In this document: one piece after another, positions 1 through 64,000 of the stretch
Position numbering within the stretch: position 1 is the stretch's first letter
How the letters are laid out: every line of letters begins with the position of its first letter
Assembly: GCA_028718125.1 (NCBI GenBank)
Contig: JAQUMN010000005.1
Span: forward strand, 3,784-67,783
Direction of reading: 5' to 3'
Length of the DNA: 64,000 nucleotides
From: Kiritimatiellia bacterium
GTDB taxonomy: Bacteria > Verrucomicrobiota > Kiritimatiellia > JAAZAB01
Notes under the pieces: generated by a model
The model's database searches: none
What the model saw: only the letters and a program-made list of their open reading frames with translations
Told to the model about the DNA's origin: nothing
Program-made: the position numbers and the translations under genes

Positions 1-922
1 CATCGCGATTGGAGTATTTCGGCGCGAAACCGAGATTTTTCTCCGCTTTTTCGATGGAGACAAACGATTCCTTGCCGGCGGTCTCGTAAATCCACTTATA
101 TAACGGCGATAATCGCATCGATTCCAGCAAGCGCAGGATCAGAATTACCGGTCGCTCCGGCAGCGATACGATCCGTTTGCCGTGTCCGGCTTCGTCAAGC
201 ACGGCCTGAAAATCCGAACGTGGCGTTCCGAATGCCTTTGCGCCGATATTGAACGTGTCGTTGGCAATATCCTCCGGCAATGTGGCGCAGAGCCAGATCG
301 CTTCGCACAGGTCTTCCACGTCCAGATATTGATACGGGTTGTTGCCCGGGCCAAGGATGGGAAAATTATGTCCGTCCCTGGCCCATTCATAGAGCATGGC
401 AAAAACGCCCAACCGCTCCGGGCCAATGAACGATTTTGGCCGCACAATCGGCAGGCACATTCCGTCGCTACGGTTCTCTTCGCAGAGCGCCTCGGCCAGC
501 ACTTTCGCTTCCCCGTACGGGCCGACTCCTTCGAGTTCGTCGGTTTCGAGAAGCGGATGGTGGTCGGGAATGCCATAGACGGCCGTGGAGGAAATATGAA
601 TAAACCGTTCTACTTTTTGGCGCGCGGCTTCCTCGAGAACCATGCGCGTTCCATCCACGTCGGTGGAATAAATGTCGGCCGGTTTGTAAAGCGGCAAAGC
701 GGCTGCCGCGTGAACGACGATATCGACCCCGTCCATGGCCGCTCGCACGTCTTCGCGTTTGCGGATATCGCCACGAAATGCGCGCACTTGGCCGGCGACA
801 TCGCGATAATCGAACGGGGCGAGGTCGAGGACCGTTACGCGTTGTTGTCTGGCCAGCAAGTGGCGGATAAGATTAATGCCGAGAAATCCGGCTCCGCCGG
901 TAACCAAGAATGTTTTAGTCAT
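1..922 (-). CDS. NAD-dependent epimerase/dehydratase (SDR family); 3' end cut by window edge
   Basis: Manual minus-strand translation from ATG at 920-922: [23 protein letters not shown]... (GxxGxxG Rossmann N-terminus). Absent from the ORF track because no stop lies inside the window. Its ATG overlaps the stop of the upstream gene (ATGACTAA). Confidence 0.75.
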
Positions 923-2246
923 GAATTCCCCGACTTTCCAGAGAACCTTCGCCTTCCTGTGATTCGCAAAGGGTCATTAACGTTTTGGCTTCCACATAGC
1001 TGGCGATCCCCGCCGCGACTTTTTTGGCCTCGCGCATGGCCAATACAACCGTGGCCGGGCCGTGAACCACTTCACCGGTCGCGAAGACGCCCGAGCGGCT
1101 TGTTATACCGAAAGGCAGTTCTCGTATGATAACACGGCCGGCTGAATCCACGTTGATGCCGGTTGTCGTGGAAACGATCCGAGCCGCAGGTCGTTGTCCT
1201 ATGGCGATTAAGACTATATCGACGGTCAATTGGACGGACCCTTGATTCAGGCTGACCTTTTCCACGCGATCAGCGCCACAAAACGAATCCACAGCGAGGC
1301 CGTCCCTGAACACGACCCCTTCTGTTTTTGCCGCCGCGATTTCGCTGGGGAGAAAGGAGCACTGCTCGATAGGGTTGCGGGCAACGACACAAACGGATGC
1401 GGCTCCCCGCCGTTTGGCGGCGCGCGCAACATCCACTGCCACATTGCCCCCTCCGACCACCACCACGCGATCGCCAAACCGAACCGGAACAACGCCGGGA
1501 TCGATGCGTGATGTCTCGGCCAGAATGACCATTTGGAGGAAATAGATGGCGGGGACAATACCCGGCAGTTCCTCGCCGGGGACGTTCAACGTCTGGGGTA
1601 GCGCATTTCCGGTGGCGATGCAAATGGCATCGAATCCCTTGGCAAACAGGGTGTCAACCGTGATGTCCGGACCAATCATGACATTGACCTTAAATTCCAC
1701 GCCCAGTTTTCTGAGTTTGTCGATTTCCCTGTGAACGACGTGTTTGGGAAGCCGAAAGGCAGGAATCCCATACATCAGAACGCCACCCGGTTCCGGTTGG
1801 CTGTCGAAGACGGTCAAGGCGAAGCCGAGCTTCGCTAAATCGCCGGCAATGGTCAGGCCGGCCGGCCCGGAACCGATGACCGCGACGTTCCCTTTTTTCG
1901 GCGGCAAGACTTTGCGAGCCGGTCCGAAACCCATTTCCGCGATCATGTCGGCGATAAACAATTCGATCTTGCCGATCCGGATGGCGGCGTTTTTCCGGGC
2001 GAGGATGCAATGCGATTCGCATTGCAATTCATGGGGACAGATTCGTCCGCAAATTGCCGGCAGATTGGTTCTTTGGGCTAAAATCTCGCCGGCTTGCCCG
2101 ATATTGCCGTCGACAACTGCTTGGATAAACCCGGGAATATCGTTTTCGATCGGGCATCCTGTCCGGCAAACGGGCTGGGCGCAATTGAGGCATCGTTTTG
2201 CCTCTTGGACCGCTTCCTGAAGGGTGAAGACATGTTCATCGTTCAT
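915..2246 (-). CDS. NADPH-dependent glutamate synthase beta-subunit-like FAD/NAD(P) oxidoreductase with N-terminal Fe-S cysteines
   Basis: 443-aa [17 protein letters not shown] cysteine cluster, then [11 protein letters not shown] and [12 protein letters not shown] dinucleotide-binding motifs typical of the GltD family. Confidence 0.75.
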
Positions 2247-2249
2247 GCA

Positions 2250-3563
2250 TCAATCCTTCTTGACGTCCCGGCTATCACCCATTCTCTTGCGCGTGCTCCA
2301 CAGTCCGGCTGAGGGAGTGGCAATGAAGTAGATTTCCTCGCCGTCCGGCATAACATTAAATCCGTTGTGCATTCGTTCCGGATTATAACGGCGCAAGGCG
2401 CTATCCAGGTCCATGTGCTGAAACCCGACGCCATTAATTTCATCTTTAGTAAGATGGCCGGGAGCATAGGTGATGGTAAAACGCCCTTCGGCGGAACCAT
2501 GGATTAAATGCGCCGTGGCGTGCGTCAAATCCCGGAGATCGCCGTTGGCCGGACACGTGCGCCACAAATCCATGATCCGCTCCGTGCCGGCATATCCATA
2601 TTTACGGATAACAGCGTCTACGTCCGGCTGTTCGCCGAATCGTTCCAAGCCCGGCGCGATAATCAGCAACTCTCCACCGTCCGCCATGGCCATGCGGGTG
2701 CGGTAAATCGCTTTGTTCGCCACCCAGGTGCTGTGAAACTCGTTGCCTTGCATTACGGCGACAACCTTTTTGAGCGGAGGAACGATCGTGATGTTCTGTC
2801 GTTGTGACGCCTTGGCGGCTTCCAGATAGGTTTCCGTGTCGTTGCCGGCGTAGACGCCTGTATGCGCGAGGTGGCCGGTGGAATCGTAGGCCATTGTCAG
2901 CAGCAGATAGGCGTCGGGCAGGCGGGTCAGGTATTCCGCCTCGGCCTTGTCATAGCATGTCCGCAGGGGAGTGACAAGGCGTCCAAGGTTGTTTTCGATT
3001 CCGCAGCAGGCTGCCATCATATGGCTGGCGCAAATCGTCGGTTTGCCGCCCAGTCCGATGAAGTAGTTCTTGTTGTGGCTGGCGAAGCCCAACACCTCGT
3101 GCGGCACAACATGGCCGATATGAAGGATCAAATCCCAGTTGCCTTCCAGCAGGAATCGGTTGAGCGCCACGGGAATGGGCCAGTCGGCCTTGCCGCCGGA
3201 AACCTCCCGCACGAACGCGGCCGGCACTTCGCCGATGACCTTCGATCCTTCCCGCCAGTCATGGGCGTGGATGCGCTCCTCCGGTATATTGCCGAACATC
3301 CATCGATTTTGCTCCGACGTGTGGGGCACATGCTGGCCAAGTGTGGGGATGAGATGCACGTCGGCGAACATTGAGAAAATACGGTATAATTCCTCCGTAA
3401 TCCAGCCCGCGCCGCTGTGCGCGCGCGTGATATCGGGAGGCAATAAAAGGACCCGTCGCGGGTTCTTGCGGATGCGCTTCCGCGATTCCTCCGCGAACTG
3501 CCGAACCAGTTCGAGTACGCATTCTTTCGATAGACATTTGGACTCTTCTTTAAACCAGGACAT
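2250..3563 (-). CDS. LarA-like (lactate racemase N-terminal domain / DUF2088) protein
   Basis: 437-aa ORF. Its overall pattern resembles the nickel-dependent lactate racemase family. Assignment rests on recalled family resemblance only. Confidence 0.5.
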   Translation of the reverse strand: MSWFKEESKCLSKECVLELVRQFAEESRKRIRKNPRRVLLLPPDITRAHSGAGWITEELYRIFSMFADVHLIPTLGQHVPHTSEQNRWMFGNIPEERIHAHDWREGSKVIGEVPAAFVREVSGGKADWPIPVALNRFLLEGNWDLILHIGHVVPHEVLGFASHNKNYFIGLGGKPTICASHMMAACCGIENNLGRLVTPLRTCYDKAEAEYLTRLPDAYLLLTMAYDSTGHLAHTGVYAGNDTETYLEAAKASQRQNITIVPPLKKVVAVMQGNEFHSTWVANKAIYRTRMAMADGGELLIIAPGLERFGEQPDVDAVIRKYGYAGTERIMDLWRTCPANGDLRDLTHATAHLIHGSAEGRFTITYAPGHLTKDEINGVGFQHMDLDSALRRYNPERMHNGFNVMPDGEEIYFIATPSAGLWSTRKRMGDSRDVKKD

Positions 3564-3578
3564 GGCGATTCCCTCTCG

Positions 3579-4553
3579 CTAATGGGCTGCTTGTTTTGTC
3601 AGATATTCCCGAACATAACGCCGCACGCCTTCCTCGATGCTCAGGAAGGAGGCGGTGTAGCCAATCCGGCGCGCCTTGGCCATGTCGGCCTGGGTGTGGT
3701 ATTGATACTTGTTTCGGATGGGTGTGGGCATATCGATGAATTTAATCCTTGGCGTCATGTTCATGGCGGCGAACAGAGCCTTGGCCAGGTCGATCCATGT
3801 GCGCGCTTCGCCTGTTCCGCAGTTGAACAGTCCCGATATGTTGGGATGATCGTAGAAAAACAACGTCATGGCGACGGCGTCATCGACATGGATGAAGTCA
3901 CGGTCCTGTTCGCCGTCGCGGCAGTCCGCCCGATACGACTTGAACAGCGTTATTTCGCCTTCGCGCAGGATTTGGGCGTAGGCCTTGTTCACCAGCGAGC
4001 GCATCTCGCCCTTATGATCCTCGCCGGGGCCATATACGTTGAAATACTTCAGTCCCGCGATATTCCGCATGGCGGCGGTCTCCAGCGCCCACAGGTCGAA
4101 CCGATGTTTGGACCGGCCATAGAGGTTCAACGGTTCTAACGTTGCGGTAACGGGATCCTCGTCGGAGTATCCCTTCGCGCCGTCGCCGTAAGTTGCGGCG
4201 CTGGAGGCATAAACGAACCGGGCGCCTATACTCGACGACCACTCGCATAAATCGCGTGTGTATCGATAATTATTATCCTCAAGGTACGCCTCGTTCGTTT
4301 CCATCGTGGAACTGCATGCGCCCAGGTGGAAAATTCCGCTGACTTTCGGCATGCGTCCCTCGCGCAGCCTGGCGCGTAATGCCGTTTTGTCGAGGTATTC
4401 TTCGAACCGGATTCGCTTCAGGTTGCATTGCTTGGCCGGATCGTCCAGATGATCGACGACCATGATGTTCTCGCATCCGCGCCGGTTCAGGGCTTTCACG
4501 AGGTTGCTGCCAATGAAACCGGCTCCGCCGGTGACAAGGATCCCATTTTTCAT
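3579..4553 (-). CDS. hldD: ADP-L-glycero-D-manno-heptose 6-epimerase
   Basis: 324 aa. [18 protein letters not shown] Rossmann start, and overall HldD/RfaD-like length and motifs. Start overlaps the stop of hldC (operon). Confidence 0.8.
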   Translation of the reverse strand: MKNGILVTGGAGFIGSNLVKALNRRGCENIMVVDHLDDPAKQCNLKRIRFEEYLDKTALRARLREGRMPKVSGIFHLGACSSTMETNEAYLEDNNYRYTRDLCEWSSSIGARFVYASSAATYGDGAKGYSDEDPVTATLEPLNLYGRSKHRFDLWALETAAMRNIAGLKYFNVYGPGEDHKGEMRSLVNKAYAQILREGEITLFKSYRADCRDGEQDRDFIHVDDAVAMTLFFYDHPNISGLFNCGTGEARTWIDLAKALFAAMNMTPRIKFIDMPTPIRNKYQYHTQADMAKARRIGYTASFLSIEEGVRRYVREYLTKQAAH

Positions 4554-5053
4554 GTTTTCTTTTCCGCCGCCAAAACGCGGGCAATGGTGTTCGTGGTGGA
4601 TTGACCTTGCACCTTTCGAGCCAGGACCACATGCCCTCCGTTGCGTTCGACCGCTTCGCGTCCGCTAACATAGTGCGCCCAATCTTCTCCTTTTACCAGC
4701 ACTTCAGGCAGAAGCGCCTCCACAATTGCCGCCGGCTTGTCGTCATCGAAAATGACGATATAATCGACCGCCTCCAGCGCCGCCAGCAACAGGGCTCGTT
4801 CCCTCTCGTTGTTAATGGGGCGCTTGGGACCTTTGTTGCGTTTGACGGAGGCGTCCGAATTCAAGCCTACCACCAGCACGTCGCCTTGGCTGCGCGCAAA
4901 CTCAAGGTAACTGACATGTCCCACATGCAGGATGTCAAAACACCCGTTGGTGAATACTAATGTCCGGTTTTCCTTTCGCAACCGCTGACGCTCGATCAGC
5001 ATCTGGTCGAGGTTGAGGATTTTTGTTCGTATAATTTTCACGCGTTCGGACAT
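4550..5053 (-). CDS. hldC: D-glycero-beta-D-manno-heptose 1-phosphate adenylyltransferase (RfaE domain II type)
   Basis: 167 aa. FTNGCFDILHVGHVSYL cytidylyltransferase (H/T)xGH motif and LVVGLNSDASV; sits in a heptose operon with hldD. Confidence 0.75.
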   Translation of the reverse strand: MSERVKIIRTKILNLDQMLIERQRLRKENRTLVFTNGCFDILHVGHVSYLEFARSQGDVLVVGLNSDASVKRNKGPKRPINNERERALLLAALEAVDYIVIFDDDKPAAIVEALLPEVLVKGEDWAHYVSGREAVERNGGHVVLARKVQGQSTTNTIARVLAAEKKT

Positions 5054-5149
5054 TTACTTCTTGATAGTCTTCTTAACATTCCCCGCCCGCTTCGCCTTTT
5101 CTGGCGCTTTTTTCGGCTTGCGCATTGCGCATTTACAGGTCTTGCACAT
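5054..5149 (-). CDS. putative 31-aa Lys-rich CxxC micro-protein upstream of hldC
   Basis: Minus-strand ORF MCKTCKCAMRKPKKAPEKAKRAGNVKKTIKK. An AAGGAAGG RBS lies 7-14 nt upstream of its ATG. Its stop abuts the hldC start codon. Confidence 0.3.
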   Translation of the reverse strand: MCKTCKCAMRKPKKAPEKAKRAGNVKKTIKK

Positions 5150-5287
5150 GGGGTCCCTTCCTTTCCATGGTAGTCATTGTTATTGTTGTATGCTTAACTT
5201 TATTGAGTTTGGTTGTGGCGAACGGGTAATACGATTTCATAAAACGTAATACCATGCAAGCGAAAAACATCATCAGCCATCTGTCGA

Positions 5288-5824
5288 TTGTACGTGGTCG
5301 CGGCGGCGGCATCTTTTCTATTGTTGAGCCGGAGCCCGGAGGGCAACGAGGAATTACGCAGGACACTGGTCGGAGAGATTTTATTGGTGTGTCCCAATGA
5401 GGTTCTGCGCACCTTCGCCTTGTTTGTGGCGGTCGGCACCGTGCATGTCGTCTTTCGCCGCCCCTTCCTGCTTCTCTCGTTCAACCCGGATCGCGGCCGT
5501 TCAGAAAGATTGCGTTTGTGGTTTTGGGATTTTCTTTTTTACGCGCTTTTCGGCGTTGTTGTAACCAGTTTTGTTCGAATGGGCGGCGTGTTACTGGTCT
5601 TCTCGTTCCTCATAATTCCAGCTGTGTGCGCCAATATTTTCGCAAAGTCGTTGAGGACGCAACTTGCCTTGGGATGGCTCGTGGCAACGTTGTCCAGCGT
5701 TGCAGGATTGTATGCTTCATATCGGCTTGATCTGCCGACCGGTGCGGCGATTGTCTGCGCGCTTGGGCTGGCCCTGTTACTGGCAGGAATCGGCCGGGCT
5801 ATAGACATTATGATCAAAAGGTGA
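5288..5824 (+). pseudogene. 5'-truncated metal ABC transporter permease fragment (ZnuB/MntB-like)
   Basis: 178-aa ORF. It matches only the C-terminal half of ZnuB-type permeases (IIPAVCANIFAKSLRTQLALGWLVATLSSVAGLYASY...). No N-terminal half and no partner ATPase/SBP genes are present. It sits at an apparent island boundary. Confidence 0.5.
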
Positions 5825-6035
5825 TTGTAAAAGCAATCCGTTGGGCTATTAACAAATTAATGGATCAACAAAATATTATTGCGGAATATTCTCGCTGTTG
5901 GATGGCGCAGCGGGCAAAGGTAATCGAACTGGTGAAAGCCCGGGGATTGTCATCATCCCGTAGGAGCCGTTCTACAGCAAAAAGGCGGCCACCCGTGTCG
6001 CAGATTAGTCGCGGGGTGTGGAAATGGAATAAGAT

Positions 6036-6791
6036 TCAATATATATGCCACGAGGCATCCAGCCCGTAGAGCTTTTCGTGATCGTGCCGTCGGCCACCCT
6101 TACGGGCCAGGAGGCGGGCCATGTCGTGTTGTCCGTAGGCCTCGGCCCAAGTCAGGGGCGTGTTGCCATTATTGTCGCAGGCGTTAATGTCGGCGCCGGA
6201 ATTCAGCAGACATTTAATACCTTCGATATGGCCCCAAAAGGCCGCCCAATGCAAGGGTGTCAGCCCCTGGGTATAGGTTTTGGATTCGATCTCAGCGCCC
6301 TTATCGAGCAATAAGTACATTGTTTTTGCGTGCCCATATTGTGCGGCGCAGTGCAGGGACGTCAGGCCGAAGACATCCTTGGTCTTGACATCGGCCTTGT
6401 GGGCCAGGAGCAAAGCGACCATGTCGTTATGCCCGGCCAGCGCGGCCAAGTGCAAGGGTGTAATGCCGATGTTGTTGGCGGCGTTGATGTCGGCACCCTT
6501 TTCCAGCAGGAGCTTGACTTCGTCCAGCCGGTTAAACTGGGCCGCCACGTGCAAAGCGGTGGAGCCGTCGTTGGCGATGGGCGCGTTGACGTCGGGAGGT
6601 GCGGGTGCCACAACTTCCGCGTTGGTCACAGCCGTAGCTGTCGGTTCCGGCGCGGTAATATTGGTGACCCCCGCCATGGTATCCTGACTCTCCGAGAGGT
6701 CGGGACCGCCGAAGGTCGAGATGGACAGGCAACAGATCCCCAGCATTGCGATCCATCTAATGGCTTTCATGGTGACTTCCGGAGACAACAC
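6036..6791 (-). CDS. secreted ankyrin-repeat protein
   Basis: N-terminal signal-peptide-like MKAIRWIAMLGICCLSISTFG, followed by at least 5 ankyrin repeats (TPLHLAALAGHNDMVALLLAHKADV, etc.). Confidence 0.75.
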   Translation of the reverse strand: MLSPEVTMKAIRWIAMLGICCLSISTFGGPDLSESQDTMAGVTNITAPEPTATAVTNAEVVAPAPPDVNAPIANDGSTALHVAAQFNRLDEVKLLLEKGADINAANNIGITPLHLAALAGHNDMVALLLAHKADVKTKDVFGLTSLHCAAQYGHAKTMYLLLDKGAEIESKTYTQGLTPLHWAAFWGHIEGIKCLLNSGADINACDNNGNTPLTWAEAYGQHDMARLLARKGGRRHDHEKLYGLDASWHIY

Positions 6792-7331
6792 ACCCCTCTT
6801 TACTAGAGTATTTATACCACGAAAGGCGTCTGGGTATCAAACGTTTTCAGACAGCGCTAAAAGAGATGCATTATCACTGCTTTCTAAGATAATCAGCCAC
6901 GGACTTGCCTACAGTGCAATCCGTCAGCCGACGGATTGCAGGCGGGTGGACACTGATTAAGCGGGCTGGTGCTGGTGATCGTTGGACCGGCCATGTTATT
7001 CTGGCTGTGGGTGCTGGGCCGGACGATTTGCGGACTGGAAGCGCGGATATGACTGGCAGATAGCCGAAGCATATTATGCATATTATGCCGCTCGATGCCG
7101 CTCGATTTACGCTTGCTCCTCCTCGGCTACCGTTGTATGCTCGCGGCATACTGGATAAAACGCTATTCGTTAGGCATGAGATGAGATGAAAATATGGAAT
7201 GGCCAGAATGCCAGGATGATCCGCTTCATTGCAAAGCGGTAATTTGATGGCGCACGGTTTTGCTCAGTATCGGATTTTTTCTTTCGACGATGGCATCCGA
7301 GGCTTACTGTCGTTAGTATTGCAGGAACAAC

Positions 7332-8077
7332 TTGAAAAGCCCTCACGAGTGGCTGAACAAGATTGACCTACTGGCCGGGACCTCGACCAACGGGATCGTT
7401 ATTCACAACAGAATTCAGCAACTCTCCCTTTTTTTACCTTCACCGCAAGATATAAAAACCCGGCCGATTTCACATTTAGACCAAAGTGTGAAACAGATGG
7501 CCGAAAATGAGGAAAATCCAAGCGGGAATCTTGCGGAAAACAGCCCGAATTCCGCAAATGTGAAATTATCTGTCGAAATGCCTCTTGGCAACATGCCTGC
7601 CGATACTGGGACACAGCCACACGAAGTAATATCTCTCACCGACACTCGTGTAAACGCACAGATGCCAAGCCCCGCTCCCGCGCAAAAGCGCAGAAAGCCG
7701 CTACGGCATTATGAACAATTCGGGGAGACGATCCGCTATCTCACGTGGGATGAGTGGCATAAACTTCTCGATTGCATTGAGGATTACCGGCACAAGCTGA
7801 TTATTTCAGAAATACGAAATACGTGAAAAAGGCCGGTCCGGATCGAGAATACGGGAATGACTCGAAGGGGCGAAAGCTCCAACTGATAACCTCACACTCG
7901 CTTCGCCACAGCCATATCATGCACTATATCCACATTCACAAATTGTCTTTGTCAATTGTCCAGAAGCAGGTCGGCCATCGAATGCTGAAAGCAACAAGCG
8001 TGTATTTGAACCCATCCGAAGAAGCGGTTGCCAATGCTTATAACGCTGTAACGAGAGACGATCACCCTTCAGTCTGA
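7332..8077 (+). pseudogene. degenerate tyrosine recombinase/integrase (frameshifted, internally deleted)
   Basis: Two overlapping ORFs (7332-7826 and 7823-8077) in different frames. The first ends ...LTWDEWHKLLDCIEDYRHKLIISEIRNT (catalytic-domain start, RISE-like box I). The second carries HSLRHSH (HxxR box II) and the ...VYLNPSE tyrosine region. N-terminal part is low-complexity and not integrase-like. Confidence 0.45.
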
Positions 8078-8335
8078 ATCAGAGAGCCAAGACGTAACTT
8101 TTCCTGATGTCAGATATTCAAACGCCTTCTGCAATGCCAGAATGGCCTTCGGAATCTCCCTGATGCTCATGCCCTGCGTTCCCCGCCAGCGACCGTCCTT
8201 ATCCCTATAACGAACCTCAAGAACCACCTTGGGGATTTCGATTTCCTGGCCATCCTTCATCGTCACGAGATTCCGGAATATGCTGACCCTGCAGGGGCCG
8301 ACCATGATGATCTTCTCGGGTGGGTTGTTCCGCAT
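8069..8335 (-). CDS. PC4/YdbC-like ssDNA-binding protein (tentative)
   Basis: ...EIEIPKVVLEVRYRDKDGRWRGTQGMSIREIPKAILALQKAFEYL resembles the bacterial PC4-like single-domain ssDNA binders found in phage/ICE modules. The start codon is uncertain (8305, 8335 or 8416). Confidence 0.4.
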   Translation of the reverse strand: MRNNPPEKIIMVGPCRVSIFRNLVTMKDGQEIEIPKVVLEVRYRDKDGRWRGTQGMSIREIPKAILALQKAFEYLTSGKVTSWLSDSD

Positions 8336-8756
8336 ATTCCTTAGCAATCTGTATGACCTATTGGATAGGTACAGTAATAGATACAGGACTGGAATGGCCT
8401 CTATCCGTACGGTCATAAGTCATAAAGCATCGCAAGTATTTAAGCGTTGTCCTTCCGGAGTGAAAACACTCAATCGCTAAACCGGAAGATTTATAAGCCT
8501 GATTTCCCTTCCACTCCTGACAAACGATTCATGAGCAGGAGTTTCCTGTTCGCCTAAATCGTACCGCGCATGCGGAACGTGGCGCTGACGTGGATGTTGC
8601 CGCATCCGGAGCGTCTTTGCTTCTCAAGCACGGCAAATTCATTCGGAGCGCAAGCTCCCATTCACTCAACACGGAAAGGAGGTGTTTCCACCGTTATTCC
8701 GGCCAACCGGAACACCTTGCTCATGAGTCAAAACACAAACCGAAAGGAGCCGTTCA

Positions 8757-9113
8757 ATGAACAAGTTCATAGGTGTCGGCACTCTGCCGAGAAACGGGAT
8801 TCTAAACGGATCGGACAAGAAAGTTCTCCGGTTCACACTGGCCACATTAATCGGCCGCAACAAGAAAACGAAGAAAGACATCTGGTCGTATGTGCCCTGC
8901 GTGGTCTTCAAGCCATCGGAGGGGACCATCAACCTTCTGACCGTGGACACCAAGGGTGTGATGATCGGGCTGGAAGGCCGGGTTAACACATCCAAGTATG
9001 AGGCCAAGGACCACACGACGAAGTACTCAACTGAGGTCGTGGTTGACGAGCGAAGCATTAGGCTTCTCCAAATCACTGTCGGCGGAGAACCGGCAAAAGA
9101 CAAGGTGGCGTGA
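8757..9113 (+). CDS. ssb: single-stranded DNA-binding protein
   Basis: MNKFIGVGTLPRNG...VPCVVFKP...LEGRVNTSKYEAKDHTTKYSTEVVVD: the canonical SSB OB-fold pattern. An AAAGGAG RBS lies upstream. Confidence 0.8.
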   Translation: MNKFIGVGTLPRNGILNGSDKKVLRFTLATLIGRNKKTKKDIWSYVPCVVFKPSEGTINLLTVDTKGVMIGLEGRVNTSKYEAKDHTTKYSTEVVVDERSIRLLQITVGGEPAKDKVA

Positions 9114-9116
9114 TGT

Positions 9117-9578
9117 ATGAACTACGTCACGGCGCTGATTCAGCTGCCGCTCATCAGGGAGACCCGGAAAGAACGAATCCGGACTCCCGAAGATGTGGCG
9201 CGAGTGTGCTCTGACATTCGAGATCTGGCCCAGGAGACATTCCACGTCCTGATGCTGAATGCCAAGAATAACCTGATCAATCGGATCATGGCGACGGTTG
9301 GAATTGTGGATGCGTCCCTGGTTCATCCCAGAGAAGTCTTCAGGCAGGCGGTAGCGGAAAACGCGACGGCGGTTGTGCTCGTGCACAATCATCCTTCCGG
9401 CGATCCGACACCCAGTGCTGAAGATGTCAGAGTAACACGACAAATAGTCGAGGCTGGCAGGATTCTCAGAATATTGGTGACGGATCACGTCATTATTGGC
9501 CGGGAGTCGGAATCGTCACGCGGATTCCTGAGCATGAGAGAACAGGGCCTGTGCGACTTCACAGGGAATAAATCATAG
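9117..9578 (+). CDS. radC: RadC-like JAB/MPN domain protein
   Basis: HNHPSGDPTPSAEDVRVTRQI and the VTDHVIIG JAMM-like motif; 153 aa. Follows ssb by 3 nt. Confidence 0.8.
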   Translation: MNYVTALIQLPLIRETRKERIRTPEDVARVCSDIRDLAQETFHVLMLNAKNNLINRIMATVGIVDASLVHPREVFRQAVAENATAVVLVHNHPSGDPTPSAEDVRVTRQIVEAGRILRILVTDHVIIGRESESSRGFLSMREQGLCDFTGNKS

Positions 9579-9593
9579 AAGGAGGTGATTGTC

Positions 9594-9794
9594 ATGTATT
9601 CCCCGAAAATATCCGAGGACCTTGTTCACGCTTTATATTTCGCGGCAAAAGATCGAAAAATGCCGATGACACGGCTCGTGGACGGCATCATCCGAGCAGC
9701 CCTCGCCTCAAACAGCCTGCCTCAGGGGAAGCTGGGCACCTGCCAACCGACAGGCAGCCTCCCTGCATCAGAACCGTGCAATGCGGTGGCCTGA
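9594..9794 (+). CDS. hypothetical small protein
   Basis: An AGGAGGTGA RBS at 9580-9588 precedes the ATG at 9594. No recognisable domain. Confidence 0.35.
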   Translation: MYSPKISEDLVHALYFAAKDRKMPMTRLVDGIIRAALASNSLPQGKLGTCQPTGSLPASEPCNAVA

Positions 9795-9982
9795 ATCCCG
9801 TCGCCTCTGCTATCACCGGAACTGGAAGCCGTAAAAGTCTATTTAAGGGGCGCATTATGCCCCGAGATGGTCAAATACCGGTTTTCGATGCATCCGGAAC
9901 AAGTAGGTTAACACGCGGAAATAAGGCCTGAAACAAGCCAGAAATAAACGATTCCGGTCTATTCCGACCGGAACAAAGGTTG

Positions 9983-10027
9983 AAAGGGCGGTTTACCCGG
10001 TAAAACGGGCAACCGCCCTTTCTTTTT
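9983..10027 (+). terminator. rho-independent terminator
   Basis: GAAAGGGCGGTT..loop..AACCGCCCTTTC hairpin followed by a TTTTT run. Confidence 0.6.
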
Positions 10028-10046
10028 GCAGGAAAGGAATTGTGCC

Positions 10047-10706
10047 ATGAACAGTCAAGCAATGGCTTTGGATTTGTACCCATCGGAGTCCGTGCTGGAC
10101 GGGTGGATGCACTCGTTTGGGGTGTATTACCCCAGGTGGAATGCCATAAGACATCAGAACTCGTCGTGGAGCAAGGCGGTGATTCTGGCAAAGCGAAAAC
10201 ACGAGGCGGTTATAGAACGATTCGGAATAATCATCGCCAGCCATTTGTACCCCTTATTGGAATCGGGAGAGAACTACATCATTACTCCGGTCCCGGGTGA
10301 GCAGGAACGAGAACGCTGCCTATTCCAAGGATTGGAACGGTGCGTTACAGAGATATTGGCCGACTGCATCCATGTAGGACTGAAGGACAAGAATAGCGTA
10401 AAGGTCGAAAACCTGCTGGCTCAGGTCAAGCCAAAGGGCAAAAGACAGCATCAGTGCCTCAACATAGCGGAACGCACGGCCAACGTGCGAAATATCTATG
10501 CCGTTATGAACGGGGGACGGGTTTACGGCAATAACATCATCTTGGTGGATGACGTCATTACATCAGGCGCGACCATGGCCGAATGCGCCCGTATTCTTCG
10601 AGAATCAGGCGCTTCAGATGTTATGGGCGTGGCCCTGGCAAGAACAGTCCGTTTAAGTCAACCGGAAGTCAACCACATCGGCGCCATGAGGGACGGTGGC
10701 ATATGA
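10047..10706 (+). CDS. comF: ComF-family phosphoribosyltransferase-domain protein
   Basis: C-terminal PRTase signature IILVDDVITSGATMAECARIL. RBS AGGAAAGGAA precedes the ATG at 10047. Confidence 0.65.
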   Translation: MNSQAMALDLYPSESVLDGWMHSFGVYYPRWNAIRHQNSSWSKAVILAKRKHEAVIERFGIIIASHLYPLLESGENYIITPVPGEQERERCLFQGLERCVTEILADCIHVGLKDKNSVKVENLLAQVKPKGKRQHQCLNIAERTANVRNIYAVMNGGRVYGNNIILVDDVITSGATMAECARILRESGASDVMGVALARTVRLSQPEVNHIGAMRDGGI

Positions 10707-11041
10707 ATTACTTAGTTGAATTCAAGCGCGAGACGTATGGCCACGATCATCGCGCCATCAATAAGCACAGCGAGAGGTGGTTCAGCGACAACTACGGTCG
10801 CATCTTTGTGCTGTCCCGTACCTTGGACGGATGTCCTCCGTTTTTCGAGGCATACGGACCATTCGCTGAATCCCACAAAGGGGTTCTGCCAAGACTCCGG
10901 GTAGCCGGGAAGGAATACTGGGGTAAAGGTTGGACATGGAAGCAGGCAAGCAAGGCGCTCTGCGCTGAAATCGGTGTAAACACGGGAGGAAACGATAATG
11001 GCGTATCAATGCGAAAACTGTCGGGAAGTGTACGAAAGTGA
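10703..11041 (+). CDS. hypothetical protein
   Basis: ATGA overlap with the comF stop. 112 aa, no recognised domain. Confidence 0.45.
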   Translation: MNYLVEFKRETYGHDHRAINKHSERWFSDNYGRIFVLSRTLDGCPPFFEAYGPFAESHKGVLPRLRVAGKEYWGKGWTWKQASKALCAEIGVNTGGNDNGVSMRKLSGSVRK

Positions 11042-11195
11042 AGAATCCATGGCGGTGTTTAAGGACATGCCGGTGTTGGATTGGAAGGAAAATAGTGAAG
11101 GCATGCGCTTGTCCGGTGAGTGTCCGTTGTGCGGCGGAATGGTTTTGCCAACGGAAGACAAGTTGCCGGAAGCTGCAACCGTTATGACCAGCTAA
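10998..11195 (+). CDS. small zinc-ribbon protein
   Basis: CENC...CPLC (two CxxC pairs). A GGGAGGA RBS lies upstream. Confidence 0.5.
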   Translation: MAYQCENCREVYESEESMAVFKDMPVLDWKENSEGMRLSGECPLCGGMVLPTEDKLPEAATVMTS

Positions 11196-11295
11196 AGGCA
11201 AGAATAAATACTGGGCAGATTGCCTGTCGGCGGGCAGGCCTGCCCCATTACGGACGACGTGCTGGTAACGGGCAACCGGAAGAAGATTCCCGATA

Positions 11296-11724
11296 ATGGA
11301 GGGTAAAATGAACACTGACAAAATATTTGGCGAGGTGATTTCTCGATACACTCGGTCACAAGCCATTGAGGATGGCGTGCTGGTTGACGTCACAGAGATG
11401 GCGCGGCAAGCGGGGATTAAACACCCGACAGCCATAACAGTCGGCGTGTTTGATGACTACGTGCATGTACCAAAAACACTGGCAGGAATGCAGGACGAAC
11501 AAGGACGACTCTGGGACATTCTCTGGATGTTCGTCTGGCATGCCAAGATTGGCGAAATCAACGGCAACGAAGGAATGTTTGAGGTGTCGTTTCTGACGTA
11601 TGAGGCCAAGGGGCTAAATGAAACAGCCACAAGCCGGAACGAAACAATCATGTTGAAGGCGGTATGCGGCCCAAACGATGATGGATCACCCTGCATCACA
11701 ATCATGAAGCCGGATGAAGATTGA
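11296..11724 (+). CDS. hypothetical protein
   Basis: 142-aa ORF. An alternative start at 11308 has a GGAGGG RBS. No recognised domain. Confidence 0.45.
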   Translation: MEGKMNTDKIFGEVISRYTRSQAIEDGVLVDVTEMARQAGIKHPTAITVGVFDDYVHVPKTLAGMQDEQGRLWDILWMFVWHAKIGEINGNEGMFEVSFLTYEAKGLNETATSRNETIMLKAVCGPNDDGSPCITIMKPDED

Positions 11725-11746
11725 ACAGCTCTTTTCTCGTTTTTCT

Positions 11747-11776
11747 GCCCGAGTCATTCCGACTCGGGCTTTTTTC
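11747..11776 (+). terminator. rho-independent terminator
   Basis: GCCCGAGTC-ATTCC-GACTCGGGC hairpin followed by TTTTTT. Confidence 0.6.
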
Positions 11777-11833
11777 CCCGTTTAGCGACAGCTCTCATAA
11801 GCCATCGAAAGGTTTATTATCTATAACTCGCTT

Positions 11834-12292
11834 GTGCCCCTCATGGATAGAAATACGACAAGTCGGTTTCATGTCAGCCGAAGTTCCTGGGGCGCACAAG
11901 CGGAGCGGATGGTTCGTAGGGAATTGGATAAGTTACCGATGAATCGATTCATGGTGGCACATGACATTCGATTCAAATACGGAAATATCGATCACCTGGT
12001 GATACGGGATGATGGCCGGGTGTTTCTGATCGAGACCAAGTCATATCGCGGTGTCATAACAACCAACGGTTACGGCCTCTATGTCAACGGACAACCTCTT
12101 GAAAATAATCCTATTTGTCAAATCAACAGAACCATACGTTGGATACGAAACATAATGATACGAGCCTTTGGAACAGGATGCTGGGTGACCGCGTTACTTG
12201 TGTTTCCCGCTGCTGACGTGCGAGTTCGATGGCCGCAAAAGAATGTGTTGGTTACGCGATTCGAGGATCTGCGCTGGCTTTTATCATCATAG
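11834..12292 (+). CDS. NERD-domain (nuclease-related) protein
   Basis: GNIDHLVIRDDGRVFLIETKSYRG matches the NERD D...E.K core. Confidence 0.65.
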   Translation: MPLMDRNTTSRFHVSRSSWGAQAERMVRRELDKLPMNRFMVAHDIRFKYGNIDHLVIRDDGRVFLIETKSYRGVITTNGYGLYVNGQPLENNPICQINRTIRWIRNIMIRAFGTGCWVTALLVFPAADVRVRWPQKNVLVTRFEDLRWLLSS

Positions 12293-15200
12293 TCACGGGA
12301 TTACAACCGCCATGGACAGTATATCGTTTCGGAATCGGTCCAATTCTTTTCGCATAGCCCTATTCGTTATAATATCCCACGAAATGGGTTGTTTATTCCG
12401 GCGGCCGATTTGAGCCATAGCAGGTACAACACCAATCCTCACGCCCCACTCTGGATTATCCAGCAAAGCCTTGAGCCTCTGAATATCTTCTATCGCGCCA
12501 ATTTCTCCGAGGGCTCGCGCCGCGTGAAACAGCACAGCCTCATTCTTGTTGTCGGTTAAAGCGCGAATAATGTCAGGCCGGGCCGCAGAACCAGCGCTAA
12601 CCAGCACCGATAATGCGGCTATGCGAACATCGTTATCCGGATCGTTCAACATGGCGACGACTGTAGCCATTCCCTCTTCTGTTGTAATTCGCAATGATTG
12701 AACAACGGCTTTTCGAATTCGTGCAGACGGACTTCTGATCAATTTGATGAAATCATCTTTTGCATCGGCCTCATACTCCGTTAATGCGGCAATGGCCGCC
12801 AGACAAACGGCTTCACAAGGATCCTGTAATGCTTTCCGCAAAACGGGGACGGCGACCGATTCGTTCGATTCACCGAGCGCTCGCACGCATGATTCGCGGA
12901 CATCCTCGTTGGGGGAATTCATAAAAGTTGCCAAATAATCGGCTTCCCTTTTTTCGTGTCCGCTAATCCGCGCATGAGCCACCAAGGCTTCGACTTGGAC
13001 CTCAATCGATGTGGAGCATGTCAGTTTCTTTACGACTGAGGCAGCGGCTGGCGAACCAATAAAACCGAGCGCGTGGACGGCTTTTGCCGTAAGGGTTGCA
13101 TCCCTTGACGTTTTTATCTGCTGTAATAAACAGGGAACAGCCTTTTCAGAACGGCAGTAGCCCAATGCGCCAATAACAGCAACGAGAGTCCTCTTGTTGC
13201 CGGCTTTCATCATATTGATCAGAGGGGCAACCGCACCATTCCCTATCTTGCCGATGGCGGCGCTGGCCATTTCGGCCACATCCGGAAATGACAGCTTGAG
13301 TAACGGCAATAAGGCCGGGAGGTCATCGTGTGACGGATATTTCGCAACCATTTGCACGGCATCACGAAGGTCGGCTCTTTCTTTTGATTTCAGCAATGGA
13401 CGAATATAGGGTATAGCTTTAGGGCCGCTGTCCGCCAACAAAGCAATGGCCGTAAGTGACGTATCTTTATCGGGAGCAGTCATCAATCGAATCAGGATAT
13501 CGAGGGCCTTCTCCCCCCATGATCGTAGCAGGCCATAAATAAATTCTGGTTTAACCCATTCTTTTGGATGGGCAAATTCCTTTAATAGATATTCATAAAG
13601 GGCTGCGTGATATTGGGCCGGAATAATCGACGAGGGAACTTCATGTAATGCCCGTACGGCAATTTCAAGAGGCCTTAAGGCCAAATCTTCCGGCAAGCAA
13701 CCGAGAAGACGCGGAATATAGGATTTGATATCTTGGGATAAAATTCCTCCAAGCAATGCAAGGGGTTCCATCCACATCGGATCATACATGTTGGCATGGA
13801 CTATCGCAGCCCATTGTGGTTGCCGGGACAAAGCGCGAGCGACAAGGTATTCCTGAAAAGTAAGGTGGAGGAATGTAAACCAATCGCCCTGTTCGTCCAA
13901 CGGGACGATAATACCGTCTTTGCACAAGTAATTGACAATACTTGGATTTTCAAGACGGCGGAGCATGGCTTTGACAGGGTGGGATTCGTCCATGCGATTC
14001 ATGTAGCCATCGGTTGGATTCCAAAAATAATCCGTCAATTCGGACGAAGCGAGTGTCTCGTTGGGAAAATACTTGAATGCGATATCTTCCAGCAACCGTA
14101 AGTTACACTCAATGACCTCGCTATTGGACATTTGCCCCTTATCGAGCGCCGGCCATTGGCCGAGCATGCCTTTGATAATGACCTCATAGACCTCGCATCG
14201 TTGTGTTGGCAATCGGTCCGACTGTCGCCGGGACGAGTAAACCTTGCAGAGCAACGTGGCCAACAAAGGATTCTGGATCATGCCGGCGACAGATGGCCGC
14301 GCATCCAGGTCGGCCAATAACCGCTGGCTCAGATCAGGATTTGCAGCAAAGAAATTGCCGATAAATCGCGCTGTGTCCGGCTTACGAAAGGGGCATAATT
14401 GGAGTTCCTTGCGCTTCCCTCCAGGCGCACGGTCAAGCGATATGAGGTCGGATTTATAACCGATAACACGCGAACTAATAATCAATCTTGCTTTGACGTT
14501 GGCCGCAAAAACATTCAAGCGCTCAGCAACGCCCTCTTGATTCGATCGGACTTCATCCCATGCATCGAGGTGGAGGACGGAATGATAACGGCACGCTTTG
14601 TTGCCGTCATCCCATAACGAACGCCAGAGGACCTGGATCAATGGGGTCACGATCTTCTGAGTTTGGCACAAGGCAAACAGAATAGCGCCGCCGAAAAGTT
14701 CGTAGTCAGTAAGAAGGGAACCGGGAGCAATGACATCAGCCGACTTTAATAGATCGAGGATGTCATCGGCATGGTTGAGCGCCTCAGCGACCCGCGACAA
14801 GCGGACATAAACGGGAATGACAATAGAGGGCGGGTGTTTCTCGATCTTCGAACCCTGTAAGAGCTTTAATGTCGCTTGAGCGATGAGTTTGGAGTTGAAT
14901 TTTAACCATTCCGTTTTTCCGCTGCCCGGATCGCCCAAAAGAATACATTGATCCAACTGATCTACCCAGTCCTTGACTGGTTTACGATCTGGCGCAGTGC
15001 CTGAATCCCAGGCCGAATTGCGAAACGCGTAAATTTTACTGCGTAATTCCGGTTCCGCTTGAACAGACTCGTTCAGCCGGAATCGTTCTCGCGCCATGAT
15101 ATCCTCGGCCTGCAGAACCTGGCGAAATGGAACTGCGGACAGAGGAATGCGGAGCGCATCAAGCTTGAGATGCAGTCTCTCCAGCAAGGGAGATGCCGAG

Positions 15201-16003
15201 AGATGACGGTTAAGCCAGGCAAGGTAATCAACCAAGCCGGACGTTACATCTGGATATTTGTCATCGCGAACATCTGCCGATGGAGGGCGTTCCGGTTTAA
15301 CGGAGGCCCTTATTTCAGATAATAATTGCTTTAATCCAACAACTTGAACATGCGGCCTTCTCATTTCGATCTTTGCTTCCGTGAGTTTTAAGCGAAATGA
15401 CAGGCCTATATCGGACTTCGCCATCAAATAATTGCGGAAGTTTTCTCTTAAGAAAATCGCCTCTTTATCGGGAAGACGTGTCATTCCATCCGATTTATAG
15501 AACGGCATGCGATTTGACCCGAATCCACGGTGGGTCTGTTGTATCGGCATCCACATAACGCGAACAGCTTCTGCTGGAGCGCGGAAGGTGCTTCGTGTCT
15601 TATAACGTTTCAACGCGGCCAACAACTCGACATCGTCGGCAATATCACCGTAGGACACAACCTGGTCGTTTTTTGCCTGTATGTGTCGATCCAGTATCAG
15701 CGCCATAACGCCAATATGAAAGCGGCTGTCCTGATTCATCGCCTTGACGATTAGGCCTTCTTGCAAGGCTCTGCACTCAGGATAAGCATCGGTCTGAACC
15801 CGAAGCACTCCATTCGGCACATCAATGATCAGACGATTATTTGGCATCTGTACCACCCCGTACGGTTCAGAACGGTCCTCCGAGTTGCTCCCATAAAAAA
15901 AATAGCCGAGAATCGAGTCATAAAAAAGCAAATATTGTCGACATATCGACCAGTCAACGCAGAGCTGGACGCGAGGGCATAGTTGCCAAGCTCTGTGAGA
16001 CAA
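12293..16003 (-). CDS. NACHT/STAND NTPase with unknown N-terminal domain and C-terminal HEAT-repeat array (bNACHT/Avs-like antiviral candidate)
   Basis: Walker A ILLGDPGSGKTEWL and Walker B VLHLDAWDEV (NACHT style hhhhD-W-DE). The C-terminal 400 aa are tandem HEAT/PBS-lyase-like repeats (…VRIAALSVL…, …VRESCVRALGE…). A likely alternative start MPNNRLIID at about 15849 has a GGGGTGG RBS. Confidence 0.75.
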   Translation of the reverse strand: MSHRAWQLCPRVQLCVDWSICRQYLLFYDSILGYFFYGSNSEDRSEPYGVVQMPNNRLIIDVPNGVLRVQTDAYPECRALQEGLIVKAMNQDSRFHIGVMALILDRHIQAKNDQVVSYGDIADDVELLAALKRYKTRSTFRAPAEAVRVMWMPIQQTHRGFGSNRMPFYKSDGMTRLPDKEAIFLRENFRNYLMAKSDIGLSFRLKLTEAKIEMRRPHVQVVGLKQLLSEIRASVKPERPPSADVRDDKYPDVTSGLVDYLAWLNRHLSASPLLERLHLKLDALRIPLSAVPFRQVLQAEDIMARERFRLNESVQAEPELRSKIYAFRNSAWDSGTAPDRKPVKDWVDQLDQCILLGDPGSGKTEWLKFNSKLIAQATLKLLQGSKIEKHPPSIVIPVYVRLSRVAEALNHADDILDLLKSADVIAPGSLLTDYELFGGAILFALCQTQKIVTPLIQVLWRSLWDDGNKACRYHSVLHLDAWDEVRSNQEGVAERLNVFAANVKARLIISSRVIGYKSDLISLDRAPGGKRKELQLCPFRKPDTARFIGNFFAANPDLSQRLLADLDARPSVAGMIQNPLLATLLCKVYSSRRQSDRLPTQRCEVYEVIIKGMLGQWPALDKGQMSNSEVIECNLRLLEDIAFKYFPNETLASSELTDYFWNPTDGYMNRMDESHPVKAMLRRLENPSIVNYLCKDGIIVPLDEQGDWFTFLHLTFQEYLVARALSRQPQWAAIVHANMYDPMWMEPLALLGGILSQDIKSYIPRLLGCLPEDLALRPLEIAVRALHEVPSSIIPAQYHAALYEYLLKEFAHPKEWVKPEFIYGLLRSWGEKALDILIRLMTAPDKDTSLTAIALLADSGPKAIPYIRPLLKSKERADLRDAVQMVAKYPSHDDLPALLPLLKLSFPDVAEMASAAIGKIGNGAVAPLINMMKAGNKRTLVAVIGALGYCRSEKAVPCLLQQIKTSRDATLTAKAVHALGFIGSPAAASVVKKLTCSTSIEVQVEALVAHARISGHEKREADYLATFMNSPNEDVRESCVRALGESNESVAVPVLRKALQDPCEAVCLAAIAALTEYEADAKDDFIKLIRSPSARIRKAVVQSLRITTEEGMATVVAMLNDPDNDVRIAALSVLVSAGSAARPDIIRALTDNKNEAVLFHAARALGEIGAIEDIQRLKALLDNPEWGVRIGVVPAMAQIGRRNKQPISWDIITNRAMRKELDRFRNDILSMAVVIP

Positions 16004-16038
16004 GCTGTGATCGGTGATTATGGAATCGAAAGGGGGGC

Positions 16039-16437
16039 ATGATGGACGACTATTTCCACAGGATTTATGGGTTATACATTGATTGGGCCGGCAACATACC
16101 GGACAGCAAGCTGCTTACCATTATACGGCTAACCCTGTTATTCGCCGTGCCAACGGCGATCTATTACTGGGCATTTATCTCCGGACGACGCGGGGGATTT
16201 AGCCGGTTAGTGGCGGCGGTGCTTGCCGATGGACTGGTTCTCGCCGTTCCCATCCACGCGCCATACGACCTAACGGCCAGAGCCTGGATTTTTACCGGTT
16301 GTATCATGGCGTTGGCCTACAGCCCAGGGTCTCTTCCTTTTCTGGTTTATCGAGAGGCGGGGCGACAGCGTCGTCTGCGGCTGGGATTGTATGTCCTAAT
16401 GGCTGTGCTTCTTGTGGTTGGACTGCTGTGGAACTGA
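16039..16437 (+). CDS. small integral membrane protein (about 4 TM)
   Basis: Hydrophobic segments LLTIIRLTLLFAVPTAIYYWAFI, LVAAVLADGLVLAV and LYVLMAVLLVVGLLW. Confidence 0.45.
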   Translation: MMDDYFHRIYGLYIDWAGNIPDSKLLTIIRLTLLFAVPTAIYYWAFISGRRGGFSRLVAAVLADGLVLAVPIHAPYDLTARAWIFTGCIMALAYSPGSLPFLVYREAGRQRRLRLGLYVLMAVLLVVGLLWN

Positions 16438-16449
16438 TAGGGGATCGCC

Positions 16450-17088
16450 ATGTTTACGATAATTAAAACGTGGATACGCAAAGTCTGGCGGCAATTCATT
16501 GGCCAACCTGACATGCCGATTGTTATTCGTCCGATTATAGAAGGCGGCGATAACAGGCACTGGTGGCGCCATAACGCGAAGAATCACGATGCGGAGGAAG
16601 ATCATTTCCGGCGGATGGACCCGACAGAGGCTGCTCGGGAAATCTTCGCGCCCAGTCATGGAGAGGAAGATAGTTACGGGTTTACACGGGTTGGTCCCGA
16701 TGGAACTGTTCCCCATCAGGGCGAACAGTGGGACCGTGAACACAATGCCATGCGGGTGAGACGGCGTAAGTTCATGGTGATCACATGCTCACAAGGCGTT
16801 GTCCGTTCTGCAGAGGAAATCAACGGTATTTGCAGTGAATGTCATGGAACTGAAGCAACCGTTGTTCGCTGCTCTGTTTGTGGCGTCATCCTCTGCCAGC
16901 TTCATGCCTATGTCTTGGAGCATCCTACCGGGAATGTGGTTTATTGCCGGACACATCTCGAAGAAGCCCAGGACAACTGGGACACATGGGAAGCCTATGA
17001 CGTTCAACGGGGAGTGCGGCCCAGTCGGAGTGTGTATCCTGGGCGACCGCACGCAGTGGCGCGATATTTACAAAAACAAGGTGGCTGA
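16450..17088 (+). CDS. Cys-rich (zinc-ribbon) hypothetical protein
   Basis: C-terminal CSECHG...CSVCGVILC...CRTH. Lies 13 nt after the membrane protein gene and directly before the ATPase gene. Confidence 0.45.
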   Translation: MFTIIKTWIRKVWRQFIGQPDMPIVIRPIIEGGDNRHWWRHNAKNHDAEEDHFRRMDPTEAAREIFAPSHGEEDSYGFTRVGPDGTVPHQGEQWDREHNAMRVRRRKFMVITCSQGVVRSAEEINGICSECHGTEATVVRCSVCGVILCQLHAYVLEHPTGNVVYCRTHLEEAQDNWDTWEAYDVQRGVRPSRSVYPGRPHAVARYLQKQGG

Positions 17089-17089
17089 A

Positions 17090-18799
17090 ATGACTAACGA
17101 CAAACCAAACAAGCATACCCAGTTCGAGCGGGCGCTCATAGAACTGGAAATGGCCATGAAGTCGGGAAAGATCGCCGACCCACTAATTCAGGAGTACTGG
17201 CGCCGTGGACTGTCGCCTCTTGGCAATGGTGAGCATGGAGCGAAGGCACAGGCAATTCTGGAGAATCTGCTGACAGGACCCTCAATCCTGGCCGGTCTTG
17301 CATTGCCGTCCGAGCCGCCGGAGCCCGAAATAGATCCCAGGTTGTTGGTGTTCATCGGCCGGCGACGGGCCCTGCGTCGGATGACTGGGATTTTGAAGAA
17401 GCTACTGACTATGCACCTGCTTATTCAAGGACCCACGGGCTCTGGAAAAACAAATCTTATCTGGTTCATCATTCAACAGCTAATTGAAGCCGGCGTGAAA
17501 GTAATTTTCCACGATCACAAGAATGAGGGCCGTAAATTGCTGCGGCGATATTCCGGCGTCGTTGTTCTCCGAGTATCGGACTTCCGGGAAAACCTCCTTA
17601 AACCGGTGGGAGACCCGAAGCAGTATTTCTCGACATTCTGGAGCGAGTTTGCGCGCGCTTACAAAATCCGCCGCGAGACAGCCGTGAAACTCGTCGGTAT
17701 TTCTATGCGAGTTTTTGCCGGCTTGAAGCCTGATGAGCCCCATCCCAGTCTTTATGACTTTGCCTGCATGTTGCACAGGATGGCGAAAAGCGAAGGCGAC
17801 TCGACACTGGCAACTGCCGCCGTGGCATTGGAATCGCTGAATGCAACACTGGGAAAAGCGGCGACTGTCCGCGAAGGGTCTTGTGCCGATGATGTCTTCA
17901 ATGTGGTTGTGATGCAATGTCATGGGCAACCCTCTGAGTTTCTCGAATTCTTCATGGGTATCCGTTTATTCCGTAGCCATGTGAAGGCGATTGCCCATGG
18001 ACATACGGGTGAATTGACGTCCGTGGTCGTCAGCGACGAGGGGGGCATTGAATTCGCCAAAGAGTTCAGTGCTGAGGCCGGATCAGGATACATCACTCCG
18101 CAGAAACGGTTGATTACCCAATGCCGAAGTACGGGGACCGGTTTGGTAATCGCCACCCAAAGTGTCAGCGCGATTGACCCTGCCGTCATATCAAATATCG
18201 GATCGTTCGTATGTCTGAAGGCGCAGTCTGATTCCGATGTGCGTATCAGCGGTCGGCTTCTGGGTTTCTCCGATGAGCGATTTGACGAAGTTCGGAATAT
18301 TCCACGCTGGTCTGGCTTGCTCAAGACGCCGAGCCATTCGGGCGCTGTTCTTGTTGATATCCCTGAGGTGGACATGGGCGACTACATGAGCGACGAGGAA
18401 CTGGATAGATTAAATCGCACGGCGTTTGAGCGTTTGAACACGCAATCGATTTTTGCGCCGGTCCATCAGGACGCCGGAGCGCCAATATCCTACAGGGACA
18501 TCCTCGGCGAGACGACGCCACCTGCTCCGGCAGCATCAGACTCAGATCAATTATTCGACTTCCGGGCCGAACACACGAGCTTCATTCGCGAAATTATTGC
18601 ACACCCTGATGCCAGCGTCGTGGAGCATTACGTGAACCTTGGGTGGAGTGCCGGACGGGGTAATCGTGTGAAAACCGATCTCATGGACAATGGCATCATT
18701 GAGTCACAGCGCCAGACTTCGCGCAATGGCCGGCCTATCGAACAGCTTGTACTGACGGAAAAAGGGAGGGCGCTTTTCGATGACGCATCAAAAGCATAG
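17090..18799 (+). CDS. P-loop ATPase of the HerA/FtsK/VirD4-VirB4 clade
   Basis: Walker A HLLIQGPTGSGKTNLI followed by VIFHDHKNEG (the DpxGE box characteristic of HerA/FtsK/TraG-like ATPases); later GLVIATQSVSAIDP. The track ORF begins at 16799, but the ATG at 17090 directly follows the upstream stop and avoids overlap. Confidence 0.65.
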   Translation: MTNDKPNKHTQFERALIELEMAMKSGKIADPLIQEYWRRGLSPLGNGEHGAKAQAILENLLTGPSILAGLALPSEPPEPEIDPRLLVFIGRRRALRRMTGILKKLLTMHLLIQGPTGSGKTNLIWFIIQQLIEAGVKVIFHDHKNEGRKLLRRYSGVVVLRVSDFRENLLKPVGDPKQYFSTFWSEFARAYKIRRETAVKLVGISMRVFAGLKPDEPHPSLYDFACMLHRMAKSEGDSTLATAAVALESLNATLGKAATVREGSCADDVFNVVVMQCHGQPSEFLEFFMGIRLFRSHVKAIAHGHTGELTSVVVSDEGGIEFAKEFSAEAGSGYITPQKRLITQCRSTGTGLVIATQSVSAIDPAVISNIGSFVCLKAQSDSDVRISGRLLGFSDERFDEVRNIPRWSGLLKTPSHSGAVLVDIPEVDMGDYMSDEELDRLNRTAFERLNTQSIFAPVHQDAGAPISYRDILGETTPPAPAASDSDQLFDFRAEHTSFIREIIAHPDASVVEHYVNLGWSAGRGNRVKTDLMDNGIIESQRQTSRNGRPIEQLVLTEKGRALFDDASKA

Positions 18800-19214
18800 T
18801 CGCGGTTACGAATTAATGGACCACCGCCAGGCCAAGGTTGAAGGCCGAGCGATGCTTCTCGCAGCCGGGTTTGATCTAGCTCAGTGCGAATACCGGAACG
18901 CGGATGTGGTCGGGATGCGGCGGGCCGGCAACCGAATTTACGTCCTAACTGTGGAATTTGAGAGGACCGCGCGGAACGCGTTAAGAAATATTCGCCGTAA
19001 TCTAGCAAATGGTAGCGATTGCGTTTTGGAAGCGTGCATGACGCCATCAGCCAAGGACGCGATACAACGACTAATTCGGCAAAAATTGAGGCCCGATGAG
19101 CAAGAGAAAGTTCGTGTAGTGCTGTGTGACGAACTGAGTATCGAGCTTTTACGCTCATTGAATGGGGAAAACAAGGTTGATTCAGAGTTTATTCAGGTTT
19201 CTTCGCGGAGTTAA
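18780..19214 (+). CDS. hypothetical protein, possible restriction-endonuclease-like fold
   Basis: Start overlaps the ATPase stop by 20 nt. ...GFDLAQCEYRNADVVGMRRAGNRIYVLTVEFERT resembles a D...ExE/K nuclease core. Confidence 0.4.
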   Translation: MTHQKHSRGYELMDHRQAKVEGRAMLLAAGFDLAQCEYRNADVVGMRRAGNRIYVLTVEFERTARNALRNIRRNLANGSDCVLEACMTPSAKDAIQRLIRQKLRPDEQEKVRVVLCDELSIELLRSLNGENKVDSEFIQVSSRS

Positions 19215-19315
19215 TTCCGCGGAAATGCGGGTTTGTTCAGATTGATTCACAAAGACACTGCAGCCGATGTGACAGTAGGAAAAACAAAGCAGTCACGGAA
19301 AGGAGGTGAAAACAG

Positions 19316-19570
19316 ATGAACTCCAAGAACATTACGATCGTGAAGCCTGGAGCAGGCGAAAACGCGCTGAGCGAAGCATATGACATCACGATTCAGCCTG
19401 GACACACGGGCAAGCAGGTGGTGGAGCAACTGAAGCTTAAGGGCGAGTATAGCCTGACGAAAGGCGACGGCAAGCCGGTTGATATGTTGGCGGACCTTTT
19501 CCCGCTCGTTGAAAACGGAGAAAAGTTGTTCGCAACGACGCCGGCGACGGTTGGACGGTTGGCGGCATAA
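19316..19570 (+). CDS. ubiquitin-like beta-grasp protein (BilA-like)
   Basis: 84 aa. Strong RBS AAAGGAGGTG. First gene of the Ubl-E2-JAB-E1 operon. C-terminus is ...TVGRLAA (Gly followed by a 4-residue tail). Confidence 0.55.
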   Translation: MNSKNITIVKPGAGENALSEAYDITIQPGHTGKQVVEQLKLKGEYSLTKGDGKPVDMLADLFPLVENGEKLFATTPATVGRLAA

Positions 19571-19572
19571 CA

Positions 19573-20205
19573 ATGATACGGGGGATGACGGCTGTGAGTG
19601 ACGATTTTGACGCTCTTGAATATCTCAAAACACATCCTGATTGGTTCAAAAAGCCTGTACTGATAGGTATGAATCAGAATAAGGATTCGGAAGACGATTC
19701 GATTCAGGCGCGGGCAGACCGTTTCCTCCGCCGTCATCGCCCTGTCATTAATATTCAGCCGCCGATTACAATTCGGCAGTTTCGGCATATTGAAGTGCCC
19801 AATAACTGGCTGCCTTCTGGCAAGGTTAATCAAAGGCAAAATACAGCCTCTTCAATAGTACTAAAAGCCGTACGGCCATATGCCCGCAGATCTCGTACTT
19901 CAAGCTATTGGGAGGATTCAGGATGGGAACATAGAGGCACAAACCTTATCGGATACTATAAGGCTGGGGATAATTCGTATAGGGGAGCTGTAGAACTGAC
20001 GGACAGTAGCTATCGGCCCATGAAGTTCTACATCTATGATCCGCCCAGTGTCATCCTAGATGGGCCACATGGGGCATGTTATCATTGGCAAGGACTGTCG
20101 GGACTAAATAAGTACTGGATTCATTTTAGCGAGGGACCGGCAAACATAGACAGTGGAATAATTCAAATCGAGCGCTCTCTATCGGAAGCACTGGGAGTTG
20201 AATAA
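19573..20205 (+). CDS. E2-like ubiquitin-conjugating-fold protein (BilB-like)
   Basis: Position between the Ubl and JAB genes. Candidate catalytic Cys in ...LDGPHGACYHWQG. Assignment is by operon context plus a weak motif. Confidence 0.45.
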   Translation: MIRGMTAVSDDFDALEYLKTHPDWFKKPVLIGMNQNKDSEDDSIQARADRFLRRHRPVINIQPPITIRQFRHIEVPNNWLPSGKVNQRQNTASSIVLKAVRPYARRSRTSSYWEDSGWEHRGTNLIGYYKAGDNSYRGAVELTDSSYRPMKFYIYDPPSVILDGPHGACYHWQGLSGLNKYWIHFSEGPANIDSGIIQIERSLSEALGVE

Positions 20206-20225
20206 TCAAAAAAGGAAATACGAAC

Positions 20226-20915
20226 ATGGACAACGCAAAACCAAATAAAGACATGGGTATCATCTATGACTTTCTGGCAAAAACAGCTAACAGATTGGAG
20301 GCCAAATTACTGGATGCTTGCCGACAAAGTGATGAACCCATGGCGTTGAGTATTCTTACTGAATTGCTCGATGTTTCAAACGTTAAACGTGTATCGGAAA
20401 GCGCCATAGCGGATATGCCGAACGAGATCGCGATCCCGACATATATGCTGAGCACGCTCACGATTCAGGAAGCCTGCGAAGTTCTAACGAAAACCATGGA
20501 TGAAGATCTGCGGTTTGCGACAGGGCTGGTTGTTGCACCTATGAAATATGCCGTAACGCGGCTGTTGCAGTTCGAGCTGAAGAGAAAGTCTGCTGTAGCG
20601 GCAGAGGGCGATCAGCAGGCAGTGGCCCGTCTTCTGATCGGTTTGCATAATCACGATCATAAGCTGTTCATGACTTGGCACAGTCATCCTGGTTCCGGTG
20701 CGAATTCGACTATGCCATCGCCAATCGATATGGATTTCCATCGGCGACTGGAGGTCGGGAACTACCCGGTGATTGGGGGTATTGTCAATAGGCAGGGATA
20801 CGTGCGTTTCTTCTCGTACAAACGGCCGTTCAGGGTTTCGATCTATGGAAAAGGAATGGAGGTAGTAAATGAACAACACAATGTTTTTAAACTCGATACG
20901 ATCAGTGCGGTTTAA
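20226..20915 (+). CDS. JAB/JAMM metalloprotease, deubiquitinase-like (BilC-like)
   Basis: JAMM motif WHSHPGSG...S..D (HSHP...PSPIDMD) and an upstream Glu. Confidence 0.7.
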   Translation: MDNAKPNKDMGIIYDFLAKTANRLEAKLLDACRQSDEPMALSILTELLDVSNVKRVSESAIADMPNEIAIPTYMLSTLTIQEACEVLTKTMDEDLRFATGLVVAPMKYAVTRLLQFELKRKSAVAAEGDQQAVARLLIGLHNHDHKLFMTWHSHPGSGANSTMPSPIDMDFHRRLEVGNYPVIGGIVNRQGYVRFFSYKRPFRVSIYGKGMEVVNEQHNVFKLDTISAV

Positions 20916-21678
20916 TTCCAACGGTTTTCATCCTGAGAAATTGGAGGAAGGCCAGAAATCTGCAACGGCCAGCCAGGAGCAGTTGCCGGGATTCAATCAG
21001 CAGAACCTTCGGAACGCCCGGATTCAGATGATTGGATGTGGCGGCATTGGCGGTTCCATTTTGGACAACCTTGTGCGGAAGGGATGTGGACACGTTGATG
21101 TTTACGATGGTGACGATGTTGAACTTGGCAATCTCGGACGGCAGAAGTTTTTCCCGTCCGATGTCGGGAAAAACAAAGCGCTCTGCGGTGCGCGAAACGC
21201 CATGCCCCATGCTTCCTGGCCGACCGAGATTGTTGCTCATCCCGTGTGGTTTGAGGATGCGGTGAACCATGGCATGGTCGGCGGCGCGAGTGCCGCGATT
21301 GTGGGGCCTGACAGGGATAGCACAAGGGTCTATTCCAGCAGGTACTTCTATAAAATGTGCCCGGTACTCTTTGTGGGGATCGGTACACGCGCCGAACATG
21401 GATACGTGTTTGTGCAGAAGCCTGGCGAGGCATGTTTTGCATGTCTTTTTCCTGATGCCACGACAAACAAACGTGCACCGTGTCCTGGCACACCGGCGAT
21501 GATTGACATCCTGCTGGTTACCGCCGGGCTCGTGCTTACGGCATTGGATGCTCTCCTGATGCCGGGGCGAAAGATCAATTGGAATTATTGGGATATCTAT
21601 CCGTCTGGAGCCATTTTAACGCAGCCATTGACTATTGAACGGCGGAAGGATTGCCCGATATGCGGGAAGTTCGGTTAA
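20869..21678 (+). CDS. E1-like ThiF/MoeB-family adenylyltransferase (BilD-like)
   Basis: IQMIGCGGIGGSILDNLVRKGCGHVDVYDGDDVELGNLGRQ Rossmann/ThiF motif. Zn-site CFAC...CPIC. GGAGG RBS. Overlaps the JAB gene by 47 nt. Confidence 0.8.
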   Translation: MNNTMFLNSIRSVRFNSNGFHPEKLEEGQKSATASQEQLPGFNQQNLRNARIQMIGCGGIGGSILDNLVRKGCGHVDVYDGDDVELGNLGRQKFFPSDVGKNKALCGARNAMPHASWPTEIVAHPVWFEDAVNHGMVGGASAAIVGPDRDSTRVYSSRYFYKMCPVLFVGIGTRAEHGYVFVQKPGEACFACLFPDATTNKRAPCPGTPAMIDILLVTAGLVLTALDALLMPGRKINWNYWDIYPSGAILTQPLTIERRKDCPICGKFG

Positions 21679-21688
21679 GCATACTCAT

Positions 21689-22054
21689 ATGGAGGCGGTT
21701 ATCATGATTATTCTTTACATGTTTCTATCGGCAATGTGTGCCTTGGGACTTGTCTATCTGCTTGAAATTGGATGGATCAATCGTCCGCCTTATATTGCGA
21801 CCCAGTGGCCGAAGGGACGGGCGATGCGATTCATGTGGACGGCAAGCGGCATCGTTTTGGCAATCAGTCATATCCCCTTGGGGATCCTGGCGGCTCTTGC
21901 CTGCCTGCCCGTGTGCCTGGCTCACCTGTCGTTGGTGGATCGAAATCCCGCGATAAGAATTGGCGTGGGTGAAGTGTTCGGACAAATCTGTCAGATGACG
22001 AAGGCATCATTCCGCCGGTTCATGGATCGAACCCGAATCGGACCTCACTGCTGA
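21689..22054 (+). CDS. small membrane protein
   Basis: 3 predicted TM helices (IMIILYMFLSAMCALGLVYLL, ...GIVLAISHIPLGILAALACLPVCLA). Confidence 0.4.
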   Translation: MEAVIMIILYMFLSAMCALGLVYLLEIGWINRPPYIATQWPKGRAMRFMWTASGIVLAISHIPLGILAALACLPVCLAHLSLVDRNPAIRIGVGEVFGQICQMTKASFRRFMDRTRIGPHC

Positions 22055-22067
22055 ATCGAGGTAAAAC

Positions 22068-22451
22068 GTGGGCACATTATCATCAATCAATGTCCTGTTG
22101 GTCGTAATAATCGGCGTTGTTACCGCGATAGTCAGTTGGCGGGTGTTGTGCCAGGCACTGAAGTTTAAGAACCCGGTCCTAGGGATATGTGTTGGCGCTC
22201 TGACAGGTTTGGGTTTGGCAACGAATATAGGAGGAACTATGTCTGCACTCTTGATTCCCTACGCGGCGCTCGGGATTGCGATTATCTTGATGTTTCTTAT
22301 GGCCCCGTTTCTGAACCGAAAGAAGGACAAGGAAAAGAAGTCGTTATCGCCTGAGCCCACAAATAACGTGTGGAAGCCGGAAGACCCTTGGGAGCGGGAA
22401 ATTCGTCTGAATGGAAAAATGGCTGGCAAATTCAAGGCGAGAAAGCGGTAA
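22068..22451 (+). CDS. small membrane protein with Lys-rich C-terminal tail
   Basis: GTG start. 3 TM segments, then ...NRKKDKEKK.... Confidence 0.4.
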   Translation: MGTLSSINVLLVVIIGVVTAIVSWRVLCQALKFKNPVLGICVGALTGLGLATNIGGTMSALLIPYAALGIAIILMFLMAPFLNRKKDKEKKSLSPEPTNNVWKPEDPWEREIRLNGKMAGKFKARKR

Positions 22452-22491
22452 CGGGAATGGATGCTGTTTTCAAACAGGAGTTGACCCCGCA

Positions 22492-22977
22492 ATGGAAATG
22501 GATGTCGAGCATATGTCAAGGGATGCCAGGATGTGGCGGATTGGCCACATCCTGTCGAAAGGTATTTCCCTTATGCTCGCCAAGGAAATGGAGGAACGAG
22601 AAGCGCTGGCACGAAATGCACTAGCCACGCAATTCGGCGAAAACAACCGCGAAGGACAAACGACAAACTTGTGTGATGACAGCAAGGCGATCCTGGACTA
22701 TCTCAGGCGGGTGGGTCCAGCTTCACCGACTAATATCTGGCGCTACACGGGAATATCAAGGACGACCGTGTTCCGAAGGTTGAAAGAGCTGACTAAAGTT
22801 GGCTTATTGCAGAAGACGGGAAGGGATAAATCTGTGCAATATATGACGATCGGATTTGGCAATAATGATCCTAAACCCGATAATCCTTCGGCAATAAATG
22901 ACGGGAAGAGCGATTCCGGCATTAGTGCTGTGGATGGATCTGTTGAAATGCAGGATTTTACTCTAAACAAGAGATAA
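22492..22977 (+). CDS. winged-helix transcriptional regulator
   Basis: ...DYLRRVGPASPTNIWRYTGISRTTVFRRLKELTKVGLLQKTGRDKSVQY is a wHTH. Start chosen at the ATG at 22492 to avoid overlap. Confidence 0.45.
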   Translation: MEMDVEHMSRDARMWRIGHILSKGISLMLAKEMEEREALARNALATQFGENNREGQTTNLCDDSKAILDYLRRVGPASPTNIWRYTGISRTTVFRRLKELTKVGLLQKTGRDKSVQYMTIGFGNNDPKPDNPSAINDGKSDSGISAVDGSVEMQDFTLNKR

Positions 22978-24139
22978 GTTCGGAGACACGTTCTGAGTTC
23001 GGTGAAATATGGGCGCGCATGCTTGGCGTTCGAAGTAATTCCTCCAGGTTTTTGCGACTGCACGCGTGATATTTCGACATTATCCAGACAAATTCAGCCG
23101 TGTAGTCCGGGATAGCCCGAAGGAGTGAGTAACGAGCATGCCGAATATGATCATCTTCATTTGGAATCCATTTAGCGCCGCTCTTGGCCAGAATATGAAT
23201 GATTTTAATTTTCTCCCGCGACTCCGGGGTATCCACATTCCTCTGTCTGGCACTTGAATAAAGACTAAAAGAATAACCTAGTCCCGAAAGAAGGTTTTGG
23301 ATTGCTGAACATCCTCCGTTAGATTGATCGTTCGGGTTGACTCCGCATTCCAAAAGATACGTGATTAAGGCGGATGCATTCTCACCATGCGCGTATCGAA
23401 TTGCACTGGCAATAGCCGGATGTTTCGGATCGATTCTGATCTGTCTCATTCGAAAAACGTCATAATGTTCATATAGGGCGGCATATTCTAAGGCGCTTAT
23501 ACCATCCTCTGCGTCCTCTTCGTGTTCAGGATCAACAGGCCCGGAGGCATATAAATCGGCTCCTGCCCATACCATCAAGGAAATCCATTTCATATTGCCT
23601 TCCTTGCAATGATAACGAAGGGCAATGTTAATCTGTTGCTGGAAAGATGGAAATCGAGCCTTGTATTTGATTGCTATCTTCAAGGCAGTACGAATTCTGG
23701 AGCAAAGGGCTTGGGCGAGAGGATTCCCCGTGTCGACATCAGCGCCCCGTTCGATGAAATATTCCATAATATCGGGTTGCCAGGTCGAAAATACGTCATT
23801 CATATCTACAGATTTAGCGTTAGCACCATTTTCAACCAGAAGTCGGACCATATCGAAGCGTCTATTCCATAAGACACGAGAAAGTGCATCATACTTTTGA
23901 TTGCGCTCGATTTCGGCGCCACCTTCCAGCAAAACTTGTACAAGACTGTGGAATCCGCTTTCGATGGCATACTGTAAAGGACTTCGCGGACGTGCTCCCT
24001 TTTCCGGAGGAAGGGGTGGATTCACGGGTTTTCCTGACCTTATCCATTCCTGAACTGCAAATAGTTGGCCCGTCTTACACATCTCGATGAGGGGCTTAAC
24101 TTCTTCGTATGAGCTTGCTCTATTCATTTTTGCCACCAT
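22958..24139 (-). CDS. ankyrin-repeat protein
   Basis: Multiple ANK-like repeats (SPLQYAIESGFHSLVQVLLEGGAEI..., ISALEYAALYEHYDVF...). Confidence 0.6.
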   Translation of the reverse strand: MVAKMNRASSYEEVKPLIEMCKTGQLFAVQEWIRSGKPVNPPLPPEKGARPRSPLQYAIESGFHSLVQVLLEGGAEIERNQKYDALSRVLWNRRFDMVRLLVENGANAKSVDMNDVFSTWQPDIMEYFIERGADVDTGNPLAQALCSRIRTALKIAIKYKARFPSFQQQINIALRYHCKEGNMKWISLMVWAGADLYASGPVDPEHEEDAEDGISALEYAALYEHYDVFRMRQIRIDPKHPAIASAIRYAHGENASALITYLLECGVNPNDQSNGGCSAIQNLLSGLGYSFSLYSSARQRNVDTPESREKIKIIHILAKSGAKWIPNEDDHIRHARYSLLRAIPDYTAEFVWIMSKYHACSRKNLEELLRTPSMRAHISPNSERVSELISCLE

Positions 24140-25344
24140 ATAGAGCGCTGTTCAGATTTTTCGTCATCATCAATTTCGGCTTTGCGATCCAAAATGGATG
24201 GCGGGCTCTCAACAAGAGGATCCAGCCTATCGGCCTGTTGCTTGGCCCATTCGAGCCATTTACCGAGGTCGCTCCCGGAATCAATATTCTTGCCGTGTGT
24301 CATCGCGTTGGCTCTGACTGCAATAATATATTCCCGTAACTTTTGGCTGGCTTGCCAGTTCTTGGCTTGTTTCGAGAGTTCATCAATCTTGACCTGCTCA
24401 GCCAAGATTTGAGCAGCAAGTTCCTCGCGACGGCGTTGCTCCTCGCGTCGTTTCTGTTCTTCCAATTCCTGCTTTGCCTTGCGTTCCTCGTCCTGCCGGT
24501 GACATTCGCGAAGATATGAAGCATAAGCAATCATACCTTCGATCATGCTAAGCAAGTTGTTTTCCAAAGGCTTTTTTTTACCGTCCGACCAACGATGGCG
24601 CAATCCACTGCTAGAATAATAGTCCCGGCTGTTTCCTATCAATAGCCGAAGCTTGCCGGAGGGAGCCAATGTTGATTGGAAGGCATTATGGCGGAATGTA
24701 TAATGCCCTTTAATATCCCCAAGGTCTTTTTCAACTTGCTTTGATTCCAAGATTTCTTCGATGGCAAACGGAACATAGAATCCCATAATGCCGGCAATTG
24801 CGCCGACACCCTCGTCGCGCATGTATACCTTGTATTTGCGTGATTCCAGTCCCTTGATAAGACCATCCATGATGCGAAGGGCTCTGCGCAGGTTGTGTTT
24901 TGATACTCTAACGTCAAGGCATTCCTTGTCTTTAGGCAGGATAACTAGACCATTTTGGCCGAGTTCAGCTCTCTCCAACTGCGCTAATGTCTCATGGACG
25001 AAAGGATGGGCTCCTCGAAGGGTTTCTGGAACCGGGATCGCTTCATCTAGGGCCGCTTTCCGTAGCTCATCATTAAGTTCAGGGCTGGTCATAACAGGAT
25101 CATGCGCATGAATATCGAATTCTAGGTTATGCCCGGGATTTGGCAGATGTTCTATGGGAGGTGTCTGTCCGTTCTGTTTCTGAGCCCAATATCCACGAGG
25201 CGGCCTGGGGATGTCGTATTTCTTGCAGATTTTTGCTAACCCAACGTCGGATAAACCATATTGCTTTGATAATTTTGCCATAGGTTGCGACCACACCTGG
25301 TCGTAAAGCTGGGTCCGTGTGATATGAGCAACTTTTTGTTCCAT
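24124..25344 (-). CDS. hypothetical protein with conserved N-terminal motif and central coiled coil
   Basis: 406 aa. N-terminus ITRTQLYDQVWSQPMAKLSKQYGLSDVGLAKICKKYDIPRPPRGYWAQK. A highly charged coiled-coil segment (EERKAKQELEEQKRREEQRRREELAAQ). Confidence 0.55.
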   Translation of the reverse strand: MEQKVAHITRTQLYDQVWSQPMAKLSKQYGLSDVGLAKICKKYDIPRPPRGYWAQKQNGQTPPIEHLPNPGHNLEFDIHAHDPVMTSPELNDELRKAALDEAIPVPETLRGAHPFVHETLAQLERAELGQNGLVILPKDKECLDVRVSKHNLRRALRIMDGLIKGLESRKYKVYMRDEGVGAIAGIMGFYVPFAIEEILESKQVEKDLGDIKGHYTFRHNAFQSTLAPSGKLRLLIGNSRDYYSSSGLRHRWSDGKKKPLENNLLSMIEGMIAYASYLRECHRQDEERKAKQELEEQKRREEQRRREELAAQILAEQVKIDELSKQAKNWQASQKLREYIIAVRANAMTHGKNIDSGSDLGKWLEWAKQQADRLDPLVESPPSILDRKAEIDDDEKSEQRSIWWQK

Positions 25345-25434
25345 AATTATCTCCTAGATATTCTGTTATGCCATAATTTAAACAATCAGCACAGAATATG
25401 AGGGATGCGAGTAAAATAAAGATGAAATTTCCCT

Positions 25435-25458
25435 GGTTGGGTCTGTTGGGACTCATTT
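25435..25458. promoter_or_regulatory. conserved 24-bp motif (copy 1) downstream of ParB-HTH-like gene, upstream of the next gene
   Basis: GGTTGGGTCTGTTGGGACTCATTT. 23 of 24 identical to 30488-30511. Both copies lie 91-105 bp upstream of the next minus-strand gene start. Confidence 0.35.
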
Positions 25459-25510
25459 GGTGCCTCGAAAAAAAGGCACAGGACGAGTTTCTCGGAGGGC
25501 TAAGGTCACT

Positions 25511-25945
25511 TTAAGTGGTACTGATCGACACGATTGTCTGGTGCTCCTGGCGTATTTTTTCGAATGCGCTCTGGCGAGCAGAGACAGTTCTTTTTGCAAG
25601 AATGCAGCGCAGTCTATTTGCAGAGAAATGGCGCAGTTCTTGCCGCGTTTTGAGGGTTGCGACATAGCTGATAACTTCTTCTGGGAGGTTCAAAAGATTC
25701 ATAATTTGTGTTACATTAGCTCGAGAAATGCCGTTTTCCCTGGCGATTCTAGCTCTGGTTAGTTCCGGATCAGCTAGCAGGGCCTTCTGCCAAGCAAGAG
25801 CGGTTTGTACGGGGTTCTTGGACGTGCCGGGCAAAGATGATTCGGGCACGTTTGGCCTTGTGGCTTGCTCGTAGGCTACGACCGGATATGGGAAAGGATG
25901 CGCAATAAACGGACGCGCGCCCCACCTGGGAAATGGGATGCCCAT
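25511..25945 (-). CDS. ParB-HTH-like small DNA-binding protein (paralog A)
   Basis: IARENGISRANVTQIMNLLNLPEEVISYV resembles the ParB/Spo0J HTH (..SHVANLLRLLELPEEV..). N-terminus MGIPFPRWGARPFIAHP is shared with paralog B. Confidence 0.5.
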   Translation of the reverse strand: MGIPFPRWGARPFIAHPFPYPVVAYEQATRPNVPESSLPGTSKNPVQTALAWQKALLADPELTRARIARENGISRANVTQIMNLLNLPEEVISYVATLKTRQELRHFSANRLRCILAKRTVSARQSAFEKIRQEHQTIVSISTT

Positions 25946-26286
25946 GACGATGGAGATAAGGTCATAGTTCGTATCGGGCAGCGGCCTGCGGAGCCAACCC
26001 TTTGGAAATACGAACTTCGGGTCTCATCTTCACTTCCCTATAATATTCAAGTATTTTCCGGGGAATCCTTAATCAAGTACCTGCGAAAAGTTCGTATGTC
26101 GCACTTGATGGTGCAAACAGATAACGAACATTATCGGTATCATTTGTTCTTCAGCGATCATAAATCACTTCCGTCGTTTTCCCTTCTGTTTTGTCATATC
26201 TCCATACCCCGACTGTCAGTCATCGTGGGATCCAACGAAAATAATGCCACTGGCAAGTGATCATAAGATGAGGCATATTGGTCGTC

Positions 26287-28749
26287 ATGGAAGCGAACGA
26301 CCCAAAGTCTCTCATATTACGAAATAAGATCGATACAGTTCGGCGACAATTGTACGAATTTGAATCGCAGACATTGTTGCTGAAGGATCTACTCCGACAA
26401 CTTGAAAAGCAGCAAGCCGCACGGTCAGGCCCATCAGTATCTTCCCCCACTGCGTTGGTTCAGTCACCGCTTCACTGGACGGATGACAACGTGCGATTAT
26501 TCGCCTCGCTTTTTCGTGGTCGAGAGGATGTGTTCCCACGGCGATGGGAAAGCCGAGCTGGAAAAAGCGGATATTCACCCGTTTGCAGGAATGAATGGAA
26601 GCGCAATATCTGCCCAAAGCCAAAAGGAAAGTGTCATGATTGTCTCCATAAAGATTACGTGCCGCTGACTCTGGATCACATCCGCCAGCATCTCTCCGGG
26701 CGCGTGACCATCGGCGTCTATCCTCTGTTGCAAAACGAGACATGCCATTTTCTAGCGGTGGATTTCGATAAAAGCACATGGAGGGAGGATGTTACCGCAT
26801 TTATCCGGGTATGTAGCCAGCACAAAATAGCCTATGCTATGGAACGATCCCGGTCAGGCCATGGCGCACACGTTTGGTTTTTCTTCGAGCATCCTCTGCC
26901 CGCGCGGTTGGCCCGGCGTTTTGGTTGTGCACTATTGACAGAAACCATGGATACTCGTCATCAGGTCGGTTTAGATTCCTATGACCGGCTGTTTCCCAGC
27001 CAGGACACCATGCCTAAGGGCCAATTCGGCAATCTGATAGCACTTCCATTGCAAGCGGAGCCGGCTCGTTCTGGCAACAGTCTGTTTGTCGACGACCGGT
27101 TTATCCCGTTTGCCGATCAATGGGCATTTCTGAATACGATTGGACGTTTGCCCGAAACCGAAGTTCGGGCAATCGAGGAAGACGCGGCGCGACGTGGGCG
27201 CATTTTGGGTGTCCGGGCAGTGATCAGCGAAGATGACGAACAGCCCTGGAACACACCGCCTTCAGGCCAAAAACAGGTGCCTATAACCGGTCCGTTGCCA
27301 TCAACAATCGAGATCGTGTATGCCAATATGCTGTTTATACCGAAGGCGGTACTACCATCCGGCCTGATTAATCGGCTCATCCGGCTGGCCGCCATTCAAA
27401 ATCCGGAATTTTACCGAGCACAAGCCATGCGACAATCCACGTTCGGAAAACCCCGGATTATTTCGTGCGCGGAGGTATTGGAAAAATACCTCGCGTTACC
27501 AAGGGCGTGTTTAGATGACGTGCAATTGCTCCTAACCGAATTGGGTATTCACACTGTTTTATCAGACAAAAGATGTGCCGGGAAACCATTGCACGTCCAA
27601 TTCCGGGGGACGTTATCACCGGAACAAGAACAGGCGGTTAGCGCAGTTTGCGACCATGACTTTGGTGTGATCTCTGCGCCGCCGGCTTTCGGAAAAACCG
27701 TAGTCGGGGCTAAAATCATTGCCAATCATGGCGTTAACACGCTGATTCTGGTCTGTCGGCAACAGTTGTTGGACCAGTGGCGTCAACGCCTGGCCACGTT
27801 TTTAGACCTCCCGATTGAATCTATCGGGTTGATCGGGGGCGGAAAACGGAAACCAACAGGATTGATCGATGTGGCGATGATCCAATCGTTGATACGACAG
27901 GGCATTGTCGCTGATACGGTGGCAACGTATGGGCATGTTATTCTCGACGAATGTCATCACGGCTCAGCGGTGACCCACGAGTTGATCCTTCGCCAAGCGC
28001 ATGCCCGATACATTACGGGATTGACGGCGACACCCACACGGAAAGACGGACATCATCCCATCGTCTTTATGCAATGCGGCCCCATCCGTTACGCGTTAAG
28101 CGGTAAACAGTCCGCCCAACACGGACTTTTCTCCCATCGTGTCGTCACTCGACTGACCGGGACGGACACGATTGGCCCTGAAGAGCAGATTCAAATGCAG
28201 GACATCTACTCGGCCATTATACATGACGAGAACCGGACAAGTCTGATCGTCAATGACATTCGCGCGTCCATCACCAAGGGGAAAACTCCGTTAGTGCTGA
28301 CCGAACGCCGCGAACATTTGGATACTCTGGCAAAGCGCCTTACACCAGTTACCCGGCATCTAATCATCCTTCATGGGAACATGGGGATCAAACAGCGTCG
28401 GGAAATTATGGCCAGACTAGCCGCCGTACCAGAGAACGAATCTCGCATTCTGCTTTCCACCGGTAGATACATCGGTGAAGGCTTCGATGACTCACGGCTG
28501 GACTGCCTGTTTCTGACAATGCCCATCTCCTGGAAAGGTACGCTTCAGCAGTACGCCGGCCGCCTGCATCGCCTTCATCATGCCAAGCGTGAAGTCATCA
28601 TCTATGATTATGTGGATGCCAATATTCCGATTGCTCGCCGCATGTTCGAGAAGCGAAAGAAGGGGTATGCCGCTATGGGGTATGAACTGGAGGACAGTAA
28701 AATTCAGGCAGAGATACCGCTTCCGAATGACCCCTTATTGAATTTGTAG
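26287..28749 (+). CDS. primase-polymerase (AEP-like) domain fused to SF2 DEAD/DEAH helicase
   Basis: N-terminal half has a Cys/His cluster and ...VYPLLQNETCHFLAVDFDK...GHGAHVWFFF (prim-pol style). C-terminal half has helicase motifs I (ISAPPAFGKTVVG), II (VILDECHHGS), III (GLTATPTRKDG) and VI (QQYAGRLHR). The track start at 26278 is TTG; the ATG at 26287 is preferred. Confidence 0.7.
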   Translation: MEANDPKSLILRNKIDTVRRQLYEFESQTLLLKDLLRQLEKQQAARSGPSVSSPTALVQSPLHWTDDNVRLFASLFRGREDVFPRRWESRAGKSGYSPVCRNEWKRNICPKPKGKCHDCLHKDYVPLTLDHIRQHLSGRVTIGVYPLLQNETCHFLAVDFDKSTWREDVTAFIRVCSQHKIAYAMERSRSGHGAHVWFFFEHPLPARLARRFGCALLTETMDTRHQVGLDSYDRLFPSQDTMPKGQFGNLIALPLQAEPARSGNSLFVDDRFIPFADQWAFLNTIGRLPETEVRAIEEDAARRGRILGVRAVISEDDEQPWNTPPSGQKQVPITGPLPSTIEIVYANMLFIPKAVLPSGLINRLIRLAAIQNPEFYRAQAMRQSTFGKPRIISCAEVLEKYLALPRACLDDVQLLLTELGIHTVLSDKRCAGKPLHVQFRGTLSPEQEQAVSAVCDHDFGVISAPPAFGKTVVGAKIIANHGVNTLILVCRQQLLDQWRQRLATFLDLPIESIGLIGGGKRKPTGLIDVAMIQSLIRQGIVADTVATYGHVILDECHHGSAVTHELILRQAHARYITGLTATPTRKDGHHPIVFMQCGPIRYALSGKQSAQHGLFSHRVVTRLTGTDTIGPEEQIQMQDIYSAIIHDENRTSLIVNDIRASITKGKTPLVLTERREHLDTLAKRLTPVTRHLIILHGNMGIKQRREIMARLAAVPENESRILLSTGRYIGEGFDDSRLDCLFLTMPISWKGTLQQYAGRLHRLHHAKREVIIYDYVDANIPIARRMFEKRKKGYAAMGYELEDSKIQAEIPLPNDPLLNL

Positions 28750-28767
28750 TCTGAATATGGAGACTGA

Positions 28768-29568
28768 TTATCCAACGTCATCCAGGCGGGACAGGACATC
28801 TTGTTTCAAGAGATCGTATGCCTCCTGATGGGAATACGCAATTCCGTCACGTAATAGGTCGTCGGTATCCTGAAGGAACTCTGGTCTGAGGATCTTGCTC
28901 TCCATGTTCAATAGGTATTCCCTGGCCGTCACTCGCAATCTTAATGCCGACATATACCGGTGGAAGCATTGGATGATGCGCATCGGTTTCGCCTGTCCTT
29001 GCGTCAATCCGAGCCACAAATCGAAAAGGTCCCGTCCTTTCCTGCGCTGATACAAGGCCCGAAGCTTAGTGCCCAGTAATTCTTCCAGCCGGAAGATCGG
29101 GATTTCGCAACGTCCATTGAACCATCGTGATTTCACGCTGAAAGGACATTTTTCCAGACCAAGAACTGAAAAATGCTCTCGCGAATTGATCTCCACTTTC
29201 AAACGTAATGGCGTGATCGGCAGCGATTCGGATTGCATCCTGAAGATCAGGTTGACAACTCCCGGTCCCTGTTTCCGCCGTGGTTTTCCCAAAAACGGCA
29301 TCAAGACTTCGCGAACGGCATCGAAAATCGGTCCGATAGGACCGGGAACCATCTGAACAAGGTCAATATCTTCCGAGTAACGCGCCGGCGGCGAGAGGCG
29401 GATTTTATGCAGAGCCGTACCGCCGCGAAACGCCAGCTGCGCTGATAATACCGGATGGGCAAAAAGATTAACCAGGACACGGCTGATGATCAGGTCCTGC
29501 TCGACCATGTTCTCGTATTTCCACGGCGCAAAGGCCTTCCATTCAGTAATGAACGGAATCGGAATCAC
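28768..29568 (-). CDS. abiEii: AbiEii-family nucleotidyltransferase toxin (DUF1814)
   Basis: RGGTALHKI...YSEDIDL NTase motif (GT..., DID). 266 aa. 4-nt overlap with the upstream antitoxin. Confidence 0.8.
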   Translation of the reverse strand: MIPIPFITEWKAFAPWKYENMVEQDLIISRVLVNLFAHPVLSAQLAFRGGTALHKIRLSPPARYSEDIDLVQMVPGPIGPIFDAVREVLMPFLGKPRRKQGPGVVNLIFRMQSESLPITPLRLKVEINSREHFSVLGLEKCPFSVKSRWFNGRCEIPIFRLEELLGTKLRALYQRRKGRDLFDLWLGLTQGQAKPMRIIQCFHRYMSALRLRVTAREYLLNMESKILRPEFLQDTDDLLRDGIAYSHQEAYDLLKQDVLSRLDDVG

Positions 29569-30383
29569 GTTAAGTCCCCTTCAACATCCGTATTGAGCCA
29601 TACATTCCAGCGTTTATCCCGTTTAGACCCCTTGATCGGCAGTGATGGATGAAGCCGAACTGGTAAAGGCGCTTGTTTTGCCATCCAATCATGAAATTTG
29701 GTCGCTTTGCCTGCGAATTCCGTTTGTTCCAGCAACCACCCGAGCCTTTGCGCACAGGACAGGCAATCATCCGCCTTCGCGGCTTGAACCAGACGGCGGG
29801 GATCGATCTTTTCGTGAAGCTCCTGGAGAACGGTCAACACACGTCCCAGGCCACCAGCCCGGCGATAATAGCGCACCACATCCAGCGCCGTCGCTTCCGG
29901 CGTGGAAACCGGCAGATACCCTACATACCCCTTCATCTGTTCACGCGGCGTTGTTGCGATATTGGTCTTGCGGAAAAAACGGATCGCTATGCCCCGACAT
30001 CGGATATCCCGCATAGGGCGGTCCGTCACAACATGGTATGCTTGAACTTTTTGGTGGGACGCACCGTGGTAAGCGGCGGCGGATAGCACGCCGACATAAA
30101 ACGGGCGTTTTATGTATTTCATCAAATCGTTGATAAACCAGTCCGGTGGCAAGATCCCGGTGGCCCGATGCTCCAACGGTATGATGGCATAAAATCCACG
30201 ATAGATACGGGCCAAGCGCTTTTTCACAACCAACCTGGAAGCAGCACGATCAAAAGCCATCCGACTGAGTTCCAAAGCGGCAAAGGCTTCATCACGGGTA
30301 AACGTATAGAACCCGTGCATCTGCCTGTCATCTATCCATGCGGAAAGCGATAGGTTTGATTGATCCTTGGTATTCATTTTCAA
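29565..30383 (-). CDS. abiEi: AbiEi antitoxin / transcriptional regulator (COG5340-like)
   Basis: 272 aa. N-terminal wHTH (FTRDEAFAALELSRMAFDRAASRLVVKKRLARIYRGFY), a C-terminal domain, and a position directly upstream of abiEii. Confidence 0.75.
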   Translation of the reverse strand: MKMNTKDQSNLSLSAWIDDRQMHGFYTFTRDEAFAALELSRMAFDRAASRLVVKKRLARIYRGFYAIIPLEHRATGILPPDWFINDLMKYIKRPFYVGVLSAAAYHGASHQKVQAYHVVTDRPMRDIRCRGIAIRFFRKTNIATTPREQMKGYVGYLPVSTPEATALDVVRYYRRAGGLGRVLTVLQELHEKIDPRRLVQAAKADDCLSCAQRLGWLLEQTEFAGKATKFHDWMAKQAPLPVRLHPSLPIKGSKRDKRWNVWLNTDVEGDLT

Positions 30384-30487
30384 CCTGTGTTATCTAATGC
30401 ATAGCAAGACATATTTTGTCCGTTTATGCAATAATTATTTCAAGCGGATAAAACAAGATATTCCTTCGTTATTAAGCATTTTTATTC

Positions 30488-30511
30488 GGTTGGGTCTGTT
30501 GGTACTCATTT
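30488..30511. promoter_or_regulatory. conserved 24-bp motif (copy 2)
   Basis: GGTTGGGTCTGTTGGTACTCATTT. Lies 105 bp upstream of the abiEi start on the minus strand. Confidence 0.35.
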
Positions 30512-30583
30512 TGCATGCTCAAGAACACGGGTAAATCAGGTTTGATACCAAGGGACACAAGAAGAATTGGAACTCATCCGCAA

Positions 30584-30997
30584 TTATCGCGGGCATTGTT
30601 GGCGTAGTTGCCGGAATGCGGCGAGTCTGGCAGTGATGCTTTTTCTAGCGAGAAGGCTTCTGAGATTCCGTTCGGAAAAGTGGCGGATGTCTTCCCTGAC
30701 AGTCAAAGAAGTAACATAGGAAAGAATCTCTTTCGGCAGATCGAGGAGATTCATAATCTGCGTCACCCGTGCGCGTGAAACCCCTGTATTTCGAGCTATT
30801 CCAGCCATATTGAGCGTATTGTCGTCGGCTAACATCTGACGCCATGCCAAGGCGAGATGAACCGGATGCTGAGCAGGTTTTGCGGGTGCCACGTCGTGAT
30901 ACATATTGTCGTGTAAGTCATCCCCGTAGCCCTCAGGATATGAAATCGGGTGCACAATGAACGGCTTGGCGCCCCACCTGGAAAAGGGGATGCCCAT
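30584..30997 (-). CDS. ParB-HTH-like small DNA-binding protein (paralog B)
   Basis: MGIPFSRWGAKPFIVHP N-terminus and GIARNTGVSRARVTQIMNLLDLPKEILSYV HTH. About 55% identical to paralog A. The first 80-90 nt, including the 5'UTR, are about 90% identical at DNA level to copy A. Confidence 0.5.
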   Translation of the reverse strand: MGIPFSRWGAKPFIVHPISYPEGYGDDLHDNMYHDVAPAKPAQHPVHLALAWRQMLADDNTLNMAGIARNTGVSRARVTQIMNLLDLPKEILSYVTSLTVREDIRHFSERNLRSLLARKSITARLAAFRQLRQQCPR

Positions 30998-31290
30998 GAC
31001 GATGGAAATGAGGTCAAAGTTCGTATCGGGTAGCGGTCTGCGGAGCCACATTGACCACGGCTATAACCTGTGTTTTCTCTCCGCAGCGGCTTTTATTCCT
31101 TCCTTTCCATCTGGGGAAATCTTCATATTCCCCTTGTTTTTCAAGGAGCTACCATCGCATCCAACCGAGGCTCCAAAATCAATCAGAGCGGCAATTTTTC
31201 CCGGGTTATAGCTGACAATCCTAAAACAAGGTTTTACCGAACAGAGCTCGAACCTGTGGTTGCTGCGTAAGTGCCACGCATATTCGACGC

Positions 31291-31719
31291 TTATATTCCC
31301 TTGATTGCGAATAAGAAGAACGCTGCGATGGCAGCGAGAAGGAGCACCATAAAGATGATGGCCCAGCGACTTTCCTTTTTCTCTGGTTTGTGGTCTTGGA
31401 CGGCTTTGACCGTGATGTCTTCTCTACCCATTTCAACCAGTCGGTACAGTCCCATCCGCCAGACGATAATGATGGCCACAATTGCACCCGTAATGGCTGA
31501 CAAGTGGCCAATGTGAAACTTATAGAAGACTACAATAGCCACGCTGACGGCAATGGGAATTCCGACAATCCAAGCAAGCCAGTTATGACGATAGCGACAT
31601 CCGCAGAGAGGGCAACGGAATGCGCCATTCTCTTTCTTCATATCCATGCGTGCCGTACACCACGGGCAATATCCTATGCTTTGGAATGGCATCTTATTTT
31701 CCTTTTGGCGAACACTCAA
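31291..31719 (-). CDS. membrane protein with N-terminal zinc-ribbon (CxxC x2)
   Basis: CPWC...CPLC, followed by 3 TM helices. Confidence 0.45.
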   Translation of the reverse strand: MSVRQKENKMPFQSIGYCPWCTARMDMKKENGAFRCPLCGCRYRHNWLAWIVGIPIAVSVAIVVFYKFHIGHLSAITGAIVAIIIVWRMGLYRLVEMGREDITVKAVQDHKPEKKESRWAIIFMVLLLAAIAAFFLFAIKGI

Positions 31720-31764
31720 TTCAACGGGGTGGCGATAGTGTTGAACTTGCGGTTCGATAGTTTT

Positions 31765-32145
31765 TTATTTTTTTCTTAATATAACATCGCAGAAGTACGA
31801 AAGGAAACTTTGGTTTGAGTCCATAGGGCAAAAGAATGTCAGAAGAAATGCAATGACCACGAAAGGAATCCAAATAGTCAACATCAATCGTTTAGAAATA
31901 GTCAATGGAACTTTGTACATAACGATAGCAAGAATAATCTGATAAGTGCTTGTACCGATGAGGAGCGGGAACGAAAAAAGGCAAGGGTATGCCGCACCCC
32001 CAAGACCCATAGGGATTCTTAAGACATTCCACGAAAGTCCCAGAAAAAAAATACCCCAGAATAGAATGGCCCACAAATAACAAAGCAATGTGGCAAGCAC
32101 AAACCATTTGAATGCTCGCAATACCATTCTGCTCTGTTCTTTCAT
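31765..32145 (-). CDS. small multi-pass membrane protein
   Basis: 126 aa, 4 hydrophobic helices. AT-rich codon usage unlike its neighbours. Confidence 0.4.
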   Translation of the reverse strand: MKEQSRMVLRAFKWFVLATLLCYLWAILFWGIFFLGLSWNVLRIPMGLGGAAYPCLFSFPLLIGTSTYQIILAIVMYKVPLTISKRLMLTIWIPFVVIAFLLTFFCPMDSNQSFLSYFCDVILRKK

Positions 32146-32223
32146 CTTGTTTTATCGTGCGTTTACGGACCGCGACATGACATGCCGTCAATGCTCTGGT
32201 TCGATGCTTCTCTTTTTCCTTTT

Positions 32224-32601
32224 TTAAGCCAGTAGATTACCCGTACTATAATCGTTTTTTTTGCATTTGTTCCTTGCATTGATTATCATAAGGACGCCAA
32301 CAAAAAGAAATATCGCCGACAACATAAAGTAAAAGATAAATACAATAACACTGCCGCCGCTGAATCGACTTGATGCCAGAAATGTGTAGAAAGACCCAAT
32401 GAGAAATATTATTCCAGCAAATCGTTTCGCAATATTCAACTTTTTGATTATGCCGACAATACACAACATACTAACCACGGCTATTGTAATTGAGATAATC
32501 TTAAGCCGATAAGTATATAGTATGACTTTTAGCACTTGGACAATTGCTATATATGCAAGCAGTATTAAGGCCACAATATTTAGAATTCGCGTCTTTGTCA
32601 T
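32224..32601 (-). CDS. small multi-pass membrane protein
   Basis: 125 aa, 4 hydrophobic helices. AT-rich. Confidence 0.4.
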   Translation of the reverse strand: MTKTRILNIVALILLAYIAIVQVLKVILYTYRLKIISITIAVVSMLCIVGIIKKLNIAKRFAGIIFLIGSFYTFLASSRFSGGSVIVFIFYFMLSAIFLFVGVLMIINARNKCKKNDYSTGNLLA

Positions 32602-32839
32602 TTCTTACCTTCTATGATCGGCAATGAGGTTGAGGGGTACTATGCATCATCTTTTGTTGTTACGAGTGGGGCAAATCAACCCAAACCTGAAATTCAAAGT
32701 GATAATATCGTCTACAATCCGTGCGTTAAAGCACAAAACGGCACAATTTGACCAACTGGAAGGGCGCGGATAATCCATTCCACTGCCATATCTACAAATC
32801 ATTGAACTTGAGCGGCATCTGTCAGGTTATATCCGTGGT

Positions 32840-32854
32840 CTGCCCGAGGAGCCA
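32840..32854 (+). repeat. 15-bp copy of the tRNA-Asn 3' end (att-like direct repeat)
   Basis: CTGCCCGAGGAGCCA, identical to 57222-57236 (the last 15 nt of the tRNA including CCA). A chance 15-mer match in 64 kb is expected about 1e-4 times. Confidence 0.55.
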
Positions 32855-32856
32855 CA

Positions 32857-33004
32857 CAGTAGAACAAAGTTCACTGTGTGGCGGTGCAGTGAAGCGCAGC
32901 TTCTACTGCACTGACCCCCTTGTTTCCCCGCAGTAGAACGGAGTTCACTGCGGGGTGGTGCAGTGAGCCGTAGGCTCTACTGCACTACTCTCCTTGTTTC
33001 TTTT
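32857..33004 (+). repeat. two tandem about 74-bp units, each forming a nested hairpin
   Basis: Each unit has the form CAGTAGAA-n5-TTCACTG-loop10-CAGTGA(A)-n7/9-T(T)CTACTG-CACT...CCTTGTTTC. Both stems are preserved in both units while the loops differ. Confidence 0.6.
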
Positions 33005-33368
33005 CAAAGACGAGAATCAAGGGCTCCGTTTTCCGTTTTGAAACCCCACAGGGAGATGAACTATCGAAAGAACTATTATCGGAATTAGACAACTATTCTT
33101 GTAGTGGGCTAACAGCAATGCGTGGTTACGACACAGCAATGAAAAGCCAAGTCATTTATCTCAGATTGTCAATGGTCATTTTTGAGCAGACACATACCAC
33201 GGCAGGATATGGTCGGCTTGTTTTTTGTTCAATTTAAGGTAGTATGCAACAGTATTTGGATTTCCACCATAAGTGGACAAGCCTGATTTAGGTTGCCAAT
33301 TTGCTTGCCACGTCTGCTGCAAAGTGGCGCTTCGCGAAGTGACGTAGCGGACACAGGAGGCGGCGAGA

Positions 33369-34292
33369 GTGAGTCCCCATATTGCAGGCTTGGTCATTGG
33401 CGGTTTCTTGCCAGCCGTGTTGCTTGGTTTTTTCGGCGTTATGCAAAAGACCTGCATGCGCGCCAGTATCGGCATTGGGCCGTTTTTTGTCGTTGTCGGC
33501 ACCGCGATCGCGGGTTCAGGGCTTGCCTTTCAGATGTGGACCCCGCTCGGAAGATTCTCCCTCACATCCGTCCTGTGTGCCATGGCGGCCGGCGTGGTTT
33601 GGTCTTCGGGAGTCTGTCTGGTCCTGTTGGCCGTCAGTCGTCTGGGTGGCAGTATCAGCCAGTTGGCCCCGCTGTACAATGTGAACACGCTGGTAGCGGT
33701 TGCGCTGGGGTTGCTGATCTTCTCGGAATGGAGACAGGTCCGGCCCGTCTTCCTGGCGATTGGCGCCGTAATGATCGTGGTCGGTTCCGTCTTTGCAGCA
33801 AGAGCGTCAAGGGAGACGGGTGACGAACACTCGGTCGCCGGCCGCACGTCTCCTCGATTACGAAGAGCGCTCATCGTCGGTTGCGGGTTAATGGCGGCGA
33901 TCTGTTATGGATTCAAGAGCCCATTGTTTAAGGCTGGCATGTGCGCGGGCGCAGGCGTTGGTCCGTTCTTTTTTGCCATGGGATTCGCGGTCATCTGTTT
34001 TGGCATCATCGCTATCTTGGTGACGGGAGATCGCCGCATTTCCCATGCCTCCGGCAGTTACGCTTTGTTCTCGGGCTTATTTTTTTCGGCAGGAAACGGT
34101 TTGGTGTTGCTGGCCATCAGCCGATATGGTGCCAACATCAGCCAGTTGGCCCCATTGTATAACATGAACACATTGGTGGTCGTTCTGTTGGGCCTATTGT
34201 TTTATTCGGAATGGAAACAGATCAAACCAGTTTTGCTGATCGCCGGCGCCGTGTTGATCGTTCTTGGCGCTGCAATTGTCGGCAAAGCATGA
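33369..34292 (+). CDS. DMT-superfamily transporter (GlcU/RbsU-like sugar uptake permease)
   Basis: 307 aa, 10 TM. Two internally duplicated halves, each ending ...SQLAPLYN(V/M)NTLV...LLGLL(I/F)(F/Y)SEW(R/K)Q. Confidence 0.65.
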   Translation: MSPHIAGLVIGGFLPAVLLGFFGVMQKTCMRASIGIGPFFVVVGTAIAGSGLAFQMWTPLGRFSLTSVLCAMAAGVVWSSGVCLVLLAVSRLGGSISQLAPLYNVNTLVAVALGLLIFSEWRQVRPVFLAIGAVMIVVGSVFAARASRETGDEHSVAGRTSPRLRRALIVGCGLMAAICYGFKSPLFKAGMCAGAGVGPFFFAMGFAVICFGIIAILVTGDRRISHASGSYALFSGLFFSAGNGLVLLAISRYGANISQLAPLYNMNTLVVVLLGLLFYSEWKQIKPVLLIAGAVLIVLGAAIVGKA

Positions 34293-34620
34293 AATTCAAG
34301 TAACGCGCCAAAACTTGTCAAGCATCCTTCGATGTTGATATACGAAAGGCAACCCGAAAAACACAATGAAAACAACCAAAACAGTTATCGATTTGAGCGC
34401 TTGCGTGGCGGACGTCGTTTTAGCAATTTCGCTTTCCTGTGATGGTTGGTTACAGAAGAACATCTTTGTTCTTTTTGAATCGAAATATTACCTTTGAATT
34501 GACATTGCGCGGCGGGCGCCTCGTGCTCCGTCCCCGCCCCGGTGTGCATCGGGATCTACCCGACGAGCGCGGGTTCCGGGGCTGCGTTGTGAAGATCGCA
34601 ATCGTAGCCGCGGCCTTCCC

Positions 34621-37600
34621 TTACCCGCGTGATCCAGGCACCTTTATTTCGACGGTATGCTCGTGATGGTCGTCAACCAGCGCGATGGCGGCCAAGGGCT
34701 GCTCGTGGCCATCGACGATCATAGCGGGCGGTTGGGCAGCATCCGTCCCGACCCGGTTCACGGAGATGTGATAGAATGTTTCGCGGTAGCGATAATGAAG
34801 TTTGAACGATTCCCAGTCACGCGGCAGCCGCGGGCTCACCCGCAGGTGGTCCATTTCGAGCCGCAGACCGAGCAGCGTTTCGACGATCAGCCGGTACATC
34901 CAGCCCGCCGACCCCGTATACCAGCTCCAACCGCCGCGGCCGGTGTGCGGCGCGACGGCGTAGATATCGGCGGCAACGACATACGGCTCCACTTTATACC
35001 GGTTGACCTGCGAGGGATTCATGGCATGACGGATCGGGTTGAGCAGCTCAAAAAGCTCCCAGGCTCGCTCGATTTCGCCCAGTTCCGCGAATGCCATGAC
35101 CGCCCAGATCGCGCCATGGGTGTATTGGCCGCCGTTCTCGCGCACGCCGGGCGCATAGCCTTTGATGTAGCCGGGTTCAAGCGCGGATTTGTCGAACGGC
35201 GGATCAAAGAGCTGGATTAACTGTGCGTTGCGCCGGACCAGGCGTTGATCCACGCGCTCCATGGCCAGCCGTGCCCGCACCGGATCGGCCGCGCCTGAAA
35301 GCACCGCCCAGCTCTGAGCGATGGAGTCGATCGCGCATTCCTTGTTGGTAGCCGACCCGAGCGGTGTGCCGTCGTCGAAATACGCGCGCCGGTACCAGTC
35401 GCCATCCCACCCATGCTCTTCGATGGCCTGCCGCAACTGCGCGGCCTGCGCGGCGCAGTAGTCGGCAAACTCGGTCTCGCCCCGGCTGCGGGCCAGTTCC
35501 ACGAACTGGTGCAGCACATCGTAGAGTAAAAACGCCAGCCAGACGCTCTCCCCCCGACCTTTTTTGCCGACGAGGTTCATCCCGTCGTTCCAGTCGCCGG
35601 AGCCGATCAAGGGCAGCCCGTGTGCGCCGAATCGGAGGCCGTGTTTGATCGCCCGCACGCAGTGCTCATAGAGCGTGCCGTCTTCCCCCGAGCGTTGCGG
35701 CAGGTCGTAGTAGGCTTCCTCATCGGCATTCACGGGACGGCCTTCCAGGAACGGGACGCGTTCATCGAGCACGCCGGTGTCGCCGGTCGTCTTCACATAT
35801 CGGCAGGTCGCGTAGGGCAGCCAGATAAAATCGTCGGAGCAATGCGTGCGCACGCCCCGGCCGCTGGACGGATGCCACCAGTGCTGGACGTCGCCTTCGC
35901 CGAACTGGCGGCCGGCGCATCGTAACACATGTTCGCGGGCGACCCACGGGGCGGCATGCAGTAACGCGCTCGTGTCCTGAAGCTGGTCGCGGAACCCGTA
36001 GGCGCCGCCGGATTGGTAATACCCGCTGCGTCCCCACGTGCGACCGACCAGCGTCTGATACTCCAGCCAGCCGTTGACCAGCAGGTTCAAGGCGGGATCC
36101 GGCGTCTCGGCGTATACCACGCCCAGGGTCCGCTTCCAGAAGTCCCAGACATTTTCCAGGGCCAGCCGCGCGCTGGCCGGGCCGCTAAACCGCCGGACCA
36201 GCTGATGGGCCTCCTCGACAGAGTTGCCGGCGCCCAGCACAAAGACCAGTTCGCGTTCCTGGCCCCCGTCCAGGTCGAATGTCACCTGCAGCGCCGCGCA
36301 GGGGTCGAAGCTGGCCCCCGTCTGGCCGGACAGCTGCGCTTGGCGCATGGCGGCGGGACTGGCTGGCGTGCCGTTGCGCCCCAGAAACTCCGTGCGGTTG
36401 CCGGTCATCGTCCGCTGGGCGTCGCTGACGTTTACGAAAACCGTCTTGCCGGCGAACTCCCGGTTATACACATTGCGGGCAAAGAGTGCGCCCGTCGTCG
36501 GGTCGATCTCGGTGACGATGTGCATCAAGTTCGAATGCCGCCACTGGCCGAGGACCCATTCCCAGTACCCCGTGGCCGACAGGCGCCGCGTCCGTCCCGA
36601 GCCGTTGCGCACCTTGATCACCGCCAGTTTAACGGGTGCGTCCAGCGCGACGTAGGTCCACAGTTCCGAGCTGATTCCCAGGTGCGTTAACTCAAACACG
36701 CTGTAGCCGAAGCCGTGCCGGCAGATGTAGGTACCGGGAGCGCGCGCGGGCAAGGGAGTCGGCGACCAGAACTGACCGGTTTCCTCGTCGCGGAGATAAA
36801 ACGCCTCCCCGCTGGGGTCCCCCACGGGATCGTTGTGCCATGGGGTCAGGCGGAATTCGTGGGCGTTATCAACCCAGGTGTAGGCCGAGCCGCTTTCGGT
36901 GATCACCGTGCCGATCTGGGGGTTGGCCAGGACGTTGGCCCACGGCGCGGGGGTGGTCTGCCCGGGCGCGAGCGAAATCACATATTCGCGGCCATCGGAC
37001 GTGAAACCGCCCAGGCCGTTGAAAAAGATGCATTCCCGTTTGTTCGGCACGGTTTTTTCCGCCGGCAGCATGGCCCGCGTGGCGATGAAGCGCGGAACCT
37101 TCCGTTCCACCGGTGTCTGCCGCTCCACTTGCTCGGCCAGGGTTTCGGCGCTGTCGGTGAGGATCACGCGCGCGACGGTCTGCAAGAGGACCCGCTCTTC
37201 CTCCGAGAGCTGTTCGCTGCGCCGCAGAAAAATCCCGCCGGGCTTGTCGACGCGTTGCGCTTCCGTGCTGGCGGCGATCAAGCCCAGGATGCGGTCCTGT
37301 AAAACCTGGCGATAGCCGGAAAAATCTTCGTTCAGGATGACCAGGTCCACCGTCAAGCCTTTCTCGCGCCAGTAGGCATGGGCCTGGAGCATCTGTTTGA
37401 CCAGGTCGATCCGATGCACGTCGGCGATGCGCATCAGGACGATCGGCAGGTCGCCCGAGATCCCGAAGGTCCACAAGCCGGACTGGTTGAGCCGGTTCCG
37501 GGTGAGAATGCCGGTGCTGGCGCGGTGGAACGGATTGGCGTGAATGACGGAACTGGCCAGCTGGGCATACACCTGCGCCTCTGCCTCGGTCACCTGCAAC

Positions 37601-40600
37601 TGGCGCAACACAAGGTCGCTGTGCGACCAGGCCATCTCGAACGCCCGCGCCGCGATGCCGGGATCGCGATACTTGGCAATCAACTCCAGCGCCCCGGCGC
37701 GCGTTTCGGCCATGCCGGAGATGATGTGCCATTCGGCGGAGGCGTCGGGTTCGATGGCGAGGCTTTTGCGGATGGCCACGATCGGATCGAGCACCGTGCC
37801 ATCCGTGTTGGAAAGCGGGGCGACCTTGTCGAATGCGGCCGGATGGACGACGGAGCGGCAGCGGCCGATGAAGGCGGACCGGTCCGTTTCGTACGAGATC
37901 TCGCCCGCCGGTGTGCCGGGCGTGCTCATCAGATGAAACATCCACGGCGGGTTCTCCCCGGACGCGCGCGGCCGGCGCGTGCAGAGAATGGCCTGCGCGG
38001 GGTAAAGGATCTCGGTTTGCACGAACAGGTTGCTGAACGCCGGGTGCGCCAGGTCCGCGGTCAGCGGGGCGATGACGACTTCCGCGTAACTGGTCACCTC
38101 TATCGTGCGCGTACGGGAAGAGAGATTCGTGAGCGTGATGCGGCGGACTTCGACGTCGTCTTCGGGCGACACGGCGATTTCCGTGTGTGCATCGATGTCC
38201 TCGTCGCGGCGCCGGTATTCGGCGCGCCCCTGCGCAAAGATGGCTTCATACTTCCTTGCGATCCGCCGCGTAGGCTGGTAGGCCGAGGACCAGAGCGCGC
38301 CCGTGGCCTCGTCGCGCAGGTAGCAGAAGGTGCCCCATCCGTCGCACGCGGCGTCTTCGCGCCAGCGCGTGACCGTCAGGTCCTTCCAGCGGCTGTATCC
38401 GCCGCCCGCCTGGGTCGCCATGACCTGATAGCTGCCATTGGACAGCAGGTGCACCTCGGGAATGGGCGTGTGCGGCGAGGGGAACACGCGCAGGGTGGCA
38501 GCGGCGGCCGCCGCCGGAGGCCGCCGCGCCACGTTGACTTCCGCCGTGTGCGGCTGCAACGAGGATGCCGCCCGGGGGATGCGCTCGCATAACAGCAGCT
38601 CCGATGCCTTAAACCACGGGTCGGCGAGGAACCGGCGCTGCATGGGCCGATCGAGCAGCCGGTAGGCAAGGGCCAGCAAGCTCATCCCCTGGTGATGCGC
38701 CATGTAACTGCGCAGCGGCACGCAGGTCTTGCCGCGGGGAACGCGCGCGGGCGTGAAATCGATGGCTTCATAAAGCCCGTATAGGCCGTGATACCCGTTC
38801 TCCGAGAGCTTCTCCAGATTCCGGCATGCCTCGCGGGGCGCGACCATCAGCGCCAGCACCGACGCATAGGGCGCAACGACCAGGTCGTCGGCAAGACCGC
38901 GCTTGAACCCCAGGCCCGGTATGCCGAATGCGCCGTATTGATAAGCGCCCTGGGCGTCGGTGGTAGCGTAGCACGACTCGGAAATGCCCCAAGGCACGCC
39001 GCGCTGCCGGCCGTATTCGACCTGCCGGGACACGATGGCCTGGTAGGTCTGATCGAGCAGCGTGTGCTCATAGGTTGGCATCACCAGCAGCGGCATCAGG
39101 TACTCGAACATTGACCCGCTCCATGATACCAAGGCCAGGGCGCCCTCGTGGGTGGTTAATTGCCGGCCCAGGGCGAACCAGTGATCCTGCGGCAACTGGT
39201 CCTGGGCCACGAGCATAAAACTTGTCACCCGCGCCTCCGAGGCGAGCAGGTCGTAATACGATGGATCGCGGCGCCGGTCGGTGACGTTGTAGCCGATCGA
39301 CAACAAATCGCGGGTGGGATCGTAGAGGAACGCGAAGTCCATCGCCGCCTGCTCGCTGCAACGCCGGGCGAGCAGATCGATCTGCCGGATATACTCGGCG
39401 GCGCGATCGCTCGGGGCGAGCGCACCGGCCGCCTCCTGCAAGGTCGGCACGTGGTCAAACTGCTGCGGCTCGGGAACGAGGCCGTGCACGTCATCCCGCA
39501 TGGCGTCGCACTGCCGAATGAACGCTTGCATCCACCCGCGCTGTTCCGCGCTGCCGTGGATGGGCAGTGCGGCGATCTCATGGCTGAGCGCCTCGAGCAG
39601 CGTCAAGGCGGCCGCTACCGTGGGGGGCGCCGGAGCGCGCAGTTTTTCGCGCAGCTGCCCGATGGCCGGCGAGGACACCTTGTCCAGGGTATCCTGAAGC
39701 CCGGCCAGGAGGCGGGGCGAAACGACGGGTTGGTTTTTCAATTCCAACAACCCGGTGCGCAGGATGAACAACGCTCCGGCCAGATTGCCGCTATCGACGG
39801 TCGATACATACATCGGCCGCAGGGGTTTGAGCGTGCGGGTGTCGTACCAGTTGTAAAGGTGGCCCCGGTAGCGTTCGAGCCGTTCCATCGTGGCCAGCGT
39901 TTTGTCCGTCCGGTCGATCAGTTGACCGATACCGAGATAGCCGAAGTCGCTTGCGGCCAGATTGGCCAGCAAGGCCATGCCGATGTTGGTTGGCGAGGTG
40001 CGGGAGGCGACCATCGGCGCCGGGACTTCCTGAACATTATCGGGCGGCAACCAATGTTCTTCCGCATTGACCAAGTCTTCGAAATAGCGCCAGGTTTGCC
40101 GGGACAAGCCGCGCAGGAACGTCTGTTGCGCCGCGGACAAAGCCGGCGGGTCGGTCACGAGCGGACGGCTGATCCACCAGCCGACGGCGGGAGACACCAG
40201 CCACATCAGCAACAACGGCCCGCTGAAGGCCAGTTCGCCGGGGTGCGTTACGGCGAGTCCCGCGAGTCCGGCCACGGCGAACACCGGCGCGACCCACATT
40301 TCGCGAACGAAATCGGCCAGCGTGGTGCAGGCGTTGCGCGCCTCATAACGCGGCGTATACCAGAGCAGCAGGCCGCGCCGCGTGAACAGCATGCGAACGC
40401 CGGAGACAAAAATCGCATCTAGCGTGATGACCGCGCGATAGGGCAACGTGCTCAGCCTCAGGCCGGCCTCCGCCGCCTGGCGCCCCAGCGATTTGAGGGC
40501 GGTGTGCAGATGAAGGCCCCAGGTCCGTTCCCTGGGTTTGCGGACCATGTCCAGCAGGGCGGCCAACAGCAAGGGCAGCAAGAACAACAGGAGCACGAAC

Positions 40601-43146
40601 AGGGTCCAGAAGCCGGCCGGCTGCGGGGCGATGATCCAGCCGCCGAGCAGGAGCAGCCACAGGGCGGGCGGCACGAGGCTGCGGCGCAGATTATCGAATA
40701 TTTTCCACCAACCCAGCGCCGTGAGTATCGTGGGCACGCGCCGGCCGGAGGGGCCGGGCACGCGCGGCAGGAGCCAGCCGGCAATCTGCCAGTCCCCCCG
40801 GATCCAGCGATGGTTGCGGCTCATGTCGGCAGCGAAATTCGCGGGGTGGTCCTCGTATAATTCCACATCCGCGACCAGCGCCGAGCGGGCATACGTGCTT
40901 TCCAGCAAATCGTGACTCAAGATGAGATTTTCCGGGAAGCGCCCGGCCGTGGCCCGCCGAAACGCGTCCACGTCATAGAGGCCTTTGCCGGTGTAAGATC
41001 CCTCGTCAAACACATCCTGGTACACATCGGAAACCTCGTGCGTGTAGGGATCAATCCCCGCGTCGCCGGCCATGAGCCGGGCGAAGAGCGAGCGATTGGC
41101 CGCGATCAGGCTGATGGGCGTGCGGGGCTGCAAAATGGCGTAGCCCTCGACCACGCGGCCGGTCTGCGCATCCAAGCGCGGCCGGTTCAGCGGATGGGCC
41201 ATCGTGCCGATCAGGGTGCGGGCGGCATCGCGCGGCAAACCGGTATCGCTATCCAGCGTGAGGACGTATCGGATCGTGGAAAGGATCGCCGTGTCGCATA
41301 GGATCTCGGAAAATGGGCTGCGCTCCCCGCCGCGCAGCAGCGCGTTGAATTGCTCCAGTTTGCCGCGTTTGCGTTCGTAGCCCATCCAGAGGCGCTCGTG
41401 CGGATTCCAGGCGCGCGACCGATGGAACAGCTGGAAAACGGTCTGGCCCTCGGGGCTGTACCGCGCATTCAGGGACTGGATGCCGTTGCGCGCCCGCTGC
41501 AACAAGTCCGCGTCGTCGGTCTGGACCGGCTCGGTCGCGTCGCGGAAATCGGTGAGCAGCGCAAAATAAATGTTGGGGTCGCGGTTCGCCAGGTAGCGGA
41601 TCTCCAGGTCTTCCAGCAAGTCGGCGACAGCCTGCGGGCTGGTCAGGAGCGAGGGTATAACCACGATGGTGCGCTCGGATGATGGAATCCCTTTCGAAAA
41701 GTCCAGGCGCGGTACCAGGTGCGGGCCGATCGCGATCGTCGCCAGCACGTTTACCAAGGCGACCGCCAGGTGCGAGGCGCCGATGACAGCCAGCCCCGTC
41801 AATAGCCAGACCCGCCAGTCGTGCCAGCCAACCAGGCTGGCCGGCGCCAGCACCAGACTGGCCGCCGCTGCCGTGACGATCAACAGGGAACAGATATAGC
41901 AGAAAAGCGGATGCCGGCGAAGCGTCCGGGCGAGGGTCTGACAGAGGGAGGGGCGGATACCGATGGCGCGCTCCAGGTGCGGGCGGCCCTTGTCGATGAG
42001 ATAGAATCCCACATGGGCCTCGCGCGCCGGCGGGCCCTCGCGCCGGGAGGCGTCCACCGCGAGTTGGATCGCGGCGCGGGCCACCGCGTCCTCGGCCTTG
42101 CCGCTCCGCCGCGACAAGGCTTCGACACAGCGGCGATAGCGGTCGCGCGTGATGAAATCCATTGCGGCATACACGCCGGCGGGGTCGGTATGAAGCACCT
42201 GCTCGATGATACTCGCCGACTCAACGAATTTCCGCCAGTCCATCGCGCTCAGGAAGCGCAGGCTCCCGATGCTGCTGCCGATCGAGACCTGGTCGGCGGC
42301 CTGGGTCTGGTTGTCCGCCCGCTGCAATTGGTCGCGCGTCATGCCTTGTTCGGCCAGGCGATGCTCCACCCAGCTCAGGACGGTTGCCAGCGACGGACTC
42401 CCTCCCTGCAACCGCCCGCAGAACTCCTCCACAAACTGGTTGTTGAACGGCGGATCGGACTGGGCCATCTCCGCCATGACGCGGAGGACCGTGGCCGAAT
42501 CTTTCTCCGCCACCGCCAACAGGCGTCCGGCCCACCGGCCGGCCAGGTTCCGATCGCGCCAGCGCCGGGCAATGTGCACCGAGACCCGCCGCAAGTTCTC
42601 GATCAGCCCCAGCCGCAGCATGATCGGCACGGCCCACAACTCGCCGAGCGTCAACGGGGTAACCGACTGGTAGGCGGCGACAAAATGGCTGACATTTTCG
42701 GCGTCGATCCGCCCGTCCACGTGGGAAATCAGTTCGAGGGCGATATCATAAACCCGGGGGAACCCGGCCGAGGCGCCCGTCAGCAAGCGCGGCAATTCGC
42801 GGCTGTAGGTCCGCGGCAAATGCAGCCGCGTCAGGCGGATTTGCTGCTCGATCAGATAAAAGTTATCCAGCAGCCATTCGCCCGCCGGGCCGGCGTGCCG
42901 GCCATCGGCTTCTGAGCGCGTCACCAGGTCATAGGCCTGAACGAGAACCTGTTCGTTATCCACCAATCGCAGCAGCAGCCTGTTCGACCCGCGTTTGGGG
43001 TTGATCCGATGCTGTCCCGCCAGCGTGATGGCATGCCGGCGCAGCTGTTCGTCGCTGAAGAGTTCGGTGCGCAGGGTCGGTTCGCTCGCGCGCGATCGCG
43101 CCTGCCTCGCTTTCCAGATGTGCCAGCGTAGCGATAGGGGCTGCAT
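34621..43146 (-). CDS. ndvB: cyclic beta-1,2-glucan synthase (GT84 glycosyltransferase + GH94 phosphorylase domains)
   Basis: 2841-aa single ORF. N-terminus ...LVDNEQVLVQAYDLV...GEWLLDNFYLIEQQIR typical of Cgs/NdvB/ChvB. Central membrane-spanning GT region. C-terminal GH94-like domain. Size matches the family (about 2.8-2.9 kaa). Confidence 0.85.
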   Translation of the reverse strand: MQPLSLRWHIWKARQARSRASEPTLRTELFSDEQLRRHAITLAGQHRINPKRGSNRLLLRLVDNEQVLVQAYDLVTRSEADGRHAGPAGEWLLDNFYLIEQQIRLTRLHLPRTYSRELPRLLTGASAGFPRVYDIALELISHVDGRIDAENVSHFVAAYQSVTPLTLGELWAVPIMLRLGLIENLRRVSVHIARRWRDRNLAGRWAGRLLAVAEKDSATVLRVMAEMAQSDPPFNNQFVEEFCGRLQGGSPSLATVLSWVEHRLAEQGMTRDQLQRADNQTQAADQVSIGSSIGSLRFLSAMDWRKFVESASIIEQVLHTDPAGVYAAMDFITRDRYRRCVEALSRRSGKAEDAVARAAIQLAVDASRREGPPAREAHVGFYLIDKGRPHLERAIGIRPSLCQTLARTLRRHPLFCYICSLLIVTAAAASLVLAPASLVGWHDWRVWLLTGLAVIGASHLAVALVNVLATIAIGPHLVPRLDFSKGIPSSERTIVVIPSLLTSPQAVADLLEDLEIRYLANRDPNIYFALLTDFRDATEPVQTDDADLLQRARNGIQSLNARYSPEGQTVFQLFHRSRAWNPHERLWMGYERKRGKLEQFNALLRGGERSPFSEILCDTAILSTIRYVLTLDSDTGLPRDAARTLIGTMAHPLNRPRLDAQTGRVVEGYAILQPRTPISLIAANRSLFARLMAGDAGIDPYTHEVSDVYQDVFDEGSYTGKGLYDVDAFRRATAGRFPENLILSHDLLESTYARSALVADVELYEDHPANFAADMSRNHRWIRGDWQIAGWLLPRVPGPSGRRVPTILTALGWWKIFDNLRRSLVPPALWLLLLGGWIIAPQPAGFWTLFVLLLFLLPLLLAALLDMVRKPRERTWGLHLHTALKSLGRQAAEAGLRLSTLPYRAVITLDAIFVSGVRMLFTRRGLLLWYTPRYEARNACTTLADFVREMWVAPVFAVAGLAGLAVTHPGELAFSGPLLLMWLVSPAVGWWISRPLVTDPPALSAAQQTFLRGLSRQTWRYFEDLVNAEEHWLPPDNVQEVPAPMVASRTSPTNIGMALLANLAASDFGYLGIGQLIDRTDKTLATMERLERYRGHLYNWYDTRTLKPLRPMYVSTVDSGNLAGALFILRTGLLELKNQPVVSPRLLAGLQDTLDKVSSPAIGQLREKLRAPAPPTVAAALTLLEALSHEIAALPIHGSAEQRGWMQAFIRQCDAMRDDVHGLVPEPQQFDHVPTLQEAAGALAPSDRAAEYIRQIDLLARRCSEQAAMDFAFLYDPTRDLLSIGYNVTDRRRDPSYYDLLASEARVTSFMLVAQDQLPQDHWFALGRQLTTHEGALALVSWSGSMFEYLMPLLVMPTYEHTLLDQTYQAIVSRQVEYGRQRGVPWGISESCYATTDAQGAYQYGAFGIPGLGFKRGLADDLVVAPYASVLALMVAPREACRNLEKLSENGYHGLYGLYEAIDFTPARVPRGKTCVPLRSYMAHHQGMSLLALAYRLLDRPMQRRFLADPWFKASELLLCERIPRAASSLQPHTAEVNVARRPPAAAAAATLRVFPSPHTPIPEVHLLSNGSYQVMATQAGGGYSRWKDLTVTRWREDAACDGWGTFCYLRDEATGALWSSAYQPTRRIARKYEAIFAQGRAEYRRRDEDIDAHTEIAVSPEDDVEVRRITLTNLSSRTRTIEVTSYAEVVIAPLTADLAHPAFSNLFVQTEILYPAQAILCTRRPRASGENPPWMFHLMSTPGTPAGEISYETDRSAFIGRCRSVVHPAAFDKVAPLSNTDGTVLDPIVAIRKSLAIEPDASAEWHIISGMAETRAGALELIAKYRDPGIAARAFEMAWSHSDLVLRQLQVTEAEAQVYAQLASSVIHANPFHRASTGILTRNRLNQSGLWTFGISGDLPIVLMRIADVHRIDLVKQMLQAHAYWREKGLTVDLVILNEDFSGYRQVLQDRILGLIAASTEAQRVDKPGGIFLRRSEQLSEEERVLLQTVARVILTDSAETLAEQVERQTPVERKVPRFIATRAMLPAEKTVPNKRECIFFNGLGGFTSDGREYVISLAPGQTTPAPWANVLANPQIGTVITESGSAYTWVDNAHEFRLTPWHNDPVGDPSGEAFYLRDEETGQFWSPTPLPARAPGTYICRHGFGYSVFELTHLGISSELWTYVALDAPVKLAVIKVRNGSGRTRRLSATGYWEWVLGQWRHSNLMHIVTEIDPTTGALFARNVYNREFAGKTVFVNVSDAQRTMTGNRTEFLGRNGTPASPAAMRQAQLSGQTGASFDPCAALQVTFDLDGGQERELVFVLGAGNSVEEAHQLVRRFSGPASARLALENVWDFWKRTLGVVYAETPDPALNLLVNGWLEYQTLVGRTWGRSGYYQSGGAYGFRDQLQDTSALLHAAPWVAREHVLRCAGRQFGEGDVQHWWHPSSGRGVRTHCSDDFIWLPYATCRYVKTTGDTGVLDERVPFLEGRPVNADEEAYYDLPQRSGEDGTLYEHCVRAIKHGLRFGAHGLPLIGSGDWNDGMNLVGKKGRGESVWLAFLLYDVLHQFVELARSRGETEFADYCAAQAAQLRQAIEEHGWDGDWYRRAYFDDGTPLGSATNKECAIDSIAQSWAVLSGAADPVRARLAMERVDQRLVRRNAQLIQLFDPPFDKSALEPGYIKGYAPGVRENGGQYTHGAIWAVMAFAELGEIERAWELFELLNPIRHAMNPSQVNRYKVEPYVVAADIYAVAPHTGRGGWSWYTGSAGWMYRLIVETLLGLRLEMDHLRVSPRLPRDWESFKLHYRYRETFYHISVNRVGTDAAQPPAMIVDGHEQPLAAIALVDDHHEHTVEIKVPGSRG

Positions 43147-43316
43147 AGTGTCCTAGTTCCGCAATCCAATCCGAACGGTGCCGATTTCGCGCGCGCCGGA
43201 GCGGTCAGCCGCATGCAGCCGCCTTCGCATTCCCGGCCCTTGTGTGGGCATGGAAAGCAGGGCTCATCCCGGAGATCCGGCGGGCGCCACCGTGTGTAAC
43301 CCTGCCGTGGTGGCCG

Positions 43317-44189
43317 TCAGGCGTAACTCAGGAGTATTTGCCGCAGGGCGTTCCTATCAACCGGCTGCTCCGCCAAGGGCCCCGGCGCGCAGGCCGGGAA
43401 GTATGACTCGAAGGGCGCCCGGTCGTTTTTATAGAGGATCCCCACCGGAATCCAATCGTCCCATTGAAACGCCAGCTTCATGGCCGCCTCCCAGTTGGCG
43501 GGATCATGCGTGTTCGCCACGTCACGGCAGCGGGACTTGTACCAGGCAAAGGTATTCACCTTGTTGAAGGAGACGCACGGCTGCAGAATGTCGATCAGGG
43601 CGAAGCCCGGATGATTGATCCCCGCCTGGATGAGCCCGGCCAGATGGTCCGGCATGCCGGAAAAACCGCGGGCGGCGAAGCCCGCCTTCATGGCCACGGC
43701 CGTCGCCATGGGGTTGAAAGGCTGTGAGTGAACGCCATCGGGTTGGGCCTTGGTCACAAAGCCTTCCATGGAAGTCGGGCTGGCCTGTCCTTTGGTCAAG
43801 CCATAGATCTGGTTGTTGTGCGTCAGGACCGTCACGTGGATGTTCCGGCGGATGGCCGCGATCAAATGGTTGCCGCCTTCGCCATACAGGCAGCCGTCGC
43901 CGCTTTCGACAATCACCGTCAGCGCGCGGTTGGCAAGCTTGGCGCCCGTGGCCACCGGCAAGGCGCGCCCGTGCAGGCCGTTAAAGAGATTGGCGTTGAG
44001 GTAATGCGGGGCTTTGGCGGCCTGCCCGATTCCGGAAACGAACAACACCGACTCGGGCCGCAACTGACAGGCCACCAAGGCCTGTTTTACGGCCTTCAAG
44101 ATGCCGAAGTTGCCGCAGCCCGGGCACCAGGCTGTTTCATATTCGCCATAGTCAGGTAACGTCACCGGCGTATCAGGCGGTTGTTCCAT
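43317..44189 (-). CDS. korB: 2-oxoacid:ferredoxin oxidoreductase beta subunit (TPP-binding)
   Basis: CPGCGNFGIL...GDGCLYGEGGNHL: the TPP-binding motif of the KorB/PorB family. Confidence 0.75.
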   Translation of the reverse strand: MEQPPDTPVTLPDYGEYETAWCPGCGNFGILKAVKQALVACQLRPESVLFVSGIGQAAKAPHYLNANLFNGLHGRALPVATGAKLANRALTVIVESGDGCLYGEGGNHLIAAIRRNIHVTVLTHNNQIYGLTKGQASPTSMEGFVTKAQPDGVHSQPFNPMATAVAMKAGFAARGFSGMPDHLAGLIQAGINHPGFALIDILQPCVSFNKVNTFAWYKSRCRDVANTHDPANWEAAMKLAFQWDDWIPVGILYKNDRAPFESYFPACAPGPLAEQPVDRNALRQILLSYA

Positions 44190-45876
44190 GGGGTAACCTC
44201 CGCAAAATATACTCGGGTGTGAACGGCAACCCGTCGTAACGCAATACATGATGGGGAATGTGAAACCCGGTTTCCGCGCGGATTAAACGGGCGAATTGAC
44301 CCGTGGCGTTGCCCTCGATGGCAACGACCGTGGGCGCGGATGTCAGGGTATCAAGAAAATGCTTGGGGACCAGGGGCCACACCTGCGGAAAATGAAGGGT
44401 CCCGGCGCGGGTTCCTCCCGCGCGCACGATGGCAGCCGCCTCTTCCACGGCGCCGCGCGACGACCCCCATGAGACCAGCAGCAGATCCGGATGGGCATCG
44501 CCCTGAAAAACCGGGGGGCTGACCTCGGCTTCGAGGCCCAGCATTTTGTGCAGCCTTTTTTCCACCATCGCCCGCCGTACGTCCAGGTCCTCGGTAATGT
44601 GCCCGTCTTCCGTGTGCTCGTCGCTGTCGGCCACCACCCGGTGCCGGCTCAAACCCGGAATCAGGCGAGGTGAAATTCCGGTTTCTGTCAGGGCATAGCG
44701 TTTGTAGGGCGGGTTGTCCGGCTCGGGCGGGGCCGGCCAGTGCGGCGGCGTGTCCAGGGTAAACGGAACGATGTCGCGGTAGGTGTCGGCCAGGAACTGG
44801 TCCGTCAGCAGAAAAACCGGCCCCTGGTAACGGTCGGCAAGCAGAAAGGCCTTCTGGGCAAGTTCAAAACATTCCTCCACCGAGCCGGGTGTCAGGATGG
44901 CGCGCGGGAATTCGCCGTGCCCGGCGTGCAGGACAAATTCAAGATCCGCCTGTTCGGTCCGGGTCGGCAGCCCGGTGGCCGGCGCGGGGCGCTGGGCCAC
45001 CACGATGACGACGGGCGTCTCGGTCATGCCCGCCAGGCTCACGCTTTCCACCATCAGGGCGAATCCGCCGCCGGAGGTCGCCACCATTGCCGGCGCGCCC
45101 GCAAAGGATGCGCCGATGGCCATGTTTATGGCGGCAATCTCGTCCTCGGCCTGTTCCACGACCGTCCCCATCTTGCCCGCATGCTTAATCAGGGTCAGCG
45201 GGACGGTGGTGGCGGGCGTCATCGGGTAGAAGGCGCAGAACTTTACCCCGGCGTTCAGGGCGCCCAGGGCGAGGGCTTCGTTGCCGTTCAGCATGATCGG
45301 CGCGGCGCTCCGCGGCGGCGCCGGCAGGTTTCTAAAAGCGACCTTCTGGGCGCCGATCCAGTCATAGGCGCTTGAAATGGCCTTGCGATTGTCCTCGGCG
45401 CCTTCCGGATGCTTGCCGTCGAAAAAACTTTCCAGGGCGTGTTCGAGGGTCGCGCGCTCCAGTCCCAGAATGGCCCCCACGATGCCGCAGGCCGCCATGT
45501 TCTCGGCGGTCTTTGAGGCCAGGCGCTCGAAGGGAACGTTCAGAACCGGAACATCGCGGATGTCCTCCTTTTCGTCGGCGATGACCAGCGCCCCGGGCGC
45601 GAGCTCCGGCCGATGGCGCTGGAAGGTGTCGGCGTTCAGCGCCACCAGCAGATCGATCGGCTCCTGCGGTGCGGCGATCGGCGCGGAGGCCACCCGAATG
45701 GCAAACGTATTATGCCCGCCGCGGATGCGCGACATGTAGCTCTGGGTCGCCACAATGTGGTAGCCGGCTCGAACCAGGCTGCGGCAAAGCAGCTCGCTGA
45801 TGGTCACCAGGCCTTGCCCGGCCTCGCCGCCGATCACTACCTGCAGGGCGTTCGGTTGTTCGTTTGCGTTTGTCAT
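44173..45876 (-). CDS. korA: 2-oxoacid:ferredoxin oxidoreductase alpha subunit with fused gamma domain
   Basis: N-terminal gamma-domain motif VVIGGEAGQGLVT. Alpha-domain motifs (NGNEALALGALNAGVKFCAFYPMTP). The ATG at 45874-45876 was chosen over the longer track ORF. Confidence 0.75.
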   Translation of the reverse strand: MTNANEQPNALQVVIGGEAGQGLVTISELLCRSLVRAGYHIVATQSYMSRIRGGHNTFAIRVASAPIAAPQEPIDLLVALNADTFQRHRPELAPGALVIADEKEDIRDVPVLNVPFERLASKTAENMAACGIVGAILGLERATLEHALESFFDGKHPEGAEDNRKAISSAYDWIGAQKVAFRNLPAPPRSAAPIMLNGNEALALGALNAGVKFCAFYPMTPATTVPLTLIKHAGKMGTVVEQAEDEIAAINMAIGASFAGAPAMVATSGGGFALMVESVSLAGMTETPVVIVVAQRPAPATGLPTRTEQADLEFVLHAGHGEFPRAILTPGSVEECFELAQKAFLLADRYQGPVFLLTDQFLADTYRDIVPFTLDTPPHWPAPPEPDNPPYKRYALTETGISPRLIPGLSRHRVVADSDEHTEDGHITEDLDVRRAMVEKRLHKMLGLEAEVSPPVFQGDAHPDLLLVSWGSSRGAVEEAAAIVRAGGTRAGTLHFPQVWPLVPKHFLDTLTSAPTVVAIEGNATGQFARLIRAETGFHIPHHVLRYDGLPFTPEYILRRLPHGTTA

Positions 45877-46176
45877 GATGGCCCGCGTTCCCTGTTCCGC
45901 CGAATGCCAGGATCTTTTAGAGCCCCAGTATCCGCCCGGCGCCGGCGAACCGCGATCGGGATATACCTGATTTGGGCCGGCGAAATACCTGATTGCCCGG
46001 GCAGGCTTACGCCTTGCCCACCGCCAAAATCGCCCCGGCTGACGTGAGCGTATGGATGTCTTTGAGTCCTCAGTTATATCGAAGGGATTATTCAGGTTCA
46101 ACCTGATGGCGACTTTTAGGGTCCGGGTGCAGGCTATGACCCATCGGCAACCATTCTAATAAAGGAGGTCATCGTC

Positions 46177-46449
46177 ATGGCTACTGTCAGATCGAATTTT
46201 GTCGTGCCCAACGCCTTCGGCCTGCATGCGCGTCCATCCGCCCTATTCGCCAAAACAGCCGGCCGGTATAAAGCCTGCGTTCGCGTGAAAAACGGGGACC
46301 GCGTTGTCGACGGCAAAAGCATTCTCGAATTGTTGATGATCGGCGCGACACAGGGCTCCCGCTTGACGGTGGTCGCCGAGGGCTACGATGCCGATGCCGC
46401 CATGAAGGATATCCAAAACCTGTTTGCCACGGCGTTCGGCGAACAATAA
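46177..46449 (+). CDS. ptsH: phosphocarrier protein HPr
   Basis: 90 aa. GLHARPSA active-site His motif, and ...DGKSILELLMIGA (HPr Ser46 region). Confidence 0.85.
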   Translation: MATVRSNFVVPNAFGLHARPSALFAKTAGRYKACVRVKNGDRVVDGKSILELLMIGATQGSRLTVVAEGYDADAAMKDIQNLFATAFGEQ

Positions 46450-46529
46450 TTCCGGATGCCGCCCGGTCACGTTGCCCGGAGCGCCGGGCCACGGGCTTGC
46501 CCGGCGTCCCCTTGGCAAAGGAGGAACCC

Positions 46530-47477
46530 ATGCGCGCGATGGCGATCGAGGAATTTGGCGGCAGCGAGAAACTCAAGCCGATGGATTTACCCGTTCCGGA
46601 AATCACCGATCATGAAGTGCTGATCGCGGTGAAAGCCGCGGGCGTCAATCCGGTCGATTGGAAAGTGCGGGACGGATTGTTGCGCGAGCGATTGCCGCAT
46701 GCCTTTCCGCTTATTCCCGGCTGGGATGTGGCCGGGGTCGTGGAACGCGTCGGCTCCAAGGTCAAACGCTTTGCCGCAGGCGACGACGTGTATGCCTACG
46801 CCCGCAAGCCGGTCGTCCAGGGCGGGGCCTACGCCGAATTCATTGCCCTGCCGCTGGAAAATGTGGCGCGCAAACCCAAAACCCTGTCGTTTGAGGAAGC
46901 TGCGACCATCCCGCTTTCCGGTCTGACGGCCTATCAGGCGCTGTTCGATCGCGCCCGCCTGCGCTCCGGCGACGTCGCCTTGATTCATGCGGCGGCCGGC
47001 GGCGTGGGCGGGTTTGCCGTCCAATTGGCCAAGACCCGCGGGGCCGTCGTCCTGGGCACGGCCGGCAGCCGGAACCATGACTATCTGCGCAGCCTGGGCG
47101 TGGATGAACCCATCGATTACACGCAGGGCGACTTTTGCGAGGCGGTCCGCAAAACCCATCCGGAGGGAGTGGATGTCGTCCTCGACACCCTGGGCGGCGA
47201 TACCCTGGTGCGCAGCGCCAGCCTTCTCAAGAAGAAAGGCCGCATTGTGTCCCTGATCGATCCCGAAGGCATCGCCCGGTTAAAAGCCGGCGGCGTCAAG
47301 GCCCACTATCTCTTCGTTTCTCCCAATGCACGCGAGTTGACGAAGATCGCGGAGATTATCGAGAAAGGCCTGTTGCGGACAACCCTTGCGGCCACCTTTC
47401 CGCTGGCGGATGCCGCCAAGGCCCAGGTCATGAGCGCCACCCACCATGTCCGGGGCAAGATCGTTTTAATAATCTGA
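46530..47477 (+). CDS. qor: quinone oxidoreductase / MDR-family zinc-type alcohol dehydrogenase-like
   Basis: AGGAGG RBS. ...GVNPVDWKVRDG... and the AAGGVGGFAVQLAK NAD(P)-binding motif. Confidence 0.7.
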   Translation: MRAMAIEEFGGSEKLKPMDLPVPEITDHEVLIAVKAAGVNPVDWKVRDGLLRERLPHAFPLIPGWDVAGVVERVGSKVKRFAAGDDVYAYARKPVVQGGAYAEFIALPLENVARKPKTLSFEEAATIPLSGLTAYQALFDRARLRSGDVALIHAAAGGVGGFAVQLAKTRGAVVLGTAGSRNHDYLRSLGVDEPIDYTQGDFCEAVRKTHPEGVDVVLDTLGGDTLVRSASLLKKKGRIVSLIDPEGIARLKAGGVKAHYLFVSPNARELTKIAEIIEKGLLRTTLAATFPLADAAKAQVMSATHHVRGKIVLII

Positions 47478-47647
47478 TTCAGCGATGCCCGGCTCCCAGG
47501 CTATAGAGCAGGCTAAGAAAACGTGTGGCCGCGGCGCTCCGTATGGTCGCTCCGACAGAGCGGGCAGCTACACCAGGAAAAGGGCCACGACACGTGTTAA
47601 TCGGCTCTAGCTGGCGATCCGCCCGGGGTTTTGGTAAGCTCCAGTCC

Positions 47648-48571
47648 ATGAGCGTCAGCCGAAACCCAAAGTGGGTGCTTTTACTCCAGGAACTCCGGGC
47701 GCCTTTTTTCACGGCCTCCATTATTCCGGTGCTGGTCGGGAGCGCCTGTGCCTACTTTGGCACCGGCCAATGGCACTGGCCGCTGTTTTGCTGGACGGCG
47801 CTGGGCGTGATGTGTATCCATGCCGGCGCCAATGTGGCTAACGATTATTTTGATCACCGTAGCGGAAATGATGCGGCCAATACCGATTTCGTCCGCCCCT
47901 TCACGGGCGGAAGCCGGATGATTCAGGATAAGCAGTTAACCCCTCGCGAGGTCCTGACGTTGTCGCTGGGCTGCTTTGCCGCCGGCGGCGCGGTGGGCCT
48001 GTATGTGTTTTGGAAGGTGGGACCGCCGGTGATCTGGCTCGGGCTCATCGGTATGGCCGGGGGATTCTTTTACACGGCGCCGCCGGTCAAATTGTCGGCC
48101 CAGGGCCTGGGCGAACCGGTGATCGCGCTGCTCTTCGGCGTGCTGCCGGCCGTGGGCGCCTATTATGTCCAGACCAGGCGCTTTTCCGGCGACGTTCTGG
48201 TCCTATCGCTGTCGCTGGCGGTGCTGGTCTTGCTGGTGTTGTTCATCAACCAGTTCCAGGATTACCGTGCCGATGCGGCGACGGGCAAACGCACCTGGGT
48301 TGTGCGCCTTGGGTTGCGCCGGTCGGCCTGGTGCTACGCGGTGTTGGTGGCGCTCTGGCCGCTGCCCCTGCTGGTCGCCGTCGCGGCAGGCTGGTATCCC
48401 GCCTGGCTTGTGCTGGCCTTGGCGCCCGGCTTGCTCGCGGCCTGGACCGTGCCGCGCGTCTTGCGCTATTATGCCCATCCGCGGGTCCTGGCTCCCGCCA
48501 ACGCGCTCACCATCGCCATGCATGCGGGTGTGGGAATCGTCATGGTCCTGGTCTTGATCGGCGCCCGCTGA
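47648..48571 (+). CDS. menA: UbiA-family prenyltransferase (MenA-like)
   Basis: ANVANDYFDHRSGND Asp-rich motif. 8-9 TM. Lies next to a polyprenyl synthase. Confidence 0.65.
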   Translation: MSVSRNPKWVLLLQELRAPFFTASIIPVLVGSACAYFGTGQWHWPLFCWTALGVMCIHAGANVANDYFDHRSGNDAANTDFVRPFTGGSRMIQDKQLTPREVLTLSLGCFAAGGAVGLYVFWKVGPPVIWLGLIGMAGGFFYTAPPVKLSAQGLGEPVIALLFGVLPAVGAYYVQTRRFSGDVLVLSLSLAVLVLLVLFINQFQDYRADAATGKRTWVVRLGLRRSAWCYAVLVALWPLPLLVAVAAGWYPAWLVLALAPGLLAAWTVPRVLRYYAHPRVLAPANALTIAMHAGVGIVMVLVLIGAR

Positions 48572-48601
48572 ACCCGAAGCCCCGCACCCGGGATCGTATC
48601 C

Positions 48602-49646
48602 TCATGACGGCAAGCGCAACACGGCGTCCTTGAACGAACGCAGGGTTTCCCGGAATTCGCGCCGGATCGGCAGGGCCTGTAACCGGCGGTCTGCCTGTCG
48701 CGAAAGGCGCTCTATTTCCCGGCTGGCGCTCGCCAGCGCGCCCGACCGGATGATGATCGCTCCGACTCGGAGGATATCCGCCGGCGCATTATGGGTCCGG
48801 CGATACACCCGGTCCAACAGGCGCCGTTCCTCGGCTGAACATTGCCGGTAGGCAAACCATAGCGGGAGCGTCCGTTTGCCTTCACGGATATCGGCCAGCG
48901 GGGGCTTGGCGTTGCGGGTTGACCCGGCGCCGAAATCCAGCACATCGTCCTTAATTTGAAAGCCCCGGCCCACGCAAAGGCCAAACTCAAACAGCTGTGC
49001 CGCCGTGTGCCGGGGCGCGTGGGCCAGCGTGGCGCCCATGGCCAGCGGCATGGCAAAACTGTAGTGGGCCGTCTTGCGATCATATATGCGGTCAATGGCC
49101 CGGCGGCTCATGCGCTCCGGCGGCGTGAGGGTGTATAACAGCTCTTCCACCTCGCCGCATCCCGTGAACAAAGCGGAGCGGGTCAATTGTTCCAAGGCCA
49201 GTTGCTTGCGGGCCGGAGGCGCCCGGACGGCGAGGAAGGCATCGATGGCCAGGGTATAAATGGCGTCGCCGATGACCATGGCCAGGTCCGATCCGGTGAA
49301 TCGCCGGCCGGTGACGGTATTCAATTTCCGATTCAGCATGATGTGCAAAGCCGGCGCACCCCGGCGCTGGGCGGCGTGATCGATGATGTCGTCGTGGATT
49401 AGGATGAAGGCATGCAGCAGTTCCAGGGCCGCGGCCGAGGTGTATAGGTTGAACGCCGGCCTGGATTTGAATCCGAGATAACCCAGGACAAACAGAAGCG
49501 GCCGGATCCGTTTGCCGCCGCGCTGAAGGTAGCGGGCGATTAACCGGCGATAGGGCGCCGGCAGGCTCGCGAACGGGGGGGCCTGTATGCGCGACACGAG
49601 CCGGCCCAGCGCGCGGTCCACGTTGTTTTTGATTTTGTTCACCATG
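48602..49646 (-). CDS. polyprenyl diphosphate synthase (trans-isoprenyl diphosphate synthase)
   Basis: FARM LIHDDIIDH and SARM GFQIKDDVLDF motifs. Start MVNKIKNN at 49644-49646 was chosen; the track's N-terminal extension overlaps the next gene. Confidence 0.75.
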
Positions 49647-49708
49647 GTTTTCCGGTACCATACCGCTGATCCTTTGACTTTGACAACAACATTGTAAACC
49701 GTGGGCGA

Positions 49709-50839
49709 ATGAAACACCTGGTCATCATGGGCGGCGGATTTGGCGGGCTCTCGGCGGCCCGCTACCTTTCCCGGTATCGGGATGAAGTTGCTGTCACGGT
49801 GATTGACCGCAAGAACACATCCGATTTTCTTCCCTTGCTGCCGGATGTTGTCGGCGGACGCTTGCCCTCGTCGGCTGTCTCCGTAAACTTGCACGACGTG
49901 GCGCGCCGCCTGGGATTTGCCTTTGTTCGCGCCGAGGTTCGGCGCATCGACCCGTCCCGGCGCTGTGTCCTGGGCGAAGGGCGGGAGGTTCCTTACGACG
50001 CGCTGATTATGGCCGCCGGCAGCGAGCCTAATTATTTCGGCAACCAGGCGGCCCGGCAGGCGGCCTTGCCGCTGAACACCGCGCGCGATGCCGGCCTGCT
50101 GGCGCAGAAACTCCAGGAAGGCCGCTTCAAAACCTGCGTCATTATCGGGGGCGGGTATACCGGCGTCGAGATCGCCACCCATGTATGGCGCCGGCTGCGG
50201 GCGGCGCGGGAGGCCAAAGCTATCGTGATCGTGGAAGCGGCCTCTTCGATCCTGGGAGCGCTGCCCGATTGGATGAAACGCTACACGCTGAAAACATTGG
50301 ATACCCTGCAGATTGCCCATTTTGAAAACTGCCGGTTGGCTGGCATTGACAACGGCGGCGTGAGGCTATCCAACGGCCGGGTGTTCAACCCGGCCCTGCT
50401 AGTCTGGGCGGCCGGCGTCCAGGCCCCCGCCTGCGTCCGGTCATCGCCCTTTGCCAGGGGGGCCCAGGAGCGCATCCGGGTGGATGCCTTCCTGCGCGCC
50501 CGGGACGATGTGTTTGTGATTGGGGATGCGGCCGCCGTTATGGCGCGGGGCCATCCGTTGCGAATGTCCGTTCAATTCGCGATTGCCCAGGGCGCCTGCG
50601 CCGCGGCCAATGCGCTCCGGCATCTACGCGGCGCACGCTTGCGGCCCTATCGTCCGCTGGACCCCGGGTTTGTGCTTCCCATGGCCCACGGGCGCTCGTG
50701 CGGCACGGTGCTCGGCGTCCGGGTGCGCGGCCGCCTGCCCACGTTCCTGCATTATGGCATGTGCGCCTGGCGGCTGCCGGGTCTTGCCCAAAAAATAAAA
50801 ATGTGTAAACTGGCCGTGCAATCGGAACGTGTGTCTTAA
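49709..50839 (+). CDS. ndh: type II NADH dehydrogenase (NDH-2) / FAD-dependent pyridine nucleotide-disulfide oxidoreductase
   Basis: HLVIMGGGFGGLSAA and VIIGGGYTGVEIA dinucleotide-binding motifs. Confidence 0.7.
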   Translation: MKHLVIMGGGFGGLSAARYLSRYRDEVAVTVIDRKNTSDFLPLLPDVVGGRLPSSAVSVNLHDVARRLGFAFVRAEVRRIDPSRRCVLGEGREVPYDALIMAAGSEPNYFGNQAARQAALPLNTARDAGLLAQKLQEGRFKTCVIIGGGYTGVEIATHVWRRLRAAREAKAIVIVEAASSILGALPDWMKRYTLKTLDTLQIAHFENCRLAGIDNGGVRLSNGRVFNPALLVWAAGVQAPACVRSSPFARGAQERIRVDAFLRARDDVFVIGDAAAVMARGHPLRMSVQFAIAQGACAAANALRHLRGARLRPYRPLDPGFVLPMAHGRSCGTVLGVRVRGRLPTFLHYGMCAWRLPGLAQKIKMCKLAVQSERVS

Positions 50840-50863
50840 CCGGTAAAAAAAGGAGGAGCGCCC

Positions 50864-51301
50864 ATGAAAGGATCCTGTGCCTGTTTTGACTGCCGGAGCG
50901 CCGCCGTGGCCTTGGTTCGCTGGGGGTTGGGCCTTCTTTTCCTGATCGGCGGCATCAACAAGCTCATGCATCTGGGCGGCTTTGTTAACGCCTATCTGCT
51001 GCCGGCCTTTGCCAACACGTATTTACCGGCCGGCTTGGTCGCCGCCTACGGCTACGCCCTGCCGTTTGTCGAAGTCTTGCTGGGCGTTGCCCTGGTGCTG
51101 GGCCTGTGCCGGAATAGCGCCTTGTTTGTCACGGGGCTGACCTTGATTTCACTCGCCTTCGGACAGATTCTCCTGCAAAAATTTGATGTGGTTTCCCAGA
51201 TCCTGGTCTACCTGGCCATGACCGGCGCCGTCCTGTTCCTGGGCGACTATGACCGGTGGGTTGTGGGCTGCAGCTGCAAATCGTCGGAGCCAAAGTCCTG
51301 A
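50864..51301 (+). CDS. DoxX-family membrane protein
   Basis: 145 aa, 4 TM. LIGGINKL motif typical of DoxX. Confidence 0.6.
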   Translation: MKGSCACFDCRSAAVALVRWGLGLLFLIGGINKLMHLGGFVNAYLLPAFANTYLPAGLVAAYGYALPFVEVLLGVALVLGLCRNSALFVTGLTLISLAFGQILLQKFDVVSQILVYLAMTGAVLFLGDYDRWVVGCSCKSSEPKS

Positions 51302-51451
51302 TAGGGTGACAGGATTAACAAAGATTGGCAGGATTTTTAGGCGAGAAAAATTAAACGAATTCTTTTTGCGTCTTAATCCTGTCTAACAACTCCGTGTTGT
51401 CTTGTTTTAAATAGCGGTTCCCGGTGTTCAAGGCATTACTCGGCGGGCCGG

Positions 51452-51781
51452 CTATTTTTCCATTTCGAGTCCGGCGTCTTGCCATCCTTTTTTGCCGGCT
51501 TTGAAATCGAGGGTGTGCTTATACCCTAGATCCAGGAGCGTGCGCGCCGCGCGCGTGCTGGCCGTGCAGGCGTATCCCCCGCAATACGTGACGATCGTGG
51601 CGCGCTTGTCCAGCAACGTCGGCGCCAGCTGGTCGATTTTATCCACCGGGATATTGATCGCGCCGGGAATGTGGCCTTCGTGATAGCTTTCCCCGGAAAG
51701 CGTGTCCACCAGCGTGAACGCTTCCTTGTTTTCCTTCATTTCCATGAGCGTTTCCAGGGTGATGAGCGTTAATTTTTTCAT
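51452..51781 (-). CDS. rhodanese-domain protein
   Basis: 109 aa. LVDTLSGESYHEGHIPGAINIP and catalytic CGGYACTAST loop. Confidence 0.7.
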   Translation of the reverse strand: MKKLTLITLETLMEMKENKEAFTLVDTLSGESYHEGHIPGAINIPVDKIDQLAPTLLDKRATIVTYCGGYACTASTRAARTLLDLGYKHTLDFKAGKKGWQDAGLEMEK

Positions 51782-51935
51782 GGGATCATGCTCCTGTATG
51801 GTTGGGTTGCGTTGTCGTTTCGTTATTTTTACGTTTCCAGCGGGTCGACGTAGGTCCGGAACATGCGGCGGCGATTACAGCTCAACGGCCCTGCCGGTGC
51901 GCGCGCATACGCAGGGCCTGCGCGTCAGGGGACGG

Positions 51936-52655
51936 CTACTTTAATTGCGCTGCCGCAAAGTCCCAGTTCGCCAGGCGATCCAGGAAGGCCTGGACGAAGT
52001 CCTTGCGGCGGTTCTGGTAATCCAGATAGTAGGCATGCTCCCATACGTCGCAGGTCAGGAGCGCCGTTTTGCCATGGGCCAGCGGCGTATCCGCATTCGA
52101 GGTCTTGACGATCTGAAGCCGGGCGCCATCTTGGACCAGCCAGACCCAGCCACTGCCGAACTGGGCCACGGCCGCGTCGGCGAAGGCCTTCTTGAACTCG
52201 TCGAAGCCGCCGAAGGACGTGACGATCATCTCCAGCAGGCGCCCCGTCGGCTGGCCGCCGCCGAGCGGTTTCATGCTCTGCCAGAAAAACGCGTGGTTCC
52301 AGGCTTGGGCCGCATTGTTGAACACGGCCGCCTTTTCGGGGGAAGCGGCGCTTTCCACAACCACCTTTTCCAGGGGCTGGCCGGACCAGGGTGTTCCGAT
52401 GGTCAGTTTATTCAGGGTGTCGATATAGGCCTGATGGTGCTTGCCGTAATGAAAACTCATGGTCCGCGCGGAAATATACGGCTCCAGCGCGTCCTGGGCA
52501 TAGGGCAGCGGCGGTAGGCGCAAGGCCGGCGCAGCGTTGGCAGGTCCCGCCTGGCCGACGCCATCCGCCGCCCAGCCCGCGATGCCCAATGTCACGAGCG
52601 GCATTACCGGTAACAAGCGGCGACAGGCCTTCATCAGGTTCGTATTCATAGTCAT
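51936..52655 (-). CDS. sodA: Fe/Mn superoxide dismutase with N-terminal signal peptide
   Basis: ...LPPLPYAQDALEPYIS...HYGKHHQAYIDTLN...DVWEHAYYLDYQNRR. Start at 52655 has a GGAGAA RBS. Confidence 0.8.
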   Translation of the reverse strand: MTMNTNLMKACRRLLPVMPLVTLGIAGWAADGVGQAGPANAAPALRLPPLPYAQDALEPYISARTMSFHYGKHHQAYIDTLNKLTIGTPWSGQPLEKVVVESAASPEKAAVFNNAAQAWNHAFFWQSMKPLGGGQPTGRLLEMIVTSFGGFDEFKKAFADAAVAQFGSGWVWLVQDGARLQIVKTSNADTPLAHGKTALLTCDVWEHAYYLDYQNRRKDFVQAFLDRLANWDFAAAQLK

Positions 52656-52713
52656 GGTGTTCTCCGTTTCCGATTGAATGTCATGCGAACGCCGGGACAA
52701 TCCGGGTCCGCGT

Positions 52714-53361
52714 TCAGGTGCCGAACAGTTTACGGGCGAGGGTGGCCACGTGCTTGCCTTGGTAGCCGGCGATGGCCATTTCATTGAGGCTCGGTTGCCG
52801 CGCTCCGTCCGCGCCGGCCAGGGTGGAGGCGCCGTAGGGGCTGCCTCCCGTGATCTCCGCCATATTGAGCAGGCGCTGTTCGGCATACGGCACGCCGACG
52901 ATGATCATGCCGTGATGCAACAGCGTGGAATGGAAACTGGTGATGGTGGTTTCCTGGCCGCCGTGCTGGGTGGCCGTGCTGGTGAACACGCTGCCGATCT
53001 TGCCCACCAGGGCGCCTTTCATCCATAACCCGCCGGTTTGATCGAGCAGGTTGCGCATCTGGGCGCACATGTTTCCGAAACGCGTCGGCGTCCCAAAGAT
53101 AATGGCGTCGGCCTCGGCCAGGCGCTCCGGCGCGGCCGTCGGGATATGCGCGAATTTTCGCCGGGCCGCCAGCGCGCCACTCTTGGCCAGGGCCGCCTCC
53201 GGAACGAGTTCGGCCGCCTCCGCCTCCGGAACGAGTTCGGCCGCCTGGTAGAGTTCGACCTCGCAGCCGTCCACCTCCCGAGCGCCGGCGGCTTCGGCCT
53301 CGGCCAGCTGGTGAATGTGGCCATACATGCTGTAAAAGACGATGTGGATTTTTGTCGACAT
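52714..53361 (-). CDS. wrbA: NAD(P)H:quinone oxidoreductase WrbA (flavodoxin-like)
   Basis: [22 protein letters not shown]...GTPTRFGNM...: WrbA signatures. Contains a 27-bp in-frame tandem duplication (AAELVPEA x2). Confidence 0.8.
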
Positions 53362-53468
53362 GGCTTGCTCCTTGAAGGATCAGGGTCGATTACGGGTTCA
53401 ACTGCCGTTGACACGGGTGGATCCGTGCTTATCGTTCGTCGGCCGGTGCGGGCCTTGTATGCCTCCCT

Positions 53469-54042
53469 TCATTCATGGGGGTTACTCGTTGCGGGCGGAT
53501 CGAACGCCACGAATTTGTCCCGGGTCGCCTTGCAGAGCGGGCAACGATCGGGTGCGCTGCCTTCCACCGTGTAGCCGCACACGGCGCAAATTTGCACGGC
53601 GCCCAATGCGACGTCCTTCCCGGCGTTAACCGCTGCCTGAGCCTTCTCGAAGAGGGCTTTGTGCATTATTTCGGTTCCGTAGGCCCATTCGAAACTGCGA
53701 ACGGCGCCGCGTTCTTCCTGCAACTGCGCCACGTGCCGATAAGCCGGATACATCTCCTCGATCTCGAAGGTCTCGCCGGCGATCGCCAGCGCCAGGTTCT
53801 TGGCCGTATTGCCCGGTCCGAAGGCGGCCATGGAGTTGGCCACAAATCCGCCGTCGAGGTGCTTGAGCTCGGTATAATGGTCCCCGGCGTGCACATATTC
53901 GGCGTGGGCCACTGCCTGGAACAGGCGCGCGACATTCGCGAACCCCTCGTGCCGGGCAATGTCGCCGAAGATCAGGTACCGCATGTGGGCCTGGCTTTCG
54001 CCGCCGAAGGCATTTATCAGGTTCTGTTCGGTCATGGTATGC
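53469..54042 (-). CDS. rbr: rubrerythrin
   Basis: Ferritin-like di-iron ExxH motifs, plus C-terminal rubredoxin-like CAVCG...CPLC. AAAGGAA RBS before the ATG at 54042. Confidence 0.8.
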
Positions 54043-54465
54043 ATAGGGTTCCTTTCATTAGCGCCATCATGCGCGCCGGGCCGCGGAGCGACAATCCGGT
54101 TTTTCCTTATTTTAACCTTCCAATTTGCTGAGCCCCGCCGCGGCTCCGGGGGAGGGTCGGGTTCCATCCCGACCCTCCGGCGGACGCTCCACCCCTCCCT
54201 TCTTCGCCACGGCTATGCAGGGCAGGCCGATGGAGGGGAATTGAATCCATCCCTTCTTGGGAGGGGTGCCCGATCAGGCTTTTCGAATGAAGCAATAGGG
54301 GCGGGCCTGATTGGCCGCCGGCCGCTAATATGAAAATCTGCTCTTGGAAAAAGAAAAGGCAAAAACGCTGTTACATGCAAAGGAGGTGACACCGCAACAA
54401 TGGACCGATGCGAGGGCGGGACTCGATTCTCAGGCAACATCAATAACCTTCAAAGGAATGCACTC

Positions 54466-54983
54466 ATGAGAAATCTAATGTGGATCGTGGCCGTCGGCAT
54501 CCTGTCCTTGGGCCTGGTTGGATGTCATTGTATGCGCGGTACGTGCCCCTGCTGCTCGAAACAGGCGAACGCTTCGGCCTCCGGCAAACACGCCTGCGCC
54601 AAATGCGGGATGTCGGGCGCCGCCTGCACATGCCCGGCCGGTTCCACGGCGCTGCCCGAAATAACCACCGCGGCCCTCAAGACCCTGATGGATTCCGGCG
54701 CGCCGATGATCCTGGTCGACGCCCGCACGGGCAAGTATGACGATGGCCGCCGGATTCCCGGCGCGCTGAGTCTTGACCCGATGCCAAGGACGACCTCATC
54801 CAGGCGACGTTGAAATCCAAGTCCGCCCTGATCGTGACCTATTGCGCCAATCTAAAATGCCCGGCCAGCGTGGAATTGGCCGGCAAGTTGAAGGCGCTGG
54901 GATACAAGCACGTGCTCGAATATCCGTATGGAATCGAGGACTGGGCGGCCAAGGGCAATCCGGTCAATCCCGCCGCCAAGTGA
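54466..54983 (+). pseudogene. rhodanese-domain lipoprotein, frameshifted
   Basis: Frame 1 gives a lipoprotein signal (LSLGLVGC) plus the first half of a rhodanese domain (...MILVDARTGKYDDGRRIPGALSLDP). Frame +1 continues past the track stop at 54811-54813 with ...LIVTYCANLKCPASVELAGKLKALGYKHVLEYPYGIEDWAAKG to the stop at 54981-54983. A 1-nt indel near 54775-54790 is implied. Confidence 0.45.
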
Positions 54984-55021
54984 ACGCTGAAGCATGTCCG
55001 TCTAAATAAGGAGGAAGCGTC

Positions 55022-55522
55022 ATGGGAACCAAAGCGCGCGAAATCATTAAAATGGACGTGGATCAACTCGCCGGGCTGCTGCGCAAGGCGTTTTCCGACG
55101 AATGGCTGGCTTATTACCAGTATTGGGTCGGCGCCCAGGTGGTGAAAGGGCCGATGAAGGACGCGGTGATTACGGAGTTGAACCAGCATGCGGCCGATGA
55201 GCTCCGGCATGCCGGCCTGATTGCGCTGCGCATCATCGAGCTCGATGGCATGCCGGTAACCAAGCCGGAAGATTGGTATGAATTAACCAATTGCGGCTAC
55301 GAGGCGCCCGACGATCCCTATGTGGAAACCGTGCTGAAGCAGAACATCAAGGGCGAACAGTGCGCCATCACGACGTATTCCAAGCTGCTCCAGACTACCA
55401 AGGACGCCGATCCGGTCACCTACAATATCGTGGTTCAAATTCTGCAGGACGAAGTGTCGCACGAGGAAGACCTGCAAAATCTGGCCGAGGATATCCAGCT
55501 GATGCTTAAGCACGGTCGGTGA
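55022..55522 (+). CDS. ferritin-like (bacterioferritin/Dps-related) protein
   Basis: 166 aa. Helical ferritin-like pattern ...NQHAADELRHAGLIALRIIELDG...QDEVSHEEDL. Confidence 0.6.
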   Translation: MGTKAREIIKMDVDQLAGLLRKAFSDEWLAYYQYWVGAQVVKGPMKDAVITELNQHAADELRHAGLIALRIIELDGMPVTKPEDWYELTNCGYEAPDDPYVETVLKQNIKGEQCAITTYSKLLQTTKDADPVTYNIVVQILQDEVSHEEDLQNLAEDIQLMLKHGR

Positions 55523-55995
55523 ATATAAACGCTCCGGGATGGCGACCCGCATCGGGCGGATGCGGGCCGCCCCGGGCCGAGAGCTCGGGCCAATGTCTCT
55601 TAAGCAGACAGGTGCGGGAGGGCAATCATGCGAGAAATCCCGATGAACATGACGGTTTGTTGCACCCTTGCCGGAAAAATCTCAGGCAACTGGATTTGCA
55701 TAAAAGCCCGGACTGGCGATGTGCGCCGGCTGCCGAAAGATGCGCCGATGTGCCAGCGAGTCAGTTTTTTCGATGCGCTGTTCGACGAGGTTGAGGCGGC
55801 GGGCGTCCGCGCGCCGCATCGGAAAATTCGGCATCGTGAATCGGGGTTATCCTGATGGCGGGCGGGCGTGCAGTCCGGCAGCATGCAGGCGACACAAGCA
55901 GGAAGGAGCGGGGCGCAACCTCGGAGTTCGCGGATGAGGCAAACGATAGCAGGGACCGGATGGATGAGAATTGCATCCATGAAGGAGACGCGATC

Positions 55996-56253
55996 ATGCA
56001 GAAAGTAAAATTCCAGGTTAAAGCGGATAAAGGGCGCCAGGTATTTGTGGCGGGGTCGTTCAACCAGTGGGATCCCACGGCCATCAAGATGAAGCGCAGC
56101 GGCGATGGCTGCTATGCCGCCACGGTCGAGCTTTCCGCCGGCCGGCACGAATACAAATTCATGATCGATGGCGCCTGGCAGTGCGATCAAGCCTGTCAAG
56201 AGCGGGTGGCCAATACCTTTGGATCCCAGAATAATGTGATCGAGGTTCGGTAA
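55996..56253 (+). CDS. CBM48 / glycogen-binding-domain protein
   Basis: KVKFQVKADKGRQVFVAGSFNQWDP...HEYKFMIDGAW matches the AMPK-beta/isoamylase N-terminal CBM48 fold. GGAG RBS. Confidence 0.55.
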   Translation: MQKVKFQVKADKGRQVFVAGSFNQWDPTAIKMKRSGDGCYAATVELSAGRHEYKFMIDGAWQCDQACQERVANTFGSQNNVIEVR

Positions 56254-56892
56254 GACGACAAGAACCGGACGACTCTCATCCGCTATCCGGCGGGCAAAGC
56301 CGGAAGCTATGCGGTCCCCAGCGGCGTGACCCTCATCGGGGACAGGGCATTCCGGAGGTGTGCGAGTCTGACCAGCGTCATGATCGGCAATGGCGTCACC
56401 CTGATCGGGGACAAGGCCTTCCAGAAATGCGCCAGCCTGACGGCGATCACGGTGGACGCGCTCAATGCCGCCTACAGCAGCGTGGACGGGGTCCTGTTCG
56501 ACAAGAGCCAGACGGCGCTCATCCACTATCCGGGCGGTAAAGCCGGAAGCTACGCGGTTCGCAGCACTGTCACGGCGATCGGGGACGAGGCGTTTTATTC
56601 CTGCCGCGGTCTGACCGGCGTCACGATCCCTGTCAGCGTCACCGCGATCGGGGATGCGGCCTTCTATGCCTGTACCGGCTTAACCGGCGTCACGATCCCC
56701 GATAGCGTTACGGCGATCGGGGAGGGGGCGTTTTATTCCTGCGCCAGCCTGGCCGGCGTTTTGATCGACAGCGATACCGCCAGTATCGGCAACGGCGCAT
56801 TCGGCGACTGCAATAAGAAACCGGAGGAGCTCACCGTATCGTCCACGGTATGCAGCGTATTGACAAGTGGCGTGGCCTCTTTCTTGTTGTAG
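56254..56892 (+). pseudogene. BspA-type leucine-rich-repeat protein fragment (no start codon)
   Basis: Frame is open from the preceding stop with no ATG. Repeated ...VT(A/L)IGD(E/A)AF(Y/Q)(S/A)C.(G/S)LT(G/S)V(T/M)IP.(S/G)V units are typical of BspA-like LRR_5 proteins. Confidence 0.4.
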
Positions 56893-57161
56893 CCGCCCCG
56901 ATCAGATTTATGTTCCCTGTTGGCAACCTGTCTTTCCGCAAGCTTGATTAGCGGGATAGTGTCCTTGGCAAGCATTTACGATGATCGTTAGTAGGGTGTG
57001 GCCCCGCTTTGAGCAATGTAATCCTGTGTGCGTGCCATGCCAAGGCGTGGTCGCGCCATGGTCTGCCCTGAAGCCCTTCGGAATGAAATGCGCCCGTTTG
57101 ACAACGGGAATTGACACCGCCTCGTTTCTTGGTATTGTTCAGCAGGTTTTATCCACATCAT

Positions 57162-57236
57162 TCCGCGATAGCTCAATGGTAGAGCGGGTGGCTGTTAACC
57201 ACTAGGTTGCAGGTTCGAGCCCTGCCCGAGGAGCCA
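57162..57236 (+). tRNA. tRNA-Asn (anticodon GTT), with two acceptor-stem mismatches
   Basis: Hand-folded. D-arm GCTC/AATGGTA/GAGC. Anticodon arm GGTGG/CTGTTAA/CCACT. Variable loop AGGTT. T-arm GCAGG/TTCGAGC/CCTGC. 3' acceptor strand CCGAGGA + G + CCA. 5' acceptor strand TCCGCGA gives G4-A69 and A7-C66 mismatches. Confidence 0.6.
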
Positions 57237-58925
57237 GCCCCTTGGCATTACGAACTTATCCCCCTCCTTCGGGGAAACGCCTGTAAATAGGTCGGTTGCG
57301 TAAAGGGTCATGTTAACCAGATACCATTTAGTTCGTATTCGCGCCTTGAATACTCCTGGTTCAGCGGACATCTGATCCTTTTCCGGGTCAAAGTGGTTAA
57401 CAGTCACTTCCTTCACCAGAAGGCGAATTAACTCCTTCTGATCCTCCGGCGGCAACACCCGAAATACTTTTCCGAACTGCAGCAAGCTGTCGGCAATCAC
57501 CCTGGCATCTGTAACCACTTTCTCCCGGTACTGAATGTCGATCTTGACCTTCTCCCGCTCCAACTCAACCTGCCGTTTTTCCTCGGCCAACTGTTCCGCT
57601 TCTCGGATCATTTCATCGCTGATTCGTTTTGCGCCCTCTTTCTTCGCTGTGTCCATGAAATTCTTGACGGCTACAGACAGCTTATCGAACTGCTGGTCAA
57701 GCTCGGCCAGTTTGGCCTTCAGTGGTTTGATACCCTTATTCTTGGTCTCGTCGGCCGCTTTAATGGTCGCCTTAATGATATCCGGATGCTTCCCGATCTC
57801 GCCGATGTACCCGATGATCAGATCCTCAAATGGCCGCGCCGGGATGTTCCGAACCGAGCACTTGGCCTCTCCGCCTTCTTTTGAGACGTTCGTACAGGTG
57901 TAGTATAGGTATTGATTGCCGTTCTTATCCTTCTTGCCGGCGGGCTTTGGGGTGAGGCTGAGGCCACAATGACCGCATTTCAACAGGCCCTTCAATAGAT
58001 GAACATGCCGGTCCTGATGCAGGAAGATCGGGCCTTCCTTTTCTTTTGGACGCAACGCCTCGTTTGCCGACTGCCAGAGTTGCTGAGACACGATGGCAGG
58101 ATGTTCGGAGGGATATTCCTTGCCGCCATTGATGACGACCCCCTTATAGATTGGATTCGCTATCATCTCCTGTATACGACCACTGACAAACCTCTTATCG
58201 CCAACCACCTTGGTTGATCCGTCTTTTTGAACAAGGATTCGCTTTCGCGTGCGCCACCCCATCTTATTTAGGTACTTGGCCACGGCCGTCGGATTCTTGA
58301 GCTGGACCGCCTCGTCGAATGCTTTCGTCACAAGTTCTTGCTCGGCTGGTTTCAGGATAAGCTTCTGGTTTTTTTTGTCGTAGTCGTATCCCGTTGGCAC
58401 CCAGCCGCCGTTCCACTTGCCCTGCTGGGCGCGCTGGATGAGCTTATGCCGTGTGCGCTCACGGGTCTGTTCGCGCTCGAATTCCGCAAAGCTCAGAAGC
58501 ATATTCAGGAAAAGCATTCCATGCGGTGTAGCCGTGTCAATCTGCTGTGTAGCGCTGGCAAAGTTTACATTGTGCCGCCGGAGCTCTTCCCATAACCCAT
58601 AGAACTGCCGAAGTGATCGCGACAGCCGATCGAGCTTATAGACCACAATCATATCAACATTGCCGGCCCTTGCCTCGGCCAGCAGATTGTTAATCCCTGG
58701 CCGGTCCATCGTACTCCCCGAATAGCCGGAGTCTTCGAGATGCAGAGCGGACACCCATCCCTCTTCCTTGTGAATGGCAATATAGTGCTCGCAGATGTCC
58801 TTTTGCGCATCAAGTGAACTATACTCCCCCTGCGCCTGGTCGTCTGTTGATACGCGGGTATAGATCGCACATCGAACTGTTTTTGTGGCAACTTGTCTTG
58901 CAGATTGTTTAGAGTTCGTATTCAT
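57195..58925 (-). CDS. large serine recombinase (integrase)
   Basis: N-terminal resolvase catalytic domain (AIYTRVSTDDQ, VVYKLDRLSRS). Recombinase domain. Zn-ribbon (CGHCG...C..C) and a long coiled coil. The last 14 codons are encoded antisense to the tRNA-Asn 3' half. Confidence 0.85.
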   Translation of the reverse strand: MNTNSKQSARQVATKTVRCAIYTRVSTDDQAQGEYSSLDAQKDICEHYIAIHKEEGWVSALHLEDSGYSGSTMDRPGINNLLAEARAGNVDMIVVYKLDRLSRSLRQFYGLWEELRRHNVNFASATQQIDTATPHGMLFLNMLLSFAEFEREQTRERTRHKLIQRAQQGKWNGGWVPTGYDYDKKNQKLILKPAEQELVTKAFDEAVQLKNPTAVAKYLNKMGWRTRKRILVQKDGSTKVVGDKRFVSGRIQEMIANPIYKGVVINGGKEYPSEHPAIVSQQLWQSANEALRPKEKEGPIFLHQDRHVHLLKGLLKCGHCGLSLTPKPAGKKDKNGNQYLYYTCTNVSKEGGEAKCSVRNIPARPFEDLIIGYIGEIGKHPDIIKATIKAADETKNKGIKPLKAKLAELDQQFDKLSVAVKNFMDTAKKEGAKRISDEMIREAEQLAEEKRQVELEREKVKIDIQYREKVVTDARVIADSLLQFGKVFRVLPPEDQKELIRLLVKEVTVNHFDPEKDQMSAEPGVFKARIRTKWYLVNMTLYATDLFTGVSPKEGDKFVMPRGWLLGQGSNLQPSG

Positions 58926-59157
58926 ATACACATGCATAGTATCATATTACGAACTATATGCAACCATATTTATCATACAAAATTTTCTGACCACGACTCC
59001 GCCAGCATCAGCTGGATATACGACTAACCACCGAGTGTCTGTCCTGAGCGAACCTATGGTGAGTAAAATCGAACCAGTCGAAGGGCCGATGGATCGCCAA
59101 GCACCAGATTTTAACCGGCTGGTTCTGAAATAGCCGAAGATTGAATAGCGACCTTGC

Positions 59158-62100
59158 CTATTTGCTCTCGCCGGTGAGCATACGCCAGACTTGATGATAA
59201 TCGTTACCTGTCATAGCAGCATCTTTCGGAACCACTGTCTGCCAGTCCTTGACGGTGAGAGAACGGATAAATTCCCTGGCAATCGCCGGGGTCTGGTTGT
59301 CCTTGCCGCATTTCTTGAAGACTTGCCCAAGCGGAACGGCAACACTCCGTGGTACAGAATGCATTCTCATCATAACTGCTTCATGCGTGGGTACACCGTA
59401 GTAGATCATGGCTGGTAGTGCGTTGATTATGCGCTTCTGTTCTTCGTCGAGTTTCGAAAAGTCAATGCCACTTGTTGGAAGTTTGCTGAGTGTAGCAAGC
59501 CCCCACGTAGCGGACAGGCATAAGTGTCCGTAGATAGCTCTGCATGCTTGCGAGATCGCATCTGTAATGTCACGCGTTCTTGCTCCCTGCTTCTGAAAGT
59601 ATTTTTTCCCAAGAGTTTCTAATGAAGCTCCATTAACCCAGTCGGACGTAAGACCGGCGAGAACCTTGTGTTCCAATCCGTGCGGAGCAATTCGCTGAAG
59701 CTGGGCGCTGATTTCAGGTAAACGGAGCATGATTCCCATCAGACTCTGAAACGCCACGTTGTTGCGCCCAAAGAGGCCTTCTGGGCACCAATCTCTCGGA
59801 GCGACTTTGTTGTGGAGTGCGCCAATCGCACATCGCAACGTTTCTGGAGAGAATCCCGTAGCATCAGCTAGTGTTGCGAGGCTTTTTTGCTTGGATATCC
59901 ACACGCCGAATTGCTTAGTTACTGACAGGAGAGTTTTTGCCTTGTCAGGTGCTTTTCTCTCCAGGCTGCGATATCCCAGGGTGTTCCTGAGTATGCGCTC
60001 AGCTTGAGAGACAAAACTCTCAGGCGATTGAGTTTGGTTGTATATGTGAGCCAAATACCCCCAAAATGCATGCCATTCCGGCTTGTTCAAGACAGAATCA
60101 AAACCAATGGATGTCCCAGTCTGCAGAACCTGATCGATTAGCGATTCGAGAATGGAAACGAGTTCACGGTGTTTCTCGCACACGTAAGATTCAATCTGGC
60201 GTCGATGCGCTGTATCCTTAAACTTCGTGGCAATCCCAATGACTCCAAGGCTTTCTTGAAAGATTCTACCGGCACGGCCCGCAAGATTCCAGAAATCGTG
60301 AGTGGGCATTGGTATATAAGGATAATTCAAAGATGCCAAGAACACTGCCGAAACAGGGAAATTGATGCCTTGTGCAATAGTGGTTGTCGCGCAAATAGCG
60401 CGAACATCATTCTCTTCGGCCAATTGTTCAATCAGCGCGCGGGCATCATCAGAAAGTCCAGAATGATGCACAGCAATGCCGTGTTCAAGCATGTCACACA
60501 ATTCAAAGGTTGGACTTATTTCCGTCTTGAGAAACTTCTGCACCAAACGGATAGAGTCGGGAACCCGGTCAAGTTGACCAAGAGCGGAACATAGTGATCG
60601 AGCCATTTGCCATGCTTCGCCTTGGTCGGTAGTAATCGCGAGCACCAATGAACGTGGTTTCTCGGCAAAAACTTTCGCCATCGCTGCCGTTTGGAGATAG
60701 AGAGTATTCGACACGCGGCTGAATGTCTCATCCAAGATGCCCGGTGATCCAACTTGGAACTGACCATCCAGATACATAGTGCCGGGAGTAGTGTGGAGGG
60801 TATTGAAGTGTAAGGACCATTTTCGGGGCTTCTCCCCTTTTTTTGAGTGGAATATGCCAACAATACGCTCGTTTGGTTGCCAAGCGGTAACACCTATGGA
60901 TGCTGAAGCTTCAATATCAGGCGAGAGCCATTCAGCAATCTCTTTTGCATTAGGAATAAAGGGCGTTAACAAGAGAAAACTGGCCTTTGCGCAGTCACGC
61001 TTAACCGTTGCCAAAAGGAGCTCCAGTTTAAGGCCACGGGAGGATTCCTGTATGTTGTGTGCTTCGTCAATAACAACCAGAGCAAGAGGTCGCTGGACTT
61101 TGTTCTGGCGAATTACGAGATCAAGCTTCTCGGGAGTAGTTACCAAGACATGAAATCCATCTTTGGCTGAGAGGATATCGTCCTCAAATGTGTCGATTTC
61201 TATAGCACCCGATAATTGTTCAACACGTATTCCGACGGCGCCCAGTTCCTTGCGCAATTGCCGTGTCTGTTGCGCCACGAGGGCTCGCGTCGGAGCCGTG
61301 TATGCGACCCAACCCCCATCTTGGGCAAACTGATTGAGCGCCTGCAATACTCTGAAAATGGCCAAGAATGTTTTTCCCGCAGAAGTTGGCAAATTGATAA
61401 CTATTGAACGTTTAGCCGGATCAAGAAGCCCTTGCTCCAACAATGCCGCTCGTTGCGGAGGTAACAGCTCAAACAAATTTCGAGCGTCTCTGCGCGTGAC
61501 ATATTGAACATACTTTGTCACGCGTGAGTTCACCACATGAGCTATACGCCAGATTGAACTCTGAACCATGTGCCGGGCTGTTAGATGTAGCCATCTTAGG
61601 AGCACCTCGAGTTCAGCATCTCTTGCATTTCTCGCCGCTTCCGAAGCCTTATCGAAATGGGTGTCTATCTGCACATCGACGTCGTTTGGTGTTCCCTGCA
61701 TGAGAAATGTCGCGGTCATCTCGGTTGCGGCAGCCCAGTGGTATAGAGCCGCTAGTGTCCATCCTGCGAAGGATTTCTGCTCTTCCGACAGAGCGTTTAA
61801 GTGTTGCTCTTCGTATTCCGCTTGATCTTTGCGGAGCCCAGCCACCACTTCGGCAACCCGCCCCAAATCGTTCCAGCCATCCTTACGAACCAAGCATATC
61901 CAAGCCTCAAACATGCGAAAAAGAATGCGTTTGTCCCATGGAACGTCGGCCACATTAGGGGCAATTACAGCTACATCGTGTTCCTTGATCCATCTACGAG
62001 CATCCGACCATCGTTTGCCGACATATGCAAAGGCAATAAGTTTAAGAACGTGATATACACGAAATTCATGAGGAACGGGAAGAGGAAGAGTTCGCATGAT

Positions 62101-62472
62101 GGAGAAGGCCGCAGAGCAGTCAATTTCGGCTTCCGCCCTAGATGAAGCGTTATCGTCTGTCGGACGAATCAAAGCGAACCAGGATTCGAGAGCCGCAATC
62201 TCCAGTGCCTGAAGAACTTTGTTTGTCGCTTCCGCTTCTTTGGTTGCATCGTAGGGCTGGAGGTTCAACAGAGATCCTATGGCATCTGTCACAAGATGCT
62301 TGTCGGACTCGTCAATCGCATGCTGAATCGTATCTTGCCCAATGACGTCGAGTGCCCAGTGGGAGGGTATTTTCACAACTTCACCTTCTGACCGGATGAT
62401 ACATTGTCTTGCCATTCTTTGATTGGGATTGAAACGTATAGCGCGAGCAACAGAATATCCGGGGTATCGCAC
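59158..62472 (-). CDS. DExH-box SF2 helicase, HamB-like (Hachiman candidate)
   Basis: Motif I NLPTSAGKT, motif II VVIDEAHNI, motif V CATTTIAQGINFP, motif VI NLAGRAGR. About 1.1 kaa with a long N-terminal non-helicase region. Probable true start at 62415 (MARQCIIR), overlapping the upstream gene. Confidence 0.5.
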   Translation of the reverse strand: MRYPGYSVARAIRFNPNQRMARQCIIRSEGEVVKIPSHWALDVIGQDTIQHAIDESDKHLVTDAIGSLLNLQPYDATKEAEATNKVLQALEIAALESWFALIRPTDDNASSRAEAEIDCSAAFSIMRTLPLPVPHEFRVYHVLKLIAFAYVGKRWSDARRWIKEHDVAVIAPNVADVPWDKRILFRMFEAWICLVRKDGWNDLGRVAEVVAGLRKDQAEYEEQHLNALSEEQKSFAGWTLAALYHWAAATEMTATFLMQGTPNDVDVQIDTHFDKASEAARNARDAELEVLLRWLHLTARHMVQSSIWRIAHVVNSRVTKYVQYVTRRDARNLFELLPPQRAALLEQGLLDPAKRSIVINLPTSAGKTFLAIFRVLQALNQFAQDGGWVAYTAPTRALVAQQTRQLRKELGAVGIRVEQLSGAIEIDTFEDDILSAKDGFHVLVTTPEKLDLVIRQNKVQRPLALVVIDEAHNIQESSRGLKLELLLATVKRDCAKASFLLLTPFIPNAKEIAEWLSPDIEASASIGVTAWQPNERIVGIFHSKKGEKPRKWSLHFNTLHTTPGTMYLDGQFQVGSPGILDETFSRVSNTLYLQTAAMAKVFAEKPRSLVLAITTDQGEAWQMARSLCSALGQLDRVPDSIRLVQKFLKTEISPTFELCDMLEHGIAVHHSGLSDDARALIEQLAEENDVRAICATTTIAQGINFPVSAVFLASLNYPYIPMPTHDFWNLAGRAGRIFQESLGVIGIATKFKDTAHRRQIESYVCEKHRELVSILESLIDQVLQTGTSIGFDSVLNKPEWHAFWGYLAHIYNQTQSPESFVSQAERILRNTLGYRSLERKAPDKAKTLLSVTKQFGVWISKQKSLATLADATGFSPETLRCAIGALHNKVAPRDWCPEGLFGRNNVAFQSLMGIMLRLPEISAQLQRIAPHGLEHKVLAGLTSDWVNGASLETLGKKYFQKQGARTRDITDAISQACRAIYGHLCLSATWGLATLSKLPTSGIDFSKLDEEQKRIINALPAMIYYGVPTHEAVMMRMHSVPRSVAVPLGQVFKKCGKDNQTPAIAREFIRSLTVKDWQTVVPKDAAMTGNDYHQVWRMLTGESK

Positions 62473-63161
62473 TCAGAAAGAGTCTTTGCGCGCGCACGAA
62501 GATCGTCCTCATGAGGGGCTGTTGTACGAACCAGGATGCCGGTCAGCCAAATAGTCTTCCTGTCGCCAAGATAGGCCTTGCAGGCCGTACGATAATCGCT
62601 CTCCCACGCCTGACCTTTATGACGAAAGCCCAAGTATCGAACTAACGTGTCTGTGACATCTGTGTTACGCGCAAGCGTTTCAATTTGAGCAATCATACCA
62701 CTTCGCCCGTAAAGAACACCTGGGGGTTGTGTCGAATCCTCTGAAGTCTTTACCTCGCCAAAGGCAAAAGCAACAGTGGTGCCCTTGTTTCTCAAACCGA
62801 CAATGTCAGCGCCAGCTTGACTTGCATTAGGATTCCGAAGGTCCCGGCCACTGTGCCATGGAAAAATACATTCATGATGTTCTTCAAGGTAACATTCTGC
62901 AACAGCTTCGCCTATACGCCAGGTTGGGACGATTTGTGATTGCATGAGTCTGGCGAGATTCTTTGCCTCAAAGCGAGTCAAAACAAGAGACGTGATAGAA
63001 CTTTCAAGTTCTTCTTTCGCAGTAACATCTGCGACACGATTGGCCACAACGCCGGAAAGAGCCATCCGGGCTTCATTAAGTGCAAACTGCCACCCAGAAG
63101 CAGATACTTTCCCATGAGTGATATCGAATGCTTTGCGGCCTCTTGGAATTGTCGTTTTCAT
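62373..63161 (-). CDS. HamA-like protein with PD-(D/E)xK-type motif (DUF1837-like; tentative)
   Basis: 262 aa, located immediately upstream of and overlapping the helicase. ...GADIVGL...VAFAFGEVKTSED fits a D...E.K nuclease core. Assignment is by synteny and motif only. Confidence 0.4.
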   Translation of the reverse strand: MKTTIPRGRKAFDITHGKVSASGWQFALNEARMALSGVVANRVADVTAKEELESSITSLVLTRFEAKNLARLMQSQIVPTWRIGEAVAECYLEEHHECIFPWHSGRDLRNPNASQAGADIVGLRNKGTTVAFAFGEVKTSEDSTQPPGVLYGRSGMIAQIETLARNTDVTDTLVRYLGFRHKGQAWESDYRTACKAYLGDRKTIWLTGILVRTTAPHEDDLRARAKTLSECDTPDILLLALYVSIPIKEWQDNVSSGQKVKL

Positions 63162-63802
63162 TCCGATATCTTCTTTTCTAGAACCTTATCACAATCAGGC
63201 TTGCCTATGCCACCTTCGACTGAGGAAAATCCCATAGAAAGCAAGTTGCGGTTGGCCTCATGGTTGAACGTGAAACGGGGTTTGTTCCATTTGGAGATTA
63301 CACGGCAGAGGGTTTCGGTTTTACTGCCTGGGGCGGCGTAAGCAACAAAGACTTTCTCGGCCAGAGCGGAAATGATCAGATTACGCTTCAATGCCGTTTC
63401 TGCCGTGGCTCTCTTTGTCCTGCCATCAAATGGCGATGCTAGGATCATTCGGCCTTCCTCCATAAGCTGGCGGAATTCGGCAGGAATTCGAACGGGAAGA
63501 CCGCGGCCCATTACTACGCACACTGGAACTGATGCTCGGAGAAGAATATTGAGGACTTCCCGTTCGACCGGCGAGTGAAACCCGCCAATGACAGGCGTGG
63601 ACAAGGCAATAAAGTTCTTAGCAAGATCATAGCATTGAAGAATTAGACTGCCGGGGCACTTGACTGAGCAAAGAAACGCAGTATAGGAACTGGCAAGCAA
63701 TTCCTCGGGACCGTACCCATGAAACGTTATATGCAACCGACATGGTTTTTTGAGTGGTCCCATTTGAGCGGTATTTTCAAAGCTGTGTTTCCAAGGGATC
63801 AT
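63158..63802 (-). CDS. DprA/Smf-like Rossmann-fold (SLOG superfamily) protein
   Basis: ...ALSTPVIGGFHSPVEREVLNILLRASVPVCVVMGRGL...ILASPFDGRTKRATAETALKRNLIISALAEKVFVAYAAPGSKTE parallels the DprA core (SE..pg..p....F..RNRii..ls...lvvea...SGsl). 4-nt overlap with the HamA-like gene. Confidence 0.5.
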   Translation of the reverse strand: MIPWKHSFENTAQMGPLKKPCRLHITFHGYGPEELLASSYTAFLCSVKCPGSLILQCYDLAKNFIALSTPVIGGFHSPVEREVLNILLRASVPVCVVMGRGLPVRIPAEFRQLMEEGRMILASPFDGRTKRATAETALKRNLIISALAEKVFVAYAAPGSKTETLCRVISKWNKPRFTFNHEANRNLLSMGFSSVEGGIGKPDCDKVLEKKISE

Positions 63803-63999
63803 AAATCTTCTCGCGTAAGTAATTGCCGCAAGGTCTTCCAGTTCGTATCGCCTCTTTTCCCGACAATGTATCGTCGTTTACCAGCACCTTGCTGCCCCTT
63901 GCGGCCAAGAAGAGCGTCGATTGTCTTGTAGAAAACGCTTTGCTTGGGGATGAGACGGAATGCAAATTCGCGTTGGCCGGCGAGACGGATAAAGAACAC
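63799..63999 (-). CDS. hypothetical small protein (may continue the operon upstream)
   Basis: 66-aa ORF overlapping the DprA-like start (ATGA). No recognised domain. Confidence 0.25.
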   Translation of the reverse strand: MFFIRLAGQREFAFRLIPKQSVFYKTIDALLGRKGQQGAGKRRYIVGKRGDTNWKTLRQLLTREDL

Positions 64000-64000
64000 T

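Follow-up and report, generated by a model that had tools for sequence, protein, structure and literature searches.

Organization of the locus

Two paralogous genes coding for ParB-type HTH proteins, each the first gene of a small island, lie on the same strand of the analysed window (the whole 64,000-nt stretch of DNA). They and the cargo genes next to them were located as follows:

25945..25511, minus strand: HTH-A, 144 aa, first gene of island A (Pfam HTH_ParB)
30997..30584, minus strand: HTH-B, 137 aa, first gene of island B (Pfam HTH_ParB)
25435..25458, minus strand: 24-bp motif A, tandem 9-bp repeat GAGTCCCAAC / AGACCCAACC (gene strand), backbone/cargo boundary
30488..30511, minus strand: 24-bp motif B, tandem 9-bp repeat
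22958..25344, minus strand: island A cargo, a 406-aa protein of no Pfam family and a 393-aa ankyrin-repeat protein
26278..28749, plus strand: island B cargo, 823-aa fusion of an AEP-TOTE primase-polymerase with a helicase (Pfam AEP-TOTE, ResIII, Helicase_C)
28768..30383, minus strand: island B cargo, AbiEi/AbiEii toxin-antitoxin (abortive infection) pair (Pfam and PADLOC)

The AbiE pair was recognized by Pfam (AbiEi_1, AbiEi_4, AbiEii) and by PADLOC with E-values of 6e-84 and 1e-102. Both HTH proteins passed the Pfam HTH_ParB cut-off of 22.6 bits (31.1 and 24.4 bits), and their identity was 46% in a MAFFT alignment, lower than the 55% or so estimated by a previous sequence-only reading, which had placed them correctly in the same orientation. 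In HTH-A, a ParB/Noc/KorB-like DNA-binding domain comes after a conserved peptide at the N-terminus (MGIPFPRWGARPFIAHP). In its AlphaFold2 model the pLDDT was above 90 over most of residues 45-143, while residues 1-44, which hold the peptide GIPFxRWGAxPF, were of low confidence; the best PDB matches found by Foldseek were the DNA-binding domains of ParB, Noc, and KorB. HTH-B has an alternative in-frame ATG at 31051, contributed by the adjoining P'2 arm, which would extend the protein to 155 aa.

The helical HTH fold and the sequence family are thus common to these proteins and to the DNA-binding domains of ParB, Noc, and KorB. In contrast, they have no ParBc match, that is, no N-terminal ParB/Srx CTPase domain, and carry instead the 44-residue N-terminus of low confidence with its GIPFxRWGAxPF peptide. 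The full-length ParB model TIGR00180 (parB_part) gave 32.8 bits against a cut-off of 58.45, no ParA partner was found among the neighbouring genes examined, and the candidate sites near the HTH genes are direct 9-bp repeats rather than palindromic parS. They were rejected as full ParB/Spo0J partition proteins. The ParB-HTH protein may be a regulator. No σ70-like promoter above background was detected upstream of either gene.

The conserved 5' block

A repeat search of the window revealed a direct repeat of 113 nt (25884-25996 and 30936-31048) with 84% identity. Along the two copies, DNA identity steps from 39% upstream to 94% (29/31) exactly at 25996/31048, which corresponds to the crossover core. 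The higher value covers the core and the P arm (25996-25966); identity was then 85% from the end of the P arm to the ATG, 78% in codons 1-21, 39% in codons 22-62, 57% in both the HTH region and the C-terminus, 42% from the stop codon to the 24-bp motif, 96% (23/24) within the motif and 34% beyond it. The near-identical 5' ends described in the sequence-only reading were thus confirmed, and terminal identity (94 and 96%) far exceeded that of the gene body (39-57%), the point on which that description depended.

The block consists of the core TGGCTCC (on the other strand GGAGCCA, the tRNA end), the P arm, which is carried by the element and terminates in the 9-bp motif ATACGAACT, and the first 20 or so HTH codons, which specify the family-conserved GIPFxRWGAxPF peptide; with this composition, the similarity between A and B starts exactly at the crossover core. 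Judging from its sequence, the block is part of a large serine recombinase (LSR) attachment site, of which it comprises the core and one arm; the site goes back to the 3' end of tRNA-Asn. The following features bear on this assignment:

25966..26016, minus strand: junction J1, attP-like, 51 bp (P'1 arm, core TGGCTCC, P1 arm)
26089..26097, minus strand: third copy of ATACGAACT, on the P' side, about 80 bp from the P' arm motif
57162..57257, plus strand: tRNA-Asn(GTT), gene at 57162-57236 followed by the P'1 arm; attL of a second island
57195..58937, minus strand: LSR, 580 aa (Pfam Resolvase, Recombinase, Zn_ribbon_recom)

J1 is a 51-bp dyad with the inverted 9-mers AGTTCGTAT / ATACGAACT at its two ends. 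Its left half matches the tRNA-Asn junction (57237-57257) at 23 of 28 positions with equal spacing (82% over 34 nt when 57224-57257 is compared with 25984-26017), and AGTTCGTA lies exactly 20 nt ahead of TGGCTCC in both. The GTTCG/GTTCT motif of the tRNA half and the B' half is 6-8 bp nearer the centre than in J1, and the reconstructed attB (GTTCGA-N23-TAGAAC) measures 35 bp. The sites therefore have the geometry of LSR sites, with a dyad of about 50 bp in attP and about 35-40 bp in attB and a distal 9-bp motif that moves inward in attB. This is close, though not identical, to the published attP/attB geometry, in which the 9-bp motif of the zinc-ribbon domain is shifted 5 bp inward in the attB of the Listeria integrase (PMC3783163). 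The inward motif and the short shared core are common to the sites of Listeria A118-type phage LSRs (PMC3783163) and those described here, whereas the latter are located inside coding sequence, with additional copies of the motif around the start codon of the LSR and on the P' side about 80 bp away. The position equivalent to 26089..26097 is occupied at 57330-57338, within the LSR codons 'IRT', and the three-site layout (-154/-74/-31) recurs in another family locus, L013, at -155/-75/-32. The exact 9-mer ATACGAACT occurs seven times in the window, where 22 matches with up to one mismatch were found against 8.0 expected.

The LSR abuts and crosses the tRNA-Asn/P'1 junction, the P'1 arm being TTACGAACT at 57248-57256. 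Its ORF runs 16 codons beyond the core on the antisense strand of the tRNA, within which it ends (…DKFVMPRG|WLLGQGSNLQPSG*), and all three domains lie upstream of the junction. The tail DKFVMPRGWL resembles the in-frame sequence upstream of HTH-A (DPKFVFPKGWL), and the HTH gene may be an in-frame continuation of the LSR ORF across attP. The best NCBIfam matches of the enzyme were CcrB, which was far under the cut-off, and XisF. This sole copy of the cognate-type LSR in the window belongs to the second island, at a real tRNA-Asn 24 kb away.

A very improbable alternative would place the function of the block at the RNA level, as a structured leader with a short uORF that starts from an NTG within NTGGCTCC and whose translation is coupled to that of the HTH gene; alternative stems would be formed by AGTTCGNAT and ATNCGAACT, which are present as inverted copies. 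In agreement with this, ATG, TTG, or GTG precedes GCTCC in 19/19 subfamily-2 and 10/12 subfamily-1 sequences, in subfamily 2 the terminal NTGA of most of these 16-codon ORFs overlaps a potential start located three codons ahead of GIPF, and the inverted copies co-vary (G/C vs. T/A). However, variability in the proposed frame is highest at the second codon position, the length of the ORF is not kept in subfamily 1, there was no Rfam match, and the same motifs appear, without any such leader, around the start codon of the LSR as well as at the tRNA junction.

The 24-bp motif and the boundary of cargo exchange

The motif GGTTGGGTCTGTTGG(G/T)ACTCATTT was present twice in the window, at 25435-25458 and 30488-30511, in the position previously noted: motif A lies 52 nt past the HTH stop codon and 90 nt ahead of the next gene start, and motif B 72 and 104 nt, respectively. 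No further copies were found elsewhere in the window with up to three mismatches allowed, and none were expected in 100 shuffles. A generic terminator of this genome was ruled out since the motif has only these two copies in the window, each near the end of an HTH gene. A third copy of the repeat, ATGAGTTCCAAT, is located at 30566-30577, immediately past the HTH-B stop codon. Most of the intact family loci have such a set of three 9-bp repeats behind the stop codon, with a clade-specific sequence, so that the motif is part of a family-wide layout.

All four combinations of spacer type and cargo (4/4) exist, and the breakpoint falls inside about 30 nt containing the motif, which thus marks the boundary of cargo exchange. 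The units are cassette-like, as first proposed, with recombination involved at both conserved elements. The motif may also be a binding site for the HTH protein. Against this, HTH-A and HTH-B have it in common although they are only 46% identical, and family members with identical recognition helices carry different repeats.

A probable array of islands

Further junctions were found to the right of HTH-B:

31018..31070, minus strand: junction J2 (P'2 arm, core, P1 arm)
31049..32839, no strand assigned: E3 mini-island, 1.8 kb, three small membrane-protein ORFs
32823..32875, plus strand: junction J3 (P2 arm, tRNA-Asn 3'-end copy, chromosomal B' flank), right end of the array

The order is island A (ankyrin-repeat protein, 406-aa protein, HTH-A), J1, island B (TOTE primase-helicase, AbiEii, AbiEi, HTH-B), J2, E3, J3, and chromosome. 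E3 is bounded by inverted 17-nt arms, CAGGTTATA(G/T)CCGTGGT, and the repeated core, and J3 contains an exact 15-nt copy of the tRNA-Asn 3' end (32840-32854). We consider it likely, as part of the general explanation given below, that this is a tandem array of three integrase-less islands generated by serial insertion at the core. The 5.05 kb between the two 5' blocks are supported as one discrete inserted unit, in line with the bracketed segment of the sequence-only reading; the HTH genes, however, do not flank this cargo as a pair, each being the first gene of its own island. The window thus has the elements of a tRNA-island array, namely a tRNA gene and partial 3' tRNA copies in tandem. No tRNA-Asn was found at the left end of the array, which implies that it has been rearranged or truncated. 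Neither an excised circle nor an empty site was seen for islands A and B, and their activity is deduced from comparisons between genomes.

Partial copies of a tRNA 3' end around islands are a hallmark of elements moved by tyrosine integrases, such as tycheposons, and no LSR was found inside islands A, B, and E3. Both facts would suit classical tRNA islands, with the LSR and the ParB-HTH gene as bystanders. Nevertheless, this explanation is improbable: the genes examined, both those of the window and those of the complete small islands L003, L006, and L010, included no tyrosine integrase, the core in common is short (7-15 nt), the sites show the LSR dyad with the geometry of the 9-bp distal motif, and LSR C-terminal remnants abut the P' arm at many loci. 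Integron gene cassettes were likewise rejected, given that no tyrosine integrase (IntI) occurred among the genes examined and that a tRNA end is the source of the junctions, whose geometry is of the LSR type.

Related islands in other genomes

The 5' block is kept by dozens of relatives in Kiritimatiellae, Lentisphaerae, and Verrucomicrobia, and is conserved at the nucleotide level in about 35 loci of other PVC MAGs. ARAGORN found seven tRNAs in 41 family loci, all of them (7/7) tRNA-Asn, and in 6/6 examined loci tRNA-Asn followed the HTH gene downstream and was encoded by the other strand. The P' arms abut the tRNA in three loci (L003, L010, and L033), and LSR C-terminal remnants adjoin them in seven others (L013, L097, L007, P0007, P0009, P0010, and P0013). 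In distant relatives the LSR gene and a small ParB-HTH gene are adjacent, with their stop and start overlapping as ATGA. The islands of the family are of 1.8-7 kb, usually without integrase, and have in common a backbone of P arm, ParB-HTH gene, and repeats. Their cargo varies from locus to locus and is composed of typical defence or toxin-antitoxin genes; a tRNA-Asn island of a Lentisphaerae MAG (L003) likewise carries the 406-aa and ankyrin gene pair, and homologues of the TOTE primase-helicase are cargo in L006, L009, L010, L098, and L143.

Recombination at a central dinucleotide of the core, as expected of LSR attachment sites, is indicated indirectly by site similarity that starts at the core and by an insertion polymorphism located there. 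In the related MAG VSJD01 the B' flank meets the core of the HTH-B orthologue, while in the window E3 intervenes; E3 is absent from the corresponding position in VSJD01, which instead has a type-2 element at the tRNA side. Contig VSJD01000178 carries at least three HTH copies.

These data bear on the proposal of a duplicated, autoregulated module, according to which the paralogues would be transcription factors, the 5' block a shared promoter, operator, or 5'UTR, and the motif an operator of the downstream operon, the conserved ends being maintained by gene conversion. KorB is a repressor, and the ParB/KorB-type DNA-binding fold of the HTH protein therefore favours such a module, as do the location of the repeats between the HTH gene and the next gene and a weak promoter-like site past motif A. 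But the block begins at the tRNA 3'-end sequence and is homologous to the tRNA-Asn/integrase junction, it adjoins tRNA-Asn islands in other phyla too, many family members lack a start codon and have stop codons directly 5' of the block, and the insertion polymorphism at the core would be left unexplained. We regard the module as unlikely. Being family-wide and homologous to the tRNA-Asn/LSR junction, the block is better read as an attachment site followed by an N-terminal peptide than as an operator born of paralogy or a shared 5'UTR, and recombination between the two copies is not supported as the source of their ends.

Proposed mechanism

The most probable explanation is that these are small islands with a ParB-HTH gene as first gene, inserted by an LSR at the 3' end of tRNA-Asn. 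The ParB-HTH gene would occupy one end of the integrative island, its frame starting inside the att site, and the islands would have been inserted one after another at the core beside a tRNA-Asn-type target. An LSR would catalyse these events, and the enzyme of the second island presumably acts in trans on the integrase-less islands, which may still be mobile at present. The repeats close the conserved backbone (P arm, HTH gene, and repeats), beyond which differing cargo is attached.

The P-O-P' junctions imply integration into attL or attR, and we know of no characterised LSR that does so without a directionality factor. The HTH protein could be the partner of the LSR, either as its directionality factor or by binding to the repeats, which would then be arm-type or operator sites; it is an RDF candidate by synteny (the LSR/HTH gene pair and its position beside the att site).

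Comparison with known mobile systems

The proposed islands resemble SCC elements (SCCmec and the ccr-less pseudo-SCC, moved by the LSRs CcrA/B/C) in LSR insertion that targets a conserved gene at its 3' end, in tandem cassettes delimited by short repeats of the integration site with inverted arms, and in the many cassettes that bear accessory cargo without a recombinase of their own. They differ in the target (rlmH in SCC, tRNA-Asn here), in the hosts (staphylococci and PVC bacteria, respectively), and in the cargo, which here comprises anti-phage and toxin-antitoxin genes. In addition, a ParB-HTH gene with its start inside the att site is retained in every island, a trait for which we know of no equivalent in SCC.

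Tycheposons, like other tRNA-associated island arrays, also integrate at tRNA genes and have partial-tRNA flanks, later arrivals displacing earlier ones inward; degraded remnants are frequent, and LSRs are used by a minority of the elements (bioRxiv 10.1101/2020.12.28.424599). The array in the window has the tRNA-adjoining integration and the partial-tRNA flanks in common with them. However, tyrosine recombinases predominate in tycheposons (910 of 937) and replication modules are often present (bioRxiv 10.1101/2020.12.28.424599), whereas the islands described here are of 1.8-7 kb, usually integrase-less, with a backbone of P arm, ParB-HTH gene, and repeats.

Finally, the att site inside the recombinase ORF is shared with the SSV 'suicidal' tyrosine integrases of archaea, in which integration alters the gene product through this site; it splits and inactivates the catalytic gene, and these tyrosine recombinases are described as exclusive to archaea (PMC8371274). 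The LSR of the second island is, in contrast, a bacterial serine enzyme whose three domains all lie upstream of the junction, and only its extreme C-terminal tail would be exchanged.

Paired HTH Genes and Their Conserved Ends

The two ParB-type HTH genes, each the first gene of its own island (A or B), were located as follows:

25945..25511, minus strand: HTH-A, Pfam HTH_ParB above cut-off
30997..30584, minus strand: HTH-B, Pfam HTH_ParB above cut-off

Their proteins are 46% identical, and not about 55% as the sequence-only reading had estimated. Its description of a look-alike pair with conserved ends and a common 24-bp motif (a tandem 9-bp repeat 3' of each gene) was borne out. A direct repeat of 113 nt (25884-25996 and 30936-31048) is 84% identical, and when identity was compared by segment the ends stood out, with 94% in the core plus P arm and 96% in the motif vs. 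39-57% in the inner gene. Allowing up to 3 mismatches, the motif occurs in the window only at 25435-25458 and 30488-30511, while none is expected by chance.

DNA identity between the HTH-A and HTH-B loci, by segment
Upstream of 25996: 39%
31 nt from 25996, core plus P arm: see text
P arm end to ATG: 85%
Codons 1-21: 78%
Codons 22-62: 39%
Rest of HTH gene: 57%
Stop codon to 24-bp motif: 42%
24-bp motif: see text
Beyond 24-bp motif: 34%

The AlphaFold2 model of the HTH protein is confident at residues 45-143, which match the DNA-binding domains of ParB, Noc, KorB and SopB, and of low confidence at residues 1-44. Because it has no CTPase domain, no ParA and no parS, the system is not a ParB partition locus. 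Gene callers place the start inconsistently within the family, giving proteins of 139-276 aa in a search of 5.8 billion proteins. The NCBI entry for HTH-A, which is also the closest protein (P0001, 112 aa), begins at an internal GTG (window 25846), so that the conserved N-terminal peptide GIPFxRWGAxPF (GIPF) is left out of the annotation.

A 5' Block Conserved Across the Family

Genome and metagenome searches found relatives in Kiritimatiellae, Lentisphaerae and Verrucomicrobia, with GIPFxRWG encoded in 35 sequences; the viral contigs searched contained no GIPF-type members. At the nucleotide level all share a block made up of NTGGCTCCGCNGG, about 18 nt, CGAACT, about 20 nt and GGCATCCC…, and across the family conservation ends sharply 5' of TGGCTCC. 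Two subfamilies differ by 1 nt between CGAAC and GIPF (offsets -31 and -32), and the same core is therefore read as WLRR… or GSAG…. The codon preceding GIPF is never a start codon in subfamily 2, and stop codons often lie immediately 5' of the block in both subfamilies. The strong three-base periodicity 3' of GIPF, together with the alternation of AGR and CGN codons for Arg, indicates that the peptide is translated.

Several other explanations of the block were rejected. A structured RNA or riboswitch gave no Rfam matches at E up to 5, and the motifs are also present at non-leader sites. As judged by eye, the -12 GC required by a σ54 promoter is not conserved, and the -10 of an ECF promoter would put the transcription start within the coding sequence; σ70 promoter scans 5' of the HTH genes gave no signal above background. 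Programmed frameshifting was discarded because the RF2-like CTT TGA C is found only in copy B and is absent from the rest of the family, and slippage on an A-run in subfamily 2 because the run is missing in several members. A functional tRNA-like fold on the opposite strand is prevented by an extra 6 nt that precludes a T-arm, and ARAGORN reported nothing there. Coupling of the HTH gene to an upstream ORF is a minor rival.

The tRNA-Asn Junction and a Probable Attachment Site

The only tRNA in the window is a tRNA-Asn (57162-57236), with a second low-G+C island (island 2) after it. The first gene of this island encodes a CcrB/XisF-like large serine recombinase (LSR; 57195-58937, minus strand) with Resolvase, Recombinase and Zn-ribbon domains. 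Its ORF traverses the tRNA boundary and terminates antisense within the tRNA (…DKFVMPRG/WLLGQGSNLQPSG, then stop). Two junctions can be compared on the gene strand:

tRNA junction (reverse complement): AAGTTCGTAATGCCAAGGGGC, TGGCTCC, TCGGGCAGGGCTCGAAC
junction 5' of HTH-A: AAGTTCGTATTTCCAAAGGGT, TGGCTCC, GCAGGCCGCTGCCCGATACGAAC

Both have the same spacing in their left halves, which are homologous. TGGCTCC is the tRNA-Asn 3' end in reverse complement, and the in-frame peptide 5' of HTH-A, DPKFVFPKGWL, matches the LSR tail. Judged by its sequence, the 5' block is probably an attachment site; of the earlier proposal, the idea of a cassette is retained and that of a duplicated regulatory module as the mechanism is given up.

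The att-like junction next to HTH-A (J1, 25966-26016) is a 51-bp dyad with ends AGTTCGTAT and ATACGAACT. Relative to this end motif, GTTCG of the T-loop in the tRNA half lies 6 nt nearer the centre, and GTTCT of the chromosomal flank B' at the junction J3 lies 8 nt nearer. The tRNA end joined to B' forms a 35-bp dyad, GTTCGA-N23-TAGAAC, and the candidate attB sequence is GTTCGAGCCCTGCCCGAGGAGCCACACAGTAGAAC. These shifts of 6 and 8 are close to the published LSR geometry, in which a 9-bp zinc-ribbon-domain motif occupies positions 16-24 of attP half-sites and lies 5 bp closer to the centre in attB (PMC3783163).

The exact 9-mer ATACGAACT has 7 copies in the window, and 22 with one mismatch vs. 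8.0 expected, among them an inverted pair around the LSR start codon. This pair, AGTTCGTAT-N25-TTACGAACT (58913-58955), measures 41-43 bp from end to end, a size intermediate between those of the attP-like and attB-like sites; it lacks the TGGCTCC core and may be an autoregulatory binding site. Similar degenerate inverted pairs are found at 26089-26131 and in a family locus (L006 5785-5827).

Islands in Relatives and the Array in the Window

In 41 family loci ARAGORN identified 7 tRNAs, all of them tRNA-Asn (7/7), and in the six examined (6/6) the HTH gene has the tRNA downstream of it, on the other strand. In three loci (L003, L010 and L033) an AGTTCG(G/T) P' arm precedes the tRNA at the expected distance. 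The Lentisphaerae locus L003 is a complete 4.7-kb island in the order flank, core plus P arm, HTH, SLFN/AlbA_2, homologue of the 406-aa protein, ankyrin, P' arm and tRNA-Asn, with no integrase found in it; in L010, ends of the L003 type enclose RHH/PIN and a TOTE helicase.

The window, which derives from a Kiritimatiellae MAG, has about 49% G+C at about 5-35 kb vs. about 64% in the flanks, and this low-G+C region is rich in defence-type genes. Besides those listed, it holds an AEP-TOTE primase-helicase and AbiEi/AbiEii:

9117-9578: RadC
11834-12292: NERD
12293-16003: 1236-aa HEAT-repeat protein
16799-21678: HerA-like ATPase (PADLOC mad8/HerA), Prok-JAB protein and ThiF/E1-like protein, consecutively

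The HerA/JAB/ThiF row may be a ubiquitin-like defence module of the Bil or CBASS-associated type. With O as the TGGCTCC core and P and P' as the element arms, the array reads in the order:

island A
J1 (P'1-O-P1)
island B, 26017-31048
J2 (P'2-O-P1)
E3, a 1.8-kb mini-island
J3 (B'-O-P2 on the gene strand)
chromosome

In the related MAG VSJD01 the B' flank (GTGAACTTTGTTCTACTGCG) abuts the core of the HTH-B orthologue. In the window B' (32855-32875) adjoins 15 nt that repeat the tRNA-Asn 3' end exactly (32840-32854), and between these and block B lie the 1.8 kb of E3, with three small membrane-protein ORFs and bounded by inverted 17-mers, CAGGTTATA(G/T)CCGTGGT. VSJD01 has a different element with E3-type arms on the tRNA side instead. 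These insertion differences indicate that elements have entered repeatedly at the TGGCTCC core. At the left end of the array neither a tRNA nor another junction was found; the array seems truncated or rearranged at 22411-22977, since island A lacks its expected P'-tRNA end there.

Other traits of the array and its flank were recorded. The P'2 arm ends in CAATG directly 5' of the core (window 31049-31051; L005 ~10922); P'2-O-P1 junctions thereby provide an in-frame ATG (MWLRR… or MGLRR…) and an HTH protein 18 codons longer. A MarR/IclR-like winged-helix gene (22411-22977), convergent with the ankyrin gene, has a homologue (77% identical) beside an HTH/Dam island in L085. The 406-aa protein (24124-25344) and the ankyrin protein (22958-24139) travel paired, being 55% and 66% identical to the pair of the Lentisphaerae island (L003 4785-7210), and may be an uncharacterised two-gene cargo system; the former has no Pfam family, and a weak match links its N-terminus, ITRTQLYDQVWSQPMAKLSKQYGLSDVGLAKICKKYDIPRPPRGYWA, to the end of a PHROG 'HNH endonuclease' family. 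Directly after the tRNA-end copy at J3, two tandem 74-nt repeats (32852-32999, 78% identical), each with two hairpin-forming inverted repeats, resemble REP-type or terminator elements and would belong to the native flank 3' of the tRNA. In the high-G+C flank a 2841-aa ORF (34621-43146), by eye a cyclic beta-1,2-glucan synthase/glycosyl phosphorylase, appears to be ordinary chromosomal content.

Island 2 (57162-64000 in the window; L180 1-13324) includes, together with the LSR, a 1104-aa PDC-M23B/Hachiman-like helicase (PADLOC E = 0), a 262-aa protein and a DprA-like protein. It was followed for 7.9 kb past the window, a stretch that does not include its distal end; there (in L180) it encodes an NgoFVII/PLD-like nuclease, an MmeI-like restriction-modification enzyme and a PLD-SNF2 helicase, with, by eye, an excisionase-family HTH fragment at the contig edge.

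The 24-bp Motif and Cargo Exchange

In most intact family members a short motif directly follows the stop codon and, after about 60 nt that often include a hairpin, occurs twice more in tandem at a period of 9 bp. The repeat is clade-specific (TTGGTTCAC; TTCGCGCCA; CGTTCCAAT; CTCGTACCA) and in the window reads GAGTNCCAAC / AGACCCAAC. Four sequences have the HTH-B backbone in common; among them all 4 pairings of two spacer variants with two cargos (AbiE or Fic/DUF4172) occur, and homology switches within about 30 nt containing the motif. The conserved backbone therefore stops at the motif, which is also the point of cargo exchange. The HTH protein is the obvious candidate to bind it; against this, repeats differ between members whose recognition helices are identical, and HTH-A and HTH-B have one motif in common despite their 46% identity. 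A run, CCCAATCCCAACC, just inside the P'2 arm (L005 ~10880-10905; L006 6838-6860) resembles the CCCAAC units, so that motif-like repeats may lie near both ends of some elements.

The HTH Gene as a Possible Partner of the Recombinase

In distant relatives (Planctomycetota and others) the gene after a canonical LSR is a small ParB-HTH gene, its ATG overlapping the LSR stop as ATGA; members of the GIPF subfamily have the att site between these two genes. The Planctomycetota-type relatives show no consistent tandem repeats 3' of the HTH gene. An LSR-tail remnant is in frame with the GIPF-HTH in window island A, in L002, L007, L013 and L097 and in clusters P0007, P0009, P0010, P0012, P0013 and P0027, giving at least 11 independent sequences from both subfamilies. 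The core frames differ (WLRR vs. GSAG), yet both subfamilies hold LSR tail and HTH in one frame. The loci examined are relics without a full LSR. P0084 represents the other product, an LSR tail running into the tRNA antisense strand (IGS/RGRARSC).

It is conceivable, albeit rather doubtful, that in an excised attP or a tandem P'-O-P the LSR ORF reads through the att site, without a change of frame, into the GIPF/ParB-HTH as a functional fusion. With an intact attP, and only in that state, the recombinase would carry a C-terminal ParB-type DNA-binding domain, which would bind the 9-bp repeats as arm-type sites. Integration would remove this domain: the LSR would instead acquire a short tail from the antisense strand of the tRNA, and the HTH ORF, often lacking a start codon, would remain at the opposite island end. 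The outcome would be state-dependent control of directionality without a separate recombination directionality factor (RDF). The in-frame tails, with the frame kept in both subfamilies, support such a fusion, as do the lack of a start before GIPF in subfamily 2, the stops just 5' of the block and the ATGA-coupled genes of the relatives. No full-length LSR::HTH fusion was found among 5.8 billion proteins or in the contigs behind P0007, P0010 and P0013 (relics), and a stop codon just before the core in L009 and L091 counts against it; for these reasons the functional fusion is held as a hypothesis. The literature search found nothing on LSR, ParB and RDF together, nor on a 'TOTE conflict system'.

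Significance and Comparison With Known Systems

In PVC bacteria, defence and toxin-antitoxin genes appear to be gathered at tRNA-Asn in stacks of small cassettes that lack an integrase, with AbiE, TOTE primase-helicase, Fic, Schlafen/AlbA and PIN as cargo. An odd pair of look-alike gene ends thus becomes a readable island map, and cassette stacking is one possible route to the building and shuffling of defence islands in little-studied phyla. The putative natural att sites of this new LSR clade (51-bp attP-like and 35-bp attB-like) are candidate tools. A conserved ParB-HTH protein, the putative partner of the LSR, whose reading frame starts within the att site is new and, if the continuity between LSR and HTH were functional, it would be a new coupling of recombinase make-up to the integration state of the element.

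The system is not an integron. Among the closest known systems are tycheposons, which form tRNA-island arrays (bioRxiv 10.1101/2020.12.28.424599), and the att sites of phage LSRs (PMC3783163). SSV-type integrases, described as exclusive to archaea (PMC8371274), are alike in having an ORF that crosses its own att site. The tRNA-Asn stacks of PVC bacteria also resemble the SCC arrays of staphylococci, in which cassettes are moved by Ccr serine recombinases.

Follow-up and report, generated by a model that had tools for sequence, protein, structure and literature searches.

The window, that is, the whole stretch of 64,000 nucleotides (64 kb) that was analyzed, begins with core-like LPS-heptose and redox genes (bases 1-5053). 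A low-GC island then extends from ~5.1 to 32.85 kb and encodes ankyrin and HEAT proteins, RadC, NERD, a HerA-like ATPase, JAB/ThiF, an AEP-TOTE primase-helicase, and AbiE. It is followed by a GC-rich block (32.85-57.16 kb) that harbors EamA, cgs, korAB, UbiA, polyprenyl synthase, SOD, rubrerythrin, ferritin, and an LRR protein, and by a second low-GC island that starts at 57.24 kb and continues past 64 kb. On its left border the first island has an ABC-3 permease fragment (5288-5824, + strand) truncated at its N-terminus, a sign of a deletion near this border. Close to the same end lies a tyrosine-integrase pseudogene (7332-8077, + strand) made of two ORFs, from which the middle of the catalytic domain is missing. 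It retains box II (HSLRH..GH..Y) and matches the C-terminus of PF00589 (E 9.5e-6) and phrog_216 (2.5e-9). Neither a tRNA nor a fragment of one was found beside this remnant. An 18-nt hairpin at 6919-6938, common with the region upstream of tRNA-Asn in a related locus (L003), was considered as the mark of a lost tRNA and was rejected, being in the wrong orientation and near chance expectation.

The 15-nt repeat and its surroundings

An exact 15-nt direct repeat, CTGCCCGAGGAGCCA, occurs at 32840-32854 (+) and at 57222-57236 (+), in the same orientation, as the sequence-only reading had reported. There is no third exact copy in the 64-kb window, and the nearest other match, at 36544, has 2 mismatches. 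The copy at 57222-57236 is the 3' end of tRNA-Asn(GTT) (57162-57236, +), the sole tRNA found in the window; the other, called DR1 here, lies 24.4 kb upstream of tRNA-Asn on the same strand. The identity of the two loci is limited to exactly 15 nt: upstream they read ..ccgtggt versus ..cgagcc and downstream cacag versus gcccc. The sequence-only reading had also placed DR1 at a break in composition, which is indeed observed, the GC content being 0.42-0.49 to its left and 0.53-0.66 to its right.

By our own arithmetic, for 64 kb and both strands, an exact extra copy of the 15-mer is expected ~1.2e-4 times, close to the ~1e-4 given before, and an extra copy of any 15-mer of tRNA-Asn ~7e-3 times. 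In shuffled sequences there were on average 0.11 matches at no more than 2 mismatches, and 3 matches were reached in none of 100 shuffles. A chance match, for which the shortness of the repeat and nothing else speaks, is thus so improbable as to be negligible: besides the expectation of ~1e-4, the match is the 3' terminal part of a tRNA, in the same orientation and where the composition breaks, a palindromic pair of half-sites flanks it, and its centre is common to three other junctions (see below).

To the right of DR1, the hairpin tandem repeats that had been noted directly after the copy were recovered as two 74-bp units (x, 32852-32999, +). Together the units form four hairpins whose orientation alternates, and compensatory changes are seen from one unit to the other. 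Their fold has an MFE of -90.9 kcal/mol (z = -8.4). A strict terminator scan of these repeats found nothing. They resemble REP/BIME elements in that they are palindromic units of ~30 nt, tandem and intergenic, with alternating orientation and stems kept by compensatory changes. REP/BIME elements have many dispersed copies per genome; the hairpins x occur at one locus in the 64-kb window, the only region surveyed, and have no Rfam match.

The DR1 junction was reproduced in independent Logan assemblies. Contigs from two runs are 100% identical to the window over 30845-32877 and 31018-32875, and a third contig covers 32857-34960. The junction is therefore not a chimera of the MAG or its assembly. 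The breaks of the Logan contigs, at a GCG repeat (5303) and within the first hairpin, are no evidence of variants. By exact protein, the only matches were short Logan contigs that come from the same strain and do not differ from the window. The comparison with related genomes and empty sites, proposed by the sequence-only reading, was less fruitful: with EamA (33369-34292) as bait in genome and metagenome contigs, only relatives of 45% identity were retrieved, with no tRNA nearby, and no empty site was recovered. Taken together with the junctions described below, the 15-mer copy is a genuine integration scar.

A serine recombinase at tRNA-Asn and its probably split gene

The sole intact recombinase of the window adjoins tRNA-Asn (57195-58937, -). 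It matches PF00239 (5.6e-40), PF07508 (5.1e-14), and PF13408 (4.9e-12), the Resolvase, Recombinase, and zinc-ribbon domains of a large serine recombinase (LSR), and it is without the ParB-HTH domain at the C-terminus. The gene ends on the 3' half of tRNA-Asn, whose antisense strand supplies its last 13 codons and the stop, the latter in the anticodon loop. At the tRNA itself the machinery is thus an LSR, and a framing in terms of classical tyrosine integrases is not supported there.

Six homologous LSRs (P0001, P0003, P0006, P0013, P0123, and P0126; 59-94% identity) were found at 13 loci of other genomes, and in every locus fetched the gene runs antisense into a tRNA-Asn (L003/L004, L008, L011-L013, L015-L020, L023, and L024/L025). 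These homologues form a tight clade whose named members belong to Verrucomicrobiota, and the cargo at these loci is mostly defence-related (BREX, DUF4007/PAPS reductase, TIR, AEP-TOTE). With six recombinases that all adjoin tRNA-Asn and four GGAGCCA junctions in the window, the proposal that this tRNA is a repeated integration site is supported. No relative of the LSR was found in the viral collection, where a degenerate attL pattern gave 10 chance matches and no tRNA-Asn. The LSR of the window and the HTH fragment B described below were absent from the contig index searched. An inverted pair of the att-arm motif, AGTTCG N31 CGAACT, spans the promoter and start codon of the LSR gene (58905-58963, -) and is conserved in relatives; it may be an autoregulatory site.

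Two orphan fragments with a ParB-type HTH, the kind of domain that the LSR is missing, lie left of the cores of junctions A and B described below. Fragment B (30584-31051, -; 155 aa) matches the C-terminal domain of a split LSR, and its ATG is taken from the flank just outside the core. Fragment A (25511-25996, -) has 54% protein identity to B; at the DNA level, the 113 nt of its att end (25884-25996) match 30936-31048 with 84% identity. Outside the window, ~53 proteins further along this contig, there is a third orphan HTH. When the LSR (residues 1-568) was fused virtually to HTH-B, the fusion aligned with P0091, an unsplit 711-aa homologue from Coraliomargarita algicola, in one HSP (14-709 versus 8-701, E 3e-141). 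Unsplit homologues are ~710 aa long, and in 8 of the 120 best matches 91-97% of the fusion was covered. The orphan HTH alone matches the C-termini of unsplit LSRs (E 5e-9 and 7e-11). At junction A the frame is open across the core (..KFVFPKGWLRRPLPDTNYDL.., translated ..KFVFPKG-W-LRRPLPDTNYDL..), and a core-spanning frame is also open in other genomes (KFGFPPNWLRRP.. and KFELSTDWLRRQ..).

A word-indexed search gave 106 homologues of the orphan HTH, and there are 721 clusters at 50% identity, nearly all of 85-290 aa. In several of these orphans the first residues are what is left of the LSR tail, and W-L-R, the antisense of ..CGGAGCCA, comes next. From this sequence evidence, attP lies inside the LSR ORF and integration seems to split the gene, detaching its ParB-HTH domain. 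The two kinds of half were seen in different elements, the LSR ORF ending in antisense tRNA and the orphan HTH ORFs starting at the att core: no complete element with both halves of one LSR gene, no circular form, and no RDF were recovered, and no second GGAGCCA site with an HTH ORF was found within 10 kb in 14 loci of relatives.

Half-sites, decayed elements, and the probable crossover point

Four junctions in the window have one centre, GG|AGCCA, namely, junction A (25965-26017), junction B (31017-31070), DR1 (32823-32854), and junction T beside the tRNA at 57.2 kb. To the left and right of the centre they are composed of 1L|1R at A, 1L|2R at B, 2L|hairpins at DR1, and tRNA|1R at T, where L and R are left and right half-sites of P type. 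In DR1, GGAGCCA occupies 32848-32854 and the crossover centre is placed at 32849/32850. The half-site 2L (32823-32849, +) carries the outer motif CAGGTTAT 19 nt from the centre, and its inner 10 nt, CTGCCCGAGG, mimic positions 62-71 of tRNA-Asn. The half-site 2R (31044-31070, +) contains GACCACGGCTATAACCTG (31053-31070), the inverted partner of 32823-32840 (18 nt, 94%), and both arms are equidistant from a GGAGCCA core. The sequence-only reading had called DR1 an att remnant of tRNA-Asn. It was right about a scar of site-specific recombination, but under an LSR mechanism DR1 would be more than a displaced tRNA fragment, its left 10 nt belonging to a P-type half-site of an element.

Junction A is an intact attP-like site of 53 bp (+) with an outer inverted repeat (AGTTCGTAT/ATACGAACT). 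Joined together, 2L and 2R likewise form a palindromic attP of 54 bp centred on GG|AG. By our own arithmetic such inverted repeats are expected ~2e-3 times in this 2-kb region, before equal distances from two GGAGCCA cores are required as well. The copy of 1L at junction B (31017-31043, +) belongs to the neighbouring element as its left half-site, and the first codons of an orphan HTH ORF overlap it. The half-site 1R beside the tRNA (57237-57259, +) has CGAACTTAT 14 nt after CCA, a spacing that is the same in all seven distinct attL junctions (the window and six relatives).

The motif CGAAC(T/C)T, or its complement, is found 20 nt from the centre in 1L and 19 nt in 2L, 1R, and 2R, and the T-arm motif of the tRNA lies 14 nt from the centre in each of the seven attL junctions. 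Serine integrases use imperfectly palindromic sites, with an attP of ~50 bp and an attB of ~40 bp, and a zinc-ribbon-domain (ZD) motif that is shifted by 5 bp, being nearer the centre in attB than in attP (PMC3783163). The arms at 19-20 nt in the elements versus 14 nt in the T-arm match this shift. In size, palindromic layout, and ZD shift the sites fit those of an LSR, with an attB right half that is without the motif. Two features count against reading these junctions as an LSR array: no ZD-type motif stands in the attB register in the hairpin flank x, and the identity between the type-2 attP and the tRNA (15-17 bp) is longer than is typical of LSR systems.

The segment between junction B and DR1, E3 (31044-32849), is a 1.8-kb remnant or mini-element with no recombinase and the lowest GC of the window; its three small ORFs have no family matches. 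Since 2L and 2R form a palindrome on the shared centre, E3 behaves as an integrated mini-element with 2L|2R as attP and DR1 as attR. An IS or MITE with terminal inverted repeats of 18 bp was considered for E3 and rejected: there is neither target-site duplication nor transposase, and the arms are equidistant from GGAGCCA. Its neighbour E1' (25992-31043) is a decayed 5-kb element that carries the AEP-TOTE primase-helicase gene (26278-28749), AbiEii/AbiEi (28768-30383), and the HTH fragment B. This AEP-TOTE gene and the one carried by the LSR element of L003 have 85% DNA identity. Right of junction A, the decayed 3' end of a deleted LSR gene was detected (25997-26175, -), with a local alignment score of 49 versus 22.3 +/- 3.2 in shuffles. 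The elements thus form a decay gradient, from E3 with no recombinase trace, through E1' with ~190 bp of an LSR 3' end, to the element beside the tRNA, with an intact LSR. This gradient fits an order of insertion in which E3 came first and was followed by E1' and then E1, giving 2L|x, 1L|2R, and 1L|1R in turn.

Junction B reads CTGC-GGAGCCACA-TTGACC and DR1 reads CTGCCCGA-GGAGCCACA-CAGTAG, so the crossover that made them lay within GGAGCCACA. In all five relatives in which the whole tRNA is visible the acceptor stem is perfect, with different sequences (TCGCGGA, CGCCGGA, and CTCTGGA), which places the crossover 3' of position 69, in the common GGAGCCA. Junction B and the varied acceptor stems thereby locate it to the resolution of the segment GGAGCCA(CA).

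The tRNA-Asn of the window, the left half of attL, departs from its relatives. At two places in its acceptor stem, G4.A69 and A7.C66, the bases do not pair, the aberrant ones (69 and 66) being within the 15-mer, and the tRNA scores 59.2 bits versus ~70.5 bits in relatives. The locus L024 has the same tRNA and promoter, but T66/C69 and perfect pairing; in L023, which harbors a different element, CCGAGGAGCCA is also present and the 5' strand is off the contig. The tRNA of the window is thus recombinant, its breakpoint lying somewhere from position 48 to 66. The C66/A69 mismatches lie left of the presumed crossover, and a crossover at position 71/72 cannot produce them, so that the LSR model leaves them unexplained. 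A crossover 5' of tRNA position 66 could account for the chimera, but it predicts CCGA in junction B or a tRNA 4 nt shorter and was rejected for the events that made junction B. Homologous exchange with another allele of tRNA-Asn is a possible source of the chimera, as is an island exchange in which the tRNA served as one homology anchor. The acceptor defect suggests that the genome has another functional tRNA-Asn.

These sites bear directly on a more familiar explanation, namely, a tyrosine-integrase island (~7.3-32.85 kb) that had entered a tRNA-Asn 3' end, with the 15-mer as its distal repeat and its integrase since decayed. Asn tDNAs are classical hotspots (Marcoleta 2016, as referenced in PMC5704250), tyrosine-type cores typically have 15-17 bp in common with the 3' end of a tRNA, and the integrase pseudogene at 7332-8077 stands at the proximal end. 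We nevertheless consider such an island quite unlikely. The integrase remnant adjoins neither a tRNA nor a tRNA fragment, and the 15-mer is upstream, not downstream, of the tRNA. The layout of inverted arms (18-18-18) agrees with LSR geometry and exceeds the width of a tyrosine core site, and only crossovers at the LSR centre account for the sequence of junction B. Most likely, the scar at 32840-32854 was left by large serine recombinases rather than by the usual tyrosine integrases.

Possible history of the array and relation to known systems

The reading that we favour, with a probability of about one half, is that DR1 is the oldest attR of an LSR array built at a copy of tRNA-Asn abutting the hairpins, the head of which has since been lost. 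The 15-mer would then be an attR-type core, a P-left half-site joined to chromosomal flank, where a tandem array of decayed elements has its distal end. The anatomy of the sites suggests that the LSR reads a motif of A(A/G)GTTCG type, presented by the T-arm in attB at 14 nt from the centre and by the outer arms of attP at 19-20 nt. With a crossover inside the universal GG|AGCCA, the element would supply only A72-G73-CCA, so that any tRNA-Asn could be regenerated. Each newcomer would insert beside the tRNA and push the older elements outward, giving P-left (newer)|P-right (older) junctions, and such outward accretion would reproduce the series 1L|1R at 25.99 kb, 1L|2R at 31.04 kb, and 2L|flank at 32.85 kb. 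Every integration would leave an LSR of ~575 aa ending in antisense tRNA, with the ParB-HTH domain of ~150 aa at the far end of the element. In DR1, the left 10 nt would be the tRNA-mimicking inner arm of E3, and only AGCCA would come from the target. AGCCA and the hairpins would together be the sequence that once followed a tRNA-Asn gene, and we infer that the hairpins x are its original 3' flank (B-right).

The weakest step of this reading is the supposition that the left array formed at a second tRNA-Asn abutting the hairpins and that its head, tRNA and LSR, was later deleted; the tRNA-Asn at 57.2 kb would be a separate copy, currently occupied. Several findings stand against it. An attR is expected downstream of a + strand tRNA, and DR1 lies upstream of the sole tRNA-Asn. 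Bases 1-5053 are core-like (LPS heptose genes), and a search at the head of the left island array for a second tRNA-Asn, a tRNA promoter, or LSR fragments found none. The left end of the island carries the tyrosine-integrase pseudogene instead.

A lost tRNA would not be needed if there had never been one, that is, if an LSR element had entered a secondary site bearing GGAGCCACA and later elements had piled onto it. Serine integrases are known to use pseudo-sites (PMC3783163), the flank is without an attB-type motif, and the first hairpin stem begins with GCCACACAGT and so itself supplies GCCA. Such an insertion would, on the other hand, dispense with the T-arm motif, the sole conserved feature of attB. 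It would also be at odds with the relatives, in which the LSR is at a bona fide tRNA-Asn in 13 of the 13 loci fetched, and it still leaves the junction at the head of the array missing. We regard it as very unlikely.

The position of DR1 upstream of tRNA-Asn would find an explanation if the 24.4-kb segment from the hairpins to tRNA-Asn had itself moved, as a circle carrying attB (tRNA-Asn|hairpins) that was captured by the LSR at a 2L|1R junction. The host array would be continuous and span at least 100 kb, and DR1 and the tRNA junction would be the two products of one recombination. The junctions have the composition that this demands, DR1 being P-left|B-right and the tRNA junction B-left|P-right in direct orientation, and recombining DR1 with T on paper yields a geometrically perfect attP (19/19 nt) and a normal attB. 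The core-like part makes up only ~30 kb of the 135-kb contig, and the third orphan HTH, ~53 genes rightward, implies a right array of ~60-70 kb. The GC3 of the segment is 0.73-0.82 versus 0.62-0.71 in bases 1-5053, and the neighbours of tRNA-Asn are wholly different between related hosts while the tRNA, ~65 nt of promoter, and the LSR are 88% conserved. Against the movement of this segment, it carries only housekeeping and stress genes and neither replication nor mobility functions, the circle requires a prior excision, and the hybrid attP mixes arms of two types. It would also leave an intact LSR in the middle of an array and not beside the tRNA of that array, unlike all relatives. We judge this history unlikely.

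The 15-mer by itself would be a routine att remnant; the system that it exposes is less routine. It is possible, though we hold it with less than even confidence, that there is a clade of LSRs dedicated to tRNA-Asn, with a T-arm motif in attB, a crossover at GG|AGCCA, attP in its own gene, an HTH amputated by integration, and arrays of defence islands of at least 100 kb in Kiritimatiellae/Verrucomicrobiota. If so, excision or a tandem junction would restore the HTH and provide a built-in switch between the free and integrated forms of the recombinase; a split gene, if real, would be a simple mechanism for controlling directionality or expression. The split could also explain the hundreds of small orphan "ParB-HTH" ORFs in metagenomes. 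Through pairs of attR and attL in the "wrong" order, parts of the chromosome such as the 24.4-kb cgs-kor block could be looped out or moved elsewhere, and a wrong-way pair around 24 kb of housekeeping genes, together with a chimeric tRNA, suggests that these elements reshape the chromosome too. A recombinase that needs just a universal tRNA feature in attB would be of interest for genome engineering.

With respect to known systems, the closest in architecture are the LSR elements (phiC31, Bxb1, A118/LI integrase, SPbeta, and TnpX/TndX), which have the same Resolvase, Recombinase, and zinc-ribbon domains, imperfectly palindromic att sites of ~50 bp with the 5-bp ZD shift (PMC3783163), and a recombinase gene adjoining attP. 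Reviewed IMEs with serine recombinases insert within protein genes and disrupt them (PMC5704250), whereas here a tRNA 3' end is targeted and the gene is regenerated. The present system would differ further in having attP within the ORF of the recombinase, in an additional ParB-like HTH at the C-terminus that is detached on integration, in the tandem arrays of its elements, and in a right half of attB that is apparently unconstrained. In targeting a tRNA, preserving the gene, and accreting in tandem, this LSR resembles tyrosine integrases.

The asn-tDNA hotspots of Enterobacteria (HPI and the Klebsiella asn tDNA islands) and the Islander islands have in common with our locus the repeated use of tRNA-Asn, accessory and defence cargo, short direct repeats of the 3' end at their ends, and tandem accretion beside the tRNA. 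They use P4-like tyrosine integrases, and their repeat is a displaced tRNA fragment downstream of the tRNA (PMC4383910). Here, by contrast, an LSR and not a tyrosine integrase adjoins the target tRNA-Asn, and the repeat is largely an attP mimic that lies upstream of the visible tRNA, not a displaced 3' fragment downstream of it. The split gene recalls the archaeal integrases of SSV1 type, in which integration partitions the integrase gene to opposite ends of the element (PMC8371274), and our literature search for natural precedents of a recombinase gene split by integration found only these archaeal SSV-type tyrosine integrases. In both cases attP is within the integrase gene. The SSV1 enzyme is a tyrosine recombinase of archaeal viruses, whereas the one described here is a serine recombinase of bacteria (Kiritimatiellae/Verrucomicrobiota), and its catalytic and DNA-binding core would stay intact on integration, with only the HTH removed.

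The tRNA-Asn gene and the recombinase promoter

The acceptor stem of the tRNA-Asn gene (57162-57236, forward strand) is mismatched, its 5' strand reading TCCGCGA and its 3' strand CCGAGGA, which gives G4.A69 and A7.C66. In L024, a locus from another genome in which a homologous large serine recombinase (LSR) also abuts tRNA-Asn, the orthologous tRNA pairs perfectly and differs from the window gene at positions 66 and 69 only. Given this pattern, the window tRNA-Asn looks like a recombinant of two tRNA-Asn alleles, the breakpoint falling in the region of the T arm. The region just upstream of the tRNA carries internal tandem repeats of about 70-240 nt with 72-78% identity (56256-56780), which span a 308-aa ORF and a BspA-type LRR gene.

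On the other side, the promoter and start codon of the LSR gene (57195-58937, reverse strand) are overlapped by two copies of the att-arm motif that are inverted to each other, AGTTCG N30-32 CGAACT (58905-58963). The same pair was found upstream of the LSR start in L003, L008, L011, L015, L023, and L024, and it is conserved also where the second arm is non-coding. This inverted pair, the spacing of which is near that of attB, may be an autoregulatory binding site.

Cargo of related elements and the extent of the right island

Three of the related loci (L011, L012, and L013) have one LSR protein and one set of host flanks in common. Past DUF4007, L011 and L012 harbor a PAPS-reductase module, whereas L013 harbors lactamase_B, HEAT, and LRR genes. 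From this gene content, the cargo appears to have been swapped inside a single element backbone.

In addition to the two orphan ParB-HTH fragments in the window, small ORFs that match the C-terminal domain of a split LSR, a third (PHW60_03750, MDD5677092) lies on the same contig, about 53 proteins past the right end of the window. From this distance it follows that the array of the right-hand island extends over roughly 60-70 kb and that only a few kb separate the start of the window from that of the contig. The orphan HTH domain also matches 22 separate stretches of one representative protein, P0249 (2009 aa), which is apparently a highly repetitive HTH array.

Hairpins at the 15-mer and near the left end

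Four hairpins of alternating orientation, forming two 74-bp units, occupy 32852-32999, and the stem of the first begins within the 15-mer at 32840-32854, a probable att core (GCCA). Both stems of the units are maintained by compensatory substitutions. The hairpins had no match in Rfam and no further copy within the window.

An 18-nt stretch inside a perfect hairpin, AATCCGTCAGCCGACGGATT, is identical between the window (6919-6938) and L003 (11793-11812), where tRNA-Asn follows about 30 nt downstream of it. Such a match has a chance probability of about 0.04. The window copy was considered as the mark of a lost tRNA and rejected, its orientation being unsuitable.

Left border and contents of the left island

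An ABC-3 permease fragment (5288-5824, forward strand) lacking about 93 N-terminal residues directly follows core-like LPS-heptose genes; it marks the left border of the left island as the site of a deletion or junction. Near this end lies a tyrosine-integrase pseudogene in two adjacent ORFs (7332-8077, forward strand); its catalytic domain is without its middle part, the C-terminal box II is retained, and no tRNA lies beside it. Further inside the island, a JAB-domain protein, a ThiF/E1-like protein, and a HerA-like ATPase are encoded in a row (19573-21678 and 16799-18799) and look like a defence module of the ubiquitin-like conjugation type.

Follow-up and report, generated by a model that had tools for sequence, protein, structure and literature searches.

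The phage large serine recombinases (LSRs) of Listeria A118/LI, phiC31, Bxb1 and SPbeta carry Resolvase, Recombinase and zinc-ribbon domains in the same order as the enzyme described here, and they are alike in an attP of ~50 bp, an attB of ~40 bp, a 5-bp motif shift between the two and a non-palindromic central dinucleotide. In contrast to them, the present LSR would target the 3′ end of a tRNA gene and reuse the T-loop as an outer motif, its attP would overlap its own 3′ end, and its cargo consists of defence islands and not of a phage. The tRNA islands of tyrosine integrases (P4-like) likewise have an integrase beside the 3′ end of a tRNA, restoration of the gene, stacked arrays and defence cargo, but their enzymes belong to an unrelated family and 15-45 nt of the tRNA is found as a direct repeat, whereas here ~5 nt would be exchanged and the flanking repeat is 11-15 nt long because the P and B arms are similar. 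For the SSV1 integrase and the integration-dependent immunity of mycobacteriophage BPs, both of which use tyrosine recombinases, attP lies inside the gene and a regulatory meaning of the changed 3′ end has been shown; here too the crossover would lie within an ORF whose 3′ end changes on integration, but the swapped tail of ~12 residues is not conserved and is probably functionless. Tn3/gamma-delta resolvase is a small serine recombinase that autoregulates at res, and it resembles our case in having a repeat of the recombinase binding site over its own promoter or start; the present enzyme is large, not small, and an operator function is deduced from its repeat.

Serine recombinase elements at tRNA genes have been described: LSRs occur in 27 of 937 tycheposon-type elements of Prochlorococcus (bioRxiv 10.1101/2020.12.28.424599), and the Paracoccus phage vB_PamS_Pami6 has a serine recombinase and integrates at a tRNA-Met (PMC6536676). 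We liken both to the present element by their description, and in the portions of the two papers available to us we found no att geometry, integrase-tRNA overlap or operator; as far as those portions go, serine recombinases at tRNA genes are known but rare. In the literature searched, we found no description of the T-loop as an outer motif, of crossover in the last acceptor pairs, of attP in the 3′ end of an integrase gene or of an operator-like repeat at its start codon.

The whole stretch of DNA that was analysed, 64 kb long, is called the window, and its features are collected in Table 1. Its tRNA-Asn marks attL, the left junction of a defence-gene island that an LSR carries. In our main reading, to which we assign a probability of about 0.5, the host tRNA-Asn is the attB of this LSR clade, 57162-57257 is attL, and the tRNA is a hybrid produced by homologous recombination between two alleles, A and B.

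Table 1. Coordinates of the features discussed, in window numbering unless a locus is named
Feature	Position	Strand	Basis or remark
Defence-island array	5900-32854		Ank, HEAT-NTPase, HerA-like, JAB+E1-like, TOTE PrimPol-helicase, AbiE, ParB-HTH
attP-type junction at 25996	25966-26017	+	perfect 9-bp inverted repeat AGTTCGTAT/ATACGAACT
Remnant of the LSR-start operator-like repeat	26089-26130		75 nt from the 25996 attP-type junction
attP-type junction at 31048	31019-31070	+	P_a arm + GA + GCCA + reverse complement of P_b arm
attR-type junction	32823-32854	+	P_b arm CAGGTTATATCCGTGGTCTGCCCGAG + GA + GCCA, with hairpin-bearing host DNA after it
Sigma-70-like promoter of the tRNA, TTGACA-16-TATTGT	57111-57138	+	sequence
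tRNA-Asn(GTT), hybrid of two alleles	57162-57236	+	ARAGORN, Rfam, 13 related loci
B half-site (host arm of attL)	57206-57230	+	holds T-loop and variant bases 57226, 57229
T-loop GGTTCG, presumed zinc-ribbon motif	57212-57217	+	inside B half-site
Inferred crossover dinucleotide GA of GGAGCCA	57231-57232	+	tRNA positions 70-71 of 75; canonical 71-72
P′ half-site (element arm of attL)	57233-57257	+	GCCA + 13 variable nt + ACGAACTT
ACGAACTT motif of P′ half-site	57250-57257	+	
LSR gene, 580 aa	57195-58937	-	Pfam; 3′ end antisense into tRNA
41-bp inverted repeat GTTCGTA...TTACGAAC	58914-58954		over LSR start codon; same place in 9 close relatives
Start-codon repeat, copies in other loci	L001 9972-10012; L165 5922-5962; L166 8550-8590; L169 9973-10012		
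Start-codon repeat, further loci	L003, L164, L174, L180		
PDC-M23B helicase, island cargo	59158-62472	-	Pfam, PADLOC
PDC-M23A, island cargo	62373-63161	-	Pfam, PADLOC
DprA-like protein, island cargo	63158-63802	-	Pfam, PADLOC
Loci with distant LSRs	L006, L010, L016, L019, L026, L035, L047, L091, L098, L099, L102, L104, L108, L139, L148, L150, L158		

ARAGORN finds one tRNA in the window, tRNA-Asn(GTT), and Rfam RF00005 matches 57162-57233 with 59.2 bits (E 3e-10, gathering score 29). The sequence-only reading had folded this tRNA by hand, with good D, anticodon and T arms and with two mismatches in the acceptor stem, G-A and A-C; both parts of that description are borne out. All three arms are paired, the discriminator G and CCA are encoded in the gene, and the acceptor strands (5′ TCCGCGA, 3′ CCGAGGA) form five of their seven pairs, against seven of seven in relatives. 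The RF00005 alignment marks the two exceptions with a ‘v’: G57165/A57229, the canonical pair 4-69, and A57168/C57226, the canonical pair 7-66. Since the tRNAs of five close relatives score 70.7-71.5 bits with Rfam, the deficit of 12 bits is peculiar to the window tRNA, and scoring by program, as the earlier reading had proposed, removes its worry that the letters had been miscopied. The cloverleaf has an energy of -21.2 kcal/mol, compared with -28.5 to -29.7 kcal/mol in relatives, and it is not the minimum-energy fold of the window tRNA. The product of the hybrid gene is predicted to be weakened, and a weakened tRNA-Asn would be tolerable only if another tRNA-Asn gene were present.

The origin of the two non-pairs becomes apparent when the alleles of related loci are laid side by side. 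Allele A (TCCGCGA...TCGCGGA) is carried by L166, L168 and L001 and allele B (TCCTCGG...CCGAGGA) by L167; contig L164 ends in a partial tRNA whose 3′ strand is that of L167, and the tRNA of L165 is a third variant. The window tRNA differs from that of L166 only at 57226 and 57229, and from that of L167 only at 57165, 57168 and 57208, so that its 5′ strand is that of allele A and its 3′ strand that of allele B, with a 57-nt core common to both alleles (positions 8-64) in between. This pattern is as directly observed as the tRNA and its mismatches, and it upholds the earlier proposal that the stem is not of ancestral make-up: set against 13 loci, it is a recombinant of two sequences and not the result of random decay. 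If the tRNA is redundant and decaying, two independent point mutations (57226 T to C and 57229 C to A) would agree with its predicted destabilisation and with contig breaks that hint at more tRNA-Asn copies. Both changes, however, match the states of a natural allele (L167, L164), the remaining tRNA is identical to relatives, and by our own calculation the odds that two random substitutions in a 7-nt strand recreate allele B are ~1 in 189; we therefore prefer recombination, whether real or in silico, to chance mutation, which we consider decidedly improbable. Within the window, neither an allele-B tRNA-Asn nor another recombination partner is visible, and there is no convincing copy of the ancestral end TCGCGGAGCCA or of a second T-arm or anticodon arm. 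A match at 31241 on the minus strand is a candidate second copy of a piece of the tRNA.

Comparison of 13 distinct loci (L001, L003, L165-L169, L084, L085, L087, L173, L174 and L180), whose LSRs are 35-93% identical to that of the window, shows directly that the tRNA accompanies the integrase throughout the family. In every one, a tRNA (11 Asn, 1 Gln, 1 Ser) lies antisense at the 3′ end of the LSR gene, and every acceptor stem is perfectly paired. The upstream flank of the tRNA follows the host locus and not the LSR: it differs fully among LSRs that are 85-93% identical, and the ~60-nt promoter flank of the window tRNA is common only to L166 (90% over 59 nt by BLAST) and L167 (80% over 64 nt). 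Because this flank changes with the locus and not with the LSR, the tRNA belongs to the host and the junction is attL. The sequence-only reading had entertained a copy of the tRNA borne by the element, not a host gene, and the constant adjacency of tRNA and LSR would fit this; but the divergence of flank and promoter, the lack of a tRNA body at attP-type junctions and, in L085, a native-looking terminator past the displaced 3′ end all contradict it, and we reject it as extremely improbable. Neither BLAST nor a search for repeats found an attR within 10 kb in L001, L003 or L166. L166 has a 14-nt match, but it falls within a coding ORF and points the wrong way, and we dismissed it as chance.

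Some loci show further arrangements. In L168, a second copy of tRNA-Asn (1158-1257, minus strand) lies ~500 nt upstream of the intact one; it is split by several short hairpin inserts and has no normal 3′ end, and a small GIY-YIG-like ORF is located between the two copies. Distant LSRs (30-35% identity), which belong to Planctomycetota, Acidobacteriota and viral contigs, have a tRNA for Asn, Met or Gln on the same strand, upstream of the LSR start by ~1.2 kb, and several of their loci show a CGAACTT-like motif ~13 nt past CCA. From these sequences, targeting of tRNA ends may extend well beyond the window clade, with another gene layout. On a Candidatus Eisenbacteria contig, L111, an inverted pair of tRNA-end-like sequences, GGTTCGAA(T/C)ACCGTCCCAC..GGGGAGCCA, with attP-type spacing (8743-8772, plus strand; 18667-18696, minus strand) brackets an LSR at a distance of ~10 kb from each other.

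The LSR gene overlaps the tRNA antisense by 42 nt, and the earlier claim that its last 14 codons lie antisense to tRNA positions 34-75 is confirmed, as 13 codons and a TAA stop, which on the tRNA strand reads TTA and belongs to the anticodon loop. A second possible start, at 58925 (MNTNS...), gives 576 residues and is likely the true one. The protein has the Pfam domains Resolvase (PF00239, 5.6e-40), Recombinase (PF07508, 5.1e-14) and Zn_ribbon_recom (PF13408, 4.9e-12), and both R28 and S30 of the catalytic motif YTRVST and the zinc-ribbon cysteines C321, C324, C348 and C360 are invariant across 38 homologues. Judged by its domains and site geometry, the enzyme is a bona fide large serine recombinase, with putative activities of attP x attB recombination and, with a directionality factor, excision; the sole candidate seen for such a factor is a fragment of an HTH_17-like ORF, recognised by eye at the start of L170. 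Homologues number more than 3000. In the alignment of 38, the protein is conserved to about residue 545, and the tails beyond vary and resemble antisense translations of tRNAs (e.g. ARTCNLVINSHPLYH or GGIRTHG). An exact-protein look-up of the 576- and 580-residue forms returned no record. Relatives in phage and plasmid collections are at most 36% identical, and there is therefore no episomal attP for comparison. Scans of viral and genome collections, from which loci L084, L085 and L087 were taken, gave LSRs mostly 30-44% identical among the matches listed.

The start codon of the LSR gene lies within the inverted repeat listed in Table 1, and nine close relatives have a repeat of 40-42 bp, GTTCG(T/C)A...(T/A)ACGAAC, over the same start (MNTNS). 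Its arm spacing is attB-like, and it may be an autoregulatory operator bound by the LSR itself. In addition, the 9-mer of the P′ recognition motif, ATACGAACT, also encodes the conserved LSR motif I-R-T (RIRTKWY). Its copies at 57330-57338 and 57248-57256 are inverted and 74 nt apart in the 3′ end of the LSR gene, which could be a coincidence, an RNA hairpin or an extra binding site.

Where the strands would be exchanged was deduced from the motif geometry of five junctions in two genomes, four in the window and one in L085, and not from an attB/attP/attL/attR set of the window element itself; arm coordinates count from the A of the tRNA CCA as 0. In 12 of the 13 relatives, ACGAACTT or a close variant occupies +14 to +21 past CCA, and the preceding 13 nt vary freely. 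It is read as K-F-V in the window subclade and as x-S-S in others, and because it is conserved in two reading frames it is a DNA signal. Its reverse complement, AAGTTCG, resembles the T-loop AGGTTCG. The attR of L085, whose tRNA is tRNA-Gln, reads AGTTTCGgactttctccaacTCCCGGAGCCA, 10.2 kb into the element, and is followed by a rho-independent terminator. In the attR arms at 32854 and in L085, a GTT(C/T)G-like motif is 5 nt farther from GGAGCCA than is the T-loop in the tRNA. The zinc-ribbon motif of serine integrases lies 5 bp farther out in attP than in attB (PMC3783163), and the sites here have that geometry, with an attP of ~50 bp, an attB of ~40 bp and the motif 5 bp closer in attB. The P_b arm is the left arm of one junction and the right arm of another, and the two match in exact mirror register at 17 of 18 nt about an axis at the step between G(-5) and A(-4). 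This comparison of arms across junctions was used in place of a dyad-symmetry score, which on reconstructed single sites was no better than shuffles and not significant. Taken together, this geometry would place strand exchange at the GA of GGAGCCA. Crossover in the anticodon loop or T-loop was considered and rejected, since attR sites have no tRNA sequence 5′ of position 61; covariation of the tRNA 31/39 pair with the host was also counted against it. A 12-nt inverted repeat (57192/57392) was rejected as an att feature.

With exchange at GA, the LSR would bind the T-loop GGTTCG of the tRNA and the mirrored AAGTTCG of the element arm, and the element would replace only the ~5 invariant last bases, (G)AGCCA. 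Having no stop of its own, the LSR ORF would read ~12 codons into the antisense tRNA; the crossover would fall in the first Leu codon after the Trp (57231-57233), and ~12 C-terminal residues and the stop would be host-encoded once the element is integrated. The earlier suggestion that the crossover lies inside the integrase ORF is thus supported for the integrated state, at ~12 codons before the stop. No function is expected of the swapped tail because it is not conserved as protein. As the swapped bases are invariant in the compared tRNAs, integration would never alter the tRNA, and the thirteen perfect stems would need no co-adaptation.

This placement bears directly on the mismatches. The sequence-only reading took them as the signature of integration, with the 3′ strand supplied by the element. 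The tRNA is indeed the attL of an LSR element, but supply of the mismatched strand by the element is not supported: 57226 and 57229 both lie on the host (B-arm) side of the GA, the element would give ~5 bases, and with both bases host-side its supply would not account for the mismatches. For the element to have brought the strand, the crossover would have to lie 5′ of 57226, and an element adapted to allele B would have moved CCGAGGA and GCCA into an allele-A host. The hybrid is exactly the combination of a host-type 5′ strand and an allele-B 3′ strand that this entails, a 15-nt block, CTGCCCGAGGAGCCA, recurs at another junction of the window, and in L085 the first base of this acceptor strand is where the attL/attR repeat begins. 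Exchange centred 5′ of 57226, however, would put the P′ motif 27-34 bp from the crossover and break the mirror register of both P_a/P′ and P_b/P_b, whereas the 51-bp palindrome at 25996 centres on GGAG. Furthermore, in each of the 13 relatives the strand agrees with the host, and elements only 5-9% diverged (L164 and L167 relative to L166) carry different strands. Supply by the element, which we regard as quite unlikely, survives only if the geometric inference of the crossover is wrong. The empty site would distinguish the cases: it would read ...CTGCCCGAG-GA-GCCA if the mismatches are host-side, but ...CTGCTCGCG-GA-GCCA (or ...CTGCTCGCGGAGCCA), with CCGAG(GA) to the right of the exchange on the circle, if the element supplied the strand.

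The same hybrid could also be made by assembly, if an allele-A locus was joined by way of the 57-nt core to the allele-B tRNA and island of a second genome; no cell would then contain such a tRNA. For the same strain, contigs built with k=31 end in the tRNA (L172, position 26) and in the LSR (L170); the breaks of independent contigs within the tRNA show that it is repeated in that sample. In related metagenomes, alleles A, B and C are found together, and composition changes at the tRNA, GC falling from 56-64% on its left to ~50% on its right. A real island is likewise expected to change composition there, though, and thirteen other assemblies passed the same junction without producing a hybrid. 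The host side, moreover, carries junctions of this LSR family at 25996, 31048 and 32854 without long repeats. We judge a chimera unlikely, if far from negligible.

Homologous recombination remains our preferred origin of the hybrid, and it is the most likely one because both differences sit host-side of the crossover. Recombination or gene conversion within the 57-nt core would join alleles A and B, and the partners could be two tRNA-Asn loci, each with a related island, or resident and incoming DNA. The core is short for this purpose unless homologous LSR genes downstream take part; islands with LSR genes 85-95% identical do lie downstream of such tRNAs and extend the available homology, and the window genome hosts several elements of this LSR family. 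Also in favour of this origin, the junction at 32854 carries the displaced end of a further tRNA. We infer this route from the allele pattern with moderate confidence, because the partner locus was not seen. Selection on element-borne ends could be an alternative reason why every relative has a matched stem.

To the right of the tRNA, the LSR adjoins the tRNA 3′ end, composition is foreign and the cargo is accessory, in keeping with an island. Its PDC-M23 pair is a candidate defence system, so classified by sequence matches. To the left lie genes of housekeeping type, for superoxide dismutase, rubrerythrin, ferritin and a leucine-rich repeat (LRR) protein; just upstream of the tRNA, 69-nt tandem repeats (56256-56775) in a host gene encode BspA-type leucine-rich repeats. 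An independent contig of the same strain, L170, is 100% identical to the window along 5570 nt and carries the island on for at least another 7.7 kb beyond it, with restriction-modification and helicase genes and without a far junction, so that the island is at least 14.5 kb long. No attR or att duplicate of the window element, which the earlier reading had proposed to seek to the right, was found in the window or in the 7.7 kb beyond its right end. No empty copy of the window locus was retrieved, and a look-up with the host ferritin gave one contig ending in the tRNA.

A second defence island, in the left half of the window, has junctions of the same kind. An exact 15-nt copy of the tRNA 3′ end lies at 32840-32854 (E 0.003), at a GC boundary, with CAGGTTatatccgtggt before it and hairpins and host-like DNA after it. 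It is a displaced tRNA end whose tRNA body is absent from the window, and terminator-like hairpins follow its GCCA. The junction at 25996 is a palindrome of 51 bp (25966-26016) centred on GGAG; its left arm is copied in the left arm of 31019-31070, and its right arm encodes a remnant of an LSR tail, KFVFPKGWLRR, the LSR gene itself having been deleted. The nearby remnant of the start-codon repeat marks, by its sequence, this deleted LSR. Cargo next to the LSR of L001 shares 85% identity with the segment 26293-28753.

In this neighbouring island, attP-type junctions link the units into a tandem array. One unit of 5 kb (TOTE PrimPol-helicase, AbiE, ParB-HTH) has lost its LSR but kept the tail remnant and the operator-like repeat; another of 1.8 kb (31049-32850) has three small ORFs, is flanked by inverted copies of one arm and has no LSR. 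Cassettes of this sort suggest mobilisation in trans. At the left edge of the array (~5.9 kb), we found no att-like site, tRNA or integrase; an ABC-3 permease ORF there (5288-5824) covers profile positions 94-254 of 258 and may be truncated. Adjoining genes for JAB-domain and ThiF/E1-like proteins (19573-21678), next to a HerA-like ATPase and a HEAT-repeat NTPase of 1236 residues, resemble ubiquitin-like conjugation defence modules. After the displaced tRNA end, 32855-33000 consists of two tandem units of ~74 nt, each with two perfect hairpins (e.g. CCACACAGT...ACTGTGTGG). A 17-nt piece of these units recurs upstream of the L167 tRNA, and they suggest a host-lineage repeat element or a terminator array. 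Farther right, an ORF of 2841 residues (34621-43146) is found in a block of 64-65% GC (36-50 kb) flanked by host-like DNA of 53-58%; the block may be another foreign segment.

Taken as a whole, these observations point, with doubt only slightly outweighing belief, to a widespread, uncharacterised clade of LSRs in Verrucomicrobiota-like and other environmental bacteria that would target tRNA 3′ ends, use the universally conserved T-loop GGTTCG as an outer motif, exchange strands in the last acceptor pairs, keep attP in their own gene and an attB-like operator at its start, and form tandem arrays of LSR-less defence cassettes mobilised in trans, with crippled hybrid tRNAs as collateral of recombination among occupied tRNA loci. 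If this is true, the tail of the LSR protein changes on integration. LSR ORFs that run into tRNAs inflate predicted protein tails. For genome annotation, a mispaired tRNA beside an integrase need not be the footprint of site-specific integration; its source can also be homologous exchange among occupied tRNA loci, or an assembly that joined sequences across a tRNA repeat. For inserting large DNA, serine integrases are the chief tools, and in nature they usually target idiosyncratic protein-coding genes. A 40-bp target made of the conserved T-arm and the acceptor end of a tRNA would, if the proposal holds, give near-universal landing sites in bacteria, with recognition rules that could be read from sequence: the motif, its 5-bp shift and the GA core.

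Follow-up and report, generated by a model that had tools for sequence, protein, structure and literature searches.

We put at roughly 80% the probability that the right-hand end of the window (the whole 64,000-nt stretch of genome analyzed) belongs to a low-GC integrative defense island at a tRNA-Asn gene, in which two separate modules share one co-directional array. One module is a pair of genes, for proteins of 262 and 1072 aa, that, on the evidence of modeled folds, is a sequence-isolated, very divergent Hachiman clade; it is already catalogued as the PADLOC phage defense candidate PDC-M23, a "guilt-by-embedding" candidate listed as cassette CAS_00096 (Payne et al. 2024, bioRxiv 10.1101/2024.01.29.577857). 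The other, lying mostly past the window end, would be an RM-like system in which an HKD(PLD)-SNF2 helicase-nuclease is joined by an MmeI-like (Type IIG-like) N6-adenine methyltransferase, an embedded PLD nuclease, and, as the terminal accessory gene, a DprA-like protein of 214 aa. Gene content, folds (as predicted models), conserved catalytic motifs, and linkage statistics were determined directly; the biochemical activities of all the proteins in the array, the anti-phage function, and the part played by the DprA-like protein we infer.

A co-directional array at a likely integration site

The 262-aa, helicase, and 214-aa open reading frames fell where the original prediction had placed them. 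All are on the minus strand, with the 262-aa ORF at 62373-63161, the 214-aa ORF at 63158-63802, and the longest helicase ORF at 59158-62472. The stop of the DprA-like ORF overlaps the start of the 262-aa ORF by 4 nt, as predicted. The predicted overlap of the 262-aa gene with the helicase start also stands, although at 4 nt; the apparent overlap of 100 nt arose because the longest ORF was taken. A helicase start at 62472 is disfavored in view of the public gene call, which is 1072 aa long and begins at GTG 62376 with a 4-nt GTGA overlap (59158-62376), and of the same 4-nt junction in 49 of 77 related loci, so that GTG 62376 is most likely the true start. ATG 62415 is an alternative.

Genes upstream of position 63999 are seen in Logan contig L001, which is 100% identical to the window over 58431-64000 (5570 nt) and extends past it. 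There, a 66-aa ORF that had been counted as a further small gene proves to be the 3' end (63799-64000, minus strand) of a 388-aa gene for a PLD-family (HKD, NgoFVII-like) nuclease cut by the window edge. Gene calls in L001 and in a second contig, L084, give this protein PLDc_2 and RE_NgoFVII domains, with window ORF 63799-63999 as its C-terminal end, and PADLOC returns weak DrmC and ZacB matches for it. The array comprises six genes, all co-directional, and four of its five junctions are 4-nt start/stop overlaps. The DprA-like gene overlaps both of its neighbors, by 4 nt each.

On the other side, GC content steps from ~0.63 (35-57 kb) to ~0.50 (57-64 kb) at a tRNA-Asn (GTT) gene called by ARAGORN at 57162-57236 on the plus strand. 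The predicted large serine recombinase (580 aa; 57195-58937, minus strand) is confirmed by Pfam (Resolvase, 5.6e-40; Recombinase, 5.1e-14; Zn_ribbon_recom, 4.9e-12), with NCBIfam similarity to CcrB and XisF under their cutoffs. Rather than sitting beside the tRNA, however, the recombinase ORF overlaps it by its last 42 nt, on the opposite strand. This tRNA-Asn gene probably served as the integration target and marks the probable left edge of the low-GC island, for which the evidence comprises the tRNA, the recombinase, and the GC step, all at its left side.

The DprA-like gene as a probable accessory of a helicase-methyltransferase module

Upstream of the DprA-like gene, just past the window end, L001 carries genes for an HKD-SNF2 helicase, an MmeI-like methyltransferase, and the PLD nuclease. 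Matches to these upstream genes include "HKD+Snf2" (1e-49), DrmD, REase_MTase_IIG (1.6e-252), DrmMI, and PglX, and the module can be likened to Type IIG/ISP-like, DISARM DrmD/DrmMI, and BREX-related "BR type 2" systems. Unlike what such systems would lead one to look for, the gene maps of the loci examined place no large co-directional gene that might encode a DUF499 ATPase immediately ahead of the helicase. The helicase-methyltransferase pair recurs, for example, in Synechocystis pSYSX, a Picosynechococcus plasmid, and Pelobacter pPRO1, and the DprA-like gene is absent from three plasmid pairs of this kind.

The 214-aa protein matches Pfam DNA_processg_A over residues 55-160 (3.9e-7, 29.9 bits against a cutoff of 29.6), as does its family consensus (2.2e-17), and PADLOC matches it to PsyrA (7.3e-11) and ShosA (0.026). 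Its assignment as a DprA/SLOG-like protein is thereby upheld, in the form of a stand-alone Rossmann protein, the Pfam scan having found nothing besides the Rossmann core. With PsyrTA, RqlHI, and ShosTA, in which DprA homologs are antitoxins and ssDNA binders (PMC9122126, PMC11961720), it shares the DprA Rossmann domain and an operon with helicases. Unlike those systems, the window gene is without a RecQ-like or PRTase partner, and its family's conserved partners are the MmeI-like methyltransferase and the HKD-SNF2 helicase; ShosA, moreover, combines a SAM domain with the Rossmann domain (PMC11961720).

These partners emerge from orthologous loci. Among the 32 informative loci, those whose upstream sequence extends for 3 kb or more, 22 have an MmeI-like methyltransferase upstream on the same strand, at gaps of -138 to +7503 nt that often enclose a variable cargo slot. 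An HKD-SNF2 helicase lies ahead of the methyltransferase in 15 loci, and the same helicase-methyltransferase-DprA-like order appears in viral contigs L177 and L178. We found no description, in the literature searched, of a DprA-like terminal gene with a variable cargo slot after the methyltransferase. From these associations and the surveys given below, the DprA-like gene is an accessory of the helicase-methyltransferase module and not a component of Hachiman. By analogy with ShosA, PsyrA, RqlI, and Helicobacter pylori DprA, its product would most likely bind ssDNA and moderate the helicase-nuclease/methyltransferase module to which it belongs. H. pylori DprA reportedly stimulates methyltransferases and inhibits restriction enzymes. 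Antitoxin-like action, an aid to repair, or help with methylation would all be possible modes for the window protein.

In a single orthologous locus, L119, a canonical Hachiman abuts the DprA-like gene, and because of this adjacency and the 4-nt overlaps in the window, a local interaction of the DprA-like protein with the pair is conceivable. We regard as improbable, though worth setting out, a local and nonconserved coupling in which this protein would moderate DNA damage for both nuclease systems of the operon, limiting self-inflicted nicks or ssDNA that arise from the RM-like module and, if unchecked, would set off a damage-sensing Hachiman-like pair. Consistent with such coupling are the tight junctions of the six-gene array, the activation of HamAB by nicked or damaged DNA (PMC12278908), the ability of ShosA to bind ssDNA and counteract DNA damage (PMC11961720), and the reported easing by H. 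pylori DprA of the restriction barrier to incoming DNA (PMC3597690). A Hachiman-type pair also abuts a DprA-like gene in two independent cases, the window and L119. However, the three-way arrangement is not conserved, and embedding together with defense-island clustering accounts for the adjacency.

The original prediction suggested that the DprA-like protein is a sensor that extends Hachiman, a dedicated third component passing an ssDNA or nucleotide signal to the nuclease-helicase pair. The 4-nt overlap with the 262-aa gene, the PsyrA match, the Hachiman in L119, and the precedent of PsyrTA and RqlHI, where a helicase toxin has a DprA homolog as its partner (PMC9122126), all speak for this reading, but the surveys leave it only a slim chance. 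Recurrence of DprA/SLOG genes upstream of hamA homologs was not borne out: within 8-10 kb of the pair, a DprA-like gene occurs in none of 89 other PDC-M23 loci (80 genome loci, the 4 closest relatives, and 5 viral loci). Conversely, a PDC-M23A homolog is found in 0 of 80 DprA-like loci and any HamB-like helicase in only 1 of 80. The L119 Hachiman itself is on the opposite side of the DprA-like gene, in the cargo slot filled elsewhere by unrelated genes, and one Hachiman among the well-flanked DprA-like loci is about what defense-island clustering would lead one to expect, by an informal estimate. That the gene is the organism's genuine competence dprA is scarcely credible: NCBI annotates it as "DNA-processing protein DprA" and the Pfam score is just above threshold, but the TIGR00732 dprA equivalog scores 18.8 bits against a cutoff of 191, Pfam matches only the Rossmann core of the protein, and the gene sits in a mobile low-GC island, with orthologs in RM-like operons.

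A probable divergent clade of Hachiman

The 262-aa protein (62373-63161) matches PADLOC PDC-M23A from end to end (E value of 7.3e-82). It contains the predicted D..E.K motif, as GADIVG (D119) and GEVKTS (E136 and K138), preceded by G84-E85...E89. Residues D119, E136, and K138 are invariant in an alignment of 80 homologs and are the predicted catalytic residues. In alignment with a canonical HamA, the motifs fall on its G[DE]xxE / GxD / ExK set, and the ECOR31 HamA residues E138/K140 adjoin the aligned ExK positions (PMC12278908). In an AF2 model (pLDDT of 94.4), the only significant fold matches in the PDB are Escherichia coli HamA 8vx9_A and 8vxy_A (Foldseek E value of 1.1e-5, probability of 1.0, TM of 0.54-0.58).

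At the sequence level the relationship is faint. The expected DUF1837/HamA similarity was missing from a Pfam scan of the 262-aa protein at E <= 0.1, which gave no Pfam match at all, and the PDC-M23A family consensus matches HamA alone, below the gathering threshold (E value of 4.4e-4; 20.6 bits against 25). The family profile has no sequence-level match to the solved HamA, and among 1.84 billion representative proteins it finds only 688, canonical HamA not being among them. The case for homology to HamA therefore lies chiefly in the modeled structure and the order of the motifs. Taken with the partner gene, these still place the protein, a putative PD-(D/E)xK nuclease, with HamA despite the sub-threshold Pfam score.

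The helicase (59158-62376) bears all the motifs predicted for it: in the 1072-aa numbering, motif I PTSAGKT (K335), motif II DEAH (D437-E438-A439-H440), the motif V stretch TTIAQGINFP, and motif VI GRAGR (G700-R701-A-G703-R704), invariant in 60 homologs. Pfam detects DEAD, ResIII, and Helicase_C domains in this SF2 (Ski2/Hel308-type) protein, and PADLOC matches it, again from end to end, to PDC-M23B (E value of 0, 1311 bits) and next to HamB models, the best being HamB1 (6.7e-60). A housekeeping Hel308/Lhr/Ski2-type repair helicase, beside an unrelated 262-aa gene and with no defense system, can be discarded: Slh1, ASCC3, Brr2, and Hel308 (4e-39 to 1e-24) do rank above HamB (1.9e-23) in a plain PDB sequence search, and NCBIfam reports partial Hel308 similarity (140 bits against a cutoff of 887), but the top three Foldseek matches of the AF2 model (pLDDT of 83.4) are E. 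coli HamB over the full length (TMq of 0.74, 1195 columns), Hel308 (0.46) and Pol-theta helicases cover its core only (TMq of 0.43-0.48), and the gene is strictly paired with a HamA-fold nuclease in a low-GC island here and within RM or Hma operons elsewhere.

With Hachiman (HamA DUF1837 plus HamB; E. coli ECOR31, PDB 8VX9), the window pair shares the two-gene nuclease-then-helicase cassette, tight co-inheritance, the HamA fold with a D-ExK site that is hardly shifted in position, and the full HamB architecture, including an N-terminal region that Hel308 has not. It differs in its low identity to ECOR31 HamA (12%) and HamB (16%), in the sub-threshold Pfam score, and in being listed by PADLOC as a separate candidate. 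By likeness to Hachiman, we infer a candidate defense role. If the pair works as E. coli HamAB does, the helicase would keep the nuclease inactive during DNA survey; phage-made ssDNA, 3' ends, or nicks would set off ATP-dependent helicase movement, and this would release or activate the nuclease, so that DNA is degraded and infection aborted.

The original prediction of a Hachiman-like pair holds for both proteins, although the pair is not new, and we see no substantive difference between it and PDC-M23. The two share the A-then-B order, the overlapping junction, and placement in or beside RM-type systems, with identities to other members of 36-49% (A) and 45-59% (B); the window pair differs in following an HKD-SNF2/MmeI-like module instead of being embedded in a Type I RM or an Hma system. 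Of the 80 genome loci, 77 have B directly downstream of A and in the same orientation, and the contigs of the remaining 3 stop there. Type I HsdS accounts for 17 of 76 upstream neighbors, the others including HsdR, HsdM, and RhuM, and the closest long-contig relative is nested in an Hma system, surroundings that match the origin of PDC candidates by embedding.

Results

The nuclease-helicase pair lies next to a tRNA gene. ORF scanning recovered the four minus-strand ORFs that had been predicted, namely, helicase B (longest ORF, 59158-62472), the 262-aa HamA-like nuclease A (62373-63161), a 214-aa DprA-like protein (63158-63802), and a 66-aa ORF (63799-63999). The last, however, is only the 3' end of a gene for a 388-aa PLD/NgoFVII-like nuclease that is cut by the window edge, as seen in L001, a 13.3-kb public Logan contig that is 100% identical to window positions 58431-64000 and reaches 7.75 kb beyond. 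In this contig, B is called as 1072 aa from a GTG at 62376, such that the predicted overlap with A exists but comprises 4 nt (GTGA) and not 100 nt. Further 5' of the PLD nuclease, L001 encodes a 1082-aa MmeI-like methyltransferase and a 1129-aa PLD(HKD)-SNF2 helicase, which brings the array to six genes, all read in one direction. Neighboring genes overlap by 4 nt at four of the five junctions; at the fifth, a short gap separates the methyltransferase gene from that of the PLD nuclease. Most homologues of the DprA-like protein (170 to 210 aa) leave the first ~30 residues of the 214-aa ORF uncovered, and translation may instead begin at Met-14 (about 63763), in which case the overlap with the PLD nuclease gene disappears. 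Promoter and terminator scans of the 56.8- to 64-kb region gave matches no better than in shuffled sequence and do not bear on operon structure.

The original prediction of a large serine recombinase at a tRNA is borne out. The 580-aa protein (57195-58937) contains the Resolvase, Recombinase, and zinc ribbon Pfam domains of this group, all above threshold and in the correct order, and a tRNA-Asn gene occupies 57162-57236 on the plus strand. GC content steps exactly at the tRNA, from ~0.63 (35 to 57 kb) to ~0.50 (57 to 64 kb). The final 14 codons of the recombinase ORF are encoded opposite the tRNA-Asn gene, and integration therefore seems to have its junction within the tRNA and to shape the C terminus of the recombinase. 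A second att site or repeat of the tRNA 3' end was not found in the 7.75 kb past the window covered by L001.

Both proteins of the pair belong to a candidate system catalogued in PADLOC. A matched PDC-M23A at 7.3e-82 (residues 4-255 to model positions 2-258 of 265) and B matched PDC-M23B with E=0 and 1311 bits (residues 37-1102 to model positions 4-1060 of 1060), and these adjacent matches to both HMMs identify a PDC-M23 locus. PDC comprises 145 candidate systems that trace back to genes embedded in BREX, DISARM, Type I RM, and Hma systems, and among them PDC-M23 is cassette CAS_00096 (Payne et al., bioRxiv 10.1101/2024.01.29.577857). A full-text literature search for "PDC-M23" returned no paper, the name being found in a supplementary table only.

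Comparison to Hachiman HMMs, as proposed in the original prediction, gave a divided answer. The next-best PADLOC models for B were HamB, with HamB1 reaching 6.7e-60 and one alignment covering residues 253-1072, but A had no Pfam match at E≤0.1, HamA/DUF1837 (PF08878) included, and does not carry that domain at the family threshold. Only 6 of 80 relatives of A reached PF08878 at E≤0.01 (best, 1.3e-5), and HamA was the sole Pfam match of the A-family consensus, at 20.6 bits and thus short of the 25-bit gathering threshold. Searches of PDB chains with A and with its 80-sequence profile returned nothing relevant and did not reach the solved HamA. Among 1.84 billion representative proteins, the A-family profile had only 688 matches at E≤1e-3, which constitute its own clade.

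Fold comparison alone found the link of A to HamA, the sequence searches of the PDB having missed it. The AF2 model of A (pLDDT, 94.4; pTM, 0.92) had exactly two significant PDB matches, and both were HamA of Escherichia coli ECOR31, 8vx9_A (E value of 1.1e-5, probability of 1.0, and TM of 0.54) and 8vxy_A. For the model of B (pLDDT, 83.4; pTM, 0.82), the top three Foldseek matches were HamB chains, led by 8vx9_B with an E value of 5e-28 and a TMq of 0.74 over 1195 aligned columns. B has the architecture of HamB, in which an N-terminal HamA-binding region and C-terminal domains are built onto an SF2 Ski2-like DEAH helicase. It also resembles the helicases Hel308, Hjm, and Pol-theta (TMq of 0.43 to 0.48; Hel308, 0.46), over the core only; with HamB matches ranking first, a gene paired with A, and a defense context, a housekeeping Hel308/Lhr helicase was rejected.

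The active-site residues agree with these folds. A combines the HamA fold with a conserved D-ExK site, and D119, E136, K138, E85, and P146-P147 are invariant in the 80-sequence alignment of its family, which displays the local motifs GADLVG and GEVKTS. Alignment of the A profile to one canonical HamA with hhalign paired the G-E..E, GxD, and ExK motifs at a weak score (E value of 0.006 and probability of 6%), which we regard as supportive only. The ExK of A is two residues off E138/K140 of ECOR31 HamA, mutation of which abolishes defense (PMC12278908). Across 60 homologues of B, motif I (G334-K335-T336), motif II (D437-E438-A439), and motif VI (G700-R701 and G703-R704) are invariant. The Hachiman-like nature of the pair, as originally predicted, is upheld by HamA and HamB as the best fold matches together with these invariant catalytic and helicase motifs.

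To evaluate linkage and neighbors, one genome from each GTDB species was scanned with a degenerate pattern, and 368 loci were found. In 77 of the best 80 of these, B lies directly 3' of A on the same strand, and the other three contigs end at this point; at 49 of the 77 junctions, the two genes overlap by 4 nt. The genes are thus ordered as hamA directly 5' of hamB, co-directional and co-inherited, as in Hachiman. The immediate upstream neighbor of the pair is a Type I HsdS in 17 of 76 loci and HsdR, HsdM, RhuM, or T5orf172 in several others. In a Peptococcaceae MAG whose B is 58% identical, an Hma system encloses the pair, with HmaA on one side and the DUF1156 methyltransferase on the other; in another close relative, it is preceded by an HmaA-type helicase (HTH, SNF2, and NOV_C), and in a third it adjoins an Mrr-family gene and a tyrosine integrase. 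The B family comprises more than 3144 clusters at 90% identity and spans Vibrio parahaemolyticus, V. vulnificus, V. cholerae, Enterobacter hormaechei, and Providencia. Searches of PLSDB plasmids by tblastn with A and with the DprA-like protein gave no match. From its linkage, neighbors, and spread, the pair is therefore a widespread, mobile cassette in a defense context and not a housekeeping helicase.

The DprA/Smf-fold assignment of the gene adjoining A was correct. It matches the Pfam DprA-Rossmann domain at 3.9e-7, and its family consensus does so at 2.2e-17, marking the 214-aa protein as a true DprA-Rossmann homologue. Among known systems with DprA homologues, PsyrTA/RqlHI comes closest, with a match to PADLOC PsyrA at 7.3e-11 that is confined to model positions 120-294 of 398. 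The adjoining helicase is HamB/Ski2-like and not of the RecQ family, PsyrT is absent from the 25 best PADLOC matches of B, and the adjacency is kept in none of 89 loci; PsyrTA/RqlHI membership was therefore rejected. Nor is the gene a genuine competence dprA, which the original prediction had considered as a possible refutation: the Rossmann core is all that is matched in the 214 aa, the SAM plus Rossmann (plus C-terminal DNA-binding) architecture is lacking, and the score to the TIGR00732 equivalog was 18.8 bits against a cutoff of 191. ShosTA was dismissed, as ShosA was matched at an E value of 0.026 only and the six-gene array has no PRTase.

The proposal that the DprA/SLOG gene extends Hachiman finds no support in its distribution. 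An HMM of 68 DprA-like orthologues had no match in the best 80 of the 368 PDC-M23 genome loci with their 10-kb flanks, in the four closest relatives of the pair, or in five viral-contig PDC-M23 loci (0/89). Conversely, none of the best 80 metagenome DprA-like loci (42 to 58% identity) carries a PDC-M23A homologue, the DprA-like family as a whole being encoded at more than 573 loci. One of the metagenome contigs, L119 (Ga0187893_10009608, positions 1-10537), has a canonical Hachiman (HamA1, 3.6e-112; HamB1, E=0) in the cargo slot between the MmeI-like methyltransferase and the DprA-like gene of a helicase-methyltransferase-DprA-like module. Hachiman-type pairs thus abut DprA-like genes in two independent cases, the window and L119. 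The pair is on one side of the DprA-like gene in the window and on the other side in L119, and the two are from very different clades. By informal estimate, one such adjacency among the well-covered loci is roughly what clustering in defense islands would yield, and we read these cases as embedding and not partnership.

The DprA-like gene keeps different company. Of 32 loci with at least 3 kb of upstream sequence, 22 have an MmeI-like methyltransferase 5' of it in the same orientation, and in 15 loci an HKD-SNF2 helicase precedes the methyltransferase. The gap from methyltransferase to DprA-like gene ranges from -138 to +7503 nt, the two being adjacent in eleven loci and separated by cargo in fourteen. 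Among this cargo are Schlafen/AlbA_2-HATPase_c_4 proteins, present in 14 loci, RmrA-like HTH-peptidase with PIN, and ABC ATPases, and GmrSD-type enzymes occur 3' of the DprA-like gene in some loci. The recurrent array is an HKD-SNF2 helicase, an MmeI-like methyltransferase, 0 to 7.5 kb of cargo, and a stand-alone DprA-like gene (L085-L164), corresponding to window positions 63158-71612 as extended by L001, and the helicase-methyltransferase-DprA-like order is also present in two viral contigs (L177-L178). A literature search for the helicase-methyltransferase-cargo-DprA-like arrangement found no description in the searchable literature.

The methyltransferase of L001 matches PADLOC REase_MTase_IIG at 1.6e-252 and is annotated with MmeI_Mtase, Eco57I, and DUF7814, and the helicase, with PLDc_2 and Helicase_C, matches HKD+Snf2 at 1.1e-49. 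The module has the Type IIG/MmeI-like configuration, an N6-adenine methyltransferase with a target-recognition region beside a helicase-nuclease, and methylation and restriction are its predicted activities. Homologues of the methyltransferase on plasmids (Synechocystis pSYSX, a Picosynechococcus plasmid, and Pelobacter pPRO1) come with the helicase-methyltransferase core but lack the DprA-like gene. The latter therefore accompanies only some of these modules, as an accessory.

Some further features of these loci were observed. In two homologues of the core at ~40% identity, L165 (Synechocystis sp. PCC 6803 pSYSX, 43696-51513) and L166, a VapC-family toxin gene, preceded by a small ORF, separates helicase and methyltransferase, and the DprA-like gene is replaced by a DUF2513 gene. 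The Schlafen/AlbA_2 and HATPase_c_4 protein is 480 to 560 aa, with a C terminus that is sometimes Fic-like or wHTH. Its gene is directly 5' of the DprA-like gene, at ~70 nt, in most of 13 loci (L111, L112, L120, L124, L134-L137, L143, L147, L155, L161, and L164) and ~2 kb away in the 14th (L127), and the protein could be a second preferred partner.

Discussion

The pair is another member of the catalogued PDC-M23, and this candidate family can now be viewed as a clade of Hachiman that is isolated in sequence. On its own it adds little, because PDC-M23 is already searchable in PADLOC. With HamA and HamB as the best fold matches of its two proteins, however, the candidate gains a concrete mechanism that can be tested, with named catalytic residues, and the Hachiman fold family reaches past what the Pfam HamA model detects. 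By analogy with ECOR31 HamAB, A and B would form a heterodimeric nuclease triggered by ATP and DNA damage that protects against phage (PMC12278908). B would hold A in check on intact DNA; ssDNA, 3' overhangs, and nicks would raise its ATPase activity and set A free, and freed A would degrade DNA indiscriminately and abort the infection (PMC12278908). Orthologues in culturable Vibrio, Enterobacter, and Providencia make experiments straightforward.

Helicobacter pylori DprA reportedly stimulates methyltransferases and inhibits restriction enzymes. It has been reported to alleviate the barrier that restriction poses to incoming DNA (PMC3597690). DprA homologues act as antitoxins in ShosTA, PsyrTA, and RqlHI (PMC9122126), and ShosA binds ssDNA and promotes repair (PMC11961720). 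Judging from these examples, the DprA-like protein would most likely bind ssDNA and moderate the helicase-nuclease/methyltransferase system to which it belongs. With the DprA-like gene reassigned, attention turns to a helicase-methyltransferase-DprA-like arrangement that recurs and has a variable slot inside it. This may be a further case of RM-like operons that harbor defense genes, and of DprA-like proteins that moderate nucleic-acid-targeting toxins. This module, mostly outside the window, is a more promising lead than the pair.

A speculative overall reading, to which we assign a probability of about 0.15, is that HKD-SNF2 helicase, MmeI-like methyltransferase, and DprA-like protein form an undescribed three-component RM-like system with a cargo slot between methyltransferase and DprA-like gene. 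The DprA-like protein would be an ssDNA-binding antitoxin or anti-autoimmunity factor, and Hachiman-type pairs (PDC-M23 and the HamAB of L119) would be recruited to read DNA ends or nicks made by the module on invading DNA, resulting in a two-layer defense. Taken by itself, a functional link in which Hachiman senses nicks from the RM-like module or the DprA-like protein damps autoimmunity is improbable, if anything slightly more so.

Elsewhere in the window, an 823-aa primase-helicase fusion (26278-28749, plus strand), with a TOTE conflict-system archaeo-eukaryotic primase (PF22548, 2e-98) and a ResIII/Helicase_C helicase, has a 666-aa HerA-like (DUF87) ATPase near it (16799-18799, plus strand). 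Both genes fall within a stretch from ~5 to ~34 kb of the window with a GC content of ~0.50, against 0.63 to 0.66 next door, and this stretch probably represents another conflict or mobile island. Unrelated to the pair, the high-GC host segment contains a 2841-aa ORF (34621-43146, minus strand) with GH94 supersandwich and catalytic domains, a giant protein resembling cyclic beta-1,2-glucan synthases/phosphorylases.
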